Source: an uncultured virus (IMG/VR IMGVR_UViG_3300042939_000937)
Lineage: Duplodnaviria; Heunggongvirae; Uroviricota; Caudoviricetes
Length of the DNA stretch: 64,000 nucleotides
IMG/VR virus record: IMGVR_UViG_3300042939_000937
Reading direction: 5' to 3' (one strand)
Below the pieces are notes generated by a model, which worked only from the letters and a program-made list of their open reading frames with translations, was not told where the DNA came from and made no database searches. Within the stretch, counting starts at the first letter, position 1, and the number at the start of each line of letters is the position of its first letter. The position numbers and the translations under genes are program-made. Positions 1 to 64,000 of this stretch are shown in pieces.

Positions 1-24
1 ACCAAATCGACTTGCTTTTCTCAT

Positions 25-388
25 ATCGGGCAGCAGCCCAGGCGAGACCAAGGAATCGAACCTCGAATTATTCACCAGATCCTCGCAGTGACCCCCAGAT
101 TTGTGCATCGTTGAGAGGCATAGGGGGCTAGGGGGCTCCGGTAGTGACCCCGGAGCTGCCTGTCACTAGGCTGCCCGATGCTATGCCCGGACATTTCCGG
201 ACCACGCAGAGCGGGAACGAGGCAGGTGTCTCTACGCTGTACGTTCCCTACGTGTCACCAGCTCTGTCGTACGTTCCCTACGTGTCACCAACAGTTCAAC
301 TCCTTTTACTTTCCTTACCTCAGGCCCATGTACGTCTCCCCGGTTGGCCACTTCTGGGAAACGCCCCACCCTCGAATGTGATGGGGAA
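25..388 (-). ncRNA. Putative large structured ncRNA downstream of the tRNA pair; may extend past the window start
   Basis: No credible ORF. 10-bp long-range stem (170-179 with 25-34), several hairpins, complementary loops, a tRNA-type T-arm (CGAGG TTCGATT CCTTG) and a 22-bp direct repeat. Confidence 0.55.
239..290. repeat. 22-bp direct repeat GTACGTTCCCTACGTGTCACCA x2
   Basis: Exact copies at 239-260 and 269-290. Confidence 0.9.
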
Positions 389-460
389 CTGGCCCGGCAG
401 AGATCGAATCTGCGACATCCTGATTAACAGTCAGGCGTTCTACCGCTGAACTACAGGCCA
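389..460 (-). tRNA. trnN: tRNA-Asn (GUU)
   Basis: Cloverleaf TGGCCTG...CGGGCCAG; anticodon arm CCTGA-CTGTTAA-TCAGG; T-loop TTCGATC. Confidence 0.93.
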
Positions 461-478
461 TTGTTTGCCTTTCGGCAA

Positions 479-560
479 TGCGAGCGAGAGGACTTGAACC
501 TCCACGGATTACTCCACTGGAACCTAAACCCAGCGCGGCTGCCAATTACGCCACGCTCGC
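479..560 (-). tRNA. trnL: tRNA-Leu (UAG)
   Basis: GCGAGCG...CGCTCGCA acceptor; anticodon arm CTGGG-TTTAGGT-TCCAG; long variable arm; GGTTCAAGTCC T-arm. Confidence 0.95.
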
Positions 561-572
561 AACCACCCTTTG

Positions 573-601
573 AGTATAGCGTTTTCAGAGGGTCGGGTAA
601 A
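573..601 (-). promoter_or_regulatory. Sigma70-like promoter (TTTACC-N17-TATACT) for the tRNA/ncRNA cluster
   Basis: Matches a motif recurring at more than 12 intergenic sites in the window. Confidence 0.7.
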
Positions 602-617
602 GGACGGTTAACCGCCC

Positions 618-878
618 TCACCAATTATTCTCGAAATACTCCAGCTTCGGCCAAGTATCCTCGATCCATATCATGGTTTTCACGATATCTGCGCGAGCTT
701 TCATCTTTGTGGGTGCGATTCCGTTGTGCATGTGCGTGGAGTAAGGTCCCGACCCATCTTCCCACACCAGCATCCAGTGCCACTCTTGTTTCCCTTCGCA
801 CCACCACACCTCTGCCGAGCAGTTTCGACTGTCAAGGCGAACGGTCGTCACATAGCGATTTCCGGAGCCGGTAATCAT
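618..878 (-). CDS. Hypothetical protein
   Basis: ORF overlapping the stop of the upstream gene (ATGA). Confidence 0.6.
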   Translation of the reverse strand: MITGSGNRYVTTVRLDSRNCSAEVWWCEGKQEWHWMLVWEDGSGPYSTHMHNGIAPTKMKARADIVKTMIWIEDTWPKLEYFENNW

Positions 879-1393
879 GACTGCAGTTGTCTTGCCTTAC
901 AGTAGAGTTCTTGGTACAACGGCATACGGTCGTCGTATACTTGCTGATAGAACAAAGTGTTTCCAGTGAATCGGTAGAGCCAAGCGCGAGCGGTGTCCTC
1001 AATGACAAGTTTCGTGCTCTCCTGGTAATCAGCTGGAGACGATGGCGATGGAACCAGCTTTACATCTTTCTTAAAGTAAACGGCAGTTGCAATACTCATG
1101 GATCGCAACATATGGAACCCATCGGTAACAACGTAGAGTTCTTTGCAACCGTACCCTAGGATACGATTAACAGAAGTAGTGAAGTTGGTTACCGTGTCCC
1201 AAGCCAGAAAGTCAAGATAGTATCGGTCGGGGGAAATACCGTTTTGTGCGCAGAGATTGATACAGAGGGCCGGGTCTTCAACTGAAGAGAAGAAAAGAAA
1301 AGCGTCTGGCATCTGGGCTGCCAACTCAATCGCTTTCGGAGTGCGGCCCTGGGGGTTTCCTCCGAGTTCGAGAATAACTTTTTCAAACGTCAT
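875..1393 (-). CDS. YdcF/DUF218 (ElyC/SanA-like) protein
   Basis: LGG...AWDTVTN...VVTDGFHMLRS motifs typical of DUF218. Confidence 0.75.
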   Translation of the reverse strand: MTFEKVILELGGNPQGRTPKAIELAAQMPDAFLFFSSVEDPALCINLCAQNGISPDRYYLDFLAWDTVTNFTTSVNRILGYGCKELYVVTDGFHMLRSMSIATAVYFKKDVKLVPSPSSPADYQESTKLVIEDTARAWLYRFTGNTLFYQQVYDDRMPLYQELYCKARQLQS

Positions 1394-1452
1394 GGGTCTT
1401 GTCCATAGAGGCTTTCAGGAGGCGAATCTCTTCTTTCAGACGACGATTTTCC

Positions 1453-1653
1453 TCAACTAGCAAAGCCAGTTTCTTCAGAATCTGTTTGTCGTACTTCTCG
1501 CAGCACGATCCGTTCTCCGATGACGTCAATGTCGAGGACGGTTCCTTCGCCCCAACCCATCGCTTCAAGAAGTTCATCGGGAAAGTTAAGAACGAGATTG
1601 CCATCTTCATCTTCCTCACAGGTTGTGATAAACTTAGGACTATCGGTAAGCAT
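1453..1653 (-). CDS. AbrB/MazE/SpoVT-like DNA-binding protein
   Basis: GNLVLNFPDELLEAMGWGEGTVLDI swapped-hairpin signature. Confidence 0.7.
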   Translation of the reverse strand: MLTDSPKFITTCEEDEDGNLVLNFPDELLEAMGWGEGTVLDIDVIGERIVLREVRQTDSEETGFAS

Positions 1654-1831
1654 TGTTTTCAGAAATTACCAGTGTTTTCGTAGGATCAACCATTAACATG
1701 TCGTTTCGCATTCGATTAATGCGATCTCGATTTTTAGATGAAGTGTTTAACTCAACGATCAGAGTTTTTTCGTCTCCTACAACTTCGTAGAGTTGTAGAA
1801 CCCCTGGAGGAATGAAACGAGGTGGAATCAT
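1640..1831 (-). CDS. Hypothetical protein
   Basis: ORF in tight gene array. Confidence 0.55.
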   Translation of the reverse strand: MIPPRFIPPGVLQLYEVVGDEKTLIVELNTSSKNRDRINRMRNDMLMVDPTKTLVISENNAYR

Positions 1832-2034
1832 TGTTCTGCTTCCACAATCTGGACAGCACTGTCATCTTCTCCCTCTTCGTGCAGAGATCGAGTGGCGGCG
1901 GCAACCGAGAAAAACTCCTTGCCTTGCTCGTTCCATCCAAGACCATCCCAAGCTAAACCTTTTCCGTTGATAACCAGGAACATCTTTCAAGGTGAGTGCT
2001 GGTATTAGTTTAACGGAAGGTGGGAGCCGTAAAC

Positions 2035-2472
2035 TTAGTGGCCCAGCCAAGCCTGAAGCAGGTAGGTGTCCCTTAAGATGGTGTTGCTGGCTCCGCCCAA
2101 GTGGTCGGATAGAGCCACCATGCGGGGGTCGTGGTCTTTGTCGACACAGAAGCGGAAGAACATTCCGACAGAACTATTGGCCGCCATCACATAGTCAAGA
2201 ACCAACTCAACTAAGGTGTTCGCGTCGTAGTAGTCCATTGAGATGCCCGGTCCGGAGAACATTGAGAAATCCGGATTGAATCCGGCCGCACGGAGCAACT
2301 CAATGTGGGAGTCCATAATGCCTGCCAGGTCGTCGTAGATTCTGGAAAACATTAGGTGAGCCGAATAATACTGGTCTCCACGGCAATTCCAATGTGCCAT
2401 TCGGGCGACAATAATCGCGTCATTAAGGTATTTCGTGGACTTGGTCGCAAGGACCGACAGTTCTTCACCCAT
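2035..2472 (-). CDS. dps: Dps/ferritin-like protein
   Basis: AHWNCRG..Y.SAHLMFSRIYD...D..IE ferroxidase pattern. Confidence 0.75.
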   Translation of the reverse strand: MGEELSVLATKSTKYLNDAIIVARMAHWNCRGDQYYSAHLMFSRIYDDLAGIMDSHIELLRAAGFNPDFSMFSGPGISMDYYDANTLVELVLDYVMAANSSVGMFFRFCVDKDHDPRMVALSDHLGGASNTILRDTYLLQAWLGH

Positions 2473-2496
2473 GGCCTTTTCGCTCGATTGTAGCTT

Positions 2497-3129
2497 TTAC
2501 CCTGCTTTCGCCCATAGTTCCCCTTCGGCCTGACGCCGCCTGCGCAATCCAGCCTCAAAGGTTGTGCCGGGGTTTACATATAGCCTCAGGGCAGCGGGGA
2601 CTTGGGACCAGTTTTCTTTCTTGCTTAACGCTTTGGTAATGGTGTTGAAACCGGCACCACCGTAAAAGTGGGAACCGAGATTGTAGGCAAAAGACACTAT
2701 GGCAGCTTTCTGATTGCCATTCATTACGCCCCATGTAGGGATGCTACGAGAGAGGATCGGAACAATGGCATTCTCAATGTGGTAGTTGAGCAATTCTTCC
2801 GCTTTCGCCTTGCTGATTGAAGCATCTGATGAATTCACAAGGGTGCCATTCGGGTAGTAGGTTGTCCCGTATCCGATCGTCCAGACCCCTGCTGGACACT
2901 TGTAGGGTTGCCCGCGATAGCCTTCAAACTCTGCGATGATCTCAGCAGCTTTATCTAAATAGGTGGTGTCACCGGTCGCCCCACGGAAAACTTTCACCCA
3001 CTCTGCGCCATCATTCATTACTTGAGCAGCGTGCTTCTGCAGCAGGTCCGCCGCTTTCTTGTGGTTTGGATTCTCGTCATCGAAACTAAGGAAAAAATCT
3101 CGAAGTTTTGTGGGTTGCCAGTCGGTCAT
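2497..3129 (-). CDS. Lysozyme (GH24) endolysin with N-terminal extension
   Basis: FEGYRGQPYKCPAGVWTIGYGTT, FAYNLG, GLRRRRQAE. Confidence 0.9.
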   Translation of the reverse strand: MTDWQPTKLRDFFLSFDDENPNHKKAADLLQKHAAQVMNDGAEWVKVFRGATGDTTYLDKAAEIIAEFEGYRGQPYKCPAGVWTIGYGTTYYPNGTLVNSSDASISKAKAEELLNYHIENAIVPILSRSIPTWGVMNGNQKAAIVSFAYNLGSHFYGGAGFNTITKALSKKENWSQVPAALRLYVNPGTTFEAGLRRRRQAEGELWAKAG

Positions 3130-3383
3130 TGTGCTTGCGAGTAAAGTTCTACTGAGACGGATTTCCCATGCTGATGCACAGCCAGGAATTCCTGGTCGGG
3201 ATTGTAATTCGCCAGAGAATCGGCGAGGCGTTCCGAGAATGAGTCTTTTCCTTCCTCTTTGGGCAAAGCGCTAATGAACTTAACGACTTCGTCCCAGGTA
3301 AGAAAGTTACAATGCTCCTCATCGTAGAAAGTCACTCCCCTGCGACCCACGTTTTCTTGAAAACATTTAACGAGGTGTTTCAT
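3126..3383 (-). CDS. Hypothetical protein
   Basis: ORF overlapping lysozyme start. Confidence 0.6.
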   Translation of the reverse strand: MKHLVKCFQENVGRRGVTFYDEEHCNFLTWDEVVKFISALPKEEGKDSFSERLADSLANYNPDQEFLAVHQHGKSVSVELYSQAQ

Positions 3384-3551
3384 TACAGTTCTCTACGCAT
3401 CGGAACGAGCGCTCCCCGAATTCGCAGTTTCGGTATGAGCCTGGGCTCAGAGATTAAGGGTGCTGAGCGAGTGCAGGCATCTTTCCCATTCAAATCTTGC
3501 GAACCCTCCGAGGAGGCGGCAATGTCAAAGCTCTGGTCAGTTTCCTGCATT

Positions 3552-4211
3552 TTAGTACTTAATCTGCCATTGGTCGGGGCCTTTCTCGATGATCTGGAAA
3601 GGGTACTTCTTGGCCTGTTCTCCTGGAGGGGAGTCGTAGAAAATGCCAGAGAAAGATTTTCCGTCGTCCGACAGCAAGTAGTTGTTCGCCGCTGTGGGGG
3701 GATTTCCTTCTGCGTCGGTTACGTCGGTCACTCCGTCGCGATAAACGGATGCGATCACTTTCTTCAAGAAAAGCTCCATCTTCTCGCTCAGAGGGTCATC
3801 TTGCTGCCCCGTTGGCTCTTCTACCACCGTTTCTGCTTCGATGACTTCCTCTGCAAAGTCAAACTCGGAAAAGTCAAACTCGGGGTCTTCAATTTCAAAC
3901 TGCAGGTGGCTCGGTTGGATCTCTACGATGCTGTTCCGATCTGAAAACTGAGCTGGGTCTGCGTATAAGAGTAAATCGACAACTTCGCAGTATTCCTCAT
4001 ACGTTGCGTCCGGCCCAAGGTTAACCCGGTCAATCAGGTCCAGCATTGAGACTTTGCCGTCAGAATACTCGTGTCGGAGATTCTCAAGATACGACTGAGG
4101 AAATTGCGATACATCGCCCCCCGTGGCTTCCCAGAGAAAATCTGCAACGCGACGAGCCCCTTCCGTAAAGGACTGATCTTTGCCGAACTTCGGATTGCGA
4201 TCGAATACCAT
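3552..4211 (-). CDS. Acidic hypothetical protein, paralog of 37770-38429
   Basis: Shared motifs LWEATGGD/LWQASNGD and NNYLLSDDG/NNFLQEDDG. Confidence 0.75.
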   Translation of the reverse strand: MVFDRNPKFGKDQSFTEGARRVADFLWEATGGDVSQFPQSYLENLRHEYSDGKVSMLDLIDRVNLGPDATYEEYCEVVDLLLYADPAQFSDRNSIVEIQPSHLQFEIEDPEFDFSEFDFAEEVIEAETVVEEPTGQQDDPLSEKMELFLKKVIASVYRDGVTDVTDAEGNPPTAANNYLLSDDGKSFSGIFYDSPPGEQAKKYPFQIIEKGPDQWQIKY

Positions 4212-4262
4212 GGCGGATACCTGTGCTACCCGCTATTATACCCGTTTTCAGGGTGTTGTAAA

Positions 4263-4484
4263 CTAAAGTTCGGGATTCTGAAACCGAGGGTTGCGAGTTC
4301 CACCGGCATGCCAAATTTTCAGAATGCGAATACCCTGGTCCCAGTAATGGTCAAATACTTTTACAGAACTGTAGCTGCGTACGAGGTCTATCGTTCCGTT
4401 GGCGCGACGTACCAGCTTGCAATCGTTCGTCAGTTTTTTAACATCTAGTTCAGCGAGGTCCACATCTTTCCGCAACAGTTCCAT
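4263..4484 (-). CDS. Hypothetical protein (start probably MELLRKD)
   Basis: Part of track ORF 4263-4568; the longer start overlaps a terminator. Confidence 0.55.
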   Translation of the reverse strand: MELLRKDVDLAELDVKKLTNDCKLVRRANGTIDLVRSYSSVKVFDHYWDQGIRILKIWHAGGTRNPRFQNPEL

Positions 4485-4537
4485 GCGAATCTTGCTATGT
4501 AGGGTAATTTTACCTCTAAAGGTAGTCGAAATAGTCG

Positions 4538-4558
4538 AAAAGGGAGGTTGCCCTCCCT
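4538..4558 (-). terminator. Intrinsic terminator after the riboswitch operon
   Basis: GGGAGG-GCAA-CCTCCC-TTTT. Confidence 0.75.
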
Positions 4559-4564
4559 GTGTTT

Positions 4565-4663
4565 TCAAACAATGCCTTTCGGTGTGTTTGAAGCGTATTG
4601 CTTCTCAATACGGGCGTTCGCTTTCATTTTGGCAAACAGCCAGGTTAGGAATGCGGGTTTCAT
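4565..4663 (-). CDS. 32-aa peptide MKPAFLTWLFAKMKANARIEKQYASNTPKGIV
   Basis: ATGA overlap with the upstream peptide; ends before the terminator; below the ORF-track cutoff. Confidence 0.5.
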   Translation of the reverse strand: MKPAFLTWLFAKMKANARIEKQYASNTPKGIV

Positions 4664-4791
4664 TTGCGCACCTCCACCACCTCAGTGTGCCGAGTGCCAC
4701 GATAGGTTTCGGCGACAATGTGTTTTTCAGTGGGTGCGCTCTTGCGAGCATCGGTGTCATAACGGACACCACGATAAGTAGCGATTGACAT
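4660..4791 (-). CDS. DUF4278-like peptide (43 aa, MSIATYRGVRYDTD...ETYRGTRH)
   Basis: Duplicated TYRG motif; GGAG Shine-Dalgarno; follows a glutamine riboswitch. Confidence 0.75.
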   Translation of the reverse strand: MSIATYRGVRYDTDARKSAPTEKHIVAETYRGTRHTEVVEVRK

Positions 4792-4816
4792 TGCAGTCTC
4801 CAGTGGGATGAGCAAT

Positions 4817-4866
4817 GCGTTCCTTCGGCGTGAGCCTACTTCCGTCCTGCTTCGCAGGATGAACGG
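4817..4866 (-). promoter_or_regulatory. Glutamine riboswitch (glnA motif, class I)
   Basis: CGTTCATCCTGCGAAGCAGGACGGAAGTAGGCTCACGCCGAAGGAACGC matches the CGUU..P2..CGGAAGUA..P3..GAAGGAACG consensus. Confidence 0.85.
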
Positions 4867-5188
4867 TAGTTATTGTTACCCTTTGCCGTCAGAGTAATAC
4901 GATAAGTAAGGGGATGGCAAGGGTGGAGAGCCCGATGACTGTTCCTAGAAGGAAATCAATCACGGGCCTCAGACTGTGTTCGGGCATTTTGACGAAGAGA
5001 AATCTCGCGCTTGTTGACTTTGCTTGAAGCGGTGGAGAATACCACCACCACCGATGCCAGGCCAGCGAGGCCAATCACAGCGAGGGCGAGGTCGGATGCG
5101 GAGAAGTTGGACCAGGTTTCCATGAGTGGTTTGTTTTGACTGAGTTTAGTATAGCGCGGGCTGCGCCCGCAGTAAAAGACGGTTTACA

Positions 5189-5866
5189 CTACCTCTTGGG
5201 CGGGAACCCGAACTTCAGAACGTAGTCTTTAAATGTCTCAGATAAATTTTTTCTAGACTCTATGTCCCACTTTATTCTTTCTTCCCCTACAATGTAACCC
5301 CACCGGGAGAGGTTAGCCATTCTGTTACCTTTTATTCTACTCTCCTCATTGTACACTCCAACTTTCATTTGTCTACGGGTCTCTACTGAGTTAGCACCCC
5401 CTATTTTTCCTCCTTCGGCTTTCTTTTTGCGAACTTGAGGGGTGTTACCTTTCAGAGCGATTTCTCTCTGGGTATCACTATCCCACCGCCCTACGCCAGC
5501 AATACGTTGAGCTTCGTGCCCTGCAACAGCGCCCCTCTTTCCCATCTCGCTCTGAAACTCAGAGTCCCAGAATCCTATTTTTCCTTCCTTACGGACTTCT
5601 ACGCTTTTTTGAATAATTTCTTCCCTTGCTTCTTCTGTTTGCCCGATCCTCCATAGCCAAGCGGCTTTGTCTTCACGTTGGCCGTATGTCAACCACCGGT
5701 AATAGTGAAGTAGCGCGTGGTCGTTCAGAGATGCGCGAGCATTCAATGGGGATTCGTCAGAGGATTCCTTAGTGTGGTGGGGTGGTTCATGGTGTAACTC
5801 TGTCATTACACCTGCGTCGTATGTGATGGATCTCACATACTCAAGAAATTGAAAATAGATATTCAT
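5189..5866 (-). CDS. Free-standing HNH-type homing endonuclease downstream of psbA
   Basis: ELHHEPP...HALLHYYRW His-rich N-terminus; basic Gly repeats (GFWDSEFQ, GRWDSDTQ). Confidence 0.65.
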   Translation of the reverse strand: MNIYFQFLEYVRSITYDAGVMTELHHEPPHHTKESSDESPLNARASLNDHALLHYYRWLTYGQREDKAAWLWRIGQTEEAREEIIQKSVEVRKEGKIGFWDSEFQSEMGKRGAVAGHEAQRIAGVGRWDSDTQREIALKGNTPQVRKKKAEGGKIGGANSVETRRQMKVGVYNEESRIKGNRMANLSRWGYIVGEERIKWDIESRKNLSETFKDYVLKFGFPPKR

Positions 5867-5872
5867 AAAAAA

Positions 5873-5911
5873 GTCCTCAAAGTCATTATAACCTTGAGGA
5901 CAGAAAGTAAA
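5873..5911 (-). promoter_or_regulatory. Promoter (TTTACT-N15-TATAAT) embedded in an SD-sequestering hairpin
   Basis: GTCCTCAAGGTTA-TAA-TGACTTTGAGGAC; the -10 overlaps the loop and GAGGA lies in the 3' arm. Confidence 0.7.
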
Positions 5912-5917
5912 CTCAAA

Positions 5918-6997
5918 TCAACCGATTGCCGGAGCAGTCAGGGCGACAGGTGTGGAACTGGCTGCTGCCAGGTCAAGGGGGAAATTGTGTGCGTTCCGTT
6001 CGTGTTGAACTTCAATTCCCAGGTTGGCCCGGTTAAGGATGTCTGCCCAAGTAGGAATAACATTCCCTTGGTGGTCGAGGATTGATTGATTGAAGTTCAG
6101 CCCATTTAAGTTAACTGAGGACAATGCAATACCCATTGAAGCGCACCAAATGCCAATCACAGGGAATGCAGCGAGAAGGAAGTGCAGGCTGCGGCTGTTG
6201 TTGAAGGAGGCATACTGGAACAGGAGACGACCGAAATAGGCATGTGCTGCCACAATATTGTACGTCTCTTCCTCTTGTCCAAACTTGTACCCGTTGTTGT
6301 GAGACTCGGTTTCAGTTGTCTCTCGAATCAAGGAGCTGGTCACCAAACTCCCGTGCATGGCACTAAACAACGCACCACCAAAAACACCAGCAACTCCCAG
6401 CATATGCAGAGGATTCATTAGGATGTTATGTTCAGCGGTAAAGACAATCATATAGTTGAAAGTTCCGCTAATACCTAAAGGCATCGCATCACTAAAACTA
6501 CCCTGCCCCGAAGGATAAATCATGAACACGGCAAACGCAGCGGACACTGGAGCCATATAGGCCACAAAAATCCACGGGCGCATACCTAGATAATATGAGA
6601 GCTCCCACTGACGACCGGCATAGCAAGTGATGCCGATAAGGAAGTGGAAGACGATCAATTGAAAAGGTCCACCATTGTAGAGGAACTCATCAAGACTCGC
6701 AGCTTCCCAGATGGGATAAAAGTGCAGGCCAATCGCATTGGAACTAGGCACAACAGCAGCAGAGATGATGTTGTTGCCGTAAAGGAATGAACCAGCCACC
6801 GGCTCACGAATTCCGTCGATATCGACAGGAGGTGCGGCAATAATTGCCAGAACAAAAACGATAGCGGCAACTGACAAACATGGGATCATCAAAACCCCGA
6901 AGTTGCCAATAAAAATACGGTTGTCAGTAGAGGTTACCCAACCATTGAAACGTGCCCAGAGATTTTCAGATGGGCGTTGTAAAACAGAAGAAGCCAT
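5918..6997 (-). CDS. psbA: Photosystem II D1 protein, divergent
   Basis: [46 protein letters not shown]. Confidence 0.99.
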
Positions 6998-7072
6998 TAG
7001 TCATAGTAAGTACATGTGCGAGAATGACTCAGGGGCAGGGATCCTTGCACTCGGAACGCCCCCTACACATGT

Positions 7073-7099
7073 ATTATACCTTTCGTTTCGAAATGTAAA
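7073..7099 (-). promoter_or_regulatory. psbA promoter TTTACA-N15-TATAAT
   Basis: Recurrent motif match. Confidence 0.7.
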
Positions 7100-7100
7100 C

Positions 7101-9056
7101 CTAATACTCGACCACATCGAAGAAATGGATCTTCACTGTGTTGTTGCCATAGGTGTTCACATCTGCTGGTGTGTAGCCAACGACCTTATAGCGAGCGCCA
7201 CCAGGCGTCAGTATTTCATTTTCGTGCCCGTGGCTCGAAAGTGCTTTAACGCTTGATCCCAATTTATTGAGAGTGCGGAACATGACTCGATTATTCGCCA
7301 TGCCTTTCGGACTTGTGAACGTTTTCGCAGTGTCATTGTTCGTGCTCCAGGAGTTCATAGCAGCTTCTTGAAAGGTGCCCCCGGTTTTCGCCAGGTTTTT
7401 TAAGTTATCCAGGAGATCTGCGGTTGCCGGTACACCTCGGAATTTGGGGACAGCGGGCCGATTGTTTACTGCCGTCAGAAATTCTTGAATTAGCTCTCCT
7501 TTCCTTCTATACTTTGCGATTTCCTTCTTGAGTTTATCGGCACTCATGATTTTTTCGTCTCCCCTCTCAGGTGGCCGACCTCGATAGGAGTTTCTTATCT
7601 TGGTATAGTCGTTGCCCGTAAAATTCTCCACCGCCAACAGCATTCTCTTGAGTTTGTTTTGCCCGAATTGTTTGACCAAACTTTGCACGGAAGACGGTAA
7701 TTTCTGGAGCTGGTCCTCAGATAGATGGCTGTATTTATCGTTAACTTTAACTCTGTCAAATATCTTTGCAAGTCCTTGTGTATATTTGTTGTCTTGCGCC
7801 CCTCTCAGAAGACGAAGAATCCTTGCCTCTTCTCCCTTACCTTGCTTTAAGAGTGTGCCTGGGCTTACAAAGGTTTCGGCAATGTGTTTATAATTATCGT
7901 ACCAATCCGTCGTAATCGGCTCAAAGGCTTTTTTCCATACGATCTGCTGATTTATTGAGAGACCCTGTGGATTGCTCGGAGAGTTAGGCTGCGGCTTGTT
8001 CCCTTCAGCACTTTTCACAAGGGGGGTTGGCTTATTCCCGGGACTGGGGGCGAATCCTGCAGCTTTGTTAAAGTCCTTAATGAAAGCTGGCATATCTTTG
8101 CTCTCGATCGCCATATTAAAGTTATTCTTCTTGATCCAGTCCCTGAAGAAGGTCTCTGCTTCTTCCTTTGTGAGCCCGAGTTTTTTGGCATCCTCGTAGA
8201 ATTTGTAGAAATTGCCAGAGTCATATTTATTCTCGTCGAGAGGTTTAGATCCGGCCTTAACCGGTAGTTTGGCAGGTGTTGCCCCTTGAGTGGTGGCAGC
8301 AGGTTGCGGTGCCGGTTTCGCCGCAGGAGTCACCGTCGCCGCACCAGGGGCCACTTTCGGTGCTTGCGCCTTCAGCTCGGATATCGCTTGCTTAATGTTC
8401 GCAATCGCTTTTTTGCCGTCCGTTGTTTGTGCCGCAGGACCTCCTTCTGCAAGGGGCAACGCCTTTTCCAGGAACGGTAATCCGAACGATTTGTATTTAT
8501 CGACTGTCTCAACTTTGACTACGGGTTTTGGTTTTGCAGCAGGCTGCGGTGCGGGTGCAGGGGGAGCTTTCGCCGCTGCGGCCTGTCCAGCTTCGGCTTT
8601 CAGCTGCTTCAGGGCCTCGGTCATATTGCCGACTGCCTTCTTCCCTGCCGCACTGTTCGGGTTAAACTTTGGTGAATTCTGGAGATTTTGTATGCCTTCT
8701 TCCAGCATTGCCACCCCCCACTTCTTGTAGGTCTCCACCGTGGGGATCTTATCAAGTGCCGTCTTCTTCGGGGTAGTGGCCGCAGGCTGCGGTGCGGGGG
8801 TGGCTGCAGGGGCAGCAGCCGGAGCGGGAGCGTTTTTCTTAGCCGCCTGGATCTGCGCCTTCGCTTTCGTCAACGCCGAACCCACCCAAGGTAAGTCCAC
8901 AAGGCATATCATGTTCGCAGCGATACAAGCTGCAGAGCAGTTTTTCCCCTTGGTGCATCGTTTGCGCTTGCCTCCTACCGCATTCCGCTTTGCTGCAGCA
9001 ATGCGACTTTCTTTGGGGTATAGCCCCAGCGCAAAATCAAGGACGTCCAGAGCCAT
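7101..9056 (-). CDS. Leader + Pro/Ala linker + C-terminal ADP-ribosyltransferase (R-S-E class)
   Basis: Shared 4-Cys leader; FRG...NSWST...HENEIL catalytic motifs. Confidence 0.85.
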   Translation of the reverse strand: MALDVLDFALGLYPKESRIAAAKRNAVGGKRKRCTKGKNCSAACIAANMICLVDLPWVGSALTKAKAQIQAAKKNAPAPAAAPAATPAPQPAATTPKKTALDKIPTVETYKKWGVAMLEEGIQNLQNSPKFNPNSAAGKKAVGNMTEALKQLKAEAGQAAAAKAPPAPAPQPAAKPKPVVKVETVDKYKSFGLPFLEKALPLAEGGPAAQTTDGKKAIANIKQAISELKAQAPKVAPGAATVTPAAKPAPQPAATTQGATPAKLPVKAGSKPLDENKYDSGNFYKFYEDAKKLGLTKEEAETFFRDWIKKNNFNMAIESKDMPAFIKDFNKAAGFAPSPGNKPTPLVKSAEGNKPQPNSPSNPQGLSINQQIVWKKAFEPITTDWYDNYKHIAETFVSPGTLLKQGKGEEARILRLLRGAQDNKYTQGLAKIFDRVKVNDKYSHLSEDQLQKLPSSVQSLVKQFGQNKLKRMLLAVENFTGNDYTKIRNSYRGRPPERGDEKIMSADKLKKEIAKYRRKGELIQEFLTAVNNRPAVPKFRGVPATADLLDNLKNLAKTGGTFQEAAMNSWSTNNDTAKTFTSPKGMANNRVMFRTLNKLGSSVKALSSHGHENEILTPGGARYKVVGYTPADVNTYGNNTVKIHFFDVVEY

Positions 9057-9064
9057 GCAACATA

Positions 9065-9220
9065 CTAAAAAGGAGCGTTAGGGTCTACCCCTATAAAGAT
9101 GATATCATCTGTGCTATCGCACCTTGCTTCGAAATCTTTCAGAGTCCGGCCGGACCGCTTGAAGTCTTCGGAATCTTTCCGATCTACAATTTCTTCTTGT
9201 TGCTTCTCTTTCTGTTTCAT
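9065..9220 (-). CDS. 51-aa ORF MKQKEKQQEEIVDRKD...GVDPNAPF
   Basis: Manually translated; first 9 codons shared with 12186-12335; promoter at 9273-9299. Confidence 0.6.
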   Translation of the reverse strand: MKQKEKQQEEIVDRKDSEDFKRSGRTLKDFEARCDSTDDIIFIGVDPNAPF

Positions 9221-9300
9221 GTTTATACCTGAAAGCCAGTGGTAGTAAAGAGCATCTTCGTGCTCTATTATAAGTATACCCGTTCTCTTGGAGTGTAAAC

Positions 9301-10755
9301 TTAGTACTCAACCATGTCAAAAACGTGATAGGTGCCCCCGTATTTTCCTTCTACTGTGTGGTAATCATATAGCCTGTAGTTGGTGTTGGCAGGAGTTAAA
9401 ATTTCGTTTTCTGCTGAATGGAGGCTGATTGGCCTAATAGAGGATCCCTTTTTATTTAAGGTTCGATATATGACTTGATTTGTACCATACCCATTATCTA
9501 CCCCCATGTCCGCAAAGTTTTCGGCCACTCTGGACGTTGTGCTCCACGAGTTCAGGGCGTCCTGCCTCATGGTTCCTTTGTTCTTAGCTAAGGACTTAAG
9601 TAGATTTAGTTGATCGTCACTCACAGCCACTCCTCTCGTTTTCGGAACCTGAGGTTTTGGCATAAAACTTAAGACCGCCTCGATTTCATCTGCCCTCTTT
9701 TTCCACTTCGCGATTTCTTTCTTTTTATCAGCACTCGGTAACCATTCGAAGTCTTTTGTGACCCTGTTTCGTTGAGCATTCCGAATAGCTTCATAATCCG
9801 AGTCTGAGAACTTCCGGATGTTTTTTATTCCGTTAACAACATCCTTCAAACCAAGTTTTTTTATAGCTTTCCTTACAGCAGAAACATTCGGAAGATCCGG
9901 TTCATCTCCGCTAGAGTATTCAAGCACTTTCTGCCAAGGGTTCGAAGCATCATGGGCAGCCTTCATAAGTGCATATTGTTTATGCTGCAATGTTCCCGGA
10001 GGAAAGAGGTTACCAGTGTATGGGATAATCGCTCCGACTTTATCTTCTATTCCAAAAGTGTCAGGTGTGTAAGGTTTAAACGCAGAGTTCCAAATCTGAT
10101 ATTGACCTTCGCTGAGCCCTTGCCGATTTTTTGGGGAACCCGGTGTGGCATACGGGACTTTGGAAATAGTAGGCTTCTGGTATCCCCTTGCATCTAGCTC
10201 TTGTTGAATTTGTTCAATCGCTCCCTTATATTTGACTGGGTCATTTGAGATAAAATCATTCTGGAACTTCACTAGTTTATCAGTGTCCCAGTTTGTGTAC
10301 ACGGAGGTAGCTTTTGCTGGCGCTGTCGCTGGCGGCGTTTTTGCGGCGGGAGTTGCCGCCGGTGCCGGTTTCGGTGCGGGAGTGGCTGCCGGTTTCGGTG
10401 CGGGAGTGGCAGGAGTGGCCGCAGGGGCAGCAGCCGCTGTTGGTTTCGGTGCAGGAGTGGCAGGAGTGGCCGCAGGGGCAGCAGCCGCTGTTGGTTTCGG
10501 TGCAGGAGTGGTAGCAGCGGGGGCCTTTTTCTTAGCCGCCTGAATCTGCGCCTTCGCTTTCGTCAACGCCGAACCTACCCAAGGTAAATCCACCAGGCAT
10601 ATCATGTGCGCAGCGATGCAAGCAGCCGAACAGTTCTTGCCCTTAGTACACCGTTTGCGCTTGCCTCCTACTGCATTCCGTTTTGCTGCGGCAATGCGAC
10701 TTTCTTTTGGATACAATCCTTTCGCAAAATCAAAAACAGCAGGACGCGTAACCAT
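9301..10755 (-). CDS. Leader + Pro/Ala linker + C-terminal ADP-ribosyltransferase (R-S-E class)
   Basis: Shared 4-Cys leader; TRG...NSWST...AENEIL motifs. Confidence 0.85.
   Translation of the reverse strand: MVTRPAVFDFAKGLYPKESRIAAAKRNAVGGKRKRCTKGKNCSAACIAAHMICLVDLPWVGSALTKAKAQIQAAKKKAPAATTPAPKPTAAAAPAATPATPAPKPTAAAAPAATPATPAPKPAATPAPKPAPAATPAAKTPPATAPAKATSVYTNWDTDKLVKFQNDFISNDPVKYKGAIEQIQQELDARGYQKPTISKVPYATPGSPKNRQGLSEGQYQIWNSAFKPYTPDTFGIEDKVGAIIPYTGNLFPPGTLQHKQYALMKAAHDASNPWQKVLEYSSGDEPDLPNVSAVRKAIKKLGLKDVVNGIKNIRKFSDSDYEAIRNAQRNRVTKDFEWLPSADKKKEIAKWKKRADEIEAVLSFMPKPQVPKTRGVAVSDDQLNLLKSLAKNKGTMRQDALNSWSTTSRVAENFADMGVDNGYGTNQVIYRTLNKKGSSIRPISLHSAENEILTPANTNYRLYDYHTVEGKYGGTYHVFDMVEY
10403..10504. 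repeat. 51-bp tandem duplication in the Pro/Ala linker
   Basis: Exact copies starting at 10403 and 10454, encoding a 17-aa unit. Confidence 0.85.
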
Positions 10756-10913
10756 CACATGTACGCTCCACCGAGAACGGCATCCTCGGACACTTTGCCG
10801 CTTTGACGTAGCTTCATCGCGGCTCTCAGGTATTTGTTAGCTTCTTCGTCTTCCGTGAGCCTCATTTCCTTGTACTTCGACATTAAAATCAGATACTTGT
10901 TGTCATCAGTCAT
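10755..10913 (-). CDS. 52-aa ORF MTDDNKYLILMSKYKEMR...VLGGAYM
   Basis: Starts 2 nt after the kinase stop; its stop overlaps the next start. Confidence 0.7.
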   Translation of the reverse strand: MTDDNKYLILMSKYKEMRLTEDEEANKYLRAAMKLRQSGKVSEDAVLGGAYM

Positions 10914-10914
10914 T

Positions 10915-12177
10915 TTAAGATCCCTCATAGAGAATGTTTGTGAGCTTTAGAGCATCGGCATCAGTCATTTTCGACCACGGGCCTTTTTCGTACGTGTCGA
11001 GTTTATTCTTGATTCCGGTGATGGCGACTGTTTTAATCTCGTCATCGCTATACCCCATTTTTTTCATCTCTGAGAATACTTTGGGGAGATTCTGAGAGTA
11101 AATTCGATGGAGATAAGGAGCTTCTTGAAGCAGTTTCGCGCCCGCTTTTGAATTCAACCCCATGTTCTCAGCATCCTGCAACCTGAACCCTGCAGTTCCA
11201 TTCCACTGCCTCACCTGCCAGTCCCCTTTTTGTTTACCTACCCCGGGAATGGCCGTTCCTGCAGACGGTGCCTTGAACGCTCCAAGAGCTTCGGATAGAG
11301 CAGCTTTCGGGGAATCCTGCGCAAACCCCAGGTCAATAACTGTTCCCTTCCCTTTATTGTCTACGAGAACATTATCCGAGTGCATATCATTGTGCGCGAT
11401 TCCCGTTTTGTGCAGCGCAGCTCTCGCTTTCCAGAAAGAATCGGCAGCGGTCACCCCATTTAAAGTTTGGCCAGCAACTTGCTCCGCTGGTTTTCCTTCG
11501 ACTTTAGTCATCGCAATTCTACCATCGTGCATCTGAACCGGAGCGCTGGTTTTGATGCCATTTTTCGGCCCAATTTCCGCTGCGATGAGTTTGGCAGAGA
11601 CTCCGGCATCCCCTGCTTTCTTAATGATGGCTGCTTCAGTGTCTGAGATAATACCTCGCTTCACCACGGTGCCATCTGGGTTCATAAGTACTGTACCAAA
11701 CGCTCCTTGGCCTAGTTTCTTTGTTTGAGGGTCATAGGAGTCACCCCACTTATTGAAATTGACATCACCCTCTTTACGAGCTGACGTACTGTCGAAATTC
11801 TTGTCGAACCCGTAGGCACTCTGAACATAGTAAGGAGAATTTGCGGCGGGTTTTACGTTCGGTGCCGGTTTAGGTTGAGTGGGTGCAGGAGCCGGAGCTG
11901 AGGTTGGCACCGGAGCCGGTGCAACCTTCGGTTGCGCGGCGGGAGTCGACACGCTTTGACCTGCCTTCTTCTTCTGGACCACCTGAGCAACTTTGGTCAA
12001 AGACGGCCCTGCCCAAGGTAAATCCACAAGGCAGACCATATTCGCTGCGATACACGCTGCTGAACAGTTCTTGCCCTTAGTACACCGTTTGCGCTTGCCT
12101 CCTACCGCATTCCGTTTTGCTGCGGCAATGCGACTTTCTTTGGGGTATAGGCCCATGGCAAAGTCGAGGATGCTCAT
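10915..12177 (-). CDS. Leader + linker + C-terminal protein kinase-like domain
   Basis: Shared 4-Cys leader; LGQGAFGTV, VVK, HNDMHSDN, IDLG. Confidence 0.87.
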   Translation of the reverse strand: MSILDFAMGLYPKESRIAAAKRNAVGGKRKRCTKGKNCSAACIAANMVCLVDLPWAGPSLTKVAQVVQKKKAGQSVSTPAAQPKVAPAPVPTSAPAPAPTQPKPAPNVKPAANSPYYVQSAYGFDKNFDSTSARKEGDVNFNKWGDSYDPQTKKLGQGAFGTVLMNPDGTVVKRGIISDTEAAIIKKAGDAGVSAKLIAAEIGPKNGIKTSAPVQMHDGRIAMTKVEGKPAEQVAGQTLNGVTAADSFWKARAALHKTGIAHNDMHSDNVLVDNKGKGTVIDLGFAQDSPKAALSEALGAFKAPSAGTAIPGVGKQKGDWQVRQWNGTAGFRLQDAENMGLNSKAGAKLLQEAPYLHRIYSQNLPKVFSEMKKMGYSDDEIKTVAITGIKNKLDTYEKGPWSKMTDADALKLTNILYEGS

Positions 12178-12185
12178 GGCTTTCT

Positions 12186-12335
12186 TTAATCGAAAAAGAT
12201 GGGTGCGTTTTCAGGAGTGTAATCTAAGAAGGTTACAAAATCGTTAGAACCCCTGATACCCCTTTCTTCGGGTTTCCTTTCTTGGCGTTCTCTCTCTTCC
12301 TCTGTTTTTTCTTGTTGCTTCTCTTTCTGTTTCAT
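12186..12335 (-). CDS. 49-aa ORF MKQKEKQQEKTEEE...PENAPIFFD
   Basis: Manually translated; paralog of 9065-9220. Confidence 0.6.
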   Translation of the reverse strand: MKQKEKQQEKTEEERERQERKPEERGIRGSNDFVTFLDYTPENAPIFFD

Positions 12336-12348
12336 GACGGTTACCAAA

Positions 12349-12663
12349 TCACTTTGTTTTCATTTTTGAAAGCAGCCCTTCGGCCTTTTCCATTTCTTCC
12401 GGAGTCAGCTCTCGCCCAGTCTTTTTTCGAAACGCCACTCTCAGCTTGGCCAGACGAGAACCTTCGTCTTTCAACTTTGACTTCGCTGCGGCATCAGAAA
12501 TTTGCTTGCCCTCCTGGCAAACTTCCCCAGGGCTAATTCCGTAGATTTCTCCATTCTTTTTAATGCAACGGGCAAAGTCATACACCGGACTCTCTCCAAA
12601 GTTTACACCCTCGGAGCACATTTGGTTGAATTTCTCAAGGGAATCGTCGGTGAAGTGTCCCAT
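12349..12663 (-). CDS. Hypothetical protein, possibly virion-internal
   Basis: GGGTAAAA upstream; YDFARC..G..YG...C motif. Confidence 0.7.
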   Translation of the reverse strand: MGHFTDDSLEKFNQMCSEGVNFGESPVYDFARCIKKNGEIYGISPGEVCQEGKQISDAAAKSKLKDEGSRLAKLRVAFRKKTGRELTPEEMEKAEGLLSKMKTK

Positions 12664-12669
12664 TGTTCG

Positions 12670-12876
12670 CTAATCTTCTTGAATGTTTTTACCCTCTTGT
12701 TCCGAAATCCAATCTTTGAGGTCTCGCAGATAGCGGCGGAGTTTGTTCGCTTGGTCGAAGTGCCAGGGGTCGCCAGTCTGTAGATGAAGCCTCGTATGAT
12801 TGTCAATCGCTTTCAGAATCTGATGGATTGGCGTGTTCCAGCACTCTCGCACAGGATTGTTCCACTCGCGTGGCAT
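12670..12876 (-). CDS. Hypothetical protein (MPREWNNP...)
   Basis: ORF with GGGTAAAA upstream. Confidence 0.7.
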   Translation of the reverse strand: MPREWNNPVRECWNTPIHQILKAIDNHTRLHLQTGDPWHFDQANKLRRYLRDLKDWISEQEGKNIQED

Positions 12877-12914
12877 TTTATTCCTTTTGCCGTAGCTGTA
12901 GGGGTTTTACCCCC

Positions 12915-13412
12915 TTACTTGTGGGTTTGCAAATGACGACCCATTCCCGGGCGAGAACTTTCTTTTTTACATATGAGACAGCAGCATCTAACCGAGTTGT
13001 TCGCCAGAGTTACCGCTCTCATCAAGGGAGACTTATTATGCAGAATGTTATTCTTTTTGTTGCGTTCAATGGCGCGTTGTTTGTTTTTCTCTCTTCCCTC
13101 GGCGGTTTGAAAGTTGTGTGTCCCGTTCTCTGAGAACGTCTTTTTCTTTTTCCGTTTAACTTCTAGGCGTTTGCTAATGTTCTCCCTGCTGTGTTTTTCC
13201 AGCACCGCCTGTCTGAGATCGGATGGCAGAAGGGGCCAAGCCGACATTCTGCAATCAAACACCGGAGCATTGTCGAACAGAACATAGTCGATGGCGTGTT
13301 TTTCTGCATGCTCGTACTCTGTCAGGCACTCCAGATTCCACTCTTCATCTGCTCCCCCTCGAGACCGAGCGATGTTGTGGTGTACCTCTATTTTGTTGCC
13401 ACGATTACCCAT
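12915..13412 (-). CDS. HNH endonuclease with C-terminal CxxC...HxxxH finger
   Basis: EVHHNIARSRGGADEEWNL...EHAEKH. Confidence 0.8.
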   Translation of the reverse strand: MGNRGNKIEVHHNIARSRGGADEEWNLECLTEYEHAEKHAIDYVLFDNAPVFDCRMSAWPLLPSDLRQAVLEKHSRENISKRLEVKRKKKKTFSENGTHNFQTAEGREKNKQRAIERNKKNNILHNKSPLMRAVTLANNSVRCCCLICKKESSRPGMGRHLQTHK

Positions 13413-14116
13413 CCGCTTCCGTCTCCTTCCACTGTCCATCTTTGCGATAACATTTGTCTGCTGTATTTGAGTTTAGCCCCATTGGTTGATGTGTAAACTC
13501 CGGTGGCATTACTTAGTTCACCAAACGGGTCATTCACCACATACCACGAACCGCCGGGAGCCTTCGCATCCATCTCTTTACCAATCACAATAAGCCAATG
13601 ACCGCCCCCGCTCGGAGCCGTACTCGGCCCTTTATGAAGAATGCCAATCGGAACAGGAATCCCTTGGGCGAGGAGTGCGTCGAGAGTGGAGAAAGACATG
13701 TTTGTGGCGAAGCGGGAATTAACACCAAAGTGTTTAAGTGTCTGCACCTGAACCACCGCGTCGGTGGTGTCGCCACGCTTGAATACTTCTCGAATGTAGT
13801 CATCGTCGCCTTTGATTGAGGCGGGTTTGAGAAACTTGCACAACATCGCACAGCTGCTGCTGAAGCAAGTGCGGGCTGCACCTCGATAGTTGTCTCGTTG
13901 AGAATAGTAGGGGACGTTGAGAACCGAAGGCACTCCGGGACTATTCGTAGGTTGAGCCCTGTAAATCTGCACCCAGTTTGCGTCATCGCTTAGCAGCTCT
14001 GGTTTGAGCGCCAGAATCTCCCGATACAGATCATCGTAAGCAGCGCGATGTTTCGGGTTCGCTGCATCGGCAAACAACGCAAAATCAAAAAACTTTTTCT
14101 GATCGAACCGGGCCAT
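13388..14116 (-). CDS. Peptidase C39-like protein with N-terminal extension
   Basis: LNVPYYSQRDN, CFSSSCAM, GGHW, VVNDP. Confidence 0.85.
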   Translation of the reverse strand: MARFDQKKFFDFALFADAANPKHRAAYDDLYREILALKPELLSDDANWVQIYRAQPTNSPGVPSVLNVPYYSQRDNYRGAARTCFSSSCAMLCKFLKPASIKGDDDYIREVFKRGDTTDAVVQVQTLKHFGVNSRFATNMSFSTLDALLAQGIPVPIGILHKGPSTAPSGGGHWLIVIGKEMDAKAPGGSWYVVNDPFGELSNATGVYTSTNGAKLKYSRQMLSQRWTVEGDGSGWVIVATK

Positions 14117-14133
14117 GGTACTATACGGTAAAG

Positions 14134-14156
14134 AAAAAGAGGAGCCTTCGCCCCTC
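14134..14156 (-). terminator. Intrinsic terminator
   Basis: GAGGGGC-GAAG-GCTCCTC-TTTTT. Confidence 0.7.
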
Positions 14157-14466
14157 AGTAGTATGATGAAAACATCACATTCCAGACGTAGAGGCAGGCT
14201 TTGTGGTATTTATCGTCTTCGATTGAGTCTTTGAAGTTTGTGTAGTTTAGCTCGCTCACCTGGGACTGCACAAGAGAGGAAACCTCGGAACGTGAAACCC
14301 ACGCTCTCCACTTGTAGTCGCTTGGGGTCTTAGAAAAGACTGTGGCGTCAGGGAAAAGGTTGGTCAGATGGTTGCGATCTCGAGCGCGAACCAGAAGGTC
14401 TCCATTTTCCGGATTATCCTTGTCGGCAACTACAGAAATGAATCCCTTCGATGTAAATAGCCACAT
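14155..14466 (-). CDS. Hypothetical phage protein
   Basis: MWLFTSKGFISVV...LLVRAR...DYKWRA...YTNFKD. Confidence 0.7.
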   Translation of the reverse strand: MWLFTSKGFISVVADKDNPENGDLLVRARDRNHLTNLFPDATVFSKTPSDYKWRAWVSRSEVSSLVQSQVSELNYTNFKDSIEDDKYHKACLYVWNVMFSSYY

Positions 14467-14472
14467 TGTTGT

Positions 14473-14697
14473 TTACTTTTTAAAGAACGGTAGTTTCATG
14501 AGCAAGTCGTAAAGAGGTTGGATTTTTTTGAGGCCCTCTTCAATTCTCTGCATTGTCAGAATGAGCAAGTCGATCTTTTTCTCGAGTCGGTCAACTCGTT
14601 GAGTGATCGGTTCGAGACCCTGCTCAATTTCCTGCTTGAGGTAAGCACCGGGATCTCCAGATTGCACAATTCCGTTTACGATGTTGTTAAGTTTCAT
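14473..14697 (-). CDS. Coiled-coil hypothetical protein
   Basis: ATGA-coupled to the Hsp20 gene. Confidence 0.65.
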   Translation of the reverse strand: MKLNNIVNGIVQSGDPGAYLKQEIEQGLEPITQRVDRLEKKIDLLILTMQRIEEGLKKIQPLYDLLMKLPFFKK

Positions 14698-15104
14698 TCA
14701 ACCTCCTCACGAATTATACTCCCGCCCCTTTTCGGTAAACTCTTCTCGGGTGCTTTCTTAGCGACGTCGATCACATTGACTTTGATGTCTCGTGATACAG
14801 GTTCCGGGGGAAGGGGCACCTTGAGGGTGAGCATTCCCCACAGAATGTCTGCTTCGATTTTGGATACGTCGCTCAGAATATTGATCGGAATGTTCACCAC
14901 TCCTTTCGGGCAGGCCACCTCAATGATTGAGCCCTCGCAATGGATGCTGACTGTGGAAGGGTCAACTCCGGGGATCTCGATTTGGACCTCGGTGTGAGAA
15001 GAGGTTCTCTTCGAGTTGTGGACAAGACTCGGTAACTGGACTGCGTCACCTTGTCCTGCTTTGCTCTGAGAGAGAAGGATGTTTTTGGTAGTGGTGCTTG
15101 CCAT
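14694..15104 (-). CDS. Small heat-shock protein (Hsp20/alpha-crystallin-like)
   Basis: IEIPGV...IEADILWGMLTLKVP. Confidence 0.75.
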   Translation of the reverse strand: MASTTTKNILLSQSKAGQGDAVQLPSLVHNSKRTSSHTEVQIEIPGVDPSTVSIHCEGSIIEVACPKGVVNIPINILSDVSKIEADILWGMLTLKVPLPPEPVSRDIKVNVIDVAKKAPEKSLPKRGGSIIREEVE

Positions 15105-15146
15105 TTGGTGTGTGTGTGTTTGTTAATTTAGTAAGTTTTACCCGCG

Positions 15147-15425
15147 TTACGCAGTCGGTGTTGCTGGGGAGGATATTCCTTTGCAACGTCTCCGTGTTTC
15201 TGCGGCTTTCTTCGCCGCCTCACTGCGGACGGCGGACGACTGTTTACTACTTCCGCCTTGCTGGGAGCGGGCTTGGTCAGCTTGCATCTGCGCAGGTGTT
15301 CTGGGCTGCTTGGCAGCTTCGCGTTTTGCTTTTTGGTCGCACTGCCCCAAGAGCTCATTTTTCTGCCCTTCGGCAAACATTGCCTCTACTTGGGCAAGCG
15401 ATTCTCGTGAAAAACTGCCAGTCAT
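15147..15425 (-). CDS. Basic hypothetical protein
   Basis: ORF; N-terminus (MTGSFSRESL) resembles 12349-12663. Confidence 0.65.
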   Translation of the reverse strand: MTGSFSRESLAQVEAMFAEGQKNELLGQCDQKAKREAAKQPRTPAQMQADQARSQQGGSSKQSSAVRSEAAKKAAETRRRCKGISSPATPTA

Positions 15426-15429
15426 TTGC

Positions 15430-15954
15430 TCACCCCAGCATTCTCATACCTTGGACATCTTTGCTGCTCCCCCCTTGAGGGTTTGCTGGCCCTTTCTCTA
15501 GAGCAGGTCCCGACAGCATTTCAGAGTCGTTATTAACCTTGCGTTTGCCCATGTTTCCGGCAACTCCAGTTTTTGAGATTTTCAATTGCCCTCTTCCCTT
15601 CCCTTTCGAGATACCTGTGTGCAGATTTTTTGGATTTTCTGGACCAGGTCCTTTTCCATCCTCAAATTGTTTCTTCCAGTTGATTTCTTCGAAAGAGGGA
15701 GATGAGACAGAGTGCTTGCTCGATTTGACGAGAGACTCCCCAAACATCGTAACAACTTCGTTCGCAACTTCTTCAGAGTAACCCATACTCTGTAGAACCT
15801 CTGCGTACTTGCTCTGCCCGCAAGCAGACAGCGATATCGCTTTCGCTTGCTTCGGGTCGGTGACAACTTTGCCTGATTTGCCGGAGTGTAGTTTTCCTTT
15901 GTGGAACAACTCCATCTCACGACCTACGCAACCTTCCCCTTTGTTGACTGGCAT
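15430..15954 (-). CDS. Protein with N-terminal DUF6496-like motif
   Basis: GKLHSGKSGKVVTDPKQAKAISLS. Confidence 0.65.
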   Translation of the reverse strand: MPVNKGEGCVGREMELFHKGKLHSGKSGKVVTDPKQAKAISLSACGQSKYAEVLQSMGYSEEVANEVVTMFGESLVKSSKHSVSSPSFEEINWKKQFEDGKGPGPENPKNLHTGISKGKGRGQLKISKTGVAGNMGKRKVNNDSEMLSGPALEKGPANPQGGSSKDVQGMRMLG

Positions 15955-16130
15955 CAGCTTTTCTTAGCAAATTTACCGAGAAGGTTTTTGCCCAGGTTAA
16001 TAATCAGCTGAAGAGTAGAATTAGCCTTCAGTTTTTCGTTTGCAGCAATGTACTGTTCAAAGGCAACCCACAGAGCTAAAATCCAAGTTCCGTTGGCTTC
16101 GAGAAAAGCCAGTAAAGCAGCGAGAGACAT
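15954..16130 (-). CDS. 58-aa hydrophobic protein, possibly holin-like
   Basis: MSLAALLAFLEANGTWILALWVAFEQY...; AGGAG SD. Confidence 0.55.
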   Translation of the reverse strand: MSLAALLAFLEANGTWILALWVAFEQYIAANEKLKANSTLQLIINLGKNLLGKFAKKS

Positions 16131-16144
16131 GTTTTCTCCTATGA

Positions 16145-16351
16145 CTATTCGCTTTTACCCTCAAGTTTATCCACATAGTCCCTCAGCTCTGTCAGCTGGT
16201 GAGCCAGTTTTGTCATGATTGAGAGAGCTTCGGTCAGAAACTCTTCGAGTTCATCGCGAGACAATTCGTGGAGTCTCCTTCGAATCGACATTACGCGAAA
16301 CTCTTTCTCAATCGGCAACGGGCTCATCTGAAAAGGGTTCGGTTGTTCCAT
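16145..16351 (-). CDS. nblA: NblA-like phycobilisome degradation protein
   Basis: LPIEKEFRV...LHELSRDELEEFL...M fits the NblA LxLEQxF...MSxEQ...L pattern. Confidence 0.55.
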   Translation of the reverse strand: MEQPNPFQMSPLPIEKEFRVMSIRRRLHELSRDELEEFLTEALSIMTKLAHQLTELRDYVDKLEGKSE

Positions 16352-17036
16352 ACGCCACACCTCGGAGTTCAAAAAACTTTTCTGCTGCCCATTCATTCTC
16401 CTCTTCACTCACGTTTGCCCCTTCGACGTATTTCATGAGCATCGTCATTTCTGCGTCACTCAGGGAACGTATCTGGGCGATTAGCTCAGGGGAGAGCAAA
16501 GTTGCTTTATGCTCATCGAAGCTGTAAACAAACTCCGGAGTACACCAATCCTCTGGGGAACTGTCGTAAGAAACATGGTAGTTGTTTGAGGACAACTCGC
16601 AGTACATGACCTTGGTTTCGTCAAGGCCAAGAGCCTCTGCGACTTCTGAATAAGACAGGCCTTCTTTGACTAAATCTGAAACCTGGTTCTTGTAGTTTGC
16701 AATCCAACGGGGAGTTCTCACCATTCGAGAATAATCCCGAAGAGCATGCTGTATGTAACCACGTGCCGTATTCCAGGCATAGGTGCTATACTTCACATTC
16801 ATCTCAGGTTTGTACCTGGTTGCTGCAACACAGAGGGCAAAGTTTGCGATTGATTCCAAGTCTTCTCGAGTCAACGACCCTGTGTGCCCTCCCGTCAAAC
16901 ATTTTGCCCCATACGCCAATCTGCCCGAGATCCACTTATGCTCAGCAACGAGTGCTTGTTGTTCCGGAGTGAGGCTCGGGTATTTTTTATAGCGGCGACG
17001 TGACATTTTAGGCTTCGCAGGAGAGACAGTCGGCAT
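16308..17036 (-). CDS. Sigma-70-family RNA polymerase sigma factor
   Basis: EDL...AL..AATRYKP...KYSTYAW...GYIQHALRDYSRMVRTPRW; HTH SYSEVAEALG. Confidence 0.85.
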   Translation of the reverse strand: MPTVSPAKPKMSRRRYKKYPSLTPEQQALVAEHKWISGRLAYGAKCLTGGHTGSLTREDLESIANFALCVAATRYKPEMNVKYSTYAWNTARGYIQHALRDYSRMVRTPRWIANYKNQVSDLVKEGLSYSEVAEALGLDETKVMYCELSSNNYHVSYDSSPEDWCTPEFVYSFDEHKATLLSPELIAQIRSLSDAEMTMLMKYVEGANVSEEENEWAAEKFFELRGVAYGTTEPFSDEPVAD

Positions 17037-18918
17037 AAGCTTGTTCCGTAGGTTGAACTTTAAGATTAACGTAGTCTATGTAACCGCCGATATGTTTCTT
17101 ATAGAGCCACATCTGAGGGACTGTTTTCCAGTTTGGATCCCAGTAGCCTTTTTCGATAGCTTCAGTCTTAGTAATTTCTTCGTAGCGAATGCCTTCGCTG
17201 GAGAGGAGTTCTTTCAGCTTGACGCACCACGGGCATTCGTCTTTTGTGACGATTAAGGCTGGAACAACCTTTTTGTTCGTCAGAAGCGACGAAGACTTCA
17301 GGTAGTACAGCGACTTAAGACCCATTTTCCACGCGGACAGGTGCAGACGCATGATGTAGGCAGGGTCTGATTCCGGGTCCACGAATAAGTTTAGAGATTG
17401 TCCTTGGCAGATAAACTTTTGGCGATCGGACGCTTGTTTCACCAGTTCAAACTGATCAATCTCTCGTGCAGTCTTAAACACTTCTTTCTCAGTGTCGGTT
17501 AGGCAATCAAGGTCTTGGACGCTGCCTTTGGCTTCGAGGATGCGCTCCCAAACGCTCTCGGCAATGCCTCGCTCACAGAGCAGTTTCTCGAGCACGGGGT
17601 TCTTACGAACGTAGGTGCCCTTCGCCTGCTTCGCTACGAAGTAGTTGGAGTCGATCGGCTCAATCCCTTGGCTAAACGCTCCAGAAATAACAGAGTTTGT
17701 CCGAGTAGGAGCAACAGCGAGAAGATGAGTATGGCGCATACCACTCCCAACGCACCATTCAGGCTCGCCGAATCGTTGCGCCAGTTCTCGTGAAGCAATC
17801 TCTGATTGCTCTCGGATCCAACGATGTGTTTCGATGTTGAGTTGGCGAGCGCCAGGCGAGCTGAAAGGTAATCCACGCTTCTGATACAGTGTGTGCAAAC
17901 CCATTGTCCCGAGGCCTAGCGCCCGAGACTTCTCTGCGAAACGGACTGAACGACCGAGTCCAACTTTGTCTTTTGCCTTGCGAATAAACTCGGAAACGAC
18001 TGCATCGAGGAGATGAATCGAGAGTTGGGGGACTGTACGTCCAGTAGTAGGAGATTTCCAACCACTAAACTCGTCGTACCGACTAAGATTGAGGCTGCTA
18101 AGGACGCAGACGAACGAATGATGCTCATCAGTGTGTAGAAAGATTTCTGAACAGAGGTTTGAGGTCTTGACAGAAAGGCCACGCTCGGTGTAACACTCAG
18201 GGTTCTGAGCGTTGGCGTTGTCAATGAAGACTAAGTAAGGAGAACCAGAGATCATTCTCGTCTTCAGAACTTCTCCGAAGAGTTCTTGTTTCTCACTATC
18301 CCCGGCGATCATGGACTCGACCCATTCATCGGTGATTGTCAGGGCAACGTTCGAGTCAACAAATTTTCTAGGATCACCCTTGGAATGGTCCTTAGCGCGT
18401 AGCAACTCTGGGACATCGGGGTGATCGATCGGGAGATAGATTGCGAACGATCCGCGACGTACTCCACCTTGTGAGACGACTCGTGCCGCAAGATCATATT
18501 GCTGCGCCCAGGGTACAATGCCGGTCGACTTCCCACCGCCGCTAATCGGAGCGCCGGCAGGACGGACATCGCCAAAATAAACGCCAACACCGCCTCCATT
18601 TTTACTCAGTTGTGATACTTCTTTTAAATGACTGTAAATCGAAGAGACGGAGTCACTAAGATGGACGGAGTAGCAGGAGATTGGTAACGCCCTCGTTGTC
18701 CCGAAGTTGGCCGCAACTGGCGAGGATAACCCTAACCACCCGTTCCATAGGCACGTAAACAGATCGTCAAGTAGTGTAGGGTCGTCGTTGATTGCCGCAG
18801 CCGCCTTAGCCACCCTTTGAAACATTGCACGGGGAGTTTCTCCTGGCAGTAAGTAACCTGCCGATAAAGTGTGCAGGCCCTCCTCAGAGAGCCAGTCGGG
18901 AGCAATGGGTTCTGTCAT
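17008..18918 (-). CDS. nrdA: Class I ribonucleotide reductase alpha subunit with inserted glutaredoxin domain
   Basis: PISC, SNLCSEI, APT, CQGQSLN, KSLYY; then CPWC...TVPQ...IGGY; terminal CLSCEA. Confidence 0.95.
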   Translation of the reverse strand: MTEPIAPDWLSEEGLHTLSAGYLLPGETPRAMFQRVAKAAAAINDDPTLLDDLFTCLWNGWLGLSSPVAANFGTTRALPISCYSVHLSDSVSSIYSHLKEVSQLSKNGGGVGVYFGDVRPAGAPISGGGKSTGIVPWAQQYDLAARVVSQGGVRRGSFAIYLPIDHPDVPELLRAKDHSKGDPRKFVDSNVALTITDEWVESMIAGDSEKQELFGEVLKTRMISGSPYLVFIDNANAQNPECYTERGLSVKTSNLCSEIFLHTDEHHSFVCVLSSLNLSRYDEFSGWKSPTTGRTVPQLSIHLLDAVVSEFIRKAKDKVGLGRSVRFAEKSRALGLGTMGLHTLYQKRGLPFSSPGARQLNIETHRWIREQSEIASRELAQRFGEPEWCVGSGMRHTHLLAVAPTRTNSVISGAFSQGIEPIDSNYFVAKQAKGTYVRKNPVLEKLLCERGIAESVWERILEAKGSVQDLDCLTDTEKEVFKTAREIDQFELVKQASDRQKFICQGQSLNLFVDPESDPAYIMRLHLSAWKMGLKSLYYLKSSSLLTNKKVVPALIVTKDECPWCVKLKELLSSEGIRYEEITKTEAIEKGYWDPNWKTVPQMWLYKKHIGGYIDYVNLKVQPTEQAYADCLSCEA

Positions 18919-19892
18919 ACAAGGATGAGATCGAGAGTGCGGAGATTAACACCGCTGAAATCCTGTGTTGGCTTACTAATATAGTTTCCACCATCTTTCG
19001 ACTGAGCGAAGAAATCGGTACTCGTTGCACCAGCCATGAGCGGGTGAAACCAGTTCTTGATGCGATTCGCTGCTTCATCATCAACGTGAAACAACGGGAT
19101 GGATGCACCCAGTTTCTTTAGACGCTCGTTTGCCCGCCAGCGAAGGTACTGTTTTGTGTCGTAGAGGTTAATGGTGTCGAGACTCCTTCCATCAAAGATT
19201 TGATCAAGAAATGCTTCCTCGTTGCGCAGGACTGCCTTGAAACCCTGGGAGATCATCGCTGCCTCATCGGGGGTCAGCGGATCTTCCTTAATCAGCTCTC
19301 GGAAGAGGGCGATTCCGGTGTCGGAGTGTTGCTGCTCGTCAAGCGCAGACCAAGAAATGATTTGAGCGATTCCCTTGAATCGTCCGGTGAGGTTAAGAGA
19401 GAGCAGAACGGCGAAAGAGCTGAATAAAGAAACACCTTCACCAGCACCGCTGAACACAGCAAGAGACTCTTTAACTCCTCGATTTTCAAGGAAGTAGCCG
19501 ATCTTTTGTTGGGCGATTGGGTCACCTAGAAATGCCTCAAACTCGTCAAGACCAAGGGTATCAGACAGTAGGTTGTATGCCTCTGCATGTACAATCTCTG
19601 ACAAAGAAAATGCACGGGCAACGGCAGCGATCTCATGCTTCGGGAACCAGTTGGGGACATTCGCCCAGTAGTCTGAGACGTGGCACTCCAACTGAGTGAA
19701 CCCGCGAAGTATGCCCGCAATGATTTCGCGTTCCTCGGGACTCGCGTTTTGCCAGTCTCGAATATCCGACTCAAGAGAAACCTCCTGAGGGCGCCACTGA
19801 GAGGACTGTGCTTTGTGATACGCTTCAAAAAATTGAGGGAGCTCAAACTCCCCGTTAACTTTATAGGCTTGACGGTACTCTCGAATTGACAT
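18915..19892 (-). CDS. nrdB: Ribonucleotide reductase beta subunit
   Basis: WRPQEV..D..DW, EIVHAEAY, EGVSLFSSF, DEQQH, TDFFA. Confidence 0.95.
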   Translation of the reverse strand: MSIREYRQAYKVNGEFELPQFFEAYHKAQSSQWRPQEVSLESDIRDWQNASPEEREIIAGILRGFTQLECHVSDYWANVPNWFPKHEIAAVARAFSLSEIVHAEAYNLLSDTLGLDEFEAFLGDPIAQQKIGYFLENRGVKESLAVFSGAGEGVSLFSSFAVLLSLNLTGRFKGIAQIISWSALDEQQHSDTGIALFRELIKEDPLTPDEAAMISQGFKAVLRNEEAFLDQIFDGRSLDTINLYDTKQYLRWRANERLKKLGASIPLFHVDDEAANRIKNWFHPLMAGATSTDFFAQSKDGGNYISKPTQDFSGVNLRTLDLILV

Positions 19893-20481
19893 TCTTTTTT
19901 AGCATACGTTTGGCTTCTCGCTCAGCGAGATATTGTTTACGCACGGGTTCGTGCTTTGCTTCATCCCACCAATCAGGTTTCCCACAGTAACGCCACTCGG
20001 CGTATCCTTTGTAACCGTTGATGTAGTTGCGGTATGCGGTAACAGCGTCACCGGGAACCTTAAACTCTTCTGGCATCGCTTGGACAAACTCGGTGTGGTC
20101 ACGGGAGTAGTCAGCGTTGTGGTTCCGGTAGATCAGAGTTCGAATCTGGTTCAAACCGTGAAGGGTCCCGTGATACTTATTGTAACGCTGCCAATACTCG
20201 TCGGCCATGCCAAAAGCATGTTCAAGCAACCAATGAACGTTCGCGGGACTTTCGTAAAGCCATTTGGCACAAGGGTGATGAGCGAATCCTTTGATGCCGT
20301 AGTATTTTTTATCGGATTCAAAGAGTTCTTTTTGCCCCGGCTTTTCGATTTTAACCCCATGCGTGTTGAAAGCCCACGGAGTCAGAAGTTGGAGCGACTC
20401 TGTAGGCATCTTGACGATCAGTTTGTCTGGCAAATCGCAAGCAGCGAGGCGAGGATCATCGTTGACGGCAAAAATGTTCAC
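19861..20481 (-). CDS. Pyrimidine-dimer DNA glycosylase (endonuclease V-like)
   Basis: NIF...P..AA..LPDKLIVKMPTE..QLL, HPCAKW, QAMP, AYR.Y; GTG start assumed. Confidence 0.75.
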   Translation of the reverse strand: MNIFAVNDDPRLAACDLPDKLIVKMPTESLQLLTPWAFNTHGVKIEKPGQKELFESDKKYYGIKGFAHHPCAKWLYESPANVHWLLEHAFGMADEYWQRYNKYHGTLHGLNQIRTLIYRNHNADYSRDHTEFVQAMPEEFKVPGDAVTAYRNYINGYKGYAEWRYCGKPDWWDEAKHEPVRKQYLAEREAKRMLKKNVNSRVPSSL

Positions 20482-20537
20482 GGTGGTTTGGAACAGGTGA
20501 GTTAAGTATAGCGGGAAAAGCACGCAGTAAAGGGCGG

Positions 20538-20738
20538 TTAACCCTCCATTTCCGCATATTTTTTCATTCGGGCACTCTCTCGCTGGGCCATTTCAAGGTA
20601 CCCTTGCTGGAGTCGTTGAATCTCGCGCAGTTTCTCCTTTTCCTGGTTCTGAGCGATACGCCCAATGACCCAGAACAGAGTCAAGTTACCGAGTAGTGTG
20701 CCGACGAGGGATCCGATGGTAAGTGCAAGAAGGGTCAT
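20538..20738 (-). CDS. Small membrane protein
   Basis: N-terminal hydrophobic helix. Confidence 0.6.
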   Translation of the reverse strand: MTLLALTIGSLVGTLLGNLTLFWVIGRIAQNQEKEKLREIQRLQQGYLEMAQRESARMKKYAEMEG

Positions 20739-20926
20739 TGTCGTCCCAGAGAGAAGTTAGTGTCCATTCGTATTTGCGAGTTGGGGAATGTCCAACACTC
20801 CCCGTTTTCATTAAGGAACACGACATACAATAGGTCATGCTCCTGTGAGTAGTCAATAAGGAAATGAGCCCAACCCTTTCCCTTCGGTGTATGCAAGGGG
20901 AGAGCCGGGTTGAGCTGCAGAATCAC
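20735..20926 (-). CDS. Hypothetical phage protein
   Basis: ILQLNP...TPKGKG.AHFLIDYSQE. Confidence 0.65.
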   Translation of the reverse strand: MILQLNPALPLHTPKGKGWAHFLIDYSQEHDLLYVVFLNENGECWTFPNSQIRMDTNFSLGRQ

Positions 20927-21069
20927 GAACCTTGGCCACGATACCGCTTTTTACGAGGGCGGCTAGAGGTTGCAGCCAGGTTGGTATTACGTGAGCGGCC
21001 CTGGCTGGTCATCTTAGGCTTGCTCTCGATCTTCTGTCCTCCCGTCAGGGAGCTTTTCATTTTCGCCAT
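20923..21069 (-). CDS. 48-aa basic protein ending RKKRYRGQGS
   Basis: Manually translated ORF. Confidence 0.55.
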   Translation of the reverse strand: MAKMKSSLTGGQKIESKPKMTSQGRSRNTNLAATSSRPRKKRYRGQGS

Positions 21070-21289
21070 GTGTCTCTAGTGTTTTGTTTGCGTAATGGGT
21101 TAGGACCTTGATAAATTCATCCTCGAAGATTTTGTGATGAGCCTCGTCTTGGTCCCAATAGGCCAGCCACTCGGCGCATTCGGTGTCGTCGGGAGCTTCG
21201 AGGGTGAAACCTTCCTCAGTGTCTTCAACAGTAAGGTCGTCGAAAGCTTCGGGAGAGGGCCACCACATTTCAGGAAGAGTGTCGGTCAT
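21014..21289 (-). CDS. Acidic hypothetical protein
   Basis: ORF in array. Confidence 0.6.
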   Translation of the reverse strand: MTDTLPEMWWPSPEAFDDLTVEDTEEGFTLEAPDDTECAEWLAYWDQDEAHHKIFEDEFIKVLTHYANKTLETHGENEKLPDGRTEDREQA

Positions 21290-21373
21290 CGTAGGTTAGA
21301 ACCCAGTAGATAATGTAGGCAGTGCCCAGCAGCAGTAAAGCAATAAGGAGCGTTATGCTGTGGACTGACTCGG

Positions 21374-21484
21374 TCACCAGATTCCTGGGATGATTTGACC
21401 GGTGAGGGCATAAGAACCCATAGCAGCGATAATGCCGATCATTGCGGCCCAACCGTTGATTTTTTCAGCTTTTTCGTTAAACAT
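21374..21484 (-). CDS. hli: High-light-inducible protein (36 aa)
   Basis: AEKINGWAAMIG...TGQIIPGIW. Confidence 0.92.
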   Translation of the reverse strand: MFNEKAEKINGWAAMIGIIAAMGSYALTGQIIPGIW

Positions 21485-21577
21485 TGTAGGTGTCAGCAAG
21501 TTGTTGTACAGAGTAAGCAAGCAGAACGAAGAAAGTTACCGCTGTAGAAAGCCAGAGAAACTCAGTCATCGTTTTCC

Positions 21578-21775
21578 TCAGGAGAGTCCGAAGTAGAGGT
21601 TGCCAGTGAGAGCGTAAGAAATAAAGCCAGCAACAATGCCGCACATTGCAAGGCGCCCATTAAGTTTCTCAGCAACTTCGTTGTGGGGAACACCCCAGGG
21701 ATGGTCTGCGTAAGTCATAACGGGCTCTTTCGCCCACATGTTTTGGTTGCCGTTGTCCTCGGTTGTTACCGTCAT
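21578..21775 (-). CDS. hli: High-light-inducible protein (65 aa)
   Basis: QNMWAKEP...AEKLNGRLAM.G. Confidence 0.92.
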   Translation of the reverse strand: MTVTTEDNGNQNMWAKEPVMTYADHPWGVPHNEVAEKLNGRLAMCGIVAGFISYALTGNLYFGLS

Positions 21776-21992
21776 TAAAATTATAGCGGGTGTCACAGCC
21801 ATTATAGCGTTTCGTTACAAAAGTAAACCTTTCAAAGGAGAAACATCCGCTCAAGATTGAGGCGGATTCGGGACTTTTTTGCTTGTTTCTTCTCCTTTCT
21901 CTTTTGCAACCACAGTCGAAAGAAGGATAACTCCGCAGGTGCGTACAGCTCGGGATGTTCGAGGGCTTCTTTCACCAGCTTCTTTTTCTTAG

Positions 21993-22328
21993 TCATCGCT
22001 TTACCTCCTGCATCGAGACTTCAATGGGTTTAAAATAATCAATTAGAACTTGCATTCCCTTTTTGGAATCCATCGTGCCGCATGTGTATACGTCGATGGC
22101 GCAAGAACCGCTTTCGGGGAAAGTGTGGATGCTGATATGGCTCTCGGCCAAAGCATACACGATCGTAACACCTTGCGGATGAAACTGATGCGAGAATCTG
22201 TTGAGCACAGTGGCTCCGCACACTTCGACGGCACGTTCGAATGCGGCTTTGATTCCTGCAAGATCATCCAACAAAGAGAAAGAGATCCCATAAAGTGATA
22301 CTAAAACGTGGTGTCCCAATGCATACAT
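21993..22328 (-). CDS. speD: S-adenosylmethionine decarboxylase proenzyme
   Basis: F.PQGVT...LAESHISIHTFPE...DVYTCG. Confidence 0.93.
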   Translation of the reverse strand: MYALGHHVLVSLYGISFSLLDDLAGIKAAFERAVEVCGATVLNRFSHQFHPQGVTIVYALAESHISIHTFPESGSCAIDVYTCGTMDSKKGMQVLIDYFKPIEVSMQEVKR

Positions 22329-22335
22329 ACCTCAA

Positions 22336-22686
22336 TTATTCAGGTGTGTCTTCAAGGATTTCCTTGATTTTGTCGCGCAACTCGACGATAGTCGCTGCCC
22401 CTTGCTGGTGGCCTAGATACTTGCCAGTCTTGGCAAGGAATAAGTACACAGGAAGGTCGATAGAGTAGTCAGGGTTTAGGCAATGCTTCTCCAAGCACTG
22501 GTAAATGCGTAGTTTTGTAAGGTTGTTGTTGTGATTGATAACATCATCGAGCTTCACTTCCTGATAAGAAAGTTCGTCGAAACCTTCGAAAGTTACTCGA
22601 TCATGCTTGCTCATGTGGCGGCACAGGTCACAGTCGTCGTCAAAAACTTTCGTGACAATAATGCTTTTACCCTCGTTGGCACTCAT
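22336..22686 (-). CDS. Thioredoxin-fold protein
   Basis: CDLC plus a later LPVYLF (cis-Pro-like). Confidence 0.6.
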   Translation of the reverse strand: MSANEGKSIIVTKVFDDDCDLCRHMSKHDRVTFEGFDELSYQEVKLDDVINHNNNLTKLRIYQCLEKHCLNPDYSIDLPVYLFLAKTGKYLGHQQGAATIVELRDKIKEILEDTPE

Positions 22687-23273
22687 TTGACCAGTTCCTC
22701 CAGTTCAGGATGCTTTTCACGCACGATCTTTGTGAATCGCGCAATATGCGAGTTAACCGCTTGCTTACTCATTCCGTACTTCGCAGCGACCTCGCCTTGG
22801 CGCATTGCTGGACGCCCGAGCAGACCGTAGCGATCGCACACGATTTGTGCCCGCTTGCTGTTAAGCGAACCGCAACCGTCTTCAATCAGCTTTTGAATCA
22901 TTCCGGAAGCATACTCGTCCTTCACCTCGTACTGCACCGTATCCTCGAGGTTATTTCCCCAGTCACTCTGCTCAAGCGACAAAGGGAACTTTGGCATGCG
23001 GTTGTCTTTACGGGCGACACTTTGCACCGCACCTCGGACTTGAGGGTACACCCAAGTCATCGGCACAACTTTACGATTGATGTCAAAAGTTTCGATGGCT
23101 TTCACAACACCCATCAAACCTTCTTGCACCAGATCCTCACGGCTGTGGGAAGGGGACATCCAGGCGTAACGGTTCACGATTTTGTGGACCAGGGGAGTAT
23201 ACTGTTGGACCACCGCAGTGATCGCCTTGGCATCGCCCTTGACAGCGTCGAGAAAAAGGGAGTGGTTAGTCAT
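22683..23273 (-). CDS. Second sigma-70-family sigma factor
   Basis: EDLVQEGLMGVVKAIETFD; region-4 RYGL...QGEVAAKYGMSKQAV. Confidence 0.87.
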   Translation of the reverse strand: MTNHSLFLDAVKGDAKAITAVVQQYTPLVHKIVNRYAWMSPSHSREDLVQEGLMGVVKAIETFDINRKVVPMTWVYPQVRGAVQSVARKDNRMPKFPLSLEQSDWGNNLEDTVQYEVKDEYASGMIQKLIEDGCGSLNSKRAQIVCDRYGLLGRPAMRQGEVAAKYGMSKQAVNSHIARFTKIVREKHPELEELVK

Positions 23274-23312
23274 TGCGTTTCGTAACTGAGTCTAGTATAC
23301 CGTGTTCTGAGG

Positions 23313-23564
23313 CTAAGGTAAAAGGCGGTTTACCGCCCAGAGGCCATCAAGACCTTGTTCAATCATTTTCTCTCGCTCTTCCCAACCGATTCCTCCCTCT
23401 TTACCCTTGGCAGGGTTTATGCATCGCTCAGCCTTTTCGGGAGCAAGTCTGCGACAGACGAGGGCATTGAGATCTTCGTCTTTGCCAGGTTTTCCGGTTC
23501 CTGACCAGTACAGTTGTGAATCGATCCAGAATGCTCCACAAACTGGGCAATTTTGGTTTGACAT
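23313..23564 (-). CDS. Cys-containing hypothetical protein
   Basis: CPVCGA.W...LVC...CINP; overlaps the tail of the deaminase ORF. Confidence 0.65.
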   Translation of the reverse strand: MSNQNCPVCGAFWIDSQLYWSGTGKPGKDEDLNALVCRRLAPEKAERCINPAKGKEGGIGWEEREKMIEQGLDGLWAVNRLLP

Positions 23565-24019
23565 AGGTCCGAGTCCGAGTAATAAAGAATTTTCACTCCC
23601 GCTTCGTATAACAACTCATTTGCAAGAAGAAAGTTCGATACCCATCGCTCAGGACCGTTCTTCGGGTCGGGGCAAATAACCTTCTCGACCCCCGCTTGAA
23701 TCAATGCTGATGCGCACTGAGAGCAAGGGGGCCAGGTAACGTAGGCTGTGGCGCCCTCGCTAGAGGAGCCATTCTTGGCAGCGTTGAAAATTGCGTTCTT
23801 CTCTGCGTGAATTATTGTGGCCAATTTGAATTCTCGGTCGTGATAACGGTCAAGGGAGTCGGAGAGACTCGCCGGAAGACCGTTATACCCCGTACTGATA
23901 ATTCGGCGATTTTTGACTAGAACGCAACCGCACTTTGTGCTTGGGTCTTTTGACCATGAGCTAACTTCGTTAGCAATCCTAAGAAATCGGCGATCCCAGT
24001 GGTTCAGAAAGGTATTCAA
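23417..24019 (-). CDS. dCMP deaminase
   Basis: SKDPSTK.G, TGYNG, HAEKNA, PCSQCA. Confidence 0.92.
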   Translation of the reverse strand: MNTFLNHWDRRFLRIANEVSSWSKDPSTKCGCVLVKNRRIISTGYNGLPASLSDSLDRYHDREFKLATIIHAEKNAIFNAAKNGSSSEGATAYVTWPPCSQCASALIQAGVEKVICPDPKNGPERWVSNFLLANELLYEAGVKILYYSDSDLCQTKIAQFVEHSGSIHNCTGQEPENLAKTKISMPSSVADLLPKRLSDA

Positions 24020-24236
24020 TGTAGTCGTTTAGCGCAACGGCAAAATGAGAGCAGACGTCGGCAAGGTCTTTAAAGGTCAGACCCGCATTGTCAGATGTGT
24101 CGGCGAAGCCGTCCCAACATGCGTGGACTTCGGCTACACCGTACTCCACCTGGATGAAACTGGTGGCGTTCGACAACATTTGATTCATCTTGCGATGAAC
24201 CATCATTCGTTCGAAAGTGACTTGAGAAGCAATCAT
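23979..24236 (-). CDS. Hypothetical protein
   Basis: ORF in array. Confidence 0.55.
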   Translation of the reverse strand: MIASQVTFERMMVHRKMNQMLSNATSFIQVEYGVAEVHACWDGFADTSDNAGLTFKDLADVCSHFAVALNDYIEYLSEPLGSPIS

Positions 24237-24244
24237 TTTAGTAA

Positions 24245-24580
24245 TCAGCGATTATCGCCGGAGCCGGAGAGAACGCCACGTTGCTGGCGAGAAGCAAGTT
24301 TGTCAAGGTTCATTTGCATAATCTCCTCGAGGGTGTAGTCAAGTTCGTAAGCGAGTACCGCAACGTACCAACATACATCAGATAGTTCGAGAGCGATTTT
24401 TTCTCGGTCAGGGTCGGTAAGGGTCCCATCTCCATCCCGGATAATTTTCTTCGCTTTCTCTGCAACTTCTCCAGCTTCACCTACAAGACCAAGTGTAGGG
24501 TAGATAAAATTCTGCCCTTGGTTCGGGTAGATTGCTGTTTGCAGCGCAGCGGTTTGGTAGTCGTTTGCGGTGAGTGTCAT
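24245..24580 (-). CDS. mazG: MazG-like nucleotide pyrophosphohydrolase
   Basis: LGLVGEAGEVAEKAKK...ELSDVCWY...GSGDNR; promoter at 24602-24629 supports this start. Confidence 0.9.
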   Translation of the reverse strand: MTLTANDYQTAALQTAIYPNQGQNFIYPTLGLVGEAGEVAEKAKKIIRDGDGTLTDPDREKIALELSDVCWYVAVLAYELDYTLEEIMQMNLDKLASRQQRGVLSGSGDNR

Positions 24581-24629
24581 TGTGCATGAGTAGACAGTTC
24601 CAGTATAGCGCGGGGGGCTTCCGAGTAAA

Positions 24630-25142
24630 TCAGAACCCGACATCAACCTCTTTGGCGTGACCCCGTTCGACCAGGTCGTCCCACAACATGGAGGCAGCGC
24701 CAATCGTGAATCGGATGCTTCCGGGGACTTTGCCTGCGAATGAGGATACCTCACGCAACAGACACTGGAAGAAGATAACCTCGACTGCAAACTCCTCGAC
24801 GACGAGCGTAGGAATAAAAACCATCGCGGACATCTCGTGCCCTTCGACGATGAAATAGACAGTGTTCGGTTCTCGACCACGCAAGAACGAGATTGGGTAG
24901 ACGATTTCGTCGATATTCCGCCGAGTTTCAACAAGCAGGTGGTTCCAGTCGTTCTCATCCTTGCGGAATGTTTGATGAACTTCGCTCTGTATGCGATCGA
25001 GAGAAACCGGATAGTTGTAATCCTCGAGAGAATCTGCCAGGACGTTGACCCCTGTAAGGTAAACACCGAGAAGTTCTGATTTTCCTTTCTTGGTTACGAG
25101 ACCCGACAGAAAAGACGCAGGATCAGTTAGTTTTGCGGTCAT
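24630..25142 (-). CDS. Hypothetical protein
   Basis: ORF in array. Confidence 0.65.
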   Translation of the reverse strand: MTAKLTDPASFLSGLVTKKGKSELLGVYLTGVNVLADSLEDYNYPVSLDRIQSEVHQTFRKDENDWNHLLVETRRNIDEIVYPISFLRGREPNTVYFIVEGHEMSAMVFIPTLVVEEFAVEVIFFQCLLREVSSFAGKVPGSIRFTIGAASMLWDDLVERGHAKEVDVGF

Positions 25143-25611
25143 TTTTGTACTTTGTTTGGGACGCTTGTGGTTGGTCTTCGTAAACGATGTATCCCCCGTT
25201 CTCTATAATCTTAGTCGGATCTCCGGGCATCACCTCTCTGGTGTTGTTGCCAACGCGACCCATGTTCATAGGGCCTTTGCGGGCAAACTCCGGATGGTTT
25301 TTCAGTAGATCGAACACGTTGCGTTTGGCCTCAATGCTGAAGGATCCGAAATAGCGTTGATTTGCGTCATCAGTCTGAGACCCACCCGTGTTAAGAGGAC
25401 CTTCAATGTACTCTGCAGCAGTTCCATCCCGCATCGGTTCTTCACCGTTTTTCGGTTGGTCTAAATCGCGACGCGATTTAACTTTGCGAGTACCATACTT
25501 GTTCTTCAGGTCAAAGTTCCCGGCAGCGTTTCCGTAAGGTTGCGTTGGTGTGCCCGCACTGTTTAACGGGGTTGCGGCATCTTGGGTTTTGCTGCCAGGA
25601 AATTTATCCAT
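25123..25611 (-). CDS. Hydrophilic hypothetical protein
   Basis: ORF; start MDKF assumed. Confidence 0.6.
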   Translation of the reverse strand: MDKFPGSKTQDAATPLNSAGTPTQPYGNAAGNFDLKNKYGTRKVKSRRDLDQPKNGEEPMRDGTAAEYIEGPLNTGGSQTDDANQRYFGSFSIEAKRNVFDLLKNHPEFARKGPMNMGRVGNNTREVMPGDPTKIIENGGYIVYEDQPQASQTKYKNDRKTN

Positions 25612-25612
25612 T

Positions 25613-25993
25613 TTACTGAAGAGGGAGGCGCAGAGAAGGTACAAACGCATTCTCGCCTACGCGGCGGATGCCAATGACGTACTTCATTGAGAAATACTCA
25701 CCCGGTTGCGGAATAACGTAACCGTATTTTATACATTGCCAAAGAGGTATCAAATAAAACGAATGTTCAAGGTCTTCACAGCCTTTGGCAAAGAGTTTGC
25801 AGAGCAAACGGGGAGTGTACAGTTGGCAAAATGTCTCAATCTCTTGAACAGTTCCGATCTTGTCGTAAAGGTTTGCAGGATCGTCAATGCACTGAAATCC
25901 TTCTGATTCGAGTTGTTCTTTGAGACGAGATTGTTTCTGACACTCGTAAGAGAGGGCATCCACAGTTTCGTCGGGGATAGTAGTCGGCATCAT
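25613..25993 (-). CDS. Hypothetical protein
   Basis: ATGA-coupled to the helicase gene. Confidence 0.6.
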   Translation of the reverse strand: MMPTTIPDETVDALSYECQKQSRLKEQLESEGFQCIDDPANLYDKIGTVQEIETFCQLYTPRLLCKLFAKGCEDLEHSFYLIPLWQCIKYGYVIPQPGEYFSMKYVIGIRRVGENAFVPSLRLPLQ

Positions 25994-27969
25994 ACTTTTA
26001 CCCCCTTTTCCAGGCGAGAATAAAGCTCCTCTCGGGCCGCAGCACGGAACTTTTCGGCACGGTCGGGGCTATAGTGTTTGTTACCCAGCCACTCGTCGTG
26101 GCACCGAGCCTCAGCGTTTCTCAACCTTGTTAGGTCTCGAGTGTCAAGACCTTCCGTCAGATTCTCTCCCTCCTCTGTTAGCTCTTCCGATGCGCAACGC
26201 ATCAGTTCCCAATTCTCAATCACATAGTTCGCAGAACCACCAATCTTGAATCCATCCCTCATGACCAGCTTTTCCATCATGTCCTTGATGACTTCGGCGG
26301 TTGTCGTCTGATTCGAATTCTTGCCGAATTGCTCGTAATGTGTGACTGCCTTTTTGATAGACTCCCAACGAACCTCTCGAAATCCCTGGTAGTAATGCGT
26401 AGAAGGTCTCCCTGCGGCTTCCCACTGACGCTTCATCTTGTTCATTAGATGCAATCCTGAGGGATCCACACCGACAAAGTAAAAGTGATCTAGACACTCT
26501 TGAAGCATCTCCGGCGTGAGTTCCGGAACCTCGGAGTCGCCTGTGCGCAACATCCATGCGAATGCCATACCGTTAACAAGCGCCTGCGTGACATCTGCCT
26601 TGAAGCGGATGCGCTGGCGTGTCGTCCAGTACCGGACCTCGACTTGGAGGCGATTAATTGATGGATCGCGAGTGTCCGTGATAATGTGCCAGAATCGGTC
26701 CGTCGCCAACCGCAAGCACCAGAGATAGAGTGCCTCTTGACTGACCCCGAGCTTGTTTGCGAGATACGGCATGTGTGCGCGTGGACGAAGATCAGGCGAG
26801 CCATCCGACACAGTTCCCTCCAGACAGTCTCGGTTCTTCGCAACCTCGTACTCGCGATAGGTTGAGATGATTTTGATGCGATCAATGATTCCGGGATCGA
26901 GATCGTAGGCGAATTTACTGTTCCAGTCATTGCTGTTTACGAGAATAACAGTCTTTGGCCAAATTTGCTCAGAGTTCTGAAATTTCTCTTCCACCTGGAA
27001 CAAACCATTGGTGATAAGAATCTTGGTTTCTTCCGCAGCGAGAAACTTCTTCAGGGATACCAAAGAAGTGTCGTCTTTATACGCGATGTCACTCAACGCT
27101 GCTGCTTTGAGACCGAATCGGTCTTCGGTTGACTTGAAAGTGTGCGTGACGAAACCGCAACGTTGCAGTGCAGCTGTGAGTCCATTAAACAGGGTGGATT
27201 TTCCGAGACCTGCATCTTTCCCGACGATGACTCCCGCCATCCGGGCGGTGTGGTCGACGGGTTCTGTTCTGCCAGGTGGGAGATGATTAGCTCGCCCAAC
27301 TCCGACGCGTCCAAGGATGAGTCGTAGCATTTCTTGCTCGGCTTCGGGGAAGATTGTGAAAACATCAGAAAAAGTGACCTTCCGAAGCGCAGGGTCAAAC
27401 CAATCCCGGTCAGGCACCCAGATGCGAGGATTGAGCACAACTTCGCCACCCCAACGACCAACCGGATCAAACGTGTGTCCATAGTTAAGAGTTTGATGAA
27501 TGTTCTTGGCTTCGTTAATTTTGCGCATCTTCAACAACCGCTCAGTGAAGCTCTGAAGGTCGCTGTCACCGGCTTTCGGACGATACAAGGGTAGCCAAAA
27601 TTCCCGCACCTCCTCCTCACAAAGATCGGGGTGGAATGCGGCCTCAATGTGCTCAAAGTCGTGGTCCTCTGAGATATCTTGCAAAGGCAGAAAAGTGTTC
27701 GGGTACCGAACACCGTCGATATGCGGAGGAGTTGTAGGCTTCAGAATCCGGTGATTTACGTGATCGCCCGTTTCATCTAGCTCGACGGTGAATCCGCGAG
27801 ACTTTAGAAGATTCACTCCCACACTATACAACTCACTTACGCGAGTGGGGCTTTTCTTCTCTTCTGTTTTCTTCTTTGACGAACCGAAGGTTTTTGCCTT
27901 GGCCCGTTCGTTCGCTTTTCCGAGAATGTCGATTTCTTGCTTTGTTGTGGTTTTAAAAGGGTCCGACAT
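25990..27969 (-). CDS. P-loop NTPase, SF3/D5-like replicative helicase
   Basis: Walker A GKDAGLGKST, Walker B-like AYKDD, motif C VILVNSN, IIDRI. Confidence 0.7.
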   Translation of the reverse strand: MSDPFKTTTKQEIDILGKANERAKAKTFGSSKKKTEEKKSPTRVSELYSVGVNLLKSRGFTVELDETGDHVNHRILKPTTPPHIDGVRYPNTFLPLQDISEDHDFEHIEAAFHPDLCEEEVREFWLPLYRPKAGDSDLQSFTERLLKMRKINEAKNIHQTLNYGHTFDPVGRWGGEVVLNPRIWVPDRDWFDPALRKVTFSDVFTIFPEAEQEMLRLILGRVGVGRANHLPPGRTEPVDHTARMAGVIVGKDAGLGKSTLFNGLTAALQRCGFVTHTFKSTEDRFGLKAAALSDIAYKDDTSLVSLKKFLAAEETKILITNGLFQVEEKFQNSEQIWPKTVILVNSNDWNSKFAYDLDPGIIDRIKIISTYREYEVAKNRDCLEGTVSDGSPDLRPRAHMPYLANKLGVSQEALYLWCLRLATDRFWHIITDTRDPSINRLQVEVRYWTTRQRIRFKADVTQALVNGMAFAWMLRTGDSEVPELTPEMLQECLDHFYFVGVDPSGLHLMNKMKRQWEAAGRPSTHYYQGFREVRWESIKKAVTHYEQFGKNSNQTTTAEVIKDMMEKLVMRDGFKIGGSANYVIENWELMRCASEELTEEGENLTEGLDTRDLTRLRNAEARCHDEWLGNKHYSPDRAEKFRAAAREELYSRLEKGVKV

Positions 27970-28066
27970 AGGCTGGTTTGGATGGTTGTTTCCGTCTTAG
28001 TATAGCAGAAAAGGCCCGAGGTAAATCCCCGAGCCCAGAATGCCAACTACTTTTGAATCATGAACC

Positions 28067-29041
28067 TCAGAAATCCAGTGCGAATGACTCAGGATCCTCA
28101 GCAAACGCAGCGCATTTCAGGACGCACTTTGCAGTTGGGAATCCATTATATTCTCCTAGTTCCAGCACTCGCAGGGTAGCAGGATTGTCACGGTCGATGA
28201 CCGGTTCTGCAGCCAGAGTTTTCTTCAAGGCATTGTTAGGCTTAATAATAGCCCAGTCCATCACCTCGGTCTCGACATCCATCCACTCACCGTCAACTTG
28301 TTGGCGGACGGGAGCACTGAATGGCTCGTCGATCTTCACTTGCAGGAAGTAGTCGGTACCGTAAGCACCACCTTCTTTCGTGCGGTAGGTGGTCACAGTG
28401 TAGTTTCCGATCGGGAGATGGGCAACCCTGACAAAGGGACCTTGCATCCGCTCGCTAGAACCGGAATTTTCTCCGCGCTTGCTTAGGTCAGAAGCAACTT
28501 GCACTTTCTCGGCAATCGCTTCGGGGTTTTCGTCAAGCAGAAGATCTAGCAGGTCTGCAGAGACTTTATCTTCAAAGTCTGCACTACGAATCGGAATCGG
28601 CAGCGAGTACAGAGTACCATCAGAGGTGATGGAGACGTTCAGAACTGCTTCCGTGAATTTGCCAATCGTCTCTTCCTTGAAGACGAATTTGGTGCCTTTG
28701 GGTGCGCCAGTGACGGTGATTTTACCGGGGCTGATTGCCAGAGGGATGTCCCGATCTCCCCACCGAATCACCAGACCTTTTTCTTCGGTTGAGAATACGG
28801 TAGGGGAGTAGAGACGCTTGAATGTTCCGTTTGCGTCAGCGCGGACAGTAAAGGTGGAACCTTCGTCGTCGAAGTCTTCGCCAGTGAGCGCAGTGAAGAT
28901 TGCACTCAGACCGTTTTTATAGCTCTCAGGGAGTGCTTTGTTCGGGATATCCGTGTAAGCACGTGTGTATTGTTTGGACTCCAGACGCGCACGATTACGG
29001 TCGTCGAGCGCAGGAGAAATCTTGAAAGTTGAAATTGCCAT
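28067..29041 (-). CDS. Replication-associated protein, possibly ssDNA-binding
   Basis: Beta-rich, acidic tail ending LDF, next to the helicase, own promoter. Confidence 0.5.
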   Translation of the reverse strand: MAISTFKISPALDDRNRARLESKQYTRAYTDIPNKALPESYKNGLSAIFTALTGEDFDDEGSTFTVRADANGTFKRLYSPTVFSTEEKGLVIRWGDRDIPLAISPGKITVTGAPKGTKFVFKEETIGKFTEAVLNVSITSDGTLYSLPIPIRSADFEDKVSADLLDLLLDENPEAIAEKVQVASDLSKRGENSGSSERMQGPFVRVAHLPIGNYTVTTYRTKEGGAYGTDYFLQVKIDEPFSAPVRQQVDGEWMDVETEVMDWAIIKPNNALKKTLAAEPVIDRDNPATLRVLELGEYNGFPTAKCVLKCAAFAEDPESFALDF

Positions 29042-29138
29042 TGTCAGTTTAGCTTTGAGTCAAGTTACCGTAAGTCTCAGACCTTTTTCTGAGTAGTAAC
29101 ACCAGTATTATACCCGCTGCTGGTAAAAGTAAACTGCC

Positions 29139-30488
29139 TCAACCCCAGGCGTATTTTTCCCATGCCTCAAGGGCAGAATTTGGCCCAATCAATCCTTGAG
29201 AGATCGCACTTGCTTTGAACTTATCCGCAGCTTCCTTGTTCATCGGAGTCCCCAGACCGATTACTCGCGAAGCCTGCACACTAATTTCAACGCTCCCGTT
29301 TTGAGCTGAGTATCCCACTGACTGCACGACCCAGTCCTCGATGAACTCCCCCGAGAGAGAAGGAATATAGAGAATGTCGTGTGGCTTGATACCTACGAGC
29401 AGAGGGCACATGAAGGTGCTGAAGTTTAGTTTCGCATTCTTCTCCTGGTTCAGCGCATTTTGTCGGTTGGGGCCATACGGGTTTTCTTTGCTCTGCACTG
29501 AGAGAGAAGCTCTTTGGTTGGAAGTTCCCAATGGGGCTGAGGTGGGCTTTGCAGGTCCTTCTTTGTTTGCGGCTACGACCGAGGGGTTTGGCTGGGGATT
29601 TGAAACATTCTTCCCTCGGGAAACCGGATTGGTAGCATACCTTTGTTTTCCAGGATTGTTCTCACTTGATTGTTGTGGCTGTGACCACTGCGAAGTTCGA
29701 GTTATTGAGTCAATGATGGCCGGACCCAAGATATACCCATAGCGGACCGTGGGATCAGGGTTTGACGCTGTGGTTACACTGGCTATCTCCACGTCTTCCT
29801 GTTTTATCCCTCCCTTACTGTCAACCCAACTGAAAGGTGGCATAACCACCACAGTCGCTTGGGATATATTGATTGGGAATGCTTGATCGCCTGTTTGCTT
29901 GATAAGTGCGGCAACTGCGTTACCGAAAGTCCAATCGTTGCCGTATTGGTTGAGGATCTTGACTTTTTTCCAATACTCTAGAGTTCCTTTATTGTACTGA
30001 ATGAGTTTTTCAAACTTTTCCAGGCCAAACTGTTTTTGTAACCGCTTCACCAGGTCCTGGGGCGCTCCGCCCGTTTTTTCGTCGTACGCTTGCGCCGTGC
30101 TGCGAATGTTACCATTGATGAGACCGGCCAGCTCCGAGGTCATCTGAACTGTGACCGACATATCATTGCCGTAGCTAATGGTTTGTCCTGACCACACGAA
30201 CACAAAGACAACTTTCTTACCTTGAGGATAAAAGTACTCAATGGTAATTTGAGTTTGCATGAACTCTTTGCTATTAACGAACGACTCGTACACTGCAAAC
30301 CCTTTTCCCGTAGGGTCCCACTTCATGCTTGCTGTGGGTGCCTCATTCTCTGCGTTCAAGTCAACCTCGATATCGTACACAAGAGGAGACCGTGCCGGGA
30401 AGTCCAAGTTACCGTCATATGCGCTTAAGTTTACCTTCCCCCAGAGCACGCGTACGCGAGGCTGCCGTAGAAAACCTCCTGAGGCCAT
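29139..30488 (-). CDS. Probable baseplate hub/tail protein
   Basis: Directly after the tape measure; C-terminal GIKP..I......WVVQSVGY pattern. Confidence 0.55.
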   Translation of the reverse strand: MASGGFLRQPRVRVLWGKVNLSAYDGNLDFPARSPLVYDIEVDLNAENEAPTASMKWDPTGKGFAVYESFVNSKEFMQTQITIEYFYPQGKKVVFVFVWSGQTISYGNDMSVTVQMTSELAGLINGNIRSTAQAYDEKTGGAPQDLVKRLQKQFGLEKFEKLIQYNKGTLEYWKKVKILNQYGNDWTFGNAVAALIKQTGDQAFPINISQATVVVMPPFSWVDSKGGIKQEDVEIASVTTASNPDPTVRYGYILGPAIIDSITRTSQWSQPQQSSENNPGKQRYATNPVSRGKNVSNPQPNPSVVAANKEGPAKPTSAPLGTSNQRASLSVQSKENPYGPNRQNALNQEKNAKLNFSTFMCPLLVGIKPHDILYIPSLSGEFIEDWVVQSVGYSAQNGSVEISVQASRVIGLGTPMNKEAADKFKASAISQGLIGPNSALEAWEKYAWG

Positions 30489-30499
30489 GTTGTTTCTCC

Positions 30500-33400
30500 T
30501 TAGCTAAAGATTGAAGAGGACTGGGCGTTGTTCATTGCTTCGTAGAACAATGTGGCAACTCGATTGGCAAGTGCTTCGCCATCTTCACCGGGCTGTTGTG
30601 TGATTGAGATGTTGTTCACAACGTTTACCCCGGTTCCGAAACCTTCTCGAGAGTTTGCAGTGACCGATGCAATTTTTGCCGAGCCTGGAACCATAGACCG
30701 TTCCCACTGACGTGCATCAGACAGGGAATTGAAAGCAACGGGATTGTTGGGACCGAAAGCCCAGGCAACATGAACGTGATCGTTATGCGTTGCTTGGGCG
30801 TAGGGTGCAACTTTCCTTCCATCTTTGACGGAGAAGCCAAGTGGCGTATAGATAAGTTCTCTCAGGTTACGTCCAAAAGCACTATACATATATTGTGCAA
30901 ACGCCATCATTTGTGGAGTTGGGCCACTACCGTTTGAGTAATCTCGCGCACGGTTGATACCATGATAGCCTGGGTCACCAGGGCGGTAACCGCTGGTCAT
31001 TGTCAAGCCGAACTTACTTGCGGCCGCCCCAAAAATTGCAGGTCCACCGGAGCCTCCTCCCGGGAGTCCTCCACCACCAAAATCAGACTTGACTTTCAAT
31101 CCTCCGCTTGCAAGCAAACTGCTTATAGAACTGACTCCGGCTTGAATGTTATTTAGATCGCTGAGTATCGCATTCTGAATGCCAGACAATTTGTTGCTTA
31201 TAGAAATAGCAGCTGCCCGAATGTTCCCGAGAGTAGTGTTGGCAGTAGCAGTGTTTTTCTTGGTTTCTTCGGTTGCTTTCTGCGTGAGAGCACCTTGAGT
31301 GATTTGCGTGGCAGCTTTTGTGTTGAGTTGTTGAATGTTCGCGGCAGTTTGTTTGACTTCGGCGGGAACAACTGGGGGTGCGGGCGGTGCAGCAGCTGCA
31401 GGGGGGGTCTTAGCGGCGGAAGTTGTTCCGGGAGTGGAGGCAGGGGAGGGTGCGGGAGCTCCTGGCTTTGCGACGGTAGCGGGGTTCGCTCCTTTCTTCA
31501 GTTTTTCTATCTCTTGTTTCAGAGATTCCACCACTACTTGGTTTTTTGCAATCGCTGCTTCGTTTTTGGTTGCTTTTGCTTCTGCTACGTAACGCTCGTA
31601 CGCTCTCAGAGAGGAACTCAAACCTTTAATCGTTTCTTCAGGGGTATAGCTCTTGCCCGAAGGGGTTTTCGCTGCCGAGCTTATCTCTCTCTTTGCCAGA
31701 TCCTCTCCAAATATTTTCTCCCTCTGAATCCGAAGAGCTTTCGCCTCTGGGCTGTTACCCCTTCGGGTAGCATTCAGATACAGCTCGTAGATGCCAAGCA
31801 TCCCTAGTCGCAGATAGTAGAAAGGTGCCTCAAGCATCTTCATCAGGGCACCCAGGAAATCGAAATTGTCACCGAGATTGAAAATCTTCGAAATTACCCA
31901 TCCAATGTCCTTGGCCAAAGTCCCGATAAATTGTATCAAGGTGCTAAATGTTGCCGCCAGGTTCTCGAATATGTTTCCGAGCCCGTTAATAACCGACTCT
32001 TGCTGGCCAACCCAACTTCCGATAATACCTCCGATCGGACCCAGTAACGCTGTTCCAATGATTGTTCCGATAATCGGGCCGGCAGCAGCCCCTAAGCCCT
32101 TCCAAATGTCTCCGGTCTCAAAGAAAGTTGCGACACCGCTAATTATTCCGGTTAACCCGGCCACGGCAGTGCCAAATTTTCCTAGCATGCCGAGCGGATT
32201 CCTAAGACCTGCCATACCACCGGCACCCAGTCGAGTTCCTACAGCACCAAAGAACCCTTTTGGGTTAGAAAAGACATTCTTACCAACAGAAACAATTCTG
32301 ACTGCAATTCCTTTTGTTGCTGCACCTGCACCTCGGGCTGCGCTAGAAATTCGCTCCCCTAGCCCCTTCGGCAAGCTGGCTATAGCCGCGACCGCATCGT
32401 CAAGATACGAGGGCAACAACATAAACCCTTGCAGTGTTTTGCCGCCGAGATTCTGTAGAAGTGGTGCAACATCATCAAGATAACCTATTAGCATCGACAC
32501 CAGGCCCTTTAGTTTCCCGCCGAGTTTGGGCAGAAAGACTAAAGCATCGTCAAGATACGAAGTTAATGCCGTCAGCAAGTTCTTGAGACCATTCCGCAAA
32601 TCATCAAGGTACGTCGTATCGAGGACTTCATCAAAATCTTTGAAGATTCCGGGCGCCGTGAATCCCTTACCTAGAGACATCGCCGGGTAAGGCTTCATTG
32701 CTACCTGCGGGAATTGCGGGTTAACTCTTCGAGCTTCGCCCAGCACTCCGGATGGCGACTTGGCGCCGCCGCCACCAGATATCAAAGTAGATTTTGCTTT
32801 TGCCTCGGGAATAAAGTCGAGGCCAAGGTCTGCAGCTGTATAGGCATAGGCATTCGTCACCCCGGAACCTTTCCCTCCTTTCGGGTATCCCGATGACACT
32901 TTGGCCTTGTCCAGGTCATACAATGCTTCCGCTGCTGCGAAATTGGGCTTTAACTTGTCTATTTGACCGGAAGCTTTTGTCATCCCCCTTTCAATAAATC
33001 CTTCCAGGGCATTAGCAAGCCCGATGGAGAAAGCGGCGACAGTTGCGGGAAGTAGCAGGGCGACCGAGCTGATGATGCTAAATTCCAAAGGGGCAATCTT
33101 GAAAACTTCCAAGATGGCTCTGAAGAGTACCTTGAATATGTTCTGAATGATTGACCGGAAAGCCTCAGGGCCACCTGCCGCGTAGAACCCGTCTTTGAGG
33201 CCAGAGGCTAGTTGGCTGGAGTTTGAAGTGAGACCCGCAAAAAACTCGATCACTTTGGCGGTCTCGGACAGAACGGTTCCAACCACGCTCCCAATAACCT
33301 CCCCCACTCTAAAGGCCACTTTTGAGTTAAGTACTTTATCCAGAAGTCCGGATAGAATCTCACCAATGTTTAGATCTTTTGACGTTAAACTAGAAGCGAT

Positions 33401-35275
33401 TTGGCTGAACTCTCCTTTCCCGATGACGCCTAATTGGAAAAGTAAATTATTAATAGCTGATAGAGATGCCCGGATGTCAAGAGTCCCGTTAATAAAGTCC
33501 ATGCCAGGCGTTTTACTTAACGCCTCGAGGCCTTCTCTGTACTGGTTAAAGGTTCTGGCAAACTCGGCAGTGTAATGTCGAGCATCCGTGAGTGTGTTAG
33601 CTATCTTCTTAAGAGGATCAAACACCAAGGGAAGTGCTTCAACAATTGGCGCCAAAACTTGACCCGCATTGGAAAAAATATCGCGCAGAATCTCAAAGAT
33701 ACTCAGATCTTCCTTGGCAGCTTCGCTCAAGTCCGTGACGACTTGCCCAGCCTCATTAACGTATTGGCCGTACTGGTTGAGTCTTCTGCCAAAATCCTCA
33801 AAGTTTCGGCCTAAACCAAACAACCCTGTATCGGGATCTAAGATGGAGCTGCGCAAACCCTGATAAACACCGTCAACACTAGTCCGCAGTTTTTCAATTA
33901 AATCTGGAGTTACGACTTCGTCTAAGAGTTTTTGAACCGCTTGGAAACGGTCCATGGAGTTGAGCCGAGTGGCATTTATTTTATCAATGTTTCTCTGCAA
34001 TGCATCGGATATAGTTGGATCTGAGAACACGGCAGCATAACGTTGAAACTGCCCCATCGACACTTCTTGCTGAGACAGCATCCTTTCCGTGAGACCGGGT
34101 AAGCCGTATGCCCCCGCAATTCCGCCAGCACCGGTTCTGCCCCCTAGGCCAGCGATGGTTGTCTTTTTAGTTAATTCTCCCAATATGGTTGTAATTGTTT
34201 GCCTTTGCTGCTCAGCTCCTGTGCCGGTAATGACACCGCCATAGAATTTCCGACCCTCCTCCGTGGCTCGAATGCGATTTGCCTCGGCCCGAGCTTTTTC
34301 AAAGTCTGTCCCTACGATGCGAGCAGCAGTGTCACTCAGTCTTTTACCAACTTGCACATAGTCATTCGTTACGCCCGGCAGAGCCGCCGCCATTTTTGCG
34401 AAAGTTTTATTTGTGTCCTGCTGGTATTGAATCGCTTGGTCAATGTCCCTGAGGAAAGGATTTGAGGATCTCTTAGAGATGGAATAAAGACCTCCTGCCG
34501 CCTTCAAGTCGCTTATCTCGTCTTGAACTCGTTCCCCGAAAGCGCCCGCGAAGTACTGAAACGGCTTAACCATAAGGCCCACGCCAATTTGAAACCCTTG
34601 GACGACGGCCCCTGTGATGGTGGTGCCAAGTGTGTAGCCAAGAGTCTGACCAAAAGCGAACGTCTCGTCACGAGAAACGCCGAATCTTTTCGTGCCAAAT
34701 GTTGAAGTGGGTCGGGAAGGAGGCACGTAGCCACCACCGCCGCCACCGCCACCCCCTGGAATGCGAGGGGCACTCGGTGGACGCGGGGGGCGAGGAGGCC
34801 GTGGGGGAAGAGGAACTCCACCGCCGCCACCACCGCCACCGCCGCCACCGCGAGGAATGCGCCCTCCTAGTCGAACTTCCCGTGAAGCTCGCCCAAGTTC
34901 TCGTGTCTGACGGGTCGCAGCTTCAAGAAACTGAAGGGTCGGATTATTTTTTGCGTTGAAACGTTGCTTATTACCCTTCCCCTGCAGCCACATATTGGCT
35001 GACACAGTCTTGCCGACTTCCTTGCGATATTCCTTCAGAACTGGGATACTAGCGTTGAGTTCTGACCGAAGCGTCTTTACTTCTTCAGAAAGCCTTTTAT
35101 GGGCACCGATGACTTTGCCCATCGACTGGGTTAAGTCTGAGAACGAACCCTTCTTGCCTGCGAAAGATCCTAGGTTAGCCTTCAGCTGGTTAATAGAATT
35201 ATTGATCTTCTCCAGAGAAGGTGAGATACCGTCCCTAAATTCTGAAATAAGTACAAACGTCCTATCGTCAGCCAT
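30500..35275 (-). CDS. Tape measure protein with C-terminal M15-like peptidase
   Basis: 1591 aa helical Ala/Gly-rich; TSGYRPGDPGYH...ARD...HNDHVHVA. Confidence 0.85.
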   Translation of the reverse strand: MADDRTFVLISEFRDGISPSLEKINNSINQLKANLGSFAGKKGSFSDLTQSMGKVIGAHKRLSEEVKTLRSELNASIPVLKEYRKEVGKTVSANMWLQGKGNKQRFNAKNNPTLQFLEAATRQTRELGRASREVRLGGRIPRGGGGGGGGGGGVPLPPRPPRPPRPPSAPRIPGGGGGGGGGYVPPSRPTSTFGTKRFGVSRDETFAFGQTLGYTLGTTITGAVVQGFQIGVGLMVKPFQYFAGAFGERVQDEISDLKAAGGLYSISKRSSNPFLRDIDQAIQYQQDTNKTFAKMAAALPGVTNDYVQVGKRLSDTAARIVGTDFEKARAEANRIRATEEGRKFYGGVITGTGAEQQRQTITTILGELTKKTTIAGLGGRTGAGGIAGAYGLPGLTERMLSQQEVSMGQFQRYAAVFSDPTISDALQRNIDKINATRLNSMDRFQAVQKLLDEVVTPDLIEKLRTSVDGVYQGLRSSILDPDTGLFGLGRNFEDFGRRLNQYGQYVNEAGQVVTDLSEAAKEDLSIFEILRDIFSNAGQVLAPIVEALPLVFDPLKKIANTLTDARHYTAEFARTFNQYREGLEALSKTPGMDFINGTLDIRASLSAINNLLFQLGVIGKGEFSQIASSLTSKDLNIGEILSGLLDKVLNSKVAFRVGEVIGSVVGTVLSETAKVIEFFAGLTSNSSQLASGLKDGFYAAGGPEAFRSIIQNIFKVLFRAILEVFKIAPLEFSIISSVALLLPATVAAFSIGLANALEGFIERGMTKASGQIDKLKPNFAAAEALYDLDKAKVSSGYPKGGKGSGVTNAYAYTAADLGLDFIPEAKAKSTLISGGGGAKSPSGVLGEARRVNPQFPQVAMKPYPAMSLGKGFTAPGIFKDFDEVLDTTYLDDLRNGLKNLLTALTSYLDDALVFLPKLGGKLKGLVSMLIGYLDDVAPLLQNLGGKTLQGFMLLPSYLDDAVAAIASLPKGLGERISSAARGAGAATKGIAVRIVSVGKNVFSNPKGFFGAVGTRLGAGGMAGLRNPLGMLGKFGTAVAGLTGIISGVATFFETGDIWKGLGAAAGPIIGTIIGTALLGPIGGIIGSWVGQQESVINGLGNIFENLAATFSTLIQFIGTLAKDIGWVISKIFNLGDNFDFLGALMKMLEAPFYYLRLGMLGIYELYLNATRRGNSPEAKALRIQREKIFGEDLAKREISSAAKTPSGKSYTPEETIKGLSSSLRAYERYVAEAKATKNEAAIAKNQVVVESLKQEIEKLKKGANPATVAKPGAPAPSPASTPGTTSAAKTPPAAAAPPAPPVVPAEVKQTAANIQQLNTKAATQITQGALTQKATEETKKNTATANTTLGNIRAAAISISNKLSGIQNAILSDLNNIQAGVSSISSLLASGGLKVKSDFGGGGLPGGGSGGPAIFGAAASKFGLTMTSGYRPGDPGYHGINRARDYSNGSGPTPQMMAFAQYMYSAFGRNLRELIYTPLGFSVKDGRKVAPYAQATHNDHVHVAWAFGPNNPVAFNSLSDARQWERSMVPGSAKIASVTANSREGFGTGVNVVNNISITQQPGEDGEALANRVATLFYEAMNNAQSSSIFS

Positions 35276-35340
35276 TCTGCCGGGTAACCTATTATTCAGG
35301 TTTTACCCTATCGGCCGCGAGGTATAATACCTTGTAGAGA

Positions 35341-36102
35341 TTGTTTATCAAGGGTATGGACAAAACTATGTCAATTGTGAAAGTAGACACAAGGCACTAC
35401 AGGGTGATTGCCCAGAAAAACTGGGGTTTAACTAAAGAGCAGATGAGGGGTAAACATGTTCACCACCGCATTAAACGTTGCGACGGTGGAACAGACGACC
35501 CTTCAAATCTGTATGTCTGCAGTGAGTGGTTCCATGACAACGTGTGGCATGCGAATGACAACGGATTCGCGGGATGTGCGTCCCTGGGTGCTCTGAAAGC
35601 TAATGAAAAAAAGGATGAGAACGGAAAGAGTTTAACCGGGTTGAAGGCTGCCCAGAGCACTCACTCTAAGAGGAACGAGGAAGGAAAAAGCCTAGCCGCA
35701 CTTAAAGTTCACGAAGAAAAAGACAAAGAAGGCAGAAGTTTACACGCTCTCAGGTTACATGAAGAAAAACTAAATGACGGCAGGAGCGCCAGAGCTGTCA
35801 GAAATGGCTATAAGTCCCATGAAGAAAAAACAGAAGAGGGTAAGAGCGCCCGAGCGGTAAAGATTGCGGAGAATCTTCATGCTCGAAAAGATGAACTAGG
35901 CAGGAGTATTCATGCCATGGAGGCTTTACACAAAGAGAGGGACTCAGACGGAAAAAGCCTAACAGGGAAGAGGATTGCGTCAATGGTGAACTCTCGAAAA
36001 TATATTTGTTTAGTTACTGGAAAAATTTCTACTCCGGGACCGCTCACACTATGGCAAAAAGCACGTGGCATAGATCCTTCGCTCCGCGCGGAAGTCGAAT
36101 GA
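35341..36102 (+). CDS. HNH homing endonuclease with EKxExGKS repeats
   Basis: HVHHRIKRCDGGTDDPSNLYVC...H; about 7 repeats; promoter at 35302-35328. Confidence 0.85.
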   Translation: MFIKGMDKTMSIVKVDTRHYRVIAQKNWGLTKEQMRGKHVHHRIKRCDGGTDDPSNLYVCSEWFHDNVWHANDNGFAGCASLGALKANEKKDENGKSLTGLKAAQSTHSKRNEEGKSLAALKVHEEKDKEGRSLHALRLHEEKLNDGRSARAVRNGYKSHEEKTEEGKSARAVKIAENLHARKDELGRSIHAMEALHKERDSDGKSLTGKRIASMVNSRKYICLVTGKISTPGPLTLWQKARGIDPSLRAEVE

Positions 36103-36104
36103 GA

Positions 36105-36980
36105 TTATCTCGGTGGGGGTGCGTTGAATTTGAGTGGAGCGTTAGGTAAGACGCCTGTTGGCCTGTTCCTTGCAGAACTAGCAGAACTGGCAGGCTTGGT
36201 AGAAGCAGGCTTCGAAGCTGGTCCTTTTGGCCCAGAGGCAGCGTTAGCCGAAGGGCTAGTAGGTTTCGTCGTGCTTCCTTTACCCGGTATATTCTGATTC
36301 GCTTGCTGGTCTACCGCCTCTAGCAATCCCGACTTTGCTCCTGCAGTTGCTGCGCTGGCTTGATCTCTGCCAGAATTAACCTGGTAGGCGGGAACTTGCA
36401 TCAGTGAAATGTCGACGAATGCCCTGGTAGCGTTACCAGACAAATCTCGCATCGTCTCCTTAACTTTGATGTCTTTAATAATGTAGTAAGCTTGGGATCC
36501 ACCGTAGCTCTTTTCGTTAGCCCAAACTTGGTACACTGGGACAGAAACAAACCCCTCGGAAGGGTTGATACTGTACTCCATTAACTTTTCAAGGGATTTA
36601 ACTTTGTCCTCTACTTGTTTCCCGCGAACAAAGCCCTCAACAAGAGCATTCCCCAGGGATAAATCTCGCATCCCCCTTGCTCCAGAAACGACGGGAGGAT
36701 TGTTCGTACCGAAAATGTCTACGCGCTGAGCGTTATTCGCCAGGTCCCATGAAATATCTTCTGGAGCCGTGATAAAGGTCCATCCTCCACCACCTCCACC
36801 GAATAAGTCCAGACCGGGAGTGAAGGCCAATGGGTTAAACGCCAACGTTTCGGCTTTGTTAAAGTCAATATTTGAAAGGTTGATGTCTTGCTTAAAGGAG
36901 TCGGTTACCCCCGGAATACTCTCTGTGATAAAAGTGTTTGAAGCAAAAGAGTTTGAGAAAGCGTTAGAATAATTAGTCAT
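36105..36980 (-). CDS. Probable tail tube initiator/baseplate protein
   Basis: F..APEDISW...P.V..G.R.L...YII.DI.VKE...G...RA.VDISL pattern; next to tape measure. Confidence 0.55.
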   Translation of the reverse strand: MTNYSNAFSNSFASNTFITESIPGVTDSFKQDINLSNIDFNKAETLAFNPLAFTPGLDLFGGGGGGWTFITAPEDISWDLANNAQRVDIFGTNNPPVVSGARGMRDLSLGNALVEGFVRGKQVEDKVKSLEKLMEYSINPSEGFVSVPVYQVWANEKSYGGSQAYYIIKDIKVKETMRDLSGNATRAFVDISLMQVPAYQVNSGRDQASAATAGAKSGLLEAVDQQANQNIPGKGSTTKPTSPSANAASGPKGPASKPASTKPASSASSARNRPTGVLPNAPLKFNAPPPR

Positions 36981-36981
36981 A

Positions 36982-37770
36982 TTAGATTAACGACGCAGAG
37001 GTGTTAAAGTTGCTGGAAAGATTTGTTGAGAATGCCTTCTTACCGATTTTGTCCGACATAGCTCCGTTCTTTAGTGCGTTCGCTGTGGCATTCGGAACTA
37101 ACGGCGGCATCGAAGTCAGTTGGTTAAAGGGCAACGTTGTGATGCTGGTGGGAAACGAGATTCCTTGGGCTAACCCAAACGCTTGAGGACCCTGGTTAGC
37201 CGGTTGCAGAGAGAAAACAACATCGCTGCCATTGAGTCCGAGAGTGTAAGCTCTGTCCCCGTAATTTGCCTTTGGATCACTGTCACTACCTCCCGGAAAG
37301 GTTTTGAAACTTGACCCAAACCCGCCTGCCGCACCCCCAAACACACCGCCCAAGAGATTGCCCGCAACCTGGGTGACTAACCCGGTCGCAACCCCGGAGA
37401 GAACACCTGCGAAAGGTCCTGCGTTTTGTAGCGAGTTGCCAATGGCCTGGTTAATGCCAGCGGCAGTGACTGTGTTAACGAAAGGGGTGATTGCAGAAGC
37501 AAGGAGATTATTTCCAGAACTCGCACTGGTGCCTCCCGGACCTGCAATCTGTGTGCCGAGGGCGGCATTCATCGCCACGTTTACGGTGGAACCGGCAAGG
37601 TTGCCAACGAGCGTCTGACCGGCTGAACCAAGGAACGAAGCTCCGGCACCTTGCCACACCTGGTTAATCGCGCTCGTGGTTGCGGTGGTAACTGCTTGCT
37701 GAGCGAGCGTGTTAATGAACGAAGGGGTAATACCCAGAGTGTTAATCGGACCTGCGTAAGTCTGTGCCAT
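36982..37770 (-). CDS. Gly/Ala-rich hypothetical structural protein
   Basis: ORF in tail module. Confidence 0.6.
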   Translation of the reverse strand: MAQTYAGPINTLGITPSFINTLAQQAVTTATTSAINQVWQGAGASFLGSAGQTLVGNLAGSTVNVAMNAALGTQIAGPGGTSASSGNNLLASAITPFVNTVTAAGINQAIGNSLQNAGPFAGVLSGVATGLVTQVAGNLLGGVFGGAAGGFGSSFKTFPGGSDSDPKANYGDRAYTLGLNGSDVVFSLQPANQGPQAFGLAQGISFPTSITTLPFNQLTSMPPLVPNATANALKNGAMSDKIGKKAFSTNLSSNFNTSASLI

Positions 37771-38429
37771 TATTTCCAACCTCTGTGTCGCACACGCCGC
37801 GTCTGATTTTCTTTATTTTTATTCTCTTCGTCGCGCAACGGTGGCAGCTTATTTACGGAATCCCAGTGCAAACGATAAGTGCAGATCCATCCTCCTTCTT
37901 CCGGAGCCACCTCGAAGATAAACTTATAGTCTCCGAACATAAAGGTGCCGGCAAAAGTTCCGTCGTCTTCTTGCAGGAAATTATTTTTCGGGCTGGCGTA
38001 GTAGCCTTTCTCACTACGGATGGTGGAAACGCGAGCACCAAACACGCTTGAGATTACTTCGATTAGAACCTTCTCTACTTTTTCCGCTGTAGAAAGGTTG
38101 TCCTCAACAAAGTCAAACCCAGAGGCATCCTCATCGTAGACCCGAAGCAAGTCCTCGAGAGAAATGCTCTCGATATTCTCAACGTCGGGCCAGTCTCCGG
38201 GAGACACTTTCCCAAGCATCTGCACGGCCTCTTCCCACTCAAAATCCTCTAGCTCGGAGAAAGACTCAAAGAGAGGGAGTAAAGAAACCAGAGAGGTATC
38301 GCCATCAACATAATCGTGACAAAGATGCTCGCAATAGTCCACAGGAATATCTGTAGGATCGCCATTAGACGCTTGCCAAAGCATTCGAGCGACATCCAAA
38401 TACCTCGCCTGATAGGCCGCATCTTCCAT
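37770..38429 (-). CDS. Acidic hypothetical protein, paralog of 3552-4211
   Basis: Shared motifs; GGGTAAAA upstream. Confidence 0.75.
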   Translation of the reverse strand: MEDAAYQARYLDVARMLWQASNGDPTDIPVDYCEHLCHDYVDGDTSLVSLLPLFESFSELEDFEWEEAVQMLGKVSPGDWPDVENIESISLEDLLRVYDEDASGFDFVEDNLSTAEKVEKVLIEVISSVFGARVSTIRSEKGYYASPKNNFLQEDDGTFAGTFMFGDYKFIFEVAPEEGGWICTYRLHWDSVNKLPPLRDEENKNKENQTRRVRHRGWK

Positions 38430-38468
38430 TCCATTGCCATTGATTCTAAGGGGTTTTACCCCCTTGAT

Positions 38469-39434
38469 TTAAAACTTGTAGGGGGCTTCGAGGCAAATTT
38501 TTGCGAATTGACGAAGTGTCTGCTCAAGGTGATCGGGTCGATCGTTTGCTTTCGGATCGTTGCAACATTCTTTCAAACTTTCCCAGATAGGGTGTTTATC
38601 AATGTTATACTCTGGATGAGGTTCGCATAGATCAAACAGCTCTACCGGAGTACCCTTTGGCAAATTATCACCCATGTCGGATTCGAGACTTTTCTTTGCG
38701 GCTAACTCGGAGGGATGAGATATTTCATGTCCGAGTTTATGCTGTGTGTGCTCAATCACACCCGCATTCCCGACAAGCCTCTCTTGAATTTTTTCGTTTG
38801 CTCTCGGATAACGAGTGTTTGCGAAATAGATTTTGTGTGCCTCGTCAACGCACATCGACCAGTCGCGATCCAGCGTCGCCAGAAAGATTTGCCTTTTTCG
38901 GACGATTGTTTTCTTGTTAGAATCGCGGCTGAGCCGATAAATAGCCCCAGCAAAATCATCCGCTTCATAGCCCTCTGCCTCAAAGAATGGGAAATAAGTT
39001 TTTGCGTAATCCCGGCAAATATTGTACACGAACCAGAACTCTTCAGTCTTTTCGCCACGGGTTCCCTTGTAGTGCGTCTTCAGGGACTCAACGGGAACTC
39101 CCTCCTGCTCAGCATGGTTAACCCACGCTTGTTGAACAACGGGGCAAGTCTGCATTACGTTATTTCTCCAGTAGTTGTCACTGTCGGAGAATCGCTTATC
39201 AGCAACAAAAAGCATTCGGTAAGTGTGGCGAGGAAGCATGTCTGGACCCCTGTTAATGTGAAGGGCAAAAGCACCCTTCACCAACTTCTCTTCGACCTCT
39301 TTCTTGAACGATCCCGAGATTTTGCTATACCAGTTGATTACGTGGAAGACTGCGACGTTGAAATCCCAGACAACCAGGGGAACTGGATTGCTCTCAAGGA
39401 CGATAGTTTGTTCAAGCTTCGGTCGGTCAATCAT
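38469..39434 (-). CDS. 5'-3' exonuclease / T4 RNase H-like flap nuclease
   Basis: VWD, YKGTR, GYEADD, DRDW, GDN. Confidence 0.85.
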   Translation of the reverse strand: MIDRPKLEQTIVLESNPVPLVVWDFNVAVFHVINWYSKISGSFKKEVEEKLVKGAFALHINRGPDMLPRHTYRMLFVADKRFSDSDNYWRNNVMQTCPVVQQAWVNHAEQEGVPVESLKTHYKGTRGEKTEEFWFVYNICRDYAKTYFPFFEAEGYEADDFAGAIYRLSRDSNKKTIVRKRQIFLATLDRDWSMCVDEAHKIYFANTRYPRANEKIQERLVGNAGVIEHTQHKLGHEISHPSELAAKKSLESDMGDNLPKGTPVELFDLCEPHPEYNIDKHPIWESLKECCNDPKANDRPDHLEQTLRQFAKICLEAPYKF

Positions 39435-39655
39435 TTCGGCATCGGCAAATTACACCAGTGCGTTGGCTGGTCTTCGTGATTGAGACCGAGCAGGGGTTGC
39501 CAACCTTCTCGTGCGGTGAATTCCCAGATGTCGGGCCATCCGTAGCTGCCGTCATCTGTCTGGAAGCACACCACGTACTCGCCGTCGCGTGTTGGATAAT
39601 CCTCGAGAATGTGCCAGTAGGCGTGGACCATCGTTTTTGTCAAAGTGGTGCTCAC
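39431..39655 (-). CDS. DUF551-like protein
   Basis: P..DGEYVV...PTHWCNLP. Confidence 0.6.
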   Translation of the reverse strand: MSTTLTKTMVHAYWHILEDYPTRDGEYVVCFQTDDGSYGWPDIWEFTAREGWQPLLGLNHEDQPTHWCNLPMPK

Positions 39656-40476
39656 AGCTTACCCCTCATAGTAGCCTTCAGCACCGCAATCTCAGCCTGC
39701 AACTCTGCGATTTCGGCATCGCGAGGATCCGGTTCTTTATTGAAAACCACAGAACTTGCCGTTGGGAATACATTAGAGAAGACGGACTTGACTGCCCGCG
39801 CAAGCTCACAGTGTTCGTATTGAGCAACACCCTCGTCGTCGCGGACGCCAATGTAATGGATGAAGCTGCGGCAGCTGCCTGTGACGTAAAGTCGGCTGAA
39901 GACACCTTGCGGCAATACAAATCTTGCGATTTCCTTCGCGACACCTCGTTGAAGCAAATCGTTGTAGCACTGCTGAGCGACCATGTATGAGGTGGACATC
40001 GTCGCCCACATTGCGTCAGTAAGGCCAGGGTCGGATGCCGGCAGCGAGTTTTGACGGTTCTTTGGATCCTGCTCTCGCGCCTCTTCAGGCATGTAGAACA
40101 GATTGTTAAAGGCGGACAGGTCAGCGGTGTGCTTCACCATTTCCTGCTGATCTTCGTACCGACCTGAGAACTGCTGGAACCGGAAACTAGCATGCCTTAG
40201 AAGTTGAACCGCGATTGCCAAAGGGGTCACAACCTCCACTGTCATTGATGCCTGTTCGAACACACTCCAGTGTCCATGCTTCGCACAATACTTAAGCAGC
40301 CCTTTAACGTTCGGATTAGTCTGATCTTTTGAAGTCACACGGGCGATGTAGCCCATCCCGCCTTCTGGATCGGGAGTGTGGGTAACAAGCCGCGCTTTGC
40401 TTGACCCTTCGATAAACCAACAATTATTATTTTCCAAAGTACGCACCCTCTTCCTCAATGTCAATGTCAATGTCAA
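39652..40476 (-). CDS. thyX: Flavin-dependent thymidylate synthase
   Basis: HWSVFEQ, QLLRH..F.FQQFSGRY, EIARFVLP; true start may be about 30 nt downstream. Confidence 0.93.
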   Translation of the reverse strand: MTLTLTLRKRVRTLENNNCWFIEGSSKARLVTHTPDPEGGMGYIARVTSKDQTNPNVKGLLKYCAKHGHWSVFEQASMTVEVVTPLAIAVQLLRHASFRFQQFSGRYEDQQEMVKHTADLSAFNNLFYMPEEAREQDPKNRQNSLPASDPGLTDAMWATMSTSYMVAQQCYNDLLQRGVAKEIARFVLPQGVFSRLYVTGSCRSFIHYIGVRDDEGVAQYEHCELARAVKSVFSNVFPTASSVVFNKEPDPRDAEIAELQAEIAVLKATMRGKL

Positions 40477-40711
40477 AATTGGGTGCTTCTCGCTCCAGAC
40501 TCAGTCTCTTTCCTTCGATAAAGTAGCCAGCGGCACGCATGAAGTCTTCGAAGAAGACCAACAGTTCTGGAATAGCAACCTCCGAAGAGATCTCCATCTT
40601 GATTTTGGTTTCTCCCGCGCCTTTAGGTGGTTTGTACTTGAGGGTGTACTTTCCGAACTCTAGCATGGTCCCTGATAAGGTTTCAAAGGTATTATAGTAG
40701 GAATGGGCCAC
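40427..40711 (-). CDS. Hypothetical protein
   Basis: FEDFMRAAGY motif. Confidence 0.6.
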   Translation of the reverse strand: MAHSYYNTFETLSGTMLEFGKYTLKYKPPKGAGETKIKMEISSEVAIPELLVFFEDFMRAAGYFIEGKRLSLEREAPNFDIDIDIEEEGAYFGK

Positions 40712-40721
40712 TGGTAAACGG

Positions 40722-41342
40722 TTAAAAATTCAAATCAATGGAGTCGGCATCAAGGTCGGCTTCATCAAAATCCCCTGCCATCTTCTGAATTGCCTTCAGA
40801 GTGTTCAAGCAGTCGTTTTGAGCATCGTGAGTGTCAATCCCGAGGAAGTTCGGCAGTTTTTGCCAACGAAATCCGTCTTTTTTCGTAGACCATTCGCCTG
40901 ACCACTCCGAGTACTTGTCCATCGCGCAAGACATGCCTGCGGTTTTCGGCACCTCGATTTTGTACTTTTTGAACATGTGCCACAGAAGAGACACGTCGAA
41001 GTCTGCGTTCCATGCCACAAGGTGCTTGTCCTGAAGAACAAACGCAATCATCTTAGCAATCTGAGGGAAGATTGGTTGGTTGATTACCTGCTCGTTGCGA
41101 ATTTTGTGGATGTCCATAACCTTTTCACTCATAGGTTGAGAAGGTTTAATCAACATCGAGAATAGCGGTCTACCGTGAATGTCGAGGATGCAAATCTGCG
41201 CAATCTCAGTTTCTGGGTCTTCCCGCAACAGCCCGGTGGATTCCAAGTCTAGAATTACGGTGTTGGCATCAGCCAACCGTTCTTGAGCCCACTGCTTTGC
41301 GTTATCTTTATACTCAGTCAGTTGGTCAGTTGTTGGTTTCAT
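40722..41342 (-). CDS. DEDDh 3'-5' exonuclease (DnaQ-like)
   Basis: ILDLESTGL, AWNADFD, HDAQND. Confidence 0.9.
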   Translation of the reverse strand: MKPTTDQLTEYKDNAKQWAQERLADANTVILDLESTGLLREDPETEIAQICILDIHGRPLFSMLIKPSQPMSEKVMDIHKIRNEQVINQPIFPQIAKMIAFVLQDKHLVAWNADFDVSLLWHMFKKYKIEVPKTAGMSCAMDKYSEWSGEWSTKKDGFRWQKLPNFLGIDTHDAQNDCLNTLKAIQKMAGDFDEADLDADSIDLNF

Positions 41343-41532
41343 CGTTGTTGTAAAGATCGTTGTAATCTGCGGCAATTCGTTCGCGCCACTCAAAGATTTT
41401 AGAGAAGCACTGAACAAGATCGGTGGCGTAACCGTGAGCGTGATCTGACGAGTCGGCAGGTCCATCCCAAAGGTCCCACTCAAGAAACTCTCGACCGTCA
41501 GGGGTGAAGCGGTTGTGGATCTCAATCTTCAT
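41326..41532 (-). CDS. Hypothetical protein
   Basis: ORF in array. Confidence 0.55.
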   Translation of the reverse strand: MKIEIHNRFTPDGREFLEWDLWDGPADSSDHAHGYATDLVQCFSKIFEWRERIAADYNDLYNNDETNN

Positions 41533-41881
41533 GATATCGCAATGGTTTGACTCCGAAATCGGTTGTATTAAATAGTCCCCTGTCGATGCTGCGTCCGCCT
41601 AAACGACGATAGGGGTAGACTAGTCCAATGAATTGAACTCTCTCACCTTGCTCCGGGACTCGTCCAATCTTTTTGAACTGTCGGCGGAGAAACCAGAGGT
41701 GTGACAGGAAGACGGATTCCCCGATTGGGGCAGGGGTAACGATCATGTTAACCAGAAGCAGAGTGTCTAAATCTCTGCGTTTTTCATGACACCTGTATTC
41801 TTTAAGTCGTCCGGACACAAATACTTCAGTATTCTCAAGCAGGCGCAAATCTTCTCGACGCCTGATTATGGATGAGCTCAC
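41522..41881 (-). CDS. Hypothetical protein, possibly OB-fold
   Basis: Promoter at 41908-41934. Confidence 0.6.
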   Translation of the reverse strand: MSSSIIRRREDLRLLENTEVFVSGRLKEYRCHEKRRDLDTLLLVNMIVTPAPIGESVFLSHLWFLRRQFKKIGRVPEQGERVQFIGLVYPYRRLGGRSIDRGLFNTTDFGVKPLRYHED

Positions 41882-41958
41882 ATCACTGACACCTTATCTC
41901 TGACGGCAGTATAGCACGGCGGCAAACGGGTAAAGTCTATCATTAGAAACAAACAGCC

Positions 41959-42711
41959 ATGACCCTCGGCAGAGAGACTTTCGGACTAACCAAATCTGAG
42001 TTTGGCCAGAAGATATCGAGAATAATTGGTAACTTTCGGTCCAACAGTAAGCTAATCGGCGAACCCCGTGATTTCATCATCCGATGCTGCAAGTTGACAG
42101 AGCAATGGGGGAAACTGGCGTCGGACCCTGAGACCACAGTTTACTTGCGTAGTATAGACATTGCCGGGGGTCGTAAAATAAAAATGGTGAGTTTGGAGCG
42201 TGCTGGAACGAAACAACCGGTGCCCAAACAAAAACTTGTAGATGCTCTCTATCCGCCCCGAAAGATAGCGACGACAGCGACAATCGAGGAAAAACACTTC
42301 AACCAAGTGCGTATAGCAATGCGCCACGCGATTTACTATCAACTTCAGGCCTACAGAAACTGCTGCCAATTGCCTGTGATCTGTCACATAAGTGGCAAGA
42401 AAATAATCCCTGGGTCCAAATCAGACGTAGATCATGTGGGTTTGACGTTTTCAGAAATCTCAGACAATTTCATTCGAGAGAGAAATCTGAAATACTCGGA
42501 CATTGTTCTTGTTGGGCCGCCGACTGCCAAGCGATTTAAAGACACCAAACTCTGGGAAGAGTGGACCCACTACCATTTGCAACACGCCCGTTACGCTCTC
42601 GCCTTTGCATCCGCCAATCGCAGTGCAGGGGCAAAGGGTTACCACACCAACCCTGAACTTTTAGGGTCTTTTGCTAAAAGCAACCCTGAAGATATTAGCT
42701 TAGAATTTTAG
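41959..42711 (+). CDS. Putative nuclease (DCL/DUF3223-like plus His-Me-like motifs)
   Basis: AMRHAI, CHISG, DVDH...F, W..YH. Confidence 0.5.
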   Translation: MTLGRETFGLTKSEFGQKISRIIGNFRSNSKLIGEPRDFIIRCCKLTEQWGKLASDPETTVYLRSIDIAGGRKIKMVSLERAGTKQPVPKQKLVDALYPPRKIATTATIEEKHFNQVRIAMRHAIYYQLQAYRNCCQLPVICHISGKKIIPGSKSDVDHVGLTFSEISDNFIRERNLKYSDIVLVGPPTAKRFKDTKLWEEWTHYHLQHARYALAFASANRSAGAKGYHTNPELLGSFAKSNPEDISLEF

Positions 42712-43481
42712 TTCACCCGGACTCTGTTTTTCGGGTCAATGCCACGAGCCTTTTGCCAGTTCGTCAACCCAGCCGGAGTAGAGACATGGGCGGGAAACCT
42801 TTCGTCGGTGTTCATAAATCTCATCTCATTGACTATTTTGCCCCCCTTATTGCCTCCCGCCCTGCCTCCCACGGCGCCCCATTCTTTTTTCAAATGCTGT
42901 AATTCCGGGTTATGAATTCCCTTTTTCTCAGCCATGAGTTTTGCTGCAGCCAAAGGCCCTTGTTTTTTACCGCATTTGACTTGAGCTTCTTTGATTTTCT
43001 CTTGGTGAATGGGATTGAAAATTCCTCGCCCCTCCTCGTATGTTCTTATGCCGTTTAAGCGTTGGAACTCAGGATCAAAAATCCCTCTACGTTCTTTAAT
43101 GAGTTTTCTCAGGGCGGTTTGGCGAATTTCTTTCATTCCCTCTTTCCAGAAACCTCGCTTGAGTGCAACATTAAGGTTACCTACTCTTCTGGTCGCTTCC
43201 AACGAGAAAACACACCCACAGGCTTGGTTTAAGCAAAAGGAGTTATTCAGGTCGGGCATGATTAAACGTTTTTCTACTTGGCGTGCTTGCTCCCAACCTT
43301 CAGAACTGTAGGCAAACAACTCAAGAATCTGAACTTTTGGTGTGTAAAACTCCCACGCCCACTTGTGCGTAGAGGGTGAACCCAAATACTTCTCTCCAAA
43401 CTTCTTTTCCTTATGAACTCCCCAATACCAGTAGGGTACTTCTTCAAACGTAATCTTGTACGTATAAATACGCGGTTGCAT
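42708..43481 (-). CDS. GIY-YIG-like (Seg-type) homing endonuclease
   Basis: IYTYKITF...YWGVH...YLGSP...E..LI...CLN. Confidence 0.8.
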   Translation of the reverse strand: MQPRIYTYKITFEEVPYWYWGVHKEKKFGEKYLGSPSTHKWAWEFYTPKVQILELFAYSSEGWEQARQVEKRLIMPDLNNSFCLNQACGCVFSLEATRRVGNLNVALKRGFWKEGMKEIRQTALRKLIKERRGIFDPEFQRLNGIRTYEEGRGIFNPIHQEKIKEAQVKCGKKQGPLAAAKLMAEKKGIHNPELQHLKKEWGAVGGRAGGNKGGKIVNEMRFMNTDERFPAHVSTPAGLTNWQKARGIDPKNRVRVN

Positions 43482-43561
43482 AATACTGTTGGCGATTGGG
43501 CGGGCAAGTATGTGGCCCAGGTCGCCAAACCTAAACACATACTTACCTGTAAGGTTTTACC

Positions 43562-44932
43562 CTAAGCCACAGTCACTGCGAGGAAAGTCGCGCCGGTCGG
43601 GGGTGCGCCGGTAAAAATAATTGTGGAACCGGAAATAGAGTAGGCGGTGCCGTAAAGCTGGGGGACACCGCCAACCGTTACGAGAATGTTGCTCGCGGGC
43701 GTTGGCGAGTAGGGCGTACCGGACCTCCTTAGAGTAAAACCGGTTGTCGTTCCATTAAACTGCGATGAAATGTCATCAAGGTAAACGAAACCGCGTGAGG
43801 TTGCTGAGATTACCCCTCCCGAGTTTACCGTAATGGTGGAACCGTCAGGGATAACACCGCCAATGGCGGCAGTGGTTGCAGGGATGACAGAAATGGTACC
43901 TGTCGTAGTAATTGGCCCACCGGCAAGACCCGCCCCTGTATTTACCAAGGAGACCGAGCCAATTTTGTAGTCAAAAAATATCCACTGTGTCCCATCTGAA
44001 ACAAACCAGTCGCCGGGAGAGCAAGCAACGGATACACCGAGAGGCGGAGAATAGGTGCCGCCAGTGTCAACAACTACAAAATACTCATCGTTGAGTGCGG
44101 ACGGGAACGGCAACGGGTTGCCAACAGTGAAACCAACTGCGGCTCCTTCTGGAGTCACCTGCGTGAGCACTCCCGTGTTCGCATTGAGAGAACCGGCGAA
44201 AGTCAGATTGCTCTTGGCCTCGATTGCGTTAATCTGCTGTTGAAGGTTGAATCCTTGAGCGGCGGTTAGCGCTTTTGTTGCATCGTTCGTTGTCGTATTA
44301 TTAACGAGTTGGGTGACACCGGTAACTGCTGTGGTGGCGGTAGGCACTGATAGCAAACCGGCACCGGTAACCGCAAGGTTCGCGCCAACACGCACAACCC
44401 CCGTGGCAGCCGTGGAGGCCACTGCAAGGGTCACATTGCTCGCTGCTGTGATTCGTCCCTGAGTGTCGACGGTAAAGCGACCAACTTGAGTAGCGCTCCC
44501 ATAGGTTCCTGCAGTTACTCCGGTAGGGGCGGTAGCCCCATTGATTGCGGTAACAAGGTTGGCGGCAGGTGGAGTGAGCAACGAGACGTCGCCAATTTGA
44601 TTCTGCAAAGCAAAACCTTGCGCCGCAGTTAGTGCGGTTGAGGAATCGTTGCTAATTAGGTTATCTGTAAGTTGGACCAGGCCGATTTGTGTTGTGCTTC
44701 CGAGTTGAATCGGCAGATTCTGCGCGAATGTGATGCGACCAGTGGCATCAATGGCTATTTCTGGGACTGCAATTGGTGTGCCATAGGTGCCCGGAGTGTC
44801 CCCAGTGCTGACTCCGATAAGGCGCCAAGTTGCGTCGGCACTGTCCCACTGGTAAATGTTGGTACCGGCAGGCGGATTTACCGGGTATACCTGTCCTGAC
44901 GTTGGATTGGAGGGAAAGGAGAGAAGCGCCAT
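43562..44932 (-). CDS. Tail fibre protein
   Basis: TVDTQGRITAAS and GLVQL fibre repeats. Confidence 0.8.
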   Translation of the reverse strand: MALLSFPSNPTSGQVYPVNPPAGTNIYQWDSADATWRLIGVSTGDTPGTYGTPIAVPEIAIDATGRITFAQNLPIQLGSTTQIGLVQLTDNLISNDSSTALTAAQGFALQNQIGDVSLLTPPAANLVTAINGATAPTGVTAGTYGSATQVGRFTVDTQGRITAASNVTLAVASTAATGVVRVGANLAVTGAGLLSVPTATTAVTGVTQLVNNTTTNDATKALTAAQGFNLQQQINAIEAKSNLTFAGSLNANTGVLTQVTPEGAAVGFTVGNPLPFPSALNDEYFVVVDTGGTYSPPLGVSVACSPGDWFVSDGTQWIFFDYKIGSVSLVNTGAGLAGGPITTTGTISVIPATTAAIGGVIPDGSTITVNSGGVISATSRGFVYLDDISSQFNGTTTGFTLRRSGTPYSPTPASNILVTVGGVPQLYGTAYSISGSTIIFTGAPPTGATFLAVTVA

Positions 44933-45047
44933 GCCGCCAAAACCTAGGGTTCTTCTTTAATACCTACTTTTACCCGGTTGCCCGTTGGGTTTGCTGCGCA
45001 AACCAGTCGGTTCGCTTCGCGAACCTCCTCGGATTTTGCAGCATAGC

Positions 45048-45073
45048 AAAAGACCCCGGCCGAAGCCAGGGTC
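45048..45073 (-). terminator. Intrinsic terminator within a hairpin cluster
   Basis: GACCCTGGC-TTCG-GCCGGGGTC-TTTT. Confidence 0.7.
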
Positions 45074-45204
45074 AATAATCGCGGAGGCGACGAAGCCGCC
45101 GACCGTTTGGCGTTAGCCAAACAGAGAACGCCAAGAGTAATCAGGCGCCCTGTTAATATTTACAAAGGGAAGAGGGTGCCTCAATCAGAGACACCCAACA
45201 GCAC

Positions 45205-46560
45205 TCAGGAGTGCGCAGCCTTGTAAGCCTCGTAATCAGCCTTGAGGGCTTCGTGCTCGGCGGCGAGTTCTTTCAGAGCGTTAACAACCATTGGTAACAG
45301 CGCAGCAGCAGCAAAGGTATATTGCTCGGGGTCGTTTGTGCTAACGAGGCCCGTGTAAGGAGCGTCAAACTGTTCGGTAACGGCCAGAACTTCTTGAGCA
45401 ATGAAGCCAGATGCTTCCTTACCTTTATCAACCTCGATATTGCGAATATCCCACTTGAACTTACGGGGTTCGAGTGCTTTAATAAACTCGAGACCAAGAG
45501 GCAGGGGCTCAATGTCAGTCTTATCACGCTCGTCGGACACAAAGTTCCAAGCGCCAGCAGCACCTTGGAAACGAGCCGATACTGAACCATTCCAAATGGT
45601 AACTTCGTTTGAGACGGCACCTGAGCTGTGCTGGGATGCAACCCCGAGAGCGATGTTAACGCTACCGGTAGTTAAGTTGCACCCTGCTTTCCAACCCACT
45701 GCGGTATTGTAGCAGCCGTTATTTGCGACTAAAGCATCAACCCCGAGAGCAGTGTTTTGGAATCCAATGGTGTTTGCCGCCAGCGCACTGGCACCCATCG
45801 CCACGTTGTTGCCGCCGGTGGTGTTTGTCGTTAGGGCATTGGCCCCGAAGGCAGTGTTGTTGACTCCGGTGGTGTTGTTTTGCAATGCCAAATAACCGAA
45901 AGCGGAACCAGCAGCTCCCGTGCTATTTGCTTGCAAGCTTTGGAACCCTGTAGCGGTATTGTAGCTTGCGGTAGTGTTTGAGAAGAGTGACCTGAATCCC
46001 ACACCTACATTGCCTATGCCGCTAGTGTTTGCTATGAGAGAAGAAAAACCAATAGCAACGGAGCTGCTCCCAGTTGTGTTAGCAGCTAACGCTCCAATAC
46101 CAATTCCAATATTGCTGCATCCAGTCACGTTAGAGGATAAAGCCTCGGCCCCAATACCAATGTTTGAGCCTCCGGACGTATTGGAACAAAGGGCATTGCA
46201 CCCTATGCCAGTATTGTAGATTCCAGTGTTAACCAGAAGAGCATTACACCCAAGGCCAGCATTTTTTGCGTCAGTGCGACCAAGTAAGGAGCCCGCGACA
46301 GTCGGAGTGGCGGCGCTGGCTGTGGAAACCCATGCCGAACCATTCCACACTTTGAGAACGGGGGGTGTTGTATTAGTATCGTACCAGAGGGAACCGGAGA
46401 CAGGGGAAGTTGGAGCTGTGGTGCCTGAAGAGGGGCCGATGGTGGACCCGGCGGCGAAGTTGACGGTACCGCCGAACGTGGTCGAACCATCCGCATTCAG
46501 AGTGCCGTTGATTGTGCCGGAAGCGGGGTTTTGAAGATTTACAACTTTTAAAGTGCTCAT
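45205..46560 (-). CDS. Tail fibre with beta-roll repeats and C-terminal S74 chaperone
   Basis: NT.G..NTA.G..AL repeats; SDERDK...L.P..F.W...GFIAQE. Confidence 0.88.
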   Translation of the reverse strand: MSTLKVVNLQNPASGTINGTLNADGSTTFGGTVNFAAGSTIGPSSGTTAPTSPVSGSLWYDTNTTPPVLKVWNGSAWVSTASAATPTVAGSLLGRTDAKNAGLGCNALLVNTGIYNTGIGCNALCSNTSGGSNIGIGAEALSSNVTGCSNIGIGIGALAANTTGSSSVAIGFSSLIANTSGIGNVGVGFRSLFSNTTASYNTATGFQSLQANSTGAAGSAFGYLALQNNTTGVNNTAFGANALTTNTTGGNNVAMGASALAANTIGFQNTALGVDALVANNGCYNTAVGWKAGCNLTTGSVNIALGVASQHSSGAVSNEVTIWNGSVSARFQGAAGAWNFVSDERDKTDIEPLPLGLEFIKALEPRKFKWDIRNIEVDKGKEASGFIAQEVLAVTEQFDAPYTGLVSTNDPEQYTFAAAALLPMVVNALKELAAEHEALKADYEAYKAAHS

Positions 46561-46618
46561 TGCGAATATGAAAAAGGAAGACTTGCTGAAAGGGTTTTAC
46601 CCGGTTTGCAAAGCAAAC

Positions 46619-47344
46619 TCAGACGATCGACCATGCCTGGCCAGTTGGTACGGTCACAGTGATGCCCGTATTGATTGTAATCGGACCTGCCGACATTGCG
46701 TTCTTTGCCAGAGGTGTCGACGGCAACGTATAGTTTGTCGTAACAATCTGACTGTTTAAGTAGAAAATCTTGTCGTTGGCACCACCTGTGGGTTGCCCAC
46801 CAAGCGATTGCCAGGATGCGGGGCTCCCGCTAAAACCCTCAAACTCGTTGTTGGTGGTGTTATACCGAACCATGCCCACCGTGCCAGCCGGTTTCACACC
46901 GTCGGCGCCAGCCGGGAGCTGAATGGCCGAGGTCAAGGTGTTGGAATAGGCCAGGCCAGATGTGGATCCCGAGTTAGCCACCAGAACGGCAGTGTCCGTC
47001 CCTGCGTTAAGCAACACATCGGTGTTGACCCCTGTGCCAACAATCAGTTGGCCTTTGGCAGTCCAGGGGATGCCGTCGGAATCTGACCAGGTTAAGCCAC
47101 CAGCGCCATCACTGGTGAGTTGAGAGCCAGCGGTGCCAGCAGTCCCGGGCCAAGTATATGCGTTGTATGCTGCTGGATTATTGGTTTTAATAAAACTGTT
47201 GAAAGCTGGCCCGGTGTCGACAGAAAGAACGCCTGTTCCACTGACGGCAAGGCCGGAGCCTGCGGTGAATCCCTGGACTTGTCCCGCTAAAACTGTACCA
47301 AGAGCGGGATTTCCTGAAATTAGTTGTGCACGTGTAAGAGCAAT
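46619..47344 (-). CDS. Structural/fibre-associated protein, 241 aa, probable ATT start
   Basis: Frame open 109 codons upstream of the track start, to (I)ALTRAQL; C-terminal NAMSAGPITI...VTVP.G..WSIV. Confidence 0.7.
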   Translation of the reverse strand: MALTRAQLISGNPALGTVLAGQVQGFTAGSGLAVSGTGVLSVDTGPAFNSFIKTNNPAAYNAYTWPGTAGTAGSQLTSDGAGGLTWSDSDGIPWTAKGQLIVGTGVNTDVLLNAGTDTAVLVANSGSTSGLAYSNTLTSAIQLPAGADGVKPAGTVGMVRYNTTNNEFEGFSGSPASWQSLGGQPTGGANDKIFYLNSQIVTTNYTLPSTPLAKNAMSAGPITINTGITVTVPTGQAWSIV

Positions 47345-47386
47345 GACCGTAATCCAAACTCGATACCTGTTTTTACCCTCTACTCT

Positions 47387-47878
47387 TTAAACAATAACGC
47401 TCGAGATAGCATAGAAGGTTGTGCCAATTAAAGGAGCAGCGGTGAACGTTACGGTGTTACCAGACACGGAATAACTTGCTGTCGGGGTTTGTGGGACACC
47501 TCCCAAGAAAATCACAACGTTGGTAGAGGGAACGGGCGTGAATGGGTTTGCGGTCCCAGCATACACCAGAGTGAACGAAATATTGGTTCCATCGAACGGT
47601 TCCAGAAGACCGAGAATCTCCAGATTTGTTGCTGCAGGGACAGCCCAGCTCAGGTTACCGGCACCATCTGTGGTAAGCTGACGATTGGCAACACCATCCG
47701 TCGCAGGCCACTGGTACGTATTGAAAGCACCCTGATTGGTAACACCAAGAGAAACCGTTGTCGGCACGGCATTCCACTTGTTGTTCCCCATGTAGACATA
47801 CTGGGAGACTCCGGCCAAACCGGGATCGGGCGGATACAGGTCGCCGATTGCAGGAGCGGCAGGAAAGACGAGGGCCAT
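47387..47878 (-). CDS. Structural protein sharing N- and C-terminal modules with 43562-44932
   Basis: FP..P..G..YP; FDGT...FTL...GGVPQ.P...YSVSG..V.F..AP. Confidence 0.75.
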   Translation of the reverse strand: MALVFPAAPAIGDLYPPDPGLAGVSQYVYMGNNKWNAVPTTVSLGVTNQGAFNTYQWPATDGVANRQLTTDGAGNLSWAVPAATNLEILGLLEPFDGTNISFTLVYAGTANPFTPVPSTNVVIFLGGVPQTPTASYSVSGNTVTFTAAPLIGTTFYAISSVIV

Positions 47879-47908
47879 ATTTTGCTGCGCAAAATGCTAT
47901 AATAGGTT

Positions 47909-48706
47909 TTACCCTTTTGCCCAGAACTCCAAATTTTTGGAAGACCAAAAATCATAGCATTCCTCACCAAGAACTTCCCACGCTGGCGGCGACGTTCGCT
48001 TGAGTTCGGGTTTCACATCGTGCAACCCTGGCATGCCATACACAGAGTCGTTTTCTGGATTCGGATTCTTAAGATCAGTTGTGGCAGGAGCCCATTGGGC
48101 AACATCCAGGTAAGTGCAAATAAGACCCATTGTCTCTTTGGGTTTGCTCACAACGTCGTCGTACTCAAGTAGCAAGAAGCACTCGGGATTCTCTTCGTAA
48201 CCGGTCTTAAACCATTTCCAGCTTGAGTAGACGTATTTTTCCCAGATGACTCTGGAAAGGGTCCACGGATTTGATTCTCGATTCATCCTGCGAACTTCAT
48301 CCTCAATCTTCGACTGCTTTCCGATTTTTTGGGATAGGAGGATGAACGACGCGAGTATCTCGGGGATGGGCCGAACCGGAGACAGAATCTGTGGGTCTCT
48401 CCCTGTGAGTTTCCGAGCGAGTTCGACATTCTTGGCCCACCCTCGGTCCTTCTCAATAACGATTTCTTCCTTGATATTCTCGTACGCCCCATACAAAATC
48501 CCTTTGGCAATCCCCCAAACCGGCGAAGCCGGATCTTTTATGTCAAAGTATGGCGATTCCCCAAGGTTGTACCTTAGGGCATAGTTAATCAAGTCCCGAA
48601 CGCAACTGGTGCGCGTAGGATGCAGATCAGGATGCTGAGACAGCAACGTGCCAAGGACTGTGGATCCTGTGCGAGGCAATCCAGAGAGAAAAGCAAATCT
48701 ATCCAT
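47909..48706 (-). CDS. Sulfotransferase family protein
   Basis: 5'-PSB loop SGLPRTGSTVL..LL.QHP; EKDRGW; VR...ILASF. Confidence 0.88.
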   Translation of the reverse strand: MDRFAFLSGLPRTGSTVLGTLLSQHPDLHPTRTSCVRDLINYALRYNLGESPYFDIKDPASPVWGIAKGILYGAYENIKEEIVIEKDRGWAKNVELARKLTGRDPQILSPVRPIPEILASFILLSQKIGKQSKIEDEVRRMNRESNPWTLSRVIWEKYVYSSWKWFKTGYEENPECFLLLEYDDVVSKPKETMGLICTYLDVAQWAPATTDLKNPNPENDSVYGMPGLHDVKPELKRTSPPAWEVLGEECYDFWSSKNLEFWAKG

Positions 48707-49346
48707 TTGCCTTTAGCTGGGTAAGAACCTTATCGAAACTGTTCGTGTACTCGATGGAATCTTGGCGATAGGCAGTGTGTTTGTAGCTAACTAGAATCTC
48801 AATACCGTTCTCGCGAAGATGGTGGGCGAGAATCTCGGAGGGATCAAAGTATGCTGCGTAGATGTCGCCGGATTGCAGGATGAGCTTAACTTCGGAGTTT
48901 CGGTAGGATATAGTAGGGTGGGTTTGGCAAAGCCGATCAACTGCGTGCGGACTTAGATAGAGAAAGTCGAGAGAGGCATTCTGAACTTTAATCTCTTGGC
49001 CGTTGTCTTGCAATCGAGCAATCTCTCCGAGTTTAATCTGGAATCCACCGCGAGTGGCTACAGGGATGGCGACAGCGTCTTTATCGCTATTTACCAACGC
49101 AACCAGCGACTCGGCACTCCAGGATACTCGGGGTGACACGCAGAGGAAGCCATCGAGCTTTTCTCGCCACGCTAAGGTGACGGCTTGGTTAAAGGCCATC
49201 GACCAGTTGCCGTCTGCGTCGAAGAATACTGGGAACAACTCAATGTTGTTGGCAAGGCCGAGTTTGGTACTTTGAACGAGGGACGAACAAAAAGGGGCGA
49301 CGCAATGGTCGCCCTCGGTGATTACCGCAAGTAAGATGCGTTTCAT
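48699..49346 (-). CDS. Degenerate GT-A-fold glycosyltransferase-like protein
   Basis: GT2-like layout, but DxD replaced by VSP. Confidence 0.45.
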   Translation of the reverse strand: MKRILLAVITEGDHCVAPFCSSLVQSTKLGLANNIELFPVFFDADGNWSMAFNQAVTLAWREKLDGFLCVSPRVSWSAESLVALVNSDKDAVAIPVATRGGFQIKLGEIARLQDNGQEIKVQNASLDFLYLSPHAVDRLCQTHPTISYRNSEVKLILQSGDIYAAYFDPSEILAHHLRENGIEILVSYKHTAYRQDSIEYTNSFDKVLTQLKANG

Positions 49347-49351
49347 TGCAA

Positions 49352-50281
49352 TTAGCCGAAACCTTTCTTGGGTGTGTTGGATTGGGCTTCGAGGGAGGCG
49401 ATGATTTGGTCGATGTTGTAGAGGTCTTTCAGGTCTTCTTCCTCGTAAGGCATCTCCTCGGGATTATTATCGAATTGATATCGAAAGAGGTAGGCGCCGG
49501 GCATTTCTTTGTTGGGTTTTTCCTTGGCCTGAATGTTGTCGTGAAGCGTATGTCCGAAAATAATAGGTGAGGTTGCGTTCCACAAAACTGTGGATTTCAG
49601 ACCGAGGCATGCGGCGCCATGCTGAAGGGAACTGTCAATAAGCAGACGCTTATCGGTTAGTTCAAGAAGGCCAATTAATTCCGTATTGCTCAAAGCCTCA
49701 TTGCGGACAAACACGTCAGGAATTTTCGGGGCTGCCGGTCTGCAAACTTGCATTACAAAGTGCGTCTTTTTAAAATGGTCAGCCACTTTACATGCTACGT
49801 CGAAGGGGAGATCCCTTGCCCAAGAATACGGACGTTCCGATGTAAAGAGGCCACCCGCGCTTTGAATAAGCAGAAAGGGTTTGCCCTCGAATTTTGGTTC
49901 GTAAAAGTTGCGAATCGCCTTTTTCTGTTCGGCGTTGATCTTCACATAGGGCTTTTCGCCACTATATTTCAAACCGTACATCTTACACCAGGTCTCAATC
50001 AGCGGCGACCGCTGCAGGATATGATCCGTATGGAAATACACTTCCTGAGCAAAGATGAGAGGATCTTTGCCCTCGATGTAAGTGTCATAGAAATATTGTG
50101 TTCCACCGAGAGGATACACCCGTTTTACTTCCGGCAATGCGGCAAACAATTCTGGCCAGGCCACCACACAAATCACATCGCGATTTGGGAAGTTATTTTT
50201 AAGAACCTTGACAGCAGCTGTCAAATAAAGGTGTTTTCCAAGACCTCCACTAATTTGCAGGATACAAGTTTCGTTTGCCAT
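49352..50281 (-). CDS. Glycosyltransferase (GT9-like, GT-B)
   Basis: GGLGK..., IDSSLQH.AA.LG..S.VLW..T.P..FG. Confidence 0.78.
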   Translation of the reverse strand: MANETCILQISGGLGKHLYLTAAVKVLKNNFPNRDVICVVAWPELFAALPEVKRVYPLGGTQYFYDTYIEGKDPLIFAQEVYFHTDHILQRSPLIETWCKMYGLKYSGEKPYVKINAEQKKAIRNFYEPKFEGKPFLLIQSAGGLFTSERPYSWARDLPFDVACKVADHFKKTHFVMQVCRPAAPKIPDVFVRNEALSNTELIGLLELTDKRLLIDSSLQHGAACLGLKSTVLWNATSPIIFGHTLHDNIQAKEKPNKEMPGAYLFRYQFDNNPEEMPYEEEDLKDLYNIDQIIASLEAQSNTPKKGFG

Positions 50282-50329
50282 GTTGTTGAGTTTGATAAAG
50301 GTATTTTAGCGTAAGCAGGTGTTAGTAAA

Positions 50330-51157
50330 CTATTCCACTCGAACGCGGTTTTCAGGTAAGCAAGGGTAGCCCCTTCGTTTTTGCATCCTAACCAAAACTG
50401 GAGCAGCATGGGCTCCCAGCTCTGGGTGGTCAGGATCAATATAACGTTGGGCGGTACTTATTTTACCGCCAATGCGACCCCCTAACACAGCATTTTTACT
50501 TTTGCCATCCTCTGTTTTTTCTTTGTGAAGTATCTTCCCAGTTCTTACAGCGAGGATGCTTTTTGCATCTTCTGTCTTTTGTTTGTGAATAACCTTTGCC
50601 CCCGCTTGCCCGCCTCGTGAGCACAGGTCTATAAAAATTCCGCTTTCTTTCCTGCTTTTTATGGACGCTTGGCCAGCTTTTACAGCGTGCTTGCTCTTGC
50701 CTTCTTCCGTCTTTTGTTCGTGTATAATTCGATTAAGCTCAACGCTGGCTTCGCTTCTCCCGTCGGGGAGTTTACGTTCGTGACTTTTTGCTCCGCCTCT
50801 TTGCCCCATCTTTATGGCGTGCTTACTTTTTCCCTCCTCATTTTTGTCCTTATGCAAGGTTTTAAGAGCCTTTTGATTTGCCTCAATTGAGAAAAACCCC
50901 CCGTAATGCTCATTCAAACAGTTAGGGTCATTTATGAAGTGTTTGATTATACGGTCTTCTACGAGTTCTGCTTCACGTTTATCGTCAAACCACTCCAGGA
51001 TTTGGATTTCGTGCTCATAAAACCTCCAAACCCATTTGTGAGTTTTTGGTGAGCCAAAATACGGTTTTCCGTTTTCTCTATGGGACCCAAAATAATACCA
51101 GGACATGCCCGGGAAAGTTATTTTATAGGTGTAGTATTTACCTATGCGATTAGTCAT
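50330..51157 (-). CDS. GIY-YIG-like homing endonuclease with KxExGKS repeats
   Basis: YYTYKITF...YFGSH...YFGSP...CLN. Confidence 0.8.
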   Translation of the reverse strand: MTNRIGKYYTYKITFPGMSWYYFGSHRENGKPYFGSPKTHKWVWRFYEHEIQILEWFDDKREAELVEDRIIKHFINDPNCLNEHYGGFFSIEANQKALKTLHKDKNEEGKSKHAIKMGQRGGAKSHERKLPDGRSEASVELNRIIHEQKTEEGKSKHAVKAGQASIKSRKESGIFIDLCSRGGQAGAKVIHKQKTEDAKSILAVRTGKILHKEKTEDGKSKNAVLGGRIGGKISTAQRYIDPDHPELGAHAAPVLVRMQKRRGYPCLPENRVRVE

Positions 51158-51223
51158 AATACTTTTGGCGATTTATGGGGAGGCAGGAAAACCGCCAGGA
51201 AAACCCACCCCCTTGCACAGGTT

Positions 51224-52951
51224 TTACCCTATGTTGGTGGTAACTCCTGTGATGACAATATAGTTGCTCGCCACCACAGTAAACTGCAACATGGTTACCT
51301 CAGCCAGCCCAGCCCCGGTAAATGGCGTAAAGTTCCCAAACTTCCACGAGTTGCCCCACGTAATTGTGTACGTAGAGAGAGGATCCTGAGTAATCAGCAA
51401 CGACCCCGTCTGTCCCGAAACCGCGTTCAGTGGATTCTGCACCGTGGTGTTACCATTTGTTGTCCACGCCCAATTCGTGTTATTCCCCGCAAAATCCATC
51501 ACCAGAATAAACGGTGCCGTAACGGTAGGAGTCTGGAAAGCGGCAAAAGGATTTGCGAGTCCCGTACTCGTAATCTGACCATATTGGTTCACAGCCAGAG
51601 TCGGAATCAATGCCGTGCCACCCACGTTGCCAGGAGTGATTGAGGGCACTGTTGTGAGAGAAACTGTGGCTGTTGTCGGAGTGCTCGTAACAGTCAGACC
51701 AGGCCCAGCCACCACAGACTGCAGTGTTCCTGTAGAGGTCCAGCCAATCGTTCCAGCAACATTGTCAAGTACCGTTAGAACTTGACCGTTGATGCCAGGG
51801 AAGGGCAGAGAGGGTGAGGCAAGAGCCGCAGGCCAGATATAGCCGTTAAAGGGGAAGGGATTATTTGACGCGATAAAATTCGAGCCCGGAACGCTAATCG
51901 TGCCATCAAATGCGATGTTCACGTTGGTTCCAGCACGCACACCCCCAAGACTCGTGCCTGTCGGAGGGAGCAGCCGAATAGTTCCGCTGGTTGAGATGGT
52001 ATTCCCTGTTGCGGGAGATCCCAATCCTTCGCCCGCAGTCACCGCAGTCACCGTCCCGTTGGCACTCGTTGAGAGAACACCGCTACTATTGATGGAGAGG
52101 CCAGGGCCAACCTGAACCACTCCCAACGACGAAGTCGTTGCTTTCGGCAACGCCACTCCGGGGAATGTCTGTCCGTTGGCAAACGTAATGATCCCAGTCA
52201 TCACTCCGCCAGTTTTCGGCAGAGCGGCATTTGCTGTGACTTGGGCGTTGGTACCAGCAAGGAACGCTGTGCGAGCAGCAGTCTGAGTAGCGGCAACGGT
52301 GCTATCGTTGATTGCAACCGAGTCCGAAAGTTGGACTAGGCCAGGTGCCAGCAGGGTAGCAACTTTCGCCGCCAGCGTCGCAGGCGTAATTGTCTTTGTG
52401 GCATTGGTTCCGGCAATAACTTCGGAACCTGTAGCCAGTTGAGAACCACCAATGTCAGTCGTGGTCGCTTGTGCCAACGAAATGGAACCGCCGACAACGT
52501 TGATTCCACCAGAAGGTTGAACAACAACGCCACCCAATTGCGTGGTTGATGCCGGGTTAAGGTTGATGAATACGTTGGGGCCGGGGCCACCACCGGTCAG
52601 TCCCGAACCGGTTGTGATCGAGGAGACGGTACCTGTATTCGGAGGGAGTGCGGAGAGAACCCCATTGGCATCCACCAAAAGGTTCGCCCCGACTTTGATT
52701 CCCCCGAGCGACACGTTCGTGGCGGGGACCAGATTGATCGTTCCGGTGGTTGTAATGGTGCCCCCGGAAAGGCCCACTCCAGCGGTAACTTGAGAAACAG
52801 TACCCGCCAATGCGGAGGCGACAACTAGAGTTCCATCGGGGGTTACAGCAACACCGGAACCTAGGACAAGGGAACCGCTGGGCGTAGAGATGCTATAGGT
52901 TTGCGGAGAGTAGAAGGGGGAATTCGGAATAGGATCTAGGATCGAAGCCAT
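51224..52951 (-). CDS. Tail fibre protein
   Basis: PIPNSPFYSP N-terminus; LGG(I/V).VG repeats. Confidence 0.8.
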   Translation of the reverse strand: MASILDPIPNSPFYSPQTYSISTPSGSLVLGSGVAVTPDGTLVVASALAGTVSQVTAGVGLSGGTITTTGTINLVPATNVSLGGIKVGANLLVDANGVLSALPPNTGTVSSITTGSGLTGGGPGPNVFINLNPASTTQLGGVVVQPSGGINVVGGSISLAQATTTDIGGSQLATGSEVIAGTNATKTITPATLAAKVATLLAPGLVQLSDSVAINDSTVAATQTAARTAFLAGTNAQVTANAALPKTGGVMTGIITFANGQTFPGVALPKATTSSLGVVQVGPGLSINSSGVLSTSANGTVTAVTAGEGLGSPATGNTISTSGTIRLLPPTGTSLGGVRAGTNVNIAFDGTISVPGSNFIASNNPFPFNGYIWPAALASPSLPFPGINGQVLTVLDNVAGTIGWTSTGTLQSVVAGPGLTVTSTPTTATVSLTTVPSITPGNVGGTALIPTLAVNQYGQITSTGLANPFAAFQTPTVTAPFILVMDFAGNNTNWAWTTNGNTTVQNPLNAVSGQTGSLLITQDPLSTYTITWGNSWKFGNFTPFTGAGLAEVTMLQFTVVASNYIVITGVTTNIG

Positions 52952-52981
52952 CTCTACGACCAACGGGCAATATACATGGTT

Positions 52982-53800
52982 TTACCCTACCTGCCTACGA
53001 TTCTCTTTGCCGTAAGGGTATCCCCTTCGTTTCTGCATTTGGGCAAGCGTGGGAGCAGAATGCTCCCCGAGTTCAGGGTGATCCGGATCTATCCACTTTT
53101 GGCTGTTAATTGAAGCTACGGTTATTTGACCTCCCTTTTTACAGTTTTCTATCCTCTCCTGCGAGTTTAAATAATCCGGCGACAAAATACCTGACTGTCG
53201 CTCTGCTGTTTTCTTACCTCCCCGTTCCCCTCCCCGTCTGCAATCCTCTACCCGCTTCTCTGAAAACTTATAGTCAGGGTTGTGCATCCCTGCTTGCAAT
53301 TCCACACATTTTCTCCCAGACTTTCTTTTGTCTTCCCCGCACTTCTCCGAGGACAAATAGTCACTAGATAAAAAACCCCTCCCTAGTGTTACATTACCTC
53401 TACCGCTTACCTTCCCCCCTTTACTTCTGGAGGAGTTAGGGACTTTCTGGGCTGCCTCCGACTGACAGTTCGGATTCTTTTCTACCCTGGCTTGGAAAGC
53501 CCTCTTCTGCGCCTCAATAAACCATCGGTCACAGAGTTCCAGGTACTCGGGATAATGGGCCTCAATCAGAGCTCGATCTGTTTTACGTCGATAACCGTGG
53601 AAGCAAACTTGATCTAAATCCTCGCTCTGCAAGAACCCGTGTACCGCATGGTCTCTCGACCAGAGTCTGGCGGTTTCTGTTCCGTTACGGCATTCGGGTT
53701 CGGGGTAATGCGCATCTTCCCAGTGTTCTCCTTCCGGCAAAGGTTCAAACCGGTACTTAATGAGACACTGCTCAATCCACTCGTGCTGACACGTAATCAT
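52982..53800 (-). CDS. HNH-like homing endonuclease
   Basis: EDAHYP.P.C..G.....L...DHAVHG; C-terminal DPDHPELG module. Confidence 0.7.
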   Translation of the reverse strand: MITCQHEWIEQCLIKYRFEPLPEGEHWEDAHYPEPECRNGTETARLWSRDHAVHGFLQSEDLDQVCFHGYRRKTDRALIEAHYPEYLELCDRWFIEAQKRAFQARVEKNPNCQSEAAQKVPNSSRSKGGKVSGRGNVTLGRGFLSSDYLSSEKCGEDKRKSGRKCVELQAGMHNPDYKFSEKRVEDCRRGGERGGKKTAERQSGILSPDYLNSQERIENCKKGGQITVASINSQKWIDPDHPELGEHSAPTLAQMQKRRGYPYGKENRRQVG

Positions 53801-53899
53801 AATACTGTTGGCGGTTGGGAGGGCAAGTGTGTGTCCCGAGCCGCCAAGCCCATTCACACACTCACCCGATTGATTATACCTTTTCGTTTACGTAGTAAA

Positions 53900-56800
53900 C
53901 TACCCGTTGCCTTCGAGTTCTGAGACCTTCCTCTCCAGCTCGTCGATACGGGCGATGGATTCCTTCAGGGCGGCGGTCAATAGTGGGACAACCATGGAGT
54001 AGTCAACACCTTGGTACTTCGGATTACCATCTGCATCAACTTCGTCCTTTTTGCCTGAAACCGCATGAGGAACAATCTCCTGGAGTTCGTGGGCGAGGAA
54101 ACCTTGTTGCGTAGAGTCCGGATCTGAGATGAAATTGTACTCCCGAACAGGCAGTGCACGAATAGACTCGGTGGCTCCGGTGTACTCGGTGACGTTTTCC
54201 TTGAGGCGGTAGTCAGAGGTGGTGTTGTAGAGTATACCCGTGTTAGTTGCGTTTGAAGTAACACCCCCGATCTGAGTGGCAAAGGCTCGGAAAGTGATGT
54301 AACCCTTGTTTATCCCCGTGTAAGTATTACCGAAGGAAAGTAGGGGGCCGTAGACGTTGTCTTGAATAAAAGCCGTGTCATTGTTTGCAAGAACGGGATT
54401 ACCCGTTGCAGAGGTTCCTTTAATTACAAATCCCTTATACACGCAAACATTACAGCTGCTGTCGCCGGTGAGCCAGATACCGGAGCTGGAAAAGCCGATA
54501 GCGAGCTGGCAAGAGCCAGTGGGAGAGGCGACTTGGACATTCGGTCCGATAGCGACGTTGTTGTCCCCCGTTGTAACAGATTGTCCAGCGTTTGCACCAA
54601 GGAAAACAGAGCAACATCCAGTAACAGCTCCTCCAGCGAGGGTACCAATAGCAACGTTACCGATTGACGTGGTAATCGAGCAACCGGCGCTTGCCCCAAG
54701 CAGAACATTGCAACCACCAGTAGTAATACTGTCGCCGGCACAGTTACCTAAGATGCTGTTGTTAACACCTGCGGTGAGATTACATCCCGCCTGATGACCC
54801 ATGGCAATGTTGCCGGTGCCCGTGAGGTTGCTAAATAAAGCATTGCGACCGACTGCGGTGTTGAATCCTCCAGTGGTCGCACATACCAGAGCAAAGGAGC
54901 CAATAGCGGTATTGTTGGAGGCGCTGGTATTAGACCTCAGTGCGCAGTAACCGACCGCAACGCCGTTGTCACCCGTTGTATTTGAACCCAGGGCACAAAC
55001 ACCCATAGCGGTATTCGCCCCAGCAGTGTTAGCCAACAAGGCATTACACCCGATGGCTGTGTTGAGAGCGGTTGTGCAACCGAGAACGATACCAGCCACG
55101 GTGGGAGTTGCTGCCACGGTGCCGGGTACCCAGCAAACAGCATTGGTACCGGTGCTCGCTAGGACTTGACCGGCGGTACCACAGGAGTTAGCGCAGTCAA
55201 TGATTCCAGCACCAGGTTTGATGGCTTTGGTGCTCGTACCGGTTAACCAGTTGCACGCATTAGAAAAACCAATGGCGAGTTGGCAATCACCTGTCGGTGA
55301 TGTCACGTTGACATTCGGTCCGAGCGCTACGTTCCGGGTGCCGGTTGTGAGTAGTCCGTTAGCAAGAGTACCAACAGCAACGTTGTAGTCCCCAGCTGTT
55401 GTCGAGAAAAGGGTTAGGGCACCTATGCCAACGTTGAAATTGCCTGTTGTATTCAAACACATTGCTTCGCAACCAACTGCGGTGTTACCTGTGCCTGACG
55501 CCGCCAAAGCAGCGTTGCAACCGAGTGAGGTGTTGGTAGCGGTTGTACAACCAAGGACAATGCCCGAAGCAATCGGAGTGGCTGCCACGATGCCGGGCAC
55601 CCAGCAAAGTCCTGTAGTTGCTGTAGAGCAAGCTGCGAGGATCTGACCATTCGTCCCAACGCCGAGAGAAGCTGGCGTATTAGCTGCGGTGCCAGTGACG
55701 AGTGTGCCCTTGGCAGTAACGCAAGCCTTGGGAATATAGGCGGATGCAGCAGCGGCGGGAGTGAGTGCGGTGAGAGTGTCAACGCCAGCTTGTGCCAATG
55801 CGTCGGTTGAGAGGCAAACGGTACCAGCGGAAGTTGTTGTAGCGTAGGGAATAGCGGGAACAGTCAGCCAGCACAGGCCGGTTGCAGCAGTGGAGCAAGC
55901 CACCAAGTACTGGCCATCGGTGCCAACCGGGAGGGCAACCGGAGTATTCGCCCCAGTGGCTGCCAGAAGAGCGCCTTTAGCAGTGTAGTTAGCCAAGGGG
56001 ACGTAGGTAGCGGCAGCCCCAGCGGGAGTAACCGCGAGAGTACCGTCGGTACCAGTTTGAGTCTCCAGGGAAGTGGCCAGTTCAACAACACCTGCAGTGC
56101 TTGTGCTTGCTACGGGGAGGTCGAAACCAACATTCAAAAACGTCCAAGAATAGACGCCAACGGAAACTTCGGACACAAGGAACCAGTCACCGCGAGTGGC
56201 GACGGTTGCAGAACCACCAGGAGGTGTAAGGGTTCCAGGCGTCGTAACGATGACGTAGGTATCTACAGTGGTAGCATCAGCAGCAGGAAGGACAGAACCG
56301 GCAGTGTATCCGGCAGCAGCACCGGCAGAGGTCACACTGGCAACCAACCCTGTGGCAGCGTCGATGGTGCCAGCAAGTTCGATGTTGGGTGTTAAAAGAA
56401 GGGAGTTGATTTGGTCCTGGAGCAGTTTTCCCTGGTTCGCTGTCAGTGCTTGAGTTGTGGAAGTGCTGGTAACAGTGTCGTTGAGTTGAACAGCGCCGGA
56501 AGCAGTTGTGGAGCTAGCAGCAATGCTCACGACCGGAGTAGCACCAGCAGTGACACTAATCGGTGCGGTGCCAGTGACAGCGGTGACGGGGGCCACACCG
56601 TCCGCGGCAGCAGTCAAGCGACCTTGGGCGTCAACAGTGAAGGAACCGTAAGTATAAGAACCAGCGGTAACTGCGGTGTCGGCAAGAGCGACTGTACCTG
56701 CGACAGTAATCGGGCCACCAGTCAAACCCGTTCCGGTTGCCACATTAGTCACTGTGCCGCCAGTCGGAGGAGGACCGGAAGTTGCAGCCGTGATACGACC

Positions 56801-58513
56801 TTGCTGGTCGACGGTAATATTGGCGAGCGTATAAGAGCCGGGGGCAACCGTAGTATCAGCCAGGGAGATTGTGCCGGTTGCGGTGATTGGGCCACCAGTC
56901 AAACCAGTGCCAGTTGCCACGTTAGTCACCGTACCGCCAGTCGGAGGCGCACCTGAAGTTGCAGCCGTGATGCGGCCTTGCTGATCGACGGTGATATTGG
57001 CGAGCGTATAGGAGCCGGGGGTAACCGCAGTATTAGCCAGACCAATAACGGGAGCGGCAGCACTTCCAGAGTTTGTGATTGGGGCAGTTACGGTTGTGTT
57101 CGGGGCTGCACCGGAAGAAGCGGCAGTAAGTCGGCCTTGGGCGTCAACTGTAAGTGAAGCATTGGTATAAGACCCCGGAGCAACCGTAGTATTAGCCAGA
57201 GCGATAGTACCAGTCGAAGTGATAGGGCCACCCGTCAGACCCGTCCCCGTGGCCACGTTGGTAACTGTTCCACCGGGAGGGGGAGTGCCGGAAGCAGCAG
57301 CTGTGATGCGACCTTGGGCGTCAACGGTAATGTTGGCCAGTACGTAGTTACCCGGCGCAACTCCAGTGTTAGTCAGCGCAATCGTACCGCTCGAAGAAAT
57401 CGGGCCGCCGGTCAAACCAGCCCCAGTCGCCACATTAGTTACCGTGCCGCCGCTTGAAGTGCCCCAAGCAAGACCTGAGGCGCAAGCCGCACAGGCACGC
57501 AGAACTTGGCCGTCTGTACCCACTGGAAGGGCAACCGGAATGCCAGCACCGGTACCAGTAATCAAGGCGCCTTTGCCAGTGATGCAAGCGCAGGGGATTC
57601 GCTGGTTCGCCGCGAGGGCCGCAGCATTAGCGGTGGCGTCGGCAGTGTTTGCGGTGGTGAGAGCTGTGGCCGCGTTGGCGTTGGCTGTGGTTGCACAAGA
57701 CAGGGCCGCAGAAGCATTCGTGTTGGCGGTAGTTGCCAGGATCTGTGCGCTACTCGCAGCGTTTGAGGCATTGAGGGCCGAAGTTAGCGCATTGGTTGCG
57801 TCGGTGGCTGCTTGACTCGCCAGGTCGTAAGCGACCTTAACGGTGCGAGGTGTTGCAGCCTGTGCTGTCGAAGTGCTGGTGACAGTGTCGTTGAGTTGGA
57901 CCGCACCGGCCTGAGTCGTAGAGGAGGCAGCGATGGAGACTGTCTGCGGGAAGGTTGAGGTGACAGCGAGAGGTGCTGTGGCCAAAATGCCACCGCCGAA
58001 CGAACCACCAGGAGTGGCAAGGGTGATGCGCCCGTAGGTGTCAACCGTGATGGTTGGGTTGGAGTAGACGCCAGGGGCAACGCCGGATGGCGAGAGTTGG
58101 ATGGTACCGCTGGTCGTGATGGGACCGCCCTGAAGACCAGGACCGGTAGCAACCGAAGTGACTGTGCCAGCCGCAGAAGTGGCAGGCAGCGTGTTGGTAA
58201 TGGTAAAGGAGCCACTGACCCCAGGCGTGATACTAATGCCAGGACCAGCGTTCAGAGAAACGACGCCGGTATTGGTGACGGTGACGACACCGCCGACATT
58301 GGCGGACGCAAAGATGCCGGGGCCAGGCAGAATGGTCGAGACCACGGGGCCACCGCTACCGCCAGCACTGATTGTGCCGGAGCTGTAATCGACGAAGAGG
58401 CCACCGCCGACGATTAGGGGACCCAGAGGGCCAAGGATGTAGAATCCTTCAGGATAGAAGAATGGGCCGTTAGGGATTGGGTTCAGATTATCGGGGGAAA
58501 CCGGAAGTGCCAT
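53900..58513 (-). CDS. Long tail fibre (1537 aa) with S74 chaperone
   Basis: About 6 GTVT.VATG.GL.GGPIT...TVD..GR.T.A repeats; SDYRLKEN...GFLAHE. Confidence 0.9.
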   Translation of the reverse strand: MALPVSPDNLNPIPNGPFFYPEGFYILGPLGPLIVGGGLFVDYSSGTISAGGSGGPVVSTILPGPGIFASANVGGVVTVTNTGVVSLNAGPGISITPGVSGSFTITNTLPATSAAGTVTSVATGPGLQGGPITTSGTIQLSPSGVAPGVYSNPTITVDTYGRITLATPGGSFGGGILATAPLAVTSTFPQTVSIAASSTTQAGAVQLNDTVTSTSTAQAATPRTVKVAYDLASQAATDATNALTSALNASNAASSAQILATTANTNASAALSCATTANANAATALTTANTADATANAAALAANQRIPCACITGKGALITGTGAGIPVALPVGTDGQVLRACAACASGLAWGTSSGGTVTNVATGAGLTGGPISSSGTIALTNTGVAPGNYVLANITVDAQGRITAAASGTPPPGGTVTNVATGTGLTGGPITSTGTIALANTTVAPGSYTNASLTVDAQGRLTAASSGAAPNTTVTAPITNSGSAAAPVIGLANTAVTPGSYTLANITVDQQGRITAATSGAPPTGGTVTNVATGTGLTGGPITATGTISLADTTVAPGSYTLANITVDQQGRITAATSGPPPTGGTVTNVATGTGLTGGPITVAGTVALADTAVTAGSYTYGSFTVDAQGRLTAAADGVAPVTAVTGTAPISVTAGATPVVSIAASSTTASGAVQLNDTVTSTSTTQALTANQGKLLQDQINSLLLTPNIELAGTIDAATGLVASVTSAGAAAGYTAGSVLPAADATTVDTYVIVTTPGTLTPPGGSATVATRGDWFLVSEVSVGVYSWTFLNVGFDLPVASTSTAGVVELATSLETQTGTDGTLAVTPAGAAATYVPLANYTAKGALLAATGANTPVALPVGTDGQYLVACSTAATGLCWLTVPAIPYATTTSAGTVCLSTDALAQAGVDTLTALTPAAAASAYIPKACVTAKGTLVTGTAANTPASLGVGTNGQILAACSTATTGLCWVPGIVAATPIASGIVLGCTTATNTSLGCNAALAASGTGNTAVGCEAMCLNTTGNFNVGIGALTLFSTTAGDYNVAVGTLANGLLTTGTRNVALGPNVNVTSPTGDCQLAIGFSNACNWLTGTSTKAIKPGAGIIDCANSCGTAGQVLASTGTNAVCWVPGTVAATPTVAGIVLGCTTALNTAIGCNALLANTAGANTAMGVCALGSNTTGDNGVAVGYCALRSNTSASNNTAIGSFALVCATTGGFNTAVGRNALFSNLTGTGNIAMGHQAGCNLTAGVNNSILGNCAGDSITTGGCNVLLGASAGCSITTSIGNVAIGTLAGGAVTGCCSVFLGANAGQSVTTGDNNVAIGPNVQVASPTGSCQLAIGFSSSGIWLTGDSSCNVCVYKGFVIKGTSATGNPVLANNDTAFIQDNVYGPLLSFGNTYTGINKGYITFRAFATQIGGVTSNATNTGILYNTTSDYRLKENVTEYTGATESIRALPVREYNFISDPDSTQQGFLAHELQEIVPHAVSGKKDEVDADGNPKYQGVDYSMVVPLLTAALKESIARIDELERKVSELEGNG

Positions 58514-58568
58514 CTTTACTTCTCTGACGCAGGCATATACATGGTTTTACCCTGCCGTTGTACGTGAC

Positions 58569-59855
58569 TTATGCGCCGACCGGTGTCACAGTGATGACAG
58601 CGGAAGGAATGTCGGGACCTCCGAATAAAGAGGTCGCTCCGTACAGAATATTGGACGTATCGTCAGTGGCCCAGTAGAGTTCGAGGTATTGGCCAGCCGT
58701 TAGAGTAACGATGTAGTTCAGTGCTGCACACTCGGCCTCGTTGGTGTTCTTGACGGAGAAGCGAGTATTGGAGTTAGGGATGGGGGTTCCGTTGATAGCA
58801 GGCCAGACTTCGTAGTCACCGCCACCGCCAGGAGTTACAAGCAGTTGAAGAGAAAACTGCACATTGTAAGTGCCCGCAGCAGCAGCTGTGACACGTGAGT
58901 TGCTCACGACGGAGAAGTTATTTGCGCTATCCAGAGTCAGGAACTGGACGGGCTGGGGGGTACTAACAGTGGCAAGAGTTTGCGTAGTGCTCGTGTAAAA
59001 CGACCCGTAGTTGGGTGTGGCGGGAACGACGCCAGCGGCGGCCCACTTGAGCCCGGTAGCACAAGCCGAGTCGGCAGTAAGGACCTGGCCGTTTGTACCC
59101 ACCGGCAGGGCAGTAGGGATGGATGCCCCTGTGCCGGAGACGAGGGCGCCTTTGCCAGTGATGCAAGACTTAGGGATTGCCGCAACCGCAGCGTCGAAGG
59201 CAGTTTTTACAGCGTTGGAAGTGGCGGCCTGAGTGATTGAGGTATCGCTTACAGAGTTAGACAGTTGCACCGCACCCGCTTGTGTGACGGATGCGGCATT
59301 GATTGAGACGGTGGAGGTTGACCCAACCGTGGAAACGTTAATGGGAGAAGTTCCGACAACAGAGCCAATGGCGGTTCCGTTACTCGCCCCTGTGATGCGA
59401 CCTTGGGCATCGACAATGATGCTTGGGTTGGTGTACGTGCCAGGAGTGACGGCAGTGTTTGCGAGTGCGATTGTGCCTGAGACAGTAATCGGGCCACCTG
59501 TCAAACCTGCCCCGGTTGAGACCGTGGTGACAGTTCCGAGGGCGATTGCAGACAGAGTTACGGTGCCGGTACCGGCAGAGGCTGAGATTCCGGGGCCAGG
59601 TACAATGCTTGTAACGCCCGTGTTTGAAACTGTGACGTTACCGGTTGGGCCGGACAATCCGATGCCAAGCCCCGCGATGAGGGTGTTTACACCGCCGCCT
59701 CCGCCAGTGGCGGAGATGACACCGTTTTGATCAACCGAGATGCCCGCCCCCACGATGAGTGGGTTGTAGGCACCCTGGATGATGTACGTCGTCGGCGAGT
59801 AGAAGGGGTCGTTTGGAATCGGTTGGTTTGGATTAAATGAGATAGGCAACGCCAT
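58569..59855 (-). CDS. Short fibre with C-terminal C1q/BclA-like head
   Basis: PIPNDPFYSP N-terminus; AGTYNVQFSLQ...LTAGQYLELYW. Confidence 0.8.
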   Translation of the reverse strand: MALPISFNPNQPIPNDPFYSPTTYIIQGAYNPLIVGAGISVDQNGVISATGGGGGVNTLIAGLGIGLSGPTGNVTVSNTGVTSIVPGPGISASAGTGTVTLSAIALGTVTTVSTGAGLTGGPITVSGTIALANTAVTPGTYTNPSIIVDAQGRITGASNGTAIGSVVGTSPINVSTVGSTSTVSINAASVTQAGAVQLSNSVSDTSITQAATSNAVKTAFDAAVAAIPKSCITGKGALVSGTGASIPTALPVGTNGQVLTADSACATGLKWAAAGVVPATPNYGSFYTSTTQTLATVSTPQPVQFLTLDSANNFSVVSNSRVTAAAAGTYNVQFSLQLLVTPGGGGDYEVWPAINGTPIPNSNTRFSVKNTNEAECAALNYIVTLTAGQYLELYWATDDTSNILYGATSLFGGPDIPSAVITVTPVGA

Positions 59856-59912
59856 GAATCAACCGCTGTCTCTGTATGAGTGGTTTTACCCCTTGTTGAG
59901 TGTTTCGACAGG

Positions 59913-62900
59913 TTATACGATGCAGAGCGCCTCTGGGTTGGAGGCAAGGGTGCCCCAGGTGTTAAAAAAGACTCCGCTCGGTGTTACCTGAACAATTGCG
60001 GCGTTCTGACGGTCGGCAAAGTAAAGGTTACCAAGGCTGTCAAATACTAATCCGAAACCTGCTGTGTATGAACCAGAACCAGTTAGGCTGGAGACAACCC
60101 CTGCTGGAGTAATTTTTCGAATTACGCCCGTGGATCCCAAGAGATAAACGTTGCCGGAGCTGTCGATGTTCATTCCCTTGTAACCGAAGGTCAGTGACGG
60201 CACTGTTGCAAATGTTTGCGTGATAACGCCTGCCGAGGTAATTTTTGATACTGTGCTATTACCGGAGTTAAAGACATAGAGATCACCGGTCGCATTGTTG
60301 CGAGTGATCCAGGTAGGCGAGCTGCCGGGGTTAAGAGAGTATGTCGCTGTGTTGAATCCGGTGGAGGGGCTCGTCTTATAGACGGTATTTGAAACTTGAG
60401 CAGTAGAATAGAGGAATCCGTCGCTGCCGTAAACAATTCCATATGGGGTGTTTCCGGTTAATACCCAGTTGTTTGTGAAAACGTATGAGGACGACGTTTT
60501 GTTAATACCCTGCTGGTTAATACCTACGCTATAAGTGTTACCGCTCGGGTCAACTGCGTATTGAGTAGCAGACATTCCTACTCTTGTAGAAGCAATACCT
60601 GCAGAGGTTACCGAATAGGTGATTCCATTATTATTGGCAATCCAAACAGCGTCCGTGACTGGGTTGTAGATTAACGCAGTTGCAGTGGCTCCGGTTGCGG
60701 GAGAACCGAATTGAGTTCCACTTCCCCCGGCAGGAGAGATCTTGAATACCCCTCCAGAACCGGCCGCAATAATCGTCCCTGAAGCAAAAGCAGTGGTAGT
60801 GACAGTGTTAGAGGGGGAACTGGCCGGTCCGATTCCACCCGCGTTTGTTGCCGTTACGGTAAATGTGTATGCCGTTGCCGAAGCTAACCCAGGCACAGTG
60901 ATTGGCGAGGAAGCACCACTTGCCGTAAGTCCACCGGGGCTGGAAGTTACCGTGTAAGAAGTGATAATCGCACCGCCGCTGCTTGCGGGCGGAGTGAAGC
61001 TGACTGTTGCCGATGTTGCCGAGGCGAGTACCGCAGTAACTGCCGTCGGGGCGCCTGGCACAGCGATGGACACCGGAGTAACAGCAGAACTCGGAGTGCT
61101 GGCAGGACCGGTGCCAACTGCACTAATGGCCGCGACAGTAAAGGTGTAGGAAGTTCCGTTGGTGAGGCCAGTGATGTTGATTGGGGAACTTGCGCCAGTA
61201 GCGGTGAGGCCGCCGGGGGACGAAGTGACGATGTACGAAGTAATCGGCGAAGACCCGGAACTGGCAGGAGGAGTGAATGTGACCGTAGCTTGAGCGTTAC
61301 CCGCCGAAGCCGAGACACCGGTCGGAGCGCCAGGAAGAATACCGGCCACGGGAGTGACGGGAGCACTCGGCGCACTGGCAGTACCAGCACCGACAGCGTT
61401 AGTCGCAGTGACCGTAAAGGTGTAAGGAGTTCCGTTGGTCAGACCGGTGACGGTAATCGGAGAGGAAGTGCCGGTAACAACGATACCGTCTGGGGAAGAG
61501 GTGACGGCGTAGGAAGTGAAGGGAGAGCCAGTTGTCGGAGGGCTGAACGAGACCACCGCCTGGGCGTTACCCGCAACGGCAGACACGGACAGAGGAGCAG
61601 ACGGGGAGCCAGGCTTGCTGGCAGCCCCAAGATAGCTACCGTACCAGGTAACACCCTTGTCGAACGTTGTCAACTCAAAGGCACTCATTACGTTGTTGCC
61701 TGTGCTCGGGTAAGGAGTGGTGCCACCCAGCCAGACGACGCTCGCGGGCCAGTTAAAGGAAGAGGCACTACCGTTACCAAGAATGTAAAGGGTTGTAGTG
61801 TAGCTTGACCCCGCGTCAGGTACGTTCGTAAACGACACACTCGTAACGGACGACGAGAGGGTGAAGTTGTGGATATTGCCGATACCCGCGTCGATTGTGA
61901 TGGCGCCTGCGGTGATTACAGGAGCAGCCTGAGTACCGATAAGTCCGGTTATGGTCGGAGCGGAGGACAGCACAACATTGCCAGTGCCAGTGATACCCTT
62001 CTCGCCTACAGTACCAGCGTTGTCGTAGAGGATGTAAGTGTCGGTGCCACCTGTGATGACCGTGGTATCAACAACCAACGACGGAGTGTAGGTTGTCCAC
62101 TTGAGACCAGTGGCGCAGGTTGAGTCGGCAGTCAGGAACTGGGCGTCTGTACCAACCGGCAGAGCGGCAGGAGTGCTTGCAGCGGTGCCGGTGAGGAGCG
62201 AACCCTTTGCTGTGATACAGGCGCAAGGGATCGCGGGAGCGGGAGGAGTTGCCCAGCAAAGTCCAGTGGAGGCAGCAGCGCACGCAGTCAGAACTTGGTT
62301 GTCAGCGCCAACGCCGAGAGCAACAAAGGTTGCAGCGCCCGTTCCACCAAGAATGTCACCTTTTGCTGTAAAAGCGTTGCAAGGAATGGGAGCTGGACCG
62401 TTGAGTGCTGCAGTGAGGCGACCTTGGGCGTCAACAGTGATCGAAGAGTTGGTGTAGGAACCGGGGATGACCGTTGTGTTTGCCAGAGCGATTGTTCCGG
62501 TCGTAGTGATCGGTCCACCAGTCAATCCGGTTCCCGTTGCAACCGAAGTTACGGTGCCAGAGCAAGGAATCGCCCACTCCATGCCAGAGGTGCAGGCAGA
62601 GTTTGCGGTGAGCATCCGACCGTTTGCACCAACGGGCAGACTAACACAGGTGCAAGTGCCGGTGGCAACAATCAGGTCGCCTTTGAGAGTGAGGGCACTC
62701 TTGGGAATCGCAGCGGCGGCCAAGTCATAGGCCGCTTTGACAGCGGTGCTCGAAGCTATTGTCGTCGAGGAAGTTGTGGAAGTCGAGTCAGAAACCTTCG
62801 ACTGCAGACCGGCAGGAGTAACAGCGCGAGTGGCGTCTGTGCCCGTTTGAGTCTCAGCGTTGGTAGCAAGTTCAACAACACCGGCTACCGTATCTGTGGC

Positions 62901-63998
62901 AGCAGGGGGCTCGTAGCCAATGTTGAGAAACTCCCAGGCATACACGCCAGGAGAAGTCTCCGAAACCAGGAACCAGTCGCCGTTAGTTGCAACGGTCGGA
63001 GTGCCGCCAGGAGGTGTGACTGTGCCAGGAGTTGTGACGATAACGTAGTAGTTCTCGGTCGTTGCACTCGCAGCAGGGAGCACGGAACCAACAGCGAATC
63101 CTGCGGTAGCGCCACCAGAGGTTACGGAGGCAACCAACCCAGTAGAAGCGTTCAGAGTACCAGCAGGGTTCACACCGCCAGAGACGCTAAGGTTTGTGAT
63201 TTGTTGTTGCAGGCAGCAACCCTGAGCAGCAGTCAGCGCCTGAGTCGTGGAGTTGGAGTTAAGAACGTCAGCGAGTTGAACAACGCCAGGGAGCGCGGTG
63301 GTTGCGCTGGCGACGCTGATTTGACCAGCGGGTGTTACCGAGATGTTGGTACCGATGCAGACAACACCCAATGCCGTGGTGGTTGCCGGGGTTGTTCCCC
63401 TCAGCGCCAGTTCATCAATGGCAGCCTGAACGTTGGTGCCAGTCAGACCGGAGGTTGTGTTGCTATAGGTGACGCACAGGGCGCAACCGAGTGACACTCC
63501 CGCAGGCAAAATCGGTGTGGTGCAGAACGTAACCGGCTGACAGAAAGTCGCCGGGCAGGTGAAGGTGGCGGTGTTGCAGAATGTTGTGGGCCCACACAGA
63601 GTGGTAGCGCCACAGTTGGTCACAGCACCGACGTTGGTCGTAGTGCCGCAAGTGATAACATTGTTGCAGTTGGTAACGAGCGAGCAGTTGGTGACAGCGC
63701 CCACGTTTGTTGTCGTACCACAAGTGACAACGTTATTGCAGTTGGTGACCAGCGCACAGTTGGTGACAGCACCCACGTTTGTGGTTGTGCTGCAGTTGAT
63801 GACAGCGCCGCAGTTTGTCGTGGTACCAACAACTGTAGCGTTGCCGCAAGTTACGGTGTTGGAGCAGTTGGTAACGAGGCCGACGTTGGTTGTGGTGCCG
63901 CAAGTGGTGAGGCTGGAGCAGTTGACAACAGCGCCGGTATTTGTGGTGGTGCCGCAGGTGACAACGTTGCTGAAGTTAGTAACGGTGCCGATGTTTGA
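59913..63998 (-). CDS. Large fibre/adhesin (5' end outside window): Cys/Thr hexapeptide repeats, fibre modules, 3 FN3 domains, C-terminal beta-propeller
   Basis: Frame open to the window end; PGAPT.V.A...Y.VTSSP.G...GLTNGT.YTFTV.A x3; NHL-like D..GN.Y repeats. Confidence 0.85.
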   Translation of the reverse strand, partial: SNIGTVTNFSNVVTCGTTTNTGAVVNCSSLTTCGTTTNVGLVTNCSNTVTCGNATVVGTTTNCGAVINCSTTTNVGAVTNCALVTNCNNVVTCGTTTNVGAVTNCSLVTNCNNVITCGTTTNVGAVTNCGATTLCGPTTFCNTATFTCPATFCQPVTFCTTPILPAGVSLGCALCVTYSNTTSGLTGTNVQAAIDELALRGTTPATTTALGVVCIGTNISVTPAGQISVASATTALPGVVQLADVLNSNSTTQALTAAQGCCLQQQITNLSVSGGVNPAGTLNASTGLVASVTSGGATAGFAVGSVLPAASATTENYYVIVTTPGTVTPPGGTPTVATNGDWFLVSETSPGVYAWEFLNIGYEPPAATDTVAGVVELATNAETQTGTDATRAVTPAGLQSKVSDSTSTTSSTTIASSTAVKAAYDLAAAAIPKSALTLKGDLIVATGTCTCVSLPVGANGRMLTANSACTSGMEWAIPCSGTVTSVATGTGLTGGPITTTGTIALANTTVIPGSYTNSSITVDAQGRLTAALNGPAPIPCNAFTAKGDILGGTGAATFVALGVGADNQVLTACAAASTGLCWATPPAPAIPCACITAKGSLLTGTAASTPAALPVGTDAQFLTADSTCATGLKWTTYTPSLVVDTTVITGGTDTYILYDNAGTVGEKGITGTGNVVLSSAPTITGLIGTQAAPVITAGAITIDAGIGNIHNFTLSSSVTSVSFTNVPDAGSSYTTTLYILGNGSASSFNWPASVVWLGGTTPYPSTGNNVMSAFELTTFDKGVTWYGSYLGAASKPGSPSAPLSVSAVAGNAQAVVSFSPPTTGSPFTSYAVTSSPDGIVVTGTSSPITVTGLTNGTPYTFTVTATNAVGAGTASAPSAPVTPVAGILPGAPTGVSASAGNAQATVTFTPPASSGSSPITSYIVTSSPGGLTATGASSPINITGLTNGTSYTFTVAAISAVGTGPASTPSSAVTPVSIAVPGAPTAVTAVLASATSATVSFTPPASSGGAIITSYTVTSSPGGLTASGASSPITVPGLASATAYTFTVTATNAGGIGPASSPSNTVTTTAFASGTIIAAGSGGVFKISPAGGSGTQFGSPATGATATALIYNPVTDAVWIANNNGITYSVTSAGIASTRVGMSATQYAVDPSGNTYSVGINQQGINKTSSSYVFTNNWVLTGNTPYGIVYGSDGFLYSTAQVSNTVYKTSPSTGFNTATYSLNPGSSPTWITRNNATGDLYVFNSGNSTVSKITSAGVITQTFATVPSLTFGYKGMNIDSSGNVYLLGSTGVIRKITPAGVVSSLTGSGSYTAGFGLVFDSLGNLYFADRQNAAIVQVTPSGVFFNTWGTLASNPEALCIV

Positions 63999-64000
63999 GG

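Follow-up and report, generated by a model that had tools for sequence, protein, structure and literature searches.

A chain of exchangeable RNA modules in a cyanophage tRNA operon, with an abiF motif and a PemK/MazF-linked hairpin as possible antitoxin mimics

What kind of RNA lies behind the two tRNA genes at one end of IMGVR_UViG_3300042939_000937, an uncultured Caudoviricetes virus in IMG/VR? We analyzed a 64,000-nucleotide stretch of this virus, hereafter called the window, with emphasis on positions 25-388, which are read from the minus strand. Judged by its sequence, the window is part of a tailed freshwater (lake) cyanophage: it carries psbA at 5918-6997, 79% identical to Synechococcus phage D1, and an NrdA that is nearest to those of S-TIM5 (66%) and S-CBWM1. 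The promoter candidate ahead of the tRNA pair is weak, with one such site found against 0.4 expected (Table 1). A preliminary description of the stretch had proposed a single, undescribed 360-nt RNA of the GOLLD/ROOL class, closed by a helix between 25-34 and 170-179 and containing kissing loops. We confirm structured non-coding RNA behind tRNAs, and find its architecture more ordinary than that description thought and its content more interesting.

All of the sequence elements named in the preliminary description were found where it had placed them, on the minus strand. The arms 179-170 and 34-25 pair perfectly over 10 bp, the adjacent hairpins 171-158 and 156-135 have loops that are complementary over 7 nt, and GGGGTCACT occurs twice, at 151-143 and 95-87. 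The stem of 237-230 with 211-204 contains eight pairs, two of them G.U, and two identical 22-nt repeats lie at 290-269 and 260-239. Chance levels were obtained from 2000 dinucleotide shuffles of 25-388. Only the 22-nt direct repeat was clearly beyond chance (0/2000); a perfect 10-bp inverted repeat arose in 99 shuffles (5%), an 8-bp one in 1159, a 7-bp one in 1916 and a 9-nt direct repeat in 373. The fold of the whole stretch was no better than that of its shuffles (z -1.06, 14/100 as good), and the region 20-185 alone gave a z of -2.33 (4/200 as good).

Table 1. Features of the array and its tRNA operon (window coordinates).
Feature	Position	Strand	Description
sigma-70-like promoter candidate	573-601	minus	upstream of the tRNA pair; 9/12 matches; weak
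tRNA-Leu(TAG)	478-561	minus	ARAGORN/Rfam; upstream of the array
tRNA-Asn(GTT)	389-460	minus	3' end is the start of the module string
5' hairpin region	322-388	minus	predicted fold; motif otherwise only in the identical copy L139
module E	219-321	minus	conserved flanks 321-300 and 228-219 around variable cargo
cargo R	236-294	minus	two tandem hairpins with the 22-nt repeat
module A	173-218	minus	first hairpin (H1) of an unnamed PemK/MazF-linked RNA
module B	183-204	minus	hairpin carried within module A's apical loop
module C	135-171	minus	neighboring hairpins whose loops are complementary and may kiss
abiF RNA motif	91-127	minus	Rfam RF03085; followed by a 4-nt tail (87-90) to the predicted RNase P cut 87/86
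mini-tRNA, 46 nt	41-86	minus	6-bp acceptor stem plus A.G, 14-nt linker, T arm, discriminator C
3' arm of the proposed closing helix	25-34	minus	opens further modules running off the window, as seen in L139

Related loci were gathered by pattern scans of viral contigs, and the order of modules was mapped in 18 of them. The same short modules stand in differing orders between tRNAs, and tRNA-Asn precedes the array in most of the relatives mapped. Locus L127 has modules E, R, A and C in common with the window, without insert B, and after the C run that it shares with the window it carries another module in place of abiF. L043 contains E with other cargo, followed by A and B, L123 is limited to A, C and one third module, and module B is found free-standing after tRNA-Asn in other cyanophages. 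Both flanks of module E were present in 12 loci with different cargo, with one further locus truncated; by eye the flanks pair, a pairing that ViennaRNA does not favor. In L317/L319 the closing stems of cargo R are altered on one side or on both (by eye), and the exact 22-nt repeat was found only in L127 and L139 among 311 loci. The loops of module C are identical in all copies and thus offer no covariation. We are highly confident that 25-388 is a chain of short exchangeable modules and not one folded RNA.

A single large RNA is, in our assessment, very unlikely. The helix 25-34/170-179 is in the minimum-energy fold with pair probabilities of 0.4-0.47, the repeat-to-loop complementarity retains six of seven pairs in L317/L319, and the helix may serve as a genome-specific switch. 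However, among the 18 mapped loci its 3' arm occurs only in the window and in L139, which is identical to the window over 1-390; L127 matches window 321-130 almost exactly and yet lacks the arm. Because the 3' arm is private to this genome among the loci mapped and the GCGTAGAG strand is absent from most loci with module A, the claim of one large closed RNA is not confirmed. The helix would also break module A, whose fold survives changed pairs in L164 and L165, where the lower stem of H1 is swapped and the internal loop kept (by eye). Unlike GOLLD, ROOL and manA, the stretch has no one conserved fold, and its module order varies. Rfam searches over 1-640 with E up to 10 returned no GOLLD, ROOL, manA, tmRNA or YrlA (RF02553) match, ARAGORN found no tmRNA at the locus, and no TROVE (Ro60) family was present among the 50 ORFs scanned from this incomplete genome. 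A divergent manA, considered on the basis of words shared by eye, was dropped on the same Rfam result; manA was present in the control locus L001 at 96.6 bits.

The array continues beyond the window. L139 extends leftward, where the preliminary description had advised looking, and there contains more modules, a second abiF-like scaffold and tRNA-Met. This second scaffold (L139:1220-1265, left of window position 1) has a swapped apical loop and lies directly before tRNA-Met. It resembles a hairpin upstream of the Abi gene of PCC 7002, and similar loop-swapped copies occur in L063, L068 and L144. At the other end of the array, region 322-388 had no homologue among the loci compared, the identical copy L139 aside. 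When 1-400 was compared by BLAST with named phages and plasmids, the matches were abiF and some short chance ones, and nothing else. The array DNA was also searched against 401 genomes around each of G004, G003 and G413, the G413 listing being that of G004's genomes, and gave three weak matches in all, which we judged to be chance. These genome searches missed a known copy of module A in their own centre genomes and therefore say little about modules B, C, E and R, for which searches of this demonstrated insensitivity matched no bacterial locus. No partner gene was found for module C.

Other elements were observed in such arrays. L127, L015, L043, L123 and L014 carry a further module, always just 5' of tRNA-Pro or of a tRNA-like element, whose abiF-like stem and internal loop suggest a possible variant of the AbiF family that Rfam does not detect. 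Module E with short cargo lies directly before tRNA-Leu in a phage that is AT-rich and apparently unrelated (L316:601-675). The arrays of L006 (785-874) and L052 (789-879) contain an unusual but conserved tRNA-like RNA, which has two arms resembling T-loops, and a permuted tmRNA follows the array in L063 and L068.

The preliminary description had recognized no family in the stretch, and had named an Infernal search of Rfam as one check. This claim fails, since positions 91-127 match abiF (RF03085) with 53.7 bits, where the gathering score is 37, and cover model positions 1-37 of 37; searched across the entire window, the match has an E value of 3.4e-7. The motif is thus a full-length member of the group that includes the abiF antitoxins AbiFr and RCd22. 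According to the accessible portion of 10.1101/2025.04.15.648962, abiF-motif RNA is the antitoxin of the HEPN nuclease AbiF, which it neutralizes in trans by direct binding; in C. difficile the antitoxin has two abiF motifs in one RNA, and the motifs also act in cis on termination. A review (PMC12737573) likewise treats abiF-motif RNAs as AbiF-binding antitoxins. A lone abiF has been annotated between the tRNAs of cyanophage S-CREM1, where it precedes tRNA-Gly, and called 'likely functional', and the accessible text proposes no mechanism (PMC9964418).

To place the motif in context, viral contigs were scanned with the window's own 20-nt abiF core, which yielded at least 120 loci, 101 of them distinct among the matches listed. 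Among these 101 listed contexts, a tRNA starts within 25 nt of the motif in 62, a T-loop is found within 130 nt in 13, one is truncated and 25 have neither. The gap between abiF and tRNA is 12-17 nt in 59 of the 62 listed cases, with a mode of 13, and the mini-tRNA of the window also stands at 13. A tRNA ending just upstream of abiF was found in 9/101 listed contexts. The following tRNA is tRNA-Arg in 39/62, and at least 11 tRNA types are represented in the matches listed. At L004:735-928 and similar loci, a group I intron interrupts the tRNA behind abiF.

The toxin gene is nearly always missing from these loci. Abi_2 was sought in 126 frames of at least 150 codons from 73 distinct loci with 1200-nt flanks, the other 28 contexts being short-flanked and left out, and among these listed matches was found in a single locus, one without a tRNA link. 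It was absent from all five abiF-bearing phage records searched (three complete genomes and two viral records), and from the window and L139 (tblastn; Pfam on 50 ORFs), which represent an incomplete phage genome. In cyanobacteria, host occurrence of abiF-like RNA comes from one plasmid, PCC 7002 pAQ3, in which an Abi-family gene has two abiF-like hairpins upstream; these score 27 and 25 bits, under the gathering score of 37.

The fixed distance of abiF from tRNAs invites another explanation, namely that the modules serve the tRNA operon as leaders, stabilizing hairpins or processing signals, or are captures of little benefit whose antitoxin likeness reflects their origin. A leader would stand 5' of a tRNA at just such a distance, tRNA-Arg is the usual neighbor, the C. 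difficile motifs act in cis on termination in the accessible text cited above, and a toxin link is absent for most modules. Against this, the unpaired positions of abiF are held near the bacterial consensus in many phages and before many tRNA types, most phage tRNAs have no such leader, and a mini-tRNA that cannot decode is kept behind abiF. The last point suggests that the module is what benefits from the tRNA shape, rather than the other way round. We regard the operon explanation as unlikely, though it has to be taken seriously.

The mini-tRNA, which the preliminary description had noticed as a minimal tRNA-like module, is real: one T-stem position has four different base pairs in four copies. 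It has no D arm and no anticodon arm. Relatives in L144, L272 and L285 are 46-49 nt long, with six acceptor pairs plus A.G, a 5-bp T stem and discriminator C. T-stem pair 51-63 reads AU, GC, UA and CG, and all four copies have the stacked acceptor and a canonical T loop. The element stands behind abiF in L272 and L285 and behind another module in L144, where it occupies the place in which other phages carry tRNA-Pro. Its position at the usual tRNA slot of abiF, together with the covariation across three relatives, suggests that it is probably a cut-out signal. The acceptor-plus-T-arm shape suffices for RNase P. The mini-tRNA has probably been retained so that RNase P cleaves it and thereby fixes where the preceding module ends at its 3' side, much as MALAT1 mascRNA/menRNA and minihelix substrates are cut-down tRNAs placed for RNase P to end an upstream RNA. 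It differs from mascRNA/menRNA in its bacteriophage context and in lacking the D and anticodon arms, and the window has no RF01684 match. The tRNA remnant looks like a processing handle rather than the active part, with the antitoxin-like modules as the likely decoys; release of the modules by tRNA processing and a decoy role, both raised in the preliminary description, appear plausible.

A different form of counter-defence would use the tRNA shapes themselves, with the array being cut in place of other RNA, baiting anticodon nucleases or other RNases by its tRNA shapes, or binding a phage protein, and not acting as an antitoxin. Recurrence of tRNA-like parts in the arrays is consistent with such bait, as is a module A that lacks the other parts of its bacterial parent. 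On the other hand, the mini-tRNA offers no anticodon loop to cut, and no Abi_2 or PemK gene was found in the window or the phage records searched. We consider this alternative improbable.

Module A led to a second bacterial RNA. A 14-nt scan for the module gave at least 118 loci among the matches listed, 22 of them with its second half and the rest chance; the second half was present in 25 of 127 loci compared. When bacterial genomes were searched with a 26-position pattern, 11 loci were obtained, and a PemK/MazF-like gene (PF02452) adjoins the pattern in eight of them, in seven cases directly upstream on the same strand and in one convergently. PF02452 matched with E values of 3e-13 and 4e-11, and PemK_toxin was the only Pfam family returned. 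The bacterial RNA begins with the equivalent of module A, H1, which is the first of three hairpins and is followed by a terminator. The phage module lacks H2, H3 and the terminator, and has module B inserted in its loop. Across 16 aligned copies of the bacterial RNA 93% of cells were paired, a value reached in 0/500 shuffles, and 10/20 pairs were changed on both sides. H1 is nearly invariant among these copies because it was used to choose them. On alignment A1, RNAalifold predicted H1 and a portion of H3 and no other hairpin.

We assembled a further set starting from the protein, which comprised 30 viral loci and nine of 14 plasmid records. An RNA model built from the 16 copies matched 19/20 viral loci outside training and 5/6 plasmids; of the 20, one duplicates a training locus and three are near-identical, and four duplicates were left out. 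The single viral miss was truncated, and the RNA was upstream in three of the viral loci. In the 64-kb window the sole match of the model was 97-219 (19.5 bits, E 1.2e-4), starting at module A, a match that is partly by construction since the training copies were picked partly with the window's motif. Against 151 genomes, only the known locus matched strongly, with three weak matches lacking a PemK gene. No Rfam family matched the PemK-linked RNA.

The PemK-like protein models well (pLDDT 90) with a fold most like type II MazF, ToxN was not among its listed top structural matches, and neither NCBIfam nor PADLOC has a model for it. MazE/PemI families were absent from the 35 upstream ORFs of 40 PemK-like loci, the upstream side being the one covered, and short HTH genes lie just upstream of the PemK-like gene in L162, L166 and L170. 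No PemK gene was found in the window, in L139 or in the 28 viral loci tested, nor in five partial phage records searched with no positive control. None of the PemK-RNA loci found is cyanobacterial. From the locus layout we infer that the RNA could be the antitoxin of this MazF-like toxin, and we propose the gene and its three-hairpin RNA as a candidate new RNA-antitoxin system. It differs from toxIN, cptIN and tenpIN in having a single three-hairpin RNA, mostly downstream, and no tandem repeats upstream of ToxN, CptN or TenpN. In layout it is like the protein-linked, terminator-ended members of the GOLLD, ROOL and DUF3800/drum/skipping-rope set of RNAs, as described in the accessible part of PMC5737381.

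In L130:2061-2622, L146:901-1456 and L156-L185, the RNA is 115-145 nt long with three hairpins and a terminator, and stands beside a PemK/MazF-like family of about 140 residues. These loci are spread over Proteobacteria, Planctomycetes, Bacteroidota, plasmids and prophages, and PemK-like genes with the RNA include those of Polaromonas pH8NP1 and Sphingomonas YK209. The third-hairpin loop is often, in some copies and not in others, complementary to the tail behind the terminator, with matching changes (by eye). Copies of the RNA without the gene, in prophage-like or tRNA-adjacent settings, occur twice in L128 (1925-2037 and 2500-2626) and in L137, L138, L030 and L087. On a Sphingomonas plasmid the PemK-like gene and RNA are inserted between dnaN and recF (L150:901-1473).

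Two modules therefore copy RNAs that bacteria keep beside RNA-cutting toxins, which suggests that the virus may use them to switch defences off. We lean, with modest confidence, towards reading the stretch as a tRNA-processed array of antitoxin mimics that would keep host RNase toxins off during infection. The spacer of a tRNA operon would have turned into a series of small RNA modules that recombination moves from phage to phage. Two or more of these modules, abiF and H1 of the PemK/MazF-linked RNA among them, would be toxin-free copies of toxin-paired RNAs. The transcript would be made by the phage during infection. Each tRNA or mini-tRNA would be cut by host RNase P at its 5' end, and nucleases that process 3' ends would cut behind it; these cuts would give abiF a defined 3' end. 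The released modules would bind host toxins and keep them off; shutdown of host transcription would end the host's own antitoxin supply, for which the phage modules would substitute. Processing, binding and protection are predictions here, as would be any role of modules B, C, E and R.

Several points run contrary to this mimic reading. The energy model prefers rival pairings in this genome over the module folds. Modules A and abiF each fold in isolation, module A with pair probabilities of 0.97-1.0; in the predicted processed piece 388-87, ViennaRNA gives the lower stem of module A a probability of 0 and the abiF stem one of 0.03, and forcing module A costs 6.5 kcal/mol relative to the free fold, which holds the long helix of the preliminary description. 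Of the PemK-linked RNA the window has H1 alone, interrupted by an insert in the loop. The abiF motifs here are single or far apart, unlike the two-motif RNA of C. difficile. Finally, the genome is incomplete, and the phage may encode a partner protein.

RNA-level data cover part of the stretch. Four lake metatranscriptome assemblies contain contigs over window 173-377, apparently from relatives, and as contigs only they give no strand, ends or level; their loose ends show other module orders. Positions 25-172, with module C, abiF and the mini-tRNA, had no contig cover in four RNA runs of 24 listed, which shows neither absence nor expression.

Related phage strategies have been described. Phage phiTE encodes pseudo-ToxI, which reproduces a type III RNA antitoxin without the toxin and has been proposed to act by blocking the toxin of the host; it consists of tandem repeats of one pseudoknot directed at one toxin (PMC3594212). 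The window likewise holds phage-borne copies of defence RNA without the protein, but these would be different RNAs directed towards HEPN and MazF-like folds, with tRNA shapes as likely cut sites. Compared with an AbiF type III locus, the window has no AbiF gene, and its motif is single, lies among unrelated modules and has a tRNA or mini-tRNA behind it rather than a terminator. Racrs, which mimic CRISPR repeats, are also solitary viral RNAs, modeled on the RNA component of a host defence complex (PMC10651486, accessible portion); the putative targets of the array are toxin-antitoxin nucleases and not Cas proteins, and no CRISPR repeat family matched in Rfam. Structured RNAs such as manA and wcaG are known from cyanophage and prophage tRNA clusters, as the accessible text of PMC2864571 describes, and Rfam gave no match to the manA, wcaG, GOLLD, ROOL and DUF3800/drum/skipping-rope set for the window or the PemK-linked RNA. 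In the literature covered, in which subscription papers are thinly represented, no paper was found that treats solitary abiF of phages as a means of counter-defence, describes mimic arrays released by tRNA processing or reports an RNA next to the PemK-like family seen here; priority is not established.

Mimicry of RNA antitoxins and CRISPR repeats is thus known from phiTE and Racrs, in each case with one RNA directed at one system. In the loci described here, abiF without its toxin gene recurs often among the tRNA clusters of phages, the geometry for processing is fixed, and module A adds a MazF-linked RNA. If the mimic reading is true, it would assign a role to stable RNAs from the tRNA regions of phages that have long lacked an explanation, would name a candidate new RNA-antitoxin family, and would make defence-system discovery cheap, as each phage module could be looked up in bacterial genomes. 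We advance, tentatively and as less than an even prospect, the broader conjecture that phage tRNA clusters are multivalent counter-defence arrays, in which each module copies a different host ribonucleoprotein defence RNA, is exchanged between phages where they have short sequences in common, and is released by the host's tRNA machinery, with mini-tRNAs retained as cut sites. Were this so, modules B, C, E and R and others in the relatives would each point to an undiscovered RNA-controlled defence, as module A already may to a MazF-fold toxin under the control of a three-hairpin RNA.

Elsewhere in the window, a glutamine riboswitch lies at 4814-4867, directly upstream of a small ORF (4660-4815). 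The window also contains a DUF218 gene near the tRNA operon (875-1393), a protein-kinase-like gene (10918-12177), two sigma-70-like genes (16311-17036 and 22686-23273) and a MazG-domain gene (24248-25066).

What the first reader, a model, noticed from the sequence alone, without database searches (positions are those of the whole stretch)
7101..12335. Polymorphic effector cassette: one conserved 4-Cys leader fused to ADP-ribosyltransferase or kinase payloads, just upstream of psbA
Seen: three tandem genes share the ~50-aa leader DFAxGLYPKESRIAAAKRNAVGGKRKRCTKGKNCSAACIAAxMxCLVDLPW (C-x5-C-x3-C-x6-C). It is almost identical in protein but carries many synonymous DNA differences. A Pro/Ala linker of variable length follows, then a C-terminal enzyme: ART, ART, kinase. 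Established: a constant N-terminus with a variable toxic C-terminus defines polymorphic toxin systems (e.g. phage MuF toxins); T4 Alt is a capsid-packaged, injected ART; T7 gp0.7 is a host-takeover kinase. Inference: the basic, probably Zn-binding leader is a capsid-packaging or DNA-tethering signal that delivers interchangeable protein-modifying enzymes into the cyanobacterial host. I do not recognise this arrangement as a described cyanophage system.
Basis: partly seen in the sequence, partly recalled or inferred. Interest (0 to 1): 0.92.

Follow-up and report, generated by a model that had tools for sequence, protein, structure and literature searches.

The report
Conserved four-cysteine tag on cyanophage enzymes
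Three neighbouring cyanophage genes carry the same short four-cysteine start fused to different host-modifying enzymes; the same start is found on hundreds of uncultured phage proteins and may be an undescribed signal for loading enzymes into the virus particle.

Summary
Three minus-strand genes (10915-12177 kinase, 9301-10758 ART, 7101-9056 ART), directly upstream of psbA, share a 51-residue leader. The leader has 1-2 residue differences per pair, while its synonymous sites are nearly saturated (dS 0.74-1.0, dN/dS 0.02-0.04). Their payloads are only 33% identical or unrelated.

The leader is an N-terminal module with no Pfam or PHROG family. Its core is C-x-[KR]-G-K-x-C-x3-C-x(5-7)-C. It occurs on 356 50%-identity protein clusters, always at the N-terminus and once per protein. 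It was not found in the scans of cellular genomes.

Partners among 235 proteins: 81 ART, 37 kinase, 41 HNH-like, 2 nucleotidyltransferase-like, a 54-member unknown family, and fusions. Related phages carry different payloads at the same locus.

The one cultured carrier, Synechococcus phage S-CBWM1, has five copies. Three are the kinases that a later paper says were detected in its virions, and a fourth is annotated as a virion structural protein.

Best reading (about 0.55): a capsid-loading tag for injected takeover enzymes, analogous to the T4 capsid-targeting sequence. Packaging, zinc binding and enzyme activity remain untested, and the strict polymorphic-toxin label is not supported.

The parts
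10915..12177 (-). g420: leader, Pro/Ala linker and protein-kinase-like domain (420 aa)
   Evidence: ORF. Pfam APH E 5.5e-6 (26.8 bits, cut-off 23.2) and Pkinase E 1.1e-6 (28.7 bits, below the 31.7 cut-off). K173 and E181 conserved in 37/37, H262/D264/D282 in 36/37 and N269 in 34/37 leader-bearing kinases. The kinase domain is 30-37% identical to cyanomyovirus kinases.
12013..12177 (-). Leader of g420 (residues 1-55; Cys32, 38, 42, 49)
   Evidence: In A5 (149 sequences) G27, C32, G35, C38, C42 and C49 are invariant.
9301..10758 (-). g485: leader, 89-aa Pro/Ala linker, helical region and ADP-ribosyltransferase domain (485 aa)
   Evidence: R375, S404, E450 and E452 invariant in 64/64 sequences. 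Family profile vs PDB: Vis toxin 8.6e-18, then Tre1, HopU1, Vip2, ExoT, SpvB. AF2 mean pLDDT 81.9, mostly above 80 from about residue 150 on (one 10-residue block at 71). Foldseek top matches Vis, Certhrax, HopU1, C3.
10579..10758 (-). Leader of g485 (residues 1-60)
   Evidence: repeat family D1.
7101..9056 (-). g651: leader, three Pro/Ala linkers around two ~50-aa helical repeats, and ADP-ribosyltransferase domain (651 aa)
   Evidence: C-terminal 290 aa are 33% identical to g485. Weak Pfam ADPrib_exo_Tox (E 0.063). Member of A4 with the R/S/ExE columns invariant. Internal repeat 34% identity, E 3e-10.
8886..9056 (-). Leader of g651 (residues 1-57)
5918..6997 (-). psbA (photosystem II D1), immediately downstream of the cassette
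   Evidence: Pfam Photo_RC E 3.6e-84. The flank is conserved in relative L012, where a different leader gene abuts psbA.
12280..12336 (.). 57-nt repeat copy upstream of g420. It covers the start of a 53-aa ORF (12186-12347) that contains MKQKEKQQE at residues 5-13.
   Evidence: the repeat finder family D6, 77% identical to 9165-9221. ORFs. The two small ORFs are not significantly similar as proteins.
9165..9221 (.). 57-nt repeat copy upstream of g651. It covers the start of a 51-aa ORF (9065-9220); a sigma-70-like site lies at 9320-9292 (-).
12349..12663 (-). 104-aa ORF forming the conserved upstream border of the variable locus
   Evidence: Homologous DNA flanks the leader gene in L012 (67.8% identity) and L039. 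No Pfam or PHROG family.

Best explanation
The shared N-terminus is a self-contained targeting module found, so far, only in phage and metagenome sequence. It has a short helix ending in A-V-G-G, then a basic four-cysteine core (K/R-x-C-x-[KR]-G-K-x-C-S/G-A-A/T-C-I-x5-C-L-V). The core probably needs a metal ion or a binding partner to fold. A flexible Pro/Ala spacer connects it to an enzyme.

Proposed mechanism (inferred):
1. Late in infection the tag docks the enzyme onto a conserved internal component of the assembling capsid.
2. The enzymes are carried in the virion and enter the cyanobacterium with the DNA.
3. There the arginine-type ADP-ribosyltransferases and kinase-like enzymes modify host proteins at the very start of infection, as T4 Alt and T7 gp0.7 do.

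The locus upstream of psbA is a swap site. The tag is kept under strong purifying selection while payloads are exchanged, duplicated or fused between related phages.

Shown here: the architecture, the selection on the leader, intact catalytic residues, the module's distribution and strictly N-terminal position, and payload turnover at a syntenic locus.

Inferred: packaging, ejection, metal binding, and the enzymes' targets.
For: (1) Selection acts on the protein, not the DNA. dS is 0.74-1.01 against dN 0.017-0.030 among the three copies. The ART payloads are only 33% identical.

(2) The module is widespread and positionally fixed. There were 583 proteins at E<=1e-3 among 8000 scored candidates and 356 50%-identity cluster representatives, 169 of them at <=1e-10. 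The strict Cys pattern was present in 237 of 237 collected proteins. It occurred once per protein, starting at residue 22-68, in the 120 of 120 checked.

(3) Cargo is mostly enzymatic. Of 235 proteins with at least 60 aa after the tag: 81 ART, 37 kinase, 41 HNH-like, 2 cytidylyltransferase-like, with 5 fusions counted twice. ARTs, kinases, GNATs and nucleotidyltransferases are the protein-modifying domain classes listed for phage polyvalent proteins predicted to be capsid-delivered (PMC5512222, passages).

(4) Several tagged paralogues occur per genome: 3 here; 5 in S-CBWM1; 2 each in G002, G003, L002 and L039.

(5) S-CBWM1 gives an independent link to virions. The strict motif occurs exactly 5 times in its six frames: gp106, gp113 (RIO-like), gp161 (ChoK-like), gp162 (APH-like) and gp174. 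[quoted passage not shown] The fourth kinase, PknB-like gp173, has no tag and is not named in that passage.

(6) Payloads turn over at the same locus. Relative L012 (~70% nt identity in the flanks) has one 1460-aa tag + triple-kinase gene between the same flanks. L039 has a tag-ART-kinase fusion plus a tag-ART gene.

(7) The module was not found in 185,579 species genomes in two pattern scans. That fits a virion or lytic-phage role rather than a cellular one.

(8) A precedent exists. [quoted passage not shown]
Against: - There are no virion data for this phage or its close relatives.
- The S-CBWM1 evidence is second-hand. Xu et al. 2018 is not held. The citing authors themselves caution that abundant regulatory proteins may co-purify with virions (PMC10665884 and PMC9602691 passages).
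- Tagged gp106 is annotated only 'hypothetical protein'.
- The tag is not needed for virion association elsewhere. The S-TIM5 virion protein homologous to the HNH-like payload has no Cys tag. The virion kinases of S-CRM01 and S-CREM2 gave no leader match. The NMNAT reported in S-CBWM1 virions (PMC9602691) carries no tag, because only five motif sites exist.
- AF2 gave the leader no confident fold: mean pLDDT 62 alone and 53-75 in the full-length model.
- The three genes sit among psbA, RNR, sigma-factor and lysis-like genes, not in a head module.
- 54 of 235 tagged proteins belong to a family with no established enzymatic fold.
Confidence: 0.55

Rival explanations
1. The tag is a host-directed targeting or nucleic-acid-binding domain. 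After ordinary expression in the infected cell, the basic Cys4 module brings the enzymes to DNA, RNA, RNA polymerase, ribosomes or a membrane. Any virion presence is incidental.
For: The core is strongly basic (GGKRKRCTKGK) with four invariant cysteines. It also sits on an HNH-like nuclease class (41 of 235) encoded next to terminase and PhoH. The window genes lie among non-structural genes.
Against: It does not explain why the module is always at the extreme N-terminus and single-copy. It does not explain why the S-CBWM1 kinases bearing it are the ones reported from virions. There is no match to any solved DNA-binding or zinc domain: the only PDB hit is a lysozyme at E 0.016.
Confidence: 0.2
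2. The tag is a regulatory module, either an oligomerisation domain or a redox/metal switch. It keeps potentially toxic enzymes inactive or clustered until the right moment. It has no role in trafficking.
For: There are four invariant cysteines. Three of them (i, i+4, i+11) would lie on one face if the segment were helical, and small residues surround them (read from the sequence). AF2's failure to fold the isolated monomer fits a partner- or metal-dependent structure.
Against: The payloads are unrelated folds (ART, kinase, HNH-like, nucleotidyltransferase-like), which are unlikely to share one inhibitory mechanism. The long flexible Pro/Ala spacers argue against direct intramolecular control.
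Confidence: 0.1
3. This is a classical polymorphic toxin system, like phage MuF toxins. The proteins would be exported or released to kill competing bacteria, each paired with an immunity gene.
For: It has a constant N-terminus with variable C-terminal enzyme domains, and payload exchange at one locus. Small ORFs lie between the genes.
Against: No MuF or other known trafficking domain was found (Pfam at E<=0.1). The small intergenic ORFs have no family (10755-10928 scanned; the others unscanned). L012's 72-nt gap upstream of its leader gene leaves no room for one. No relatives were found in cellular genomes or prophages. MuF toxins belong to temperate phages (PMC5576092, title and abstract start only).
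Confidence: 0.03
4. The shared stretch is mainly a recombination handle: DNA homology kept by gene conversion so that cassettes can be shuffled. The protein segment itself would have no function.
For: A 218-nt three-copy direct repeat lies at the 5' ends of tandem genes. Payloads are swapped among relatives.
Against: Synonymous sites are close to saturation while the protein is almost invariant. The same peptide is conserved at 60-90% identity across hundreds of otherwise unrelated proteins.
Confidence: 0.02

Closest known systems
T4 capsid targeting sequence (CTS) on internal proteins, and the packaged ADP-ribosyltransferase Alt
   Same: A short conserved N-terminal tag on otherwise diverse proteins loads them into the prohead, and they are injected with the DNA. 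A packaged ART modifies host proteins (PMC3012670 passage; PMC5512222 passages).
   Different: The T4 CTS has not been compared with this leader here, so no homology is claimed. As I recall it, the T4 tag is about 10 residues, has no cysteines, binds the scaffolding core and is cut off by the prohead protease. Here the tag is 30-55 residues with four invariant Cys. Its partner is unknown, as is whether it is cleaved.
MuF polymorphic toxins of temperate phages (PMC5576092; PMC12226406)
   Same: A constant N-terminal phage-head-associated domain is fused to variable C-terminal toxin or enzyme domains. PHROG 16619 'minor head protein' matches the ART part of g485 (E 6.8e-10).
   Different: No MuF domain was found. 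No immunity genes were recognised. The module was found only in phage and metagenome sequence and not in cellular genomes. For both papers I saw only the search listing and the start of the abstract.
Polyvalent proteins of phages and conjugative elements (Iyer et al. 2017, PMC5512222)
   Same: The payload repertoire overlaps (ART, Ser/Thr-type kinase, nucleotidyltransferase). Delivery with the invading DNA is predicted, and cassette-like variability is noted (passages).
   Different: The three window proteins carry one catalytic domain each. Only relatives are truly multi-domain: L012 at 1460 aa with three kinase stretches, and L039 and P0003 with ART+kinase. That paper has zero occurrences of 'cysteine', 'cyanophage' or 'Synechococcus', so it does not describe this tag.
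Virion-associated protein kinases of cyanophages (S-CBWM1, S-CRM01, S-TIM5, S-CREM2)
   Same: g420's kinase domain is 30-37% identical to these phages' kinases. The S-CBWM1 APH-, ChoK- and RIO-like kinases carry the same Cys4 core at their N-termini and are reported from virions (PMC10665884 passage).
   Different: The papers I could read treat these as individual kinases and do not mention a shared N-terminal motif. The GenBank starts of gp113 and gp161 even cut the motif off. The T4-like cyanophage kinases gave no match to the motif.
Encapsulin cargo-loading peptides (recalled, no call)
   Same: A short terminal peptide docks diverse enzymes to the inner face of an HK97-fold shell.
   Different: It is usually C-terminal, has no cysteines, and acts in a cellular nanocompartment rather than a virion. 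This is an analogy only and was not tested.

Membership tests
R-S-E mono-ADP-ribosyltransferases (C3/Vip2/Vis-like; Pfam PF03496 ADPrib_exo_Tox) | Catalytic Arg, Ser-Thr-Ser and Glu-x-Glu motifs | tested here: met
   R375, S404, E450 and E452 of g485 are invariant in 64/64 aligned leader-bearing ARTs, g651 included.
R-S-E mono-ADP-ribosyltransferases (C3/Vip2/Vis-like; Pfam PF03496 ADPrib_exo_Tox) | Significant sequence or profile match to known members | tested here: met
   The single window proteins fall below Pfam's cut-off: g651 13 bits vs 23.4, g485 no hit. The family profile hits Vis toxin at 8.6e-18, Tre1 at 3.3e-9 and HopU1 at 3.6e-9. An iterated HMM started from the window type converges on the same 81 proteins as one started from a classical PF03496 member.
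R-S-E mono-ADP-ribosyltransferases (C3/Vip2/Vis-like; Pfam PF03496 ADPrib_exo_Tox) | ART fold | tested here: met
   In the AF2 model, residues 150-485 have pLDDT mostly above 80 (one 10-residue block at 71). Foldseek vs PDB: Vis 4.2e-9, Certhrax, HopU1, C3, ExoS, Vip2, all at probability 1.00.
R-S-E mono-ADP-ribosyltransferases (C3/Vip2/Vis-like; Pfam PF03496 ADPrib_exo_Tox) | NAD+-dependent ADP-ribosylation of a substrate | not testable with these tools
   Needs an enzyme assay.
Protein-kinase-like superfamily (Pkinase / APH / RIO) | Gly-rich loop, beta3 Lys, alphaC Glu, HxD catalytic loop with Asn, DxG motif | tested here: met
   In the 37 leader-bearing kinases: G161 34/37, K173 37/37, E181 37/37, H262 36/37, D264 36/37, N269 34/37, D282 36/37.
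Protein-kinase-like superfamily (Pkinase / APH / RIO) | Pfam match above the curated cut-off | tested here: met
   APH 26.8 bits against cut-off 23.2. Pkinase 28.7 is below its 31.7 cut-off, and RIO1 19.6 is below 22. Whether the substrate is a protein or a small molecule stays open. No PDB hit by single sequence.
Polymorphic toxin systems / MuF toxin family | Constant N-terminal trafficking domain with variable C-terminal toxin domains | tested here: met
Polymorphic toxin systems / MuF toxin family | MuF (or another known trafficking) domain at the N-terminus | tested here: not met
   Neither Pfam at E<=0.1 nor PHROGs at E<=0.01 has any family covering the leader.
Polymorphic toxin systems / MuF toxin family | Cognate immunity gene next to each toxin | tested here: inconclusive
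   Only small ORFs of 51-68 aa lie between the genes. The one scanned (10755-10928) has no family; the others were not scanned. The two that share a 57-nt repeat are not significantly similar as proteins. L012's 72-nt gap upstream of its leader gene leaves no room for one.
Polymorphic toxin systems / MuF toxin family | Encoded by bacteria or temperate prophages | tested here: not met
   No relative was found in one genome for each of 185,579 species, in two pattern-based scans.
T4-type capsid targeting sequence cargo | Short conserved N-terminal tag shared by diverse cargo proteins of one phage | tested here: met
   3 tagged genes here and 5 in S-CBWM1. This is a likeness in how it works, not homology.
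T4-type capsid targeting sequence cargo | Cargo present in purified virions | tested here: inconclusive
   The only evidence is a literature passage about S-CBWM1 kinases (PMC10665884) and the GenBank label of gp174. The primary paper is not held. Nothing is known for the window phage.
T4-type capsid targeting sequence cargo | Tag removed by the prohead protease | not testable with these tools
   Needs N-terminal peptide mapping of the virion proteins.
Polyvalent proteins (Iyer et al. 2017) | Two or more effector domains in one polypeptide | tested here: not met
   Each window protein has one catalytic domain. Relatives do meet this feature: P0003 and L039 with ART+kinase, and L012 with three kinase stretches.
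Structural zinc-binding mini-domain | Four invariant metal-ligand residues in a short span | tested here: met
   C32, C38, C42 and C49 are invariant in 149/149 sequences. The strict pattern is present in 237/237.
Structural zinc-binding mini-domain | Confident compact fold, or similarity to a known zinc domain | tested here: not met
   AF2 mean pLDDT is 62, with no regular secondary structure across the Cys region. The profile vs PDB gave only a lysozyme at E 0.016. Metal binding itself cannot be tested here.

The most novel reading that the evidence does not exclude
The four-cysteine leader is a portable capsid-loading and injection tag used by a large, mostly uncultured clade of aquatic cyanophages. 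Any protein that begins with it is packed into the virion and delivered with the DNA. If so, the set of injected effectors (ARTs, kinases, HNH-like nucleases, nucleotidyltransferases and a large unknown family) could be read directly from sequence. The tag could also be used to load foreign proteins into cyanophage particles.
Probability: 0.4. Interest if true: 0.8.

Novelty: new variant of a known kind. Interest (0 to 1): 0.64.

Why it matters
How phages other than T4 choose which non-structural proteins to carry in the capsid is largely unknown. Cyanophage virion proteomes repeatedly turn up kinases, nucleotidyltransferases and nucleases without any explanation of how they get there.

A sequence-readable tag would:
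- turn scattered proteomic observations into a predictable 'injected effector' set for an ecologically important group of phages;
- give a directly testable packaging signal in a cultured system (S-CBWM1 on Synechococcus CBW1002);
- flag a large family of unknown proteins as probable early-acting effectors against cyanobacteria.

It also corrects two likely mis-called gene starts in the S-CBWM1 record.

Tried and rejected
- Own-genome search: no genome is held for this window.
- Earlier findings of this scan: nothing by sequence, words or place.
- Megablast of the locus against 50,697 phage records: no match.
- tblastn of the ART domain against phages: no match.
- Leader profile against PDB sequences: only an invertebrate-type lysozyme at E 0.016, taken as chance.
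- AF2 of the leader alone with 149 sequences: mean pLDDT 62. I judged this too poor for a fold search and ran none on it.
- Complex prediction of a G002 portal + Zn + that phage's own leader: 'no answer', score 0.30 against the 0.34 mark, controls not run. This is evidence neither for nor against binding.
- The 54-member unknown payload family. Profile vs PDB gave nothing significant (best 0.017, a designed helical repeat). Pfam on 30 members at E<=1 gave no recurrent family. ESM Atlas structural rows point to GNAT acetyltransferases at TM 0.44-0.65, all 'under the bar', on a model with pLDDT 0.60. I keep this only as a lead.
- Double-glycine (C39-peptidase) leader idea. It was prompted by the invariant A-V-G-G and by the C39-like neighbour at 13388-14116. 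I dropped it because the hydrophobic spacing does not fit the recalled consensus, the neighbour matches endolysin PHROGs at 5.5e-75, and the S-CBWM1 kinases lack the GG part.
- Signal-peptide or lipobox reading of the basic + hydrophobic stretch: rejected by inspection (up to about 60 conserved or extra residues precede it, and there is no lipobox). No predictor was available.
- Xu et al. 2018, the primary S-CBWM1 paper: not held.
- PMC7472177, PMC10452541, PMC9964418 and PMC7824862: nothing on the motif or on virion kinases of S-CBWM1 in the passages I searched.

Full report
**What is there.** The window is a cyanophage fragment.
- It encodes psbA (Photo_RC, E 3.6e-84), a ribonucleotide reductase, two sigma-factor-like proteins, a primase, a tape-measure-like protein and several tail-fibre proteins.
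- No head genes were recognised in the window.
- Nothing in 50,697 phage records resembles the locus at the DNA level.
- On the minus strand, directly upstream of psbA, lie three genes: g420 (10915-12177), g485 (9301-10758) and g651 (7101-9056).
- All three begin with DFAxGLYPKESRIAAAKRNAVGGKRKRCTKGKNCSAACIAAxMxCLVDLPW.

**Selection on the leader.** Over these 51 codons the copies differ at 2.0-3.5 non-synonymous but 16.5-19.8 synonymous positions per pair. This gives dS 0.74-1.01, dN 0.017-0.030 and dN/dS 0.02-0.04, with 85-88% DNA identity. The peptide is therefore held by selection on the protein, not by recent duplication or gene conversion. In the direction of transcription the order is kinase, ART, ART, psbA.

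**The payloads.**
- *Linkers.* Behind the leader come Pro/Ala-rich linkers of 39 aa (g420) and 89 aa (g485). g651 has three linkers separating two ~50-aa helical modules that are 34% identical to each other (E 3e-10).
- *ARTs.* g485 and g651 end in a ~290-aa region only 33% identical between them. Pfam barely sees it (ADPrib_exo_Tox E 0.063 for g651, nothing for g485).
  - In an alignment of 64 leader-bearing relatives, the columns R375, S404, E450 and E452 are invariant.
  - The profile of that alignment hits the arginine ADP-ribosyltransferase Vis at 8.6e-18, then Tre1, HopU1, Vip2, ExoT and SpvB.
  - An AF2 model (mean pLDDT 81.9; residues 150-485 mostly above 80) finds Vis, Certhrax, HopU1 and C3 by Foldseek at probability 1.00.
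  - These are R-S-E type mono-ARTs with intact catalytic residues.
- *Kinase.* g420 matches APH above Pfam's cut-off and Pkinase just below it. It keeps the Gly loop, K173, E181, H262-x-D264, N269 and D282, conserved in 34-37 of 37 leader-bearing kinases. Its substrate class is open.

**The leader is a widespread N-terminal module with no described family.**
- A search with residues 1-66 found 37 proteins of 231-735 aa, among 84 candidates.
- A 10-sequence leader profile found 583 proteins at E<=1e-3 among 8000 scored candidates of 133-2000 aa.
- The same profile found 356 representatives of 50%-identity clusters among 1.84 billion proteins, 169 of them at <=1e-10.
- All 237 proteins that I collected hold C-x5-C-x3-C-x(5-7)-C.
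- In the 120 examined at the time it occurs once, starting at residue 22-68.
- In 149 diverse sequences G27, C32, G35, C38, C42 and C49 are invariant.
- A shorter form, just M-x-K-R-C-T-K-G-K-S-C-G-A-T-C-I-x5-C at the very N-terminus, also exists.
- Neither Pfam (E<=0.1) nor PHROGs (E<=0.01) has a family for it, and no solved structure resembles it in sequence.
- Two pattern-based scans of one genome for each of 185,579 bacterial and archaeal species found no relative. These scans depend on a few back-translated motifs, so absence is not absolute.

**What the leader is fused to.** I tallied the 235 proteins that have at least 60 residues after the leader. This set mixes 90%- and 50%-identity cluster representatives, some cut by contig ends, so the numbers are not abundances. 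Iterated HMMs labelled them as follows:

| Payload | Proteins |
|---|---|
| ART | 81 |
| Kinase | 37 |
| HNH-like class of ~470 aa | 41 |
| Cytidylyltransferase-like | 2 |
| Counted twice as fusions | 5 |
| Unlabelled | 79 |

- The five fusions are ART+kinase (P0003, P0105), ART+nucleotidyltransferase (P0094), and one each of ART or kinase with the HNH-like region.
- Catalytic columns were checked for 64 of the 81 ARTs and for all 37 kinases. The other 17 ARTs rest on the HMM alone.
- Of the 79 unlabelled proteins, 54 form one family, 7 fall in three small clusters and 18 are singletons.
- The 54-member family has a helical Lys/Glu-rich middle and a conserved C-terminal domain (…VNGSY…GDGxG..R.AY..GF). 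Nothing in PDB sequences or Pfam explains it. ESM Atlas structural neighbours are GNAT acetyltransferases, but below the tool's own bar, so this is a lead only.
At least four enzyme classes are found, 156 of 235 proteins carry a recognisable enzyme-type domain, and about a quarter are unresolved.

**Payload turnover at the same locus.**
- L038 and L075 are the window's own genome (100% and 99.97% identity).
- L037 is 93-95% identical and has the same three genes, but lacks the HNH endonuclease ORF at 12915-13439. L042 lacks it too.
- L012, from a 68.5-kb IMG/VR contig whose flanks are about 70% identical, has the same upstream neighbour (the homologue of 12349-12663) and psbA downstream. Between them sits a single 1460-aa gene: the leader followed by three kinase-like stretches.
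- L039 has a leader-ART-kinase fusion of 743 aa followed by a leader-ART gene.
- The locus behaves as a cassette site where the leader stays and the payload changes.

**The link to virions.**
- Among 50,697 cultured-phage records, only Synechococcus phage S-CBWM1 matched the leader.
- Its genome holds the strict motif exactly five times in six frames (profile hits):
  - gp106, an HNH-like protein right after terminase and PhoH, the same synteny as IMG/VR loci L001-L003;
  - gp113, a RIO-like kinase;
  - gp161, a ChoK-like kinase;
  - gp162, an APH-like kinase;
  - gp174.
- gp174 is annotated 'virion structural protein' and lies between the portal/peptidase genes and the major capsid gene.
[quoted passage not shown] These are exactly the three tagged kinases.
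- The fourth kinase, PknB-like gp173, has no tag and is not named there.
- I could not read the primary paper, so this is second-hand.
- The same authors warn that abundant proteins may simply co-purify.
- The HNH-like payload is also homologous to a protein of S-TIM5 annotated 'virion structural protein and packaging'. That protein has no Cys leader.
- The NMNAT reported from S-CBWM1 virions (PMC9602691 passage) is untagged. The tag is therefore neither the only route into particles nor required in other lineages.

**How it most likely works.** I think the leader is a capsid-loading tag (confidence about 0.55). It would dock diverse enzymes to a conserved internal capsid component during assembly. 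The Pro/Ala spacer would keep anchor and cargo apart. The enzymes would then enter the host with the DNA and act before any phage gene is expressed.
- The payload classes partly match the protein-modifying domains listed there for capsid-delivered polyvalent proteins: ARTs, kinases, GNATs and nucleotidyltransferases.
- The steps from 'tag' to 'packaging', 'ejection' and 'host target' are inference.
- The structure of the tag is unresolved. AF2 predicts a helix before the A-V-G-G, no regular structure through the cysteines, and low confidence. This fits a metal- or partner-dependent element but proves nothing.
- Rivals are: a host-directed or nucleic-acid-binding domain (0.2), a regulatory or oligomerisation switch (0.1), a classical toxin-immunity system (0.03), and a mere recombination handle (0.02, largely excluded).

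**Comparison with what is known, and novelty.**
- *Not a MuF toxin.* It has no MuF domain, no immunity gene was recognised, and it has no prophage context.
- *Not, in this window, a polyvalent protein.* Each window protein has one catalytic domain, although relatives are multi-domain.
- *Works like a T4 CTS.* I did not compare it with the T4 sequence, and I claim no homology.
- *Literature.* I found no description of the motif in searches for S-CBWM1, cyanophage + ADP-ribosyltransferase + virion, S-TIM5 + virion + kinase, and cyanophage + virion-associated + kinase + cysteine. The polyvalent-protein paper and the jumbo-phage paper do not mention it in the passages I read.
- These searches cover only the open-access library. 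Xu et al. 2018 and its supplements, which I could not see, might mention it.
- I rate it a new variant of a known kind: a new, very widespread tag family for a known strategy.

Noticed in passing
window 12915-13439 (-): The HNH endonuclease ORF (Pfam HNH E 0.0075; phrog_2214) is a presence/absence polymorphism. The stretch 12877-13397 is missing from the 93-95% identical relative L037 and from L042, as expected of a mobile homing endonuclease.
   Followed up: partly
window 9165-9221 and 12280-12336: A 57-nt direct repeat (77% identical) lies about 110-160 nt upstream of g651 and g420 but not g485. It covers the starts of two small ORFs that share the N-terminal stretch MKQKEKQQE (at residue 1 of the 51-aa ORF, residue 5 of the 53-aa ORF). 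A TTGACA-17-TACACT promoter-like site sits at 9320-9292 (-). Whether it is a small gene or a regulatory element is unknown.
   Followed up: partly
S-CBWM1 MG450654.1, gp113 (annotated start 70464) and gp161 (annotated start 117887): The annotated starts cut off the Cys4 motif. In-frame upstream ATG codons give N-termini MSKRCTKGKSCGATCI... and MGKNCSKGKSCGSACV.... The GenBank starts are probably mis-called.
   Followed up: partly
window 13388-14116 (-) and 2497-3129 (-): There are two separate endolysin-like genes. The first matches phrog_10051 at 5.5e-75 with weak Peptidase_C39_2 and C70 hits. The second matches phrog_7 at 2.5e-38.
   Followed up: no
window 42708-43538 (-) and 50330-51157 (-): Two paralogous homing-endonuclease-like genes (phrog_314, about 1e-8 each) lie beside the DNA-polymerase genes and inside the tail-fibre region.
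   Followed up: no
window 21993-22328 (-); 17008-18918 (-): An S-adenosylmethionine decarboxylase-like gene (phrog_3125, 1.2e-35), and a ribonucleotide reductase large subunit with a C-terminal glutaredoxin domain.
   Followed up: no
window 389-561 (-): Two tRNA genes: Asn-GTT and Leu-TAG.
   Followed up: no
window 54001-64000: G+C rises from about 0.49 to 0.54-0.59, with strong positive GC skew, across the large tail-fibre genes.
   Followed up: no
L012 / G001 (IMG/VR contig, 68,565 bp): CheckV rates this relative of the window phage as only 31% complete. The lineage may therefore have a genome of roughly 200 kb. No S-CBWM1-like portal was found on the fragment.
   Followed up: no
L026 5394-6074 (+): A 226-aa protein with the short Cys4 tag has no enzyme domain and a Gly/Ala-rich hydrophobic C-terminal half. 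It lies in an S-CBWM1-like contig near a tagged kinase. It may be a non-enzymatic cargo or a membrane-active protein.
   Followed up: no
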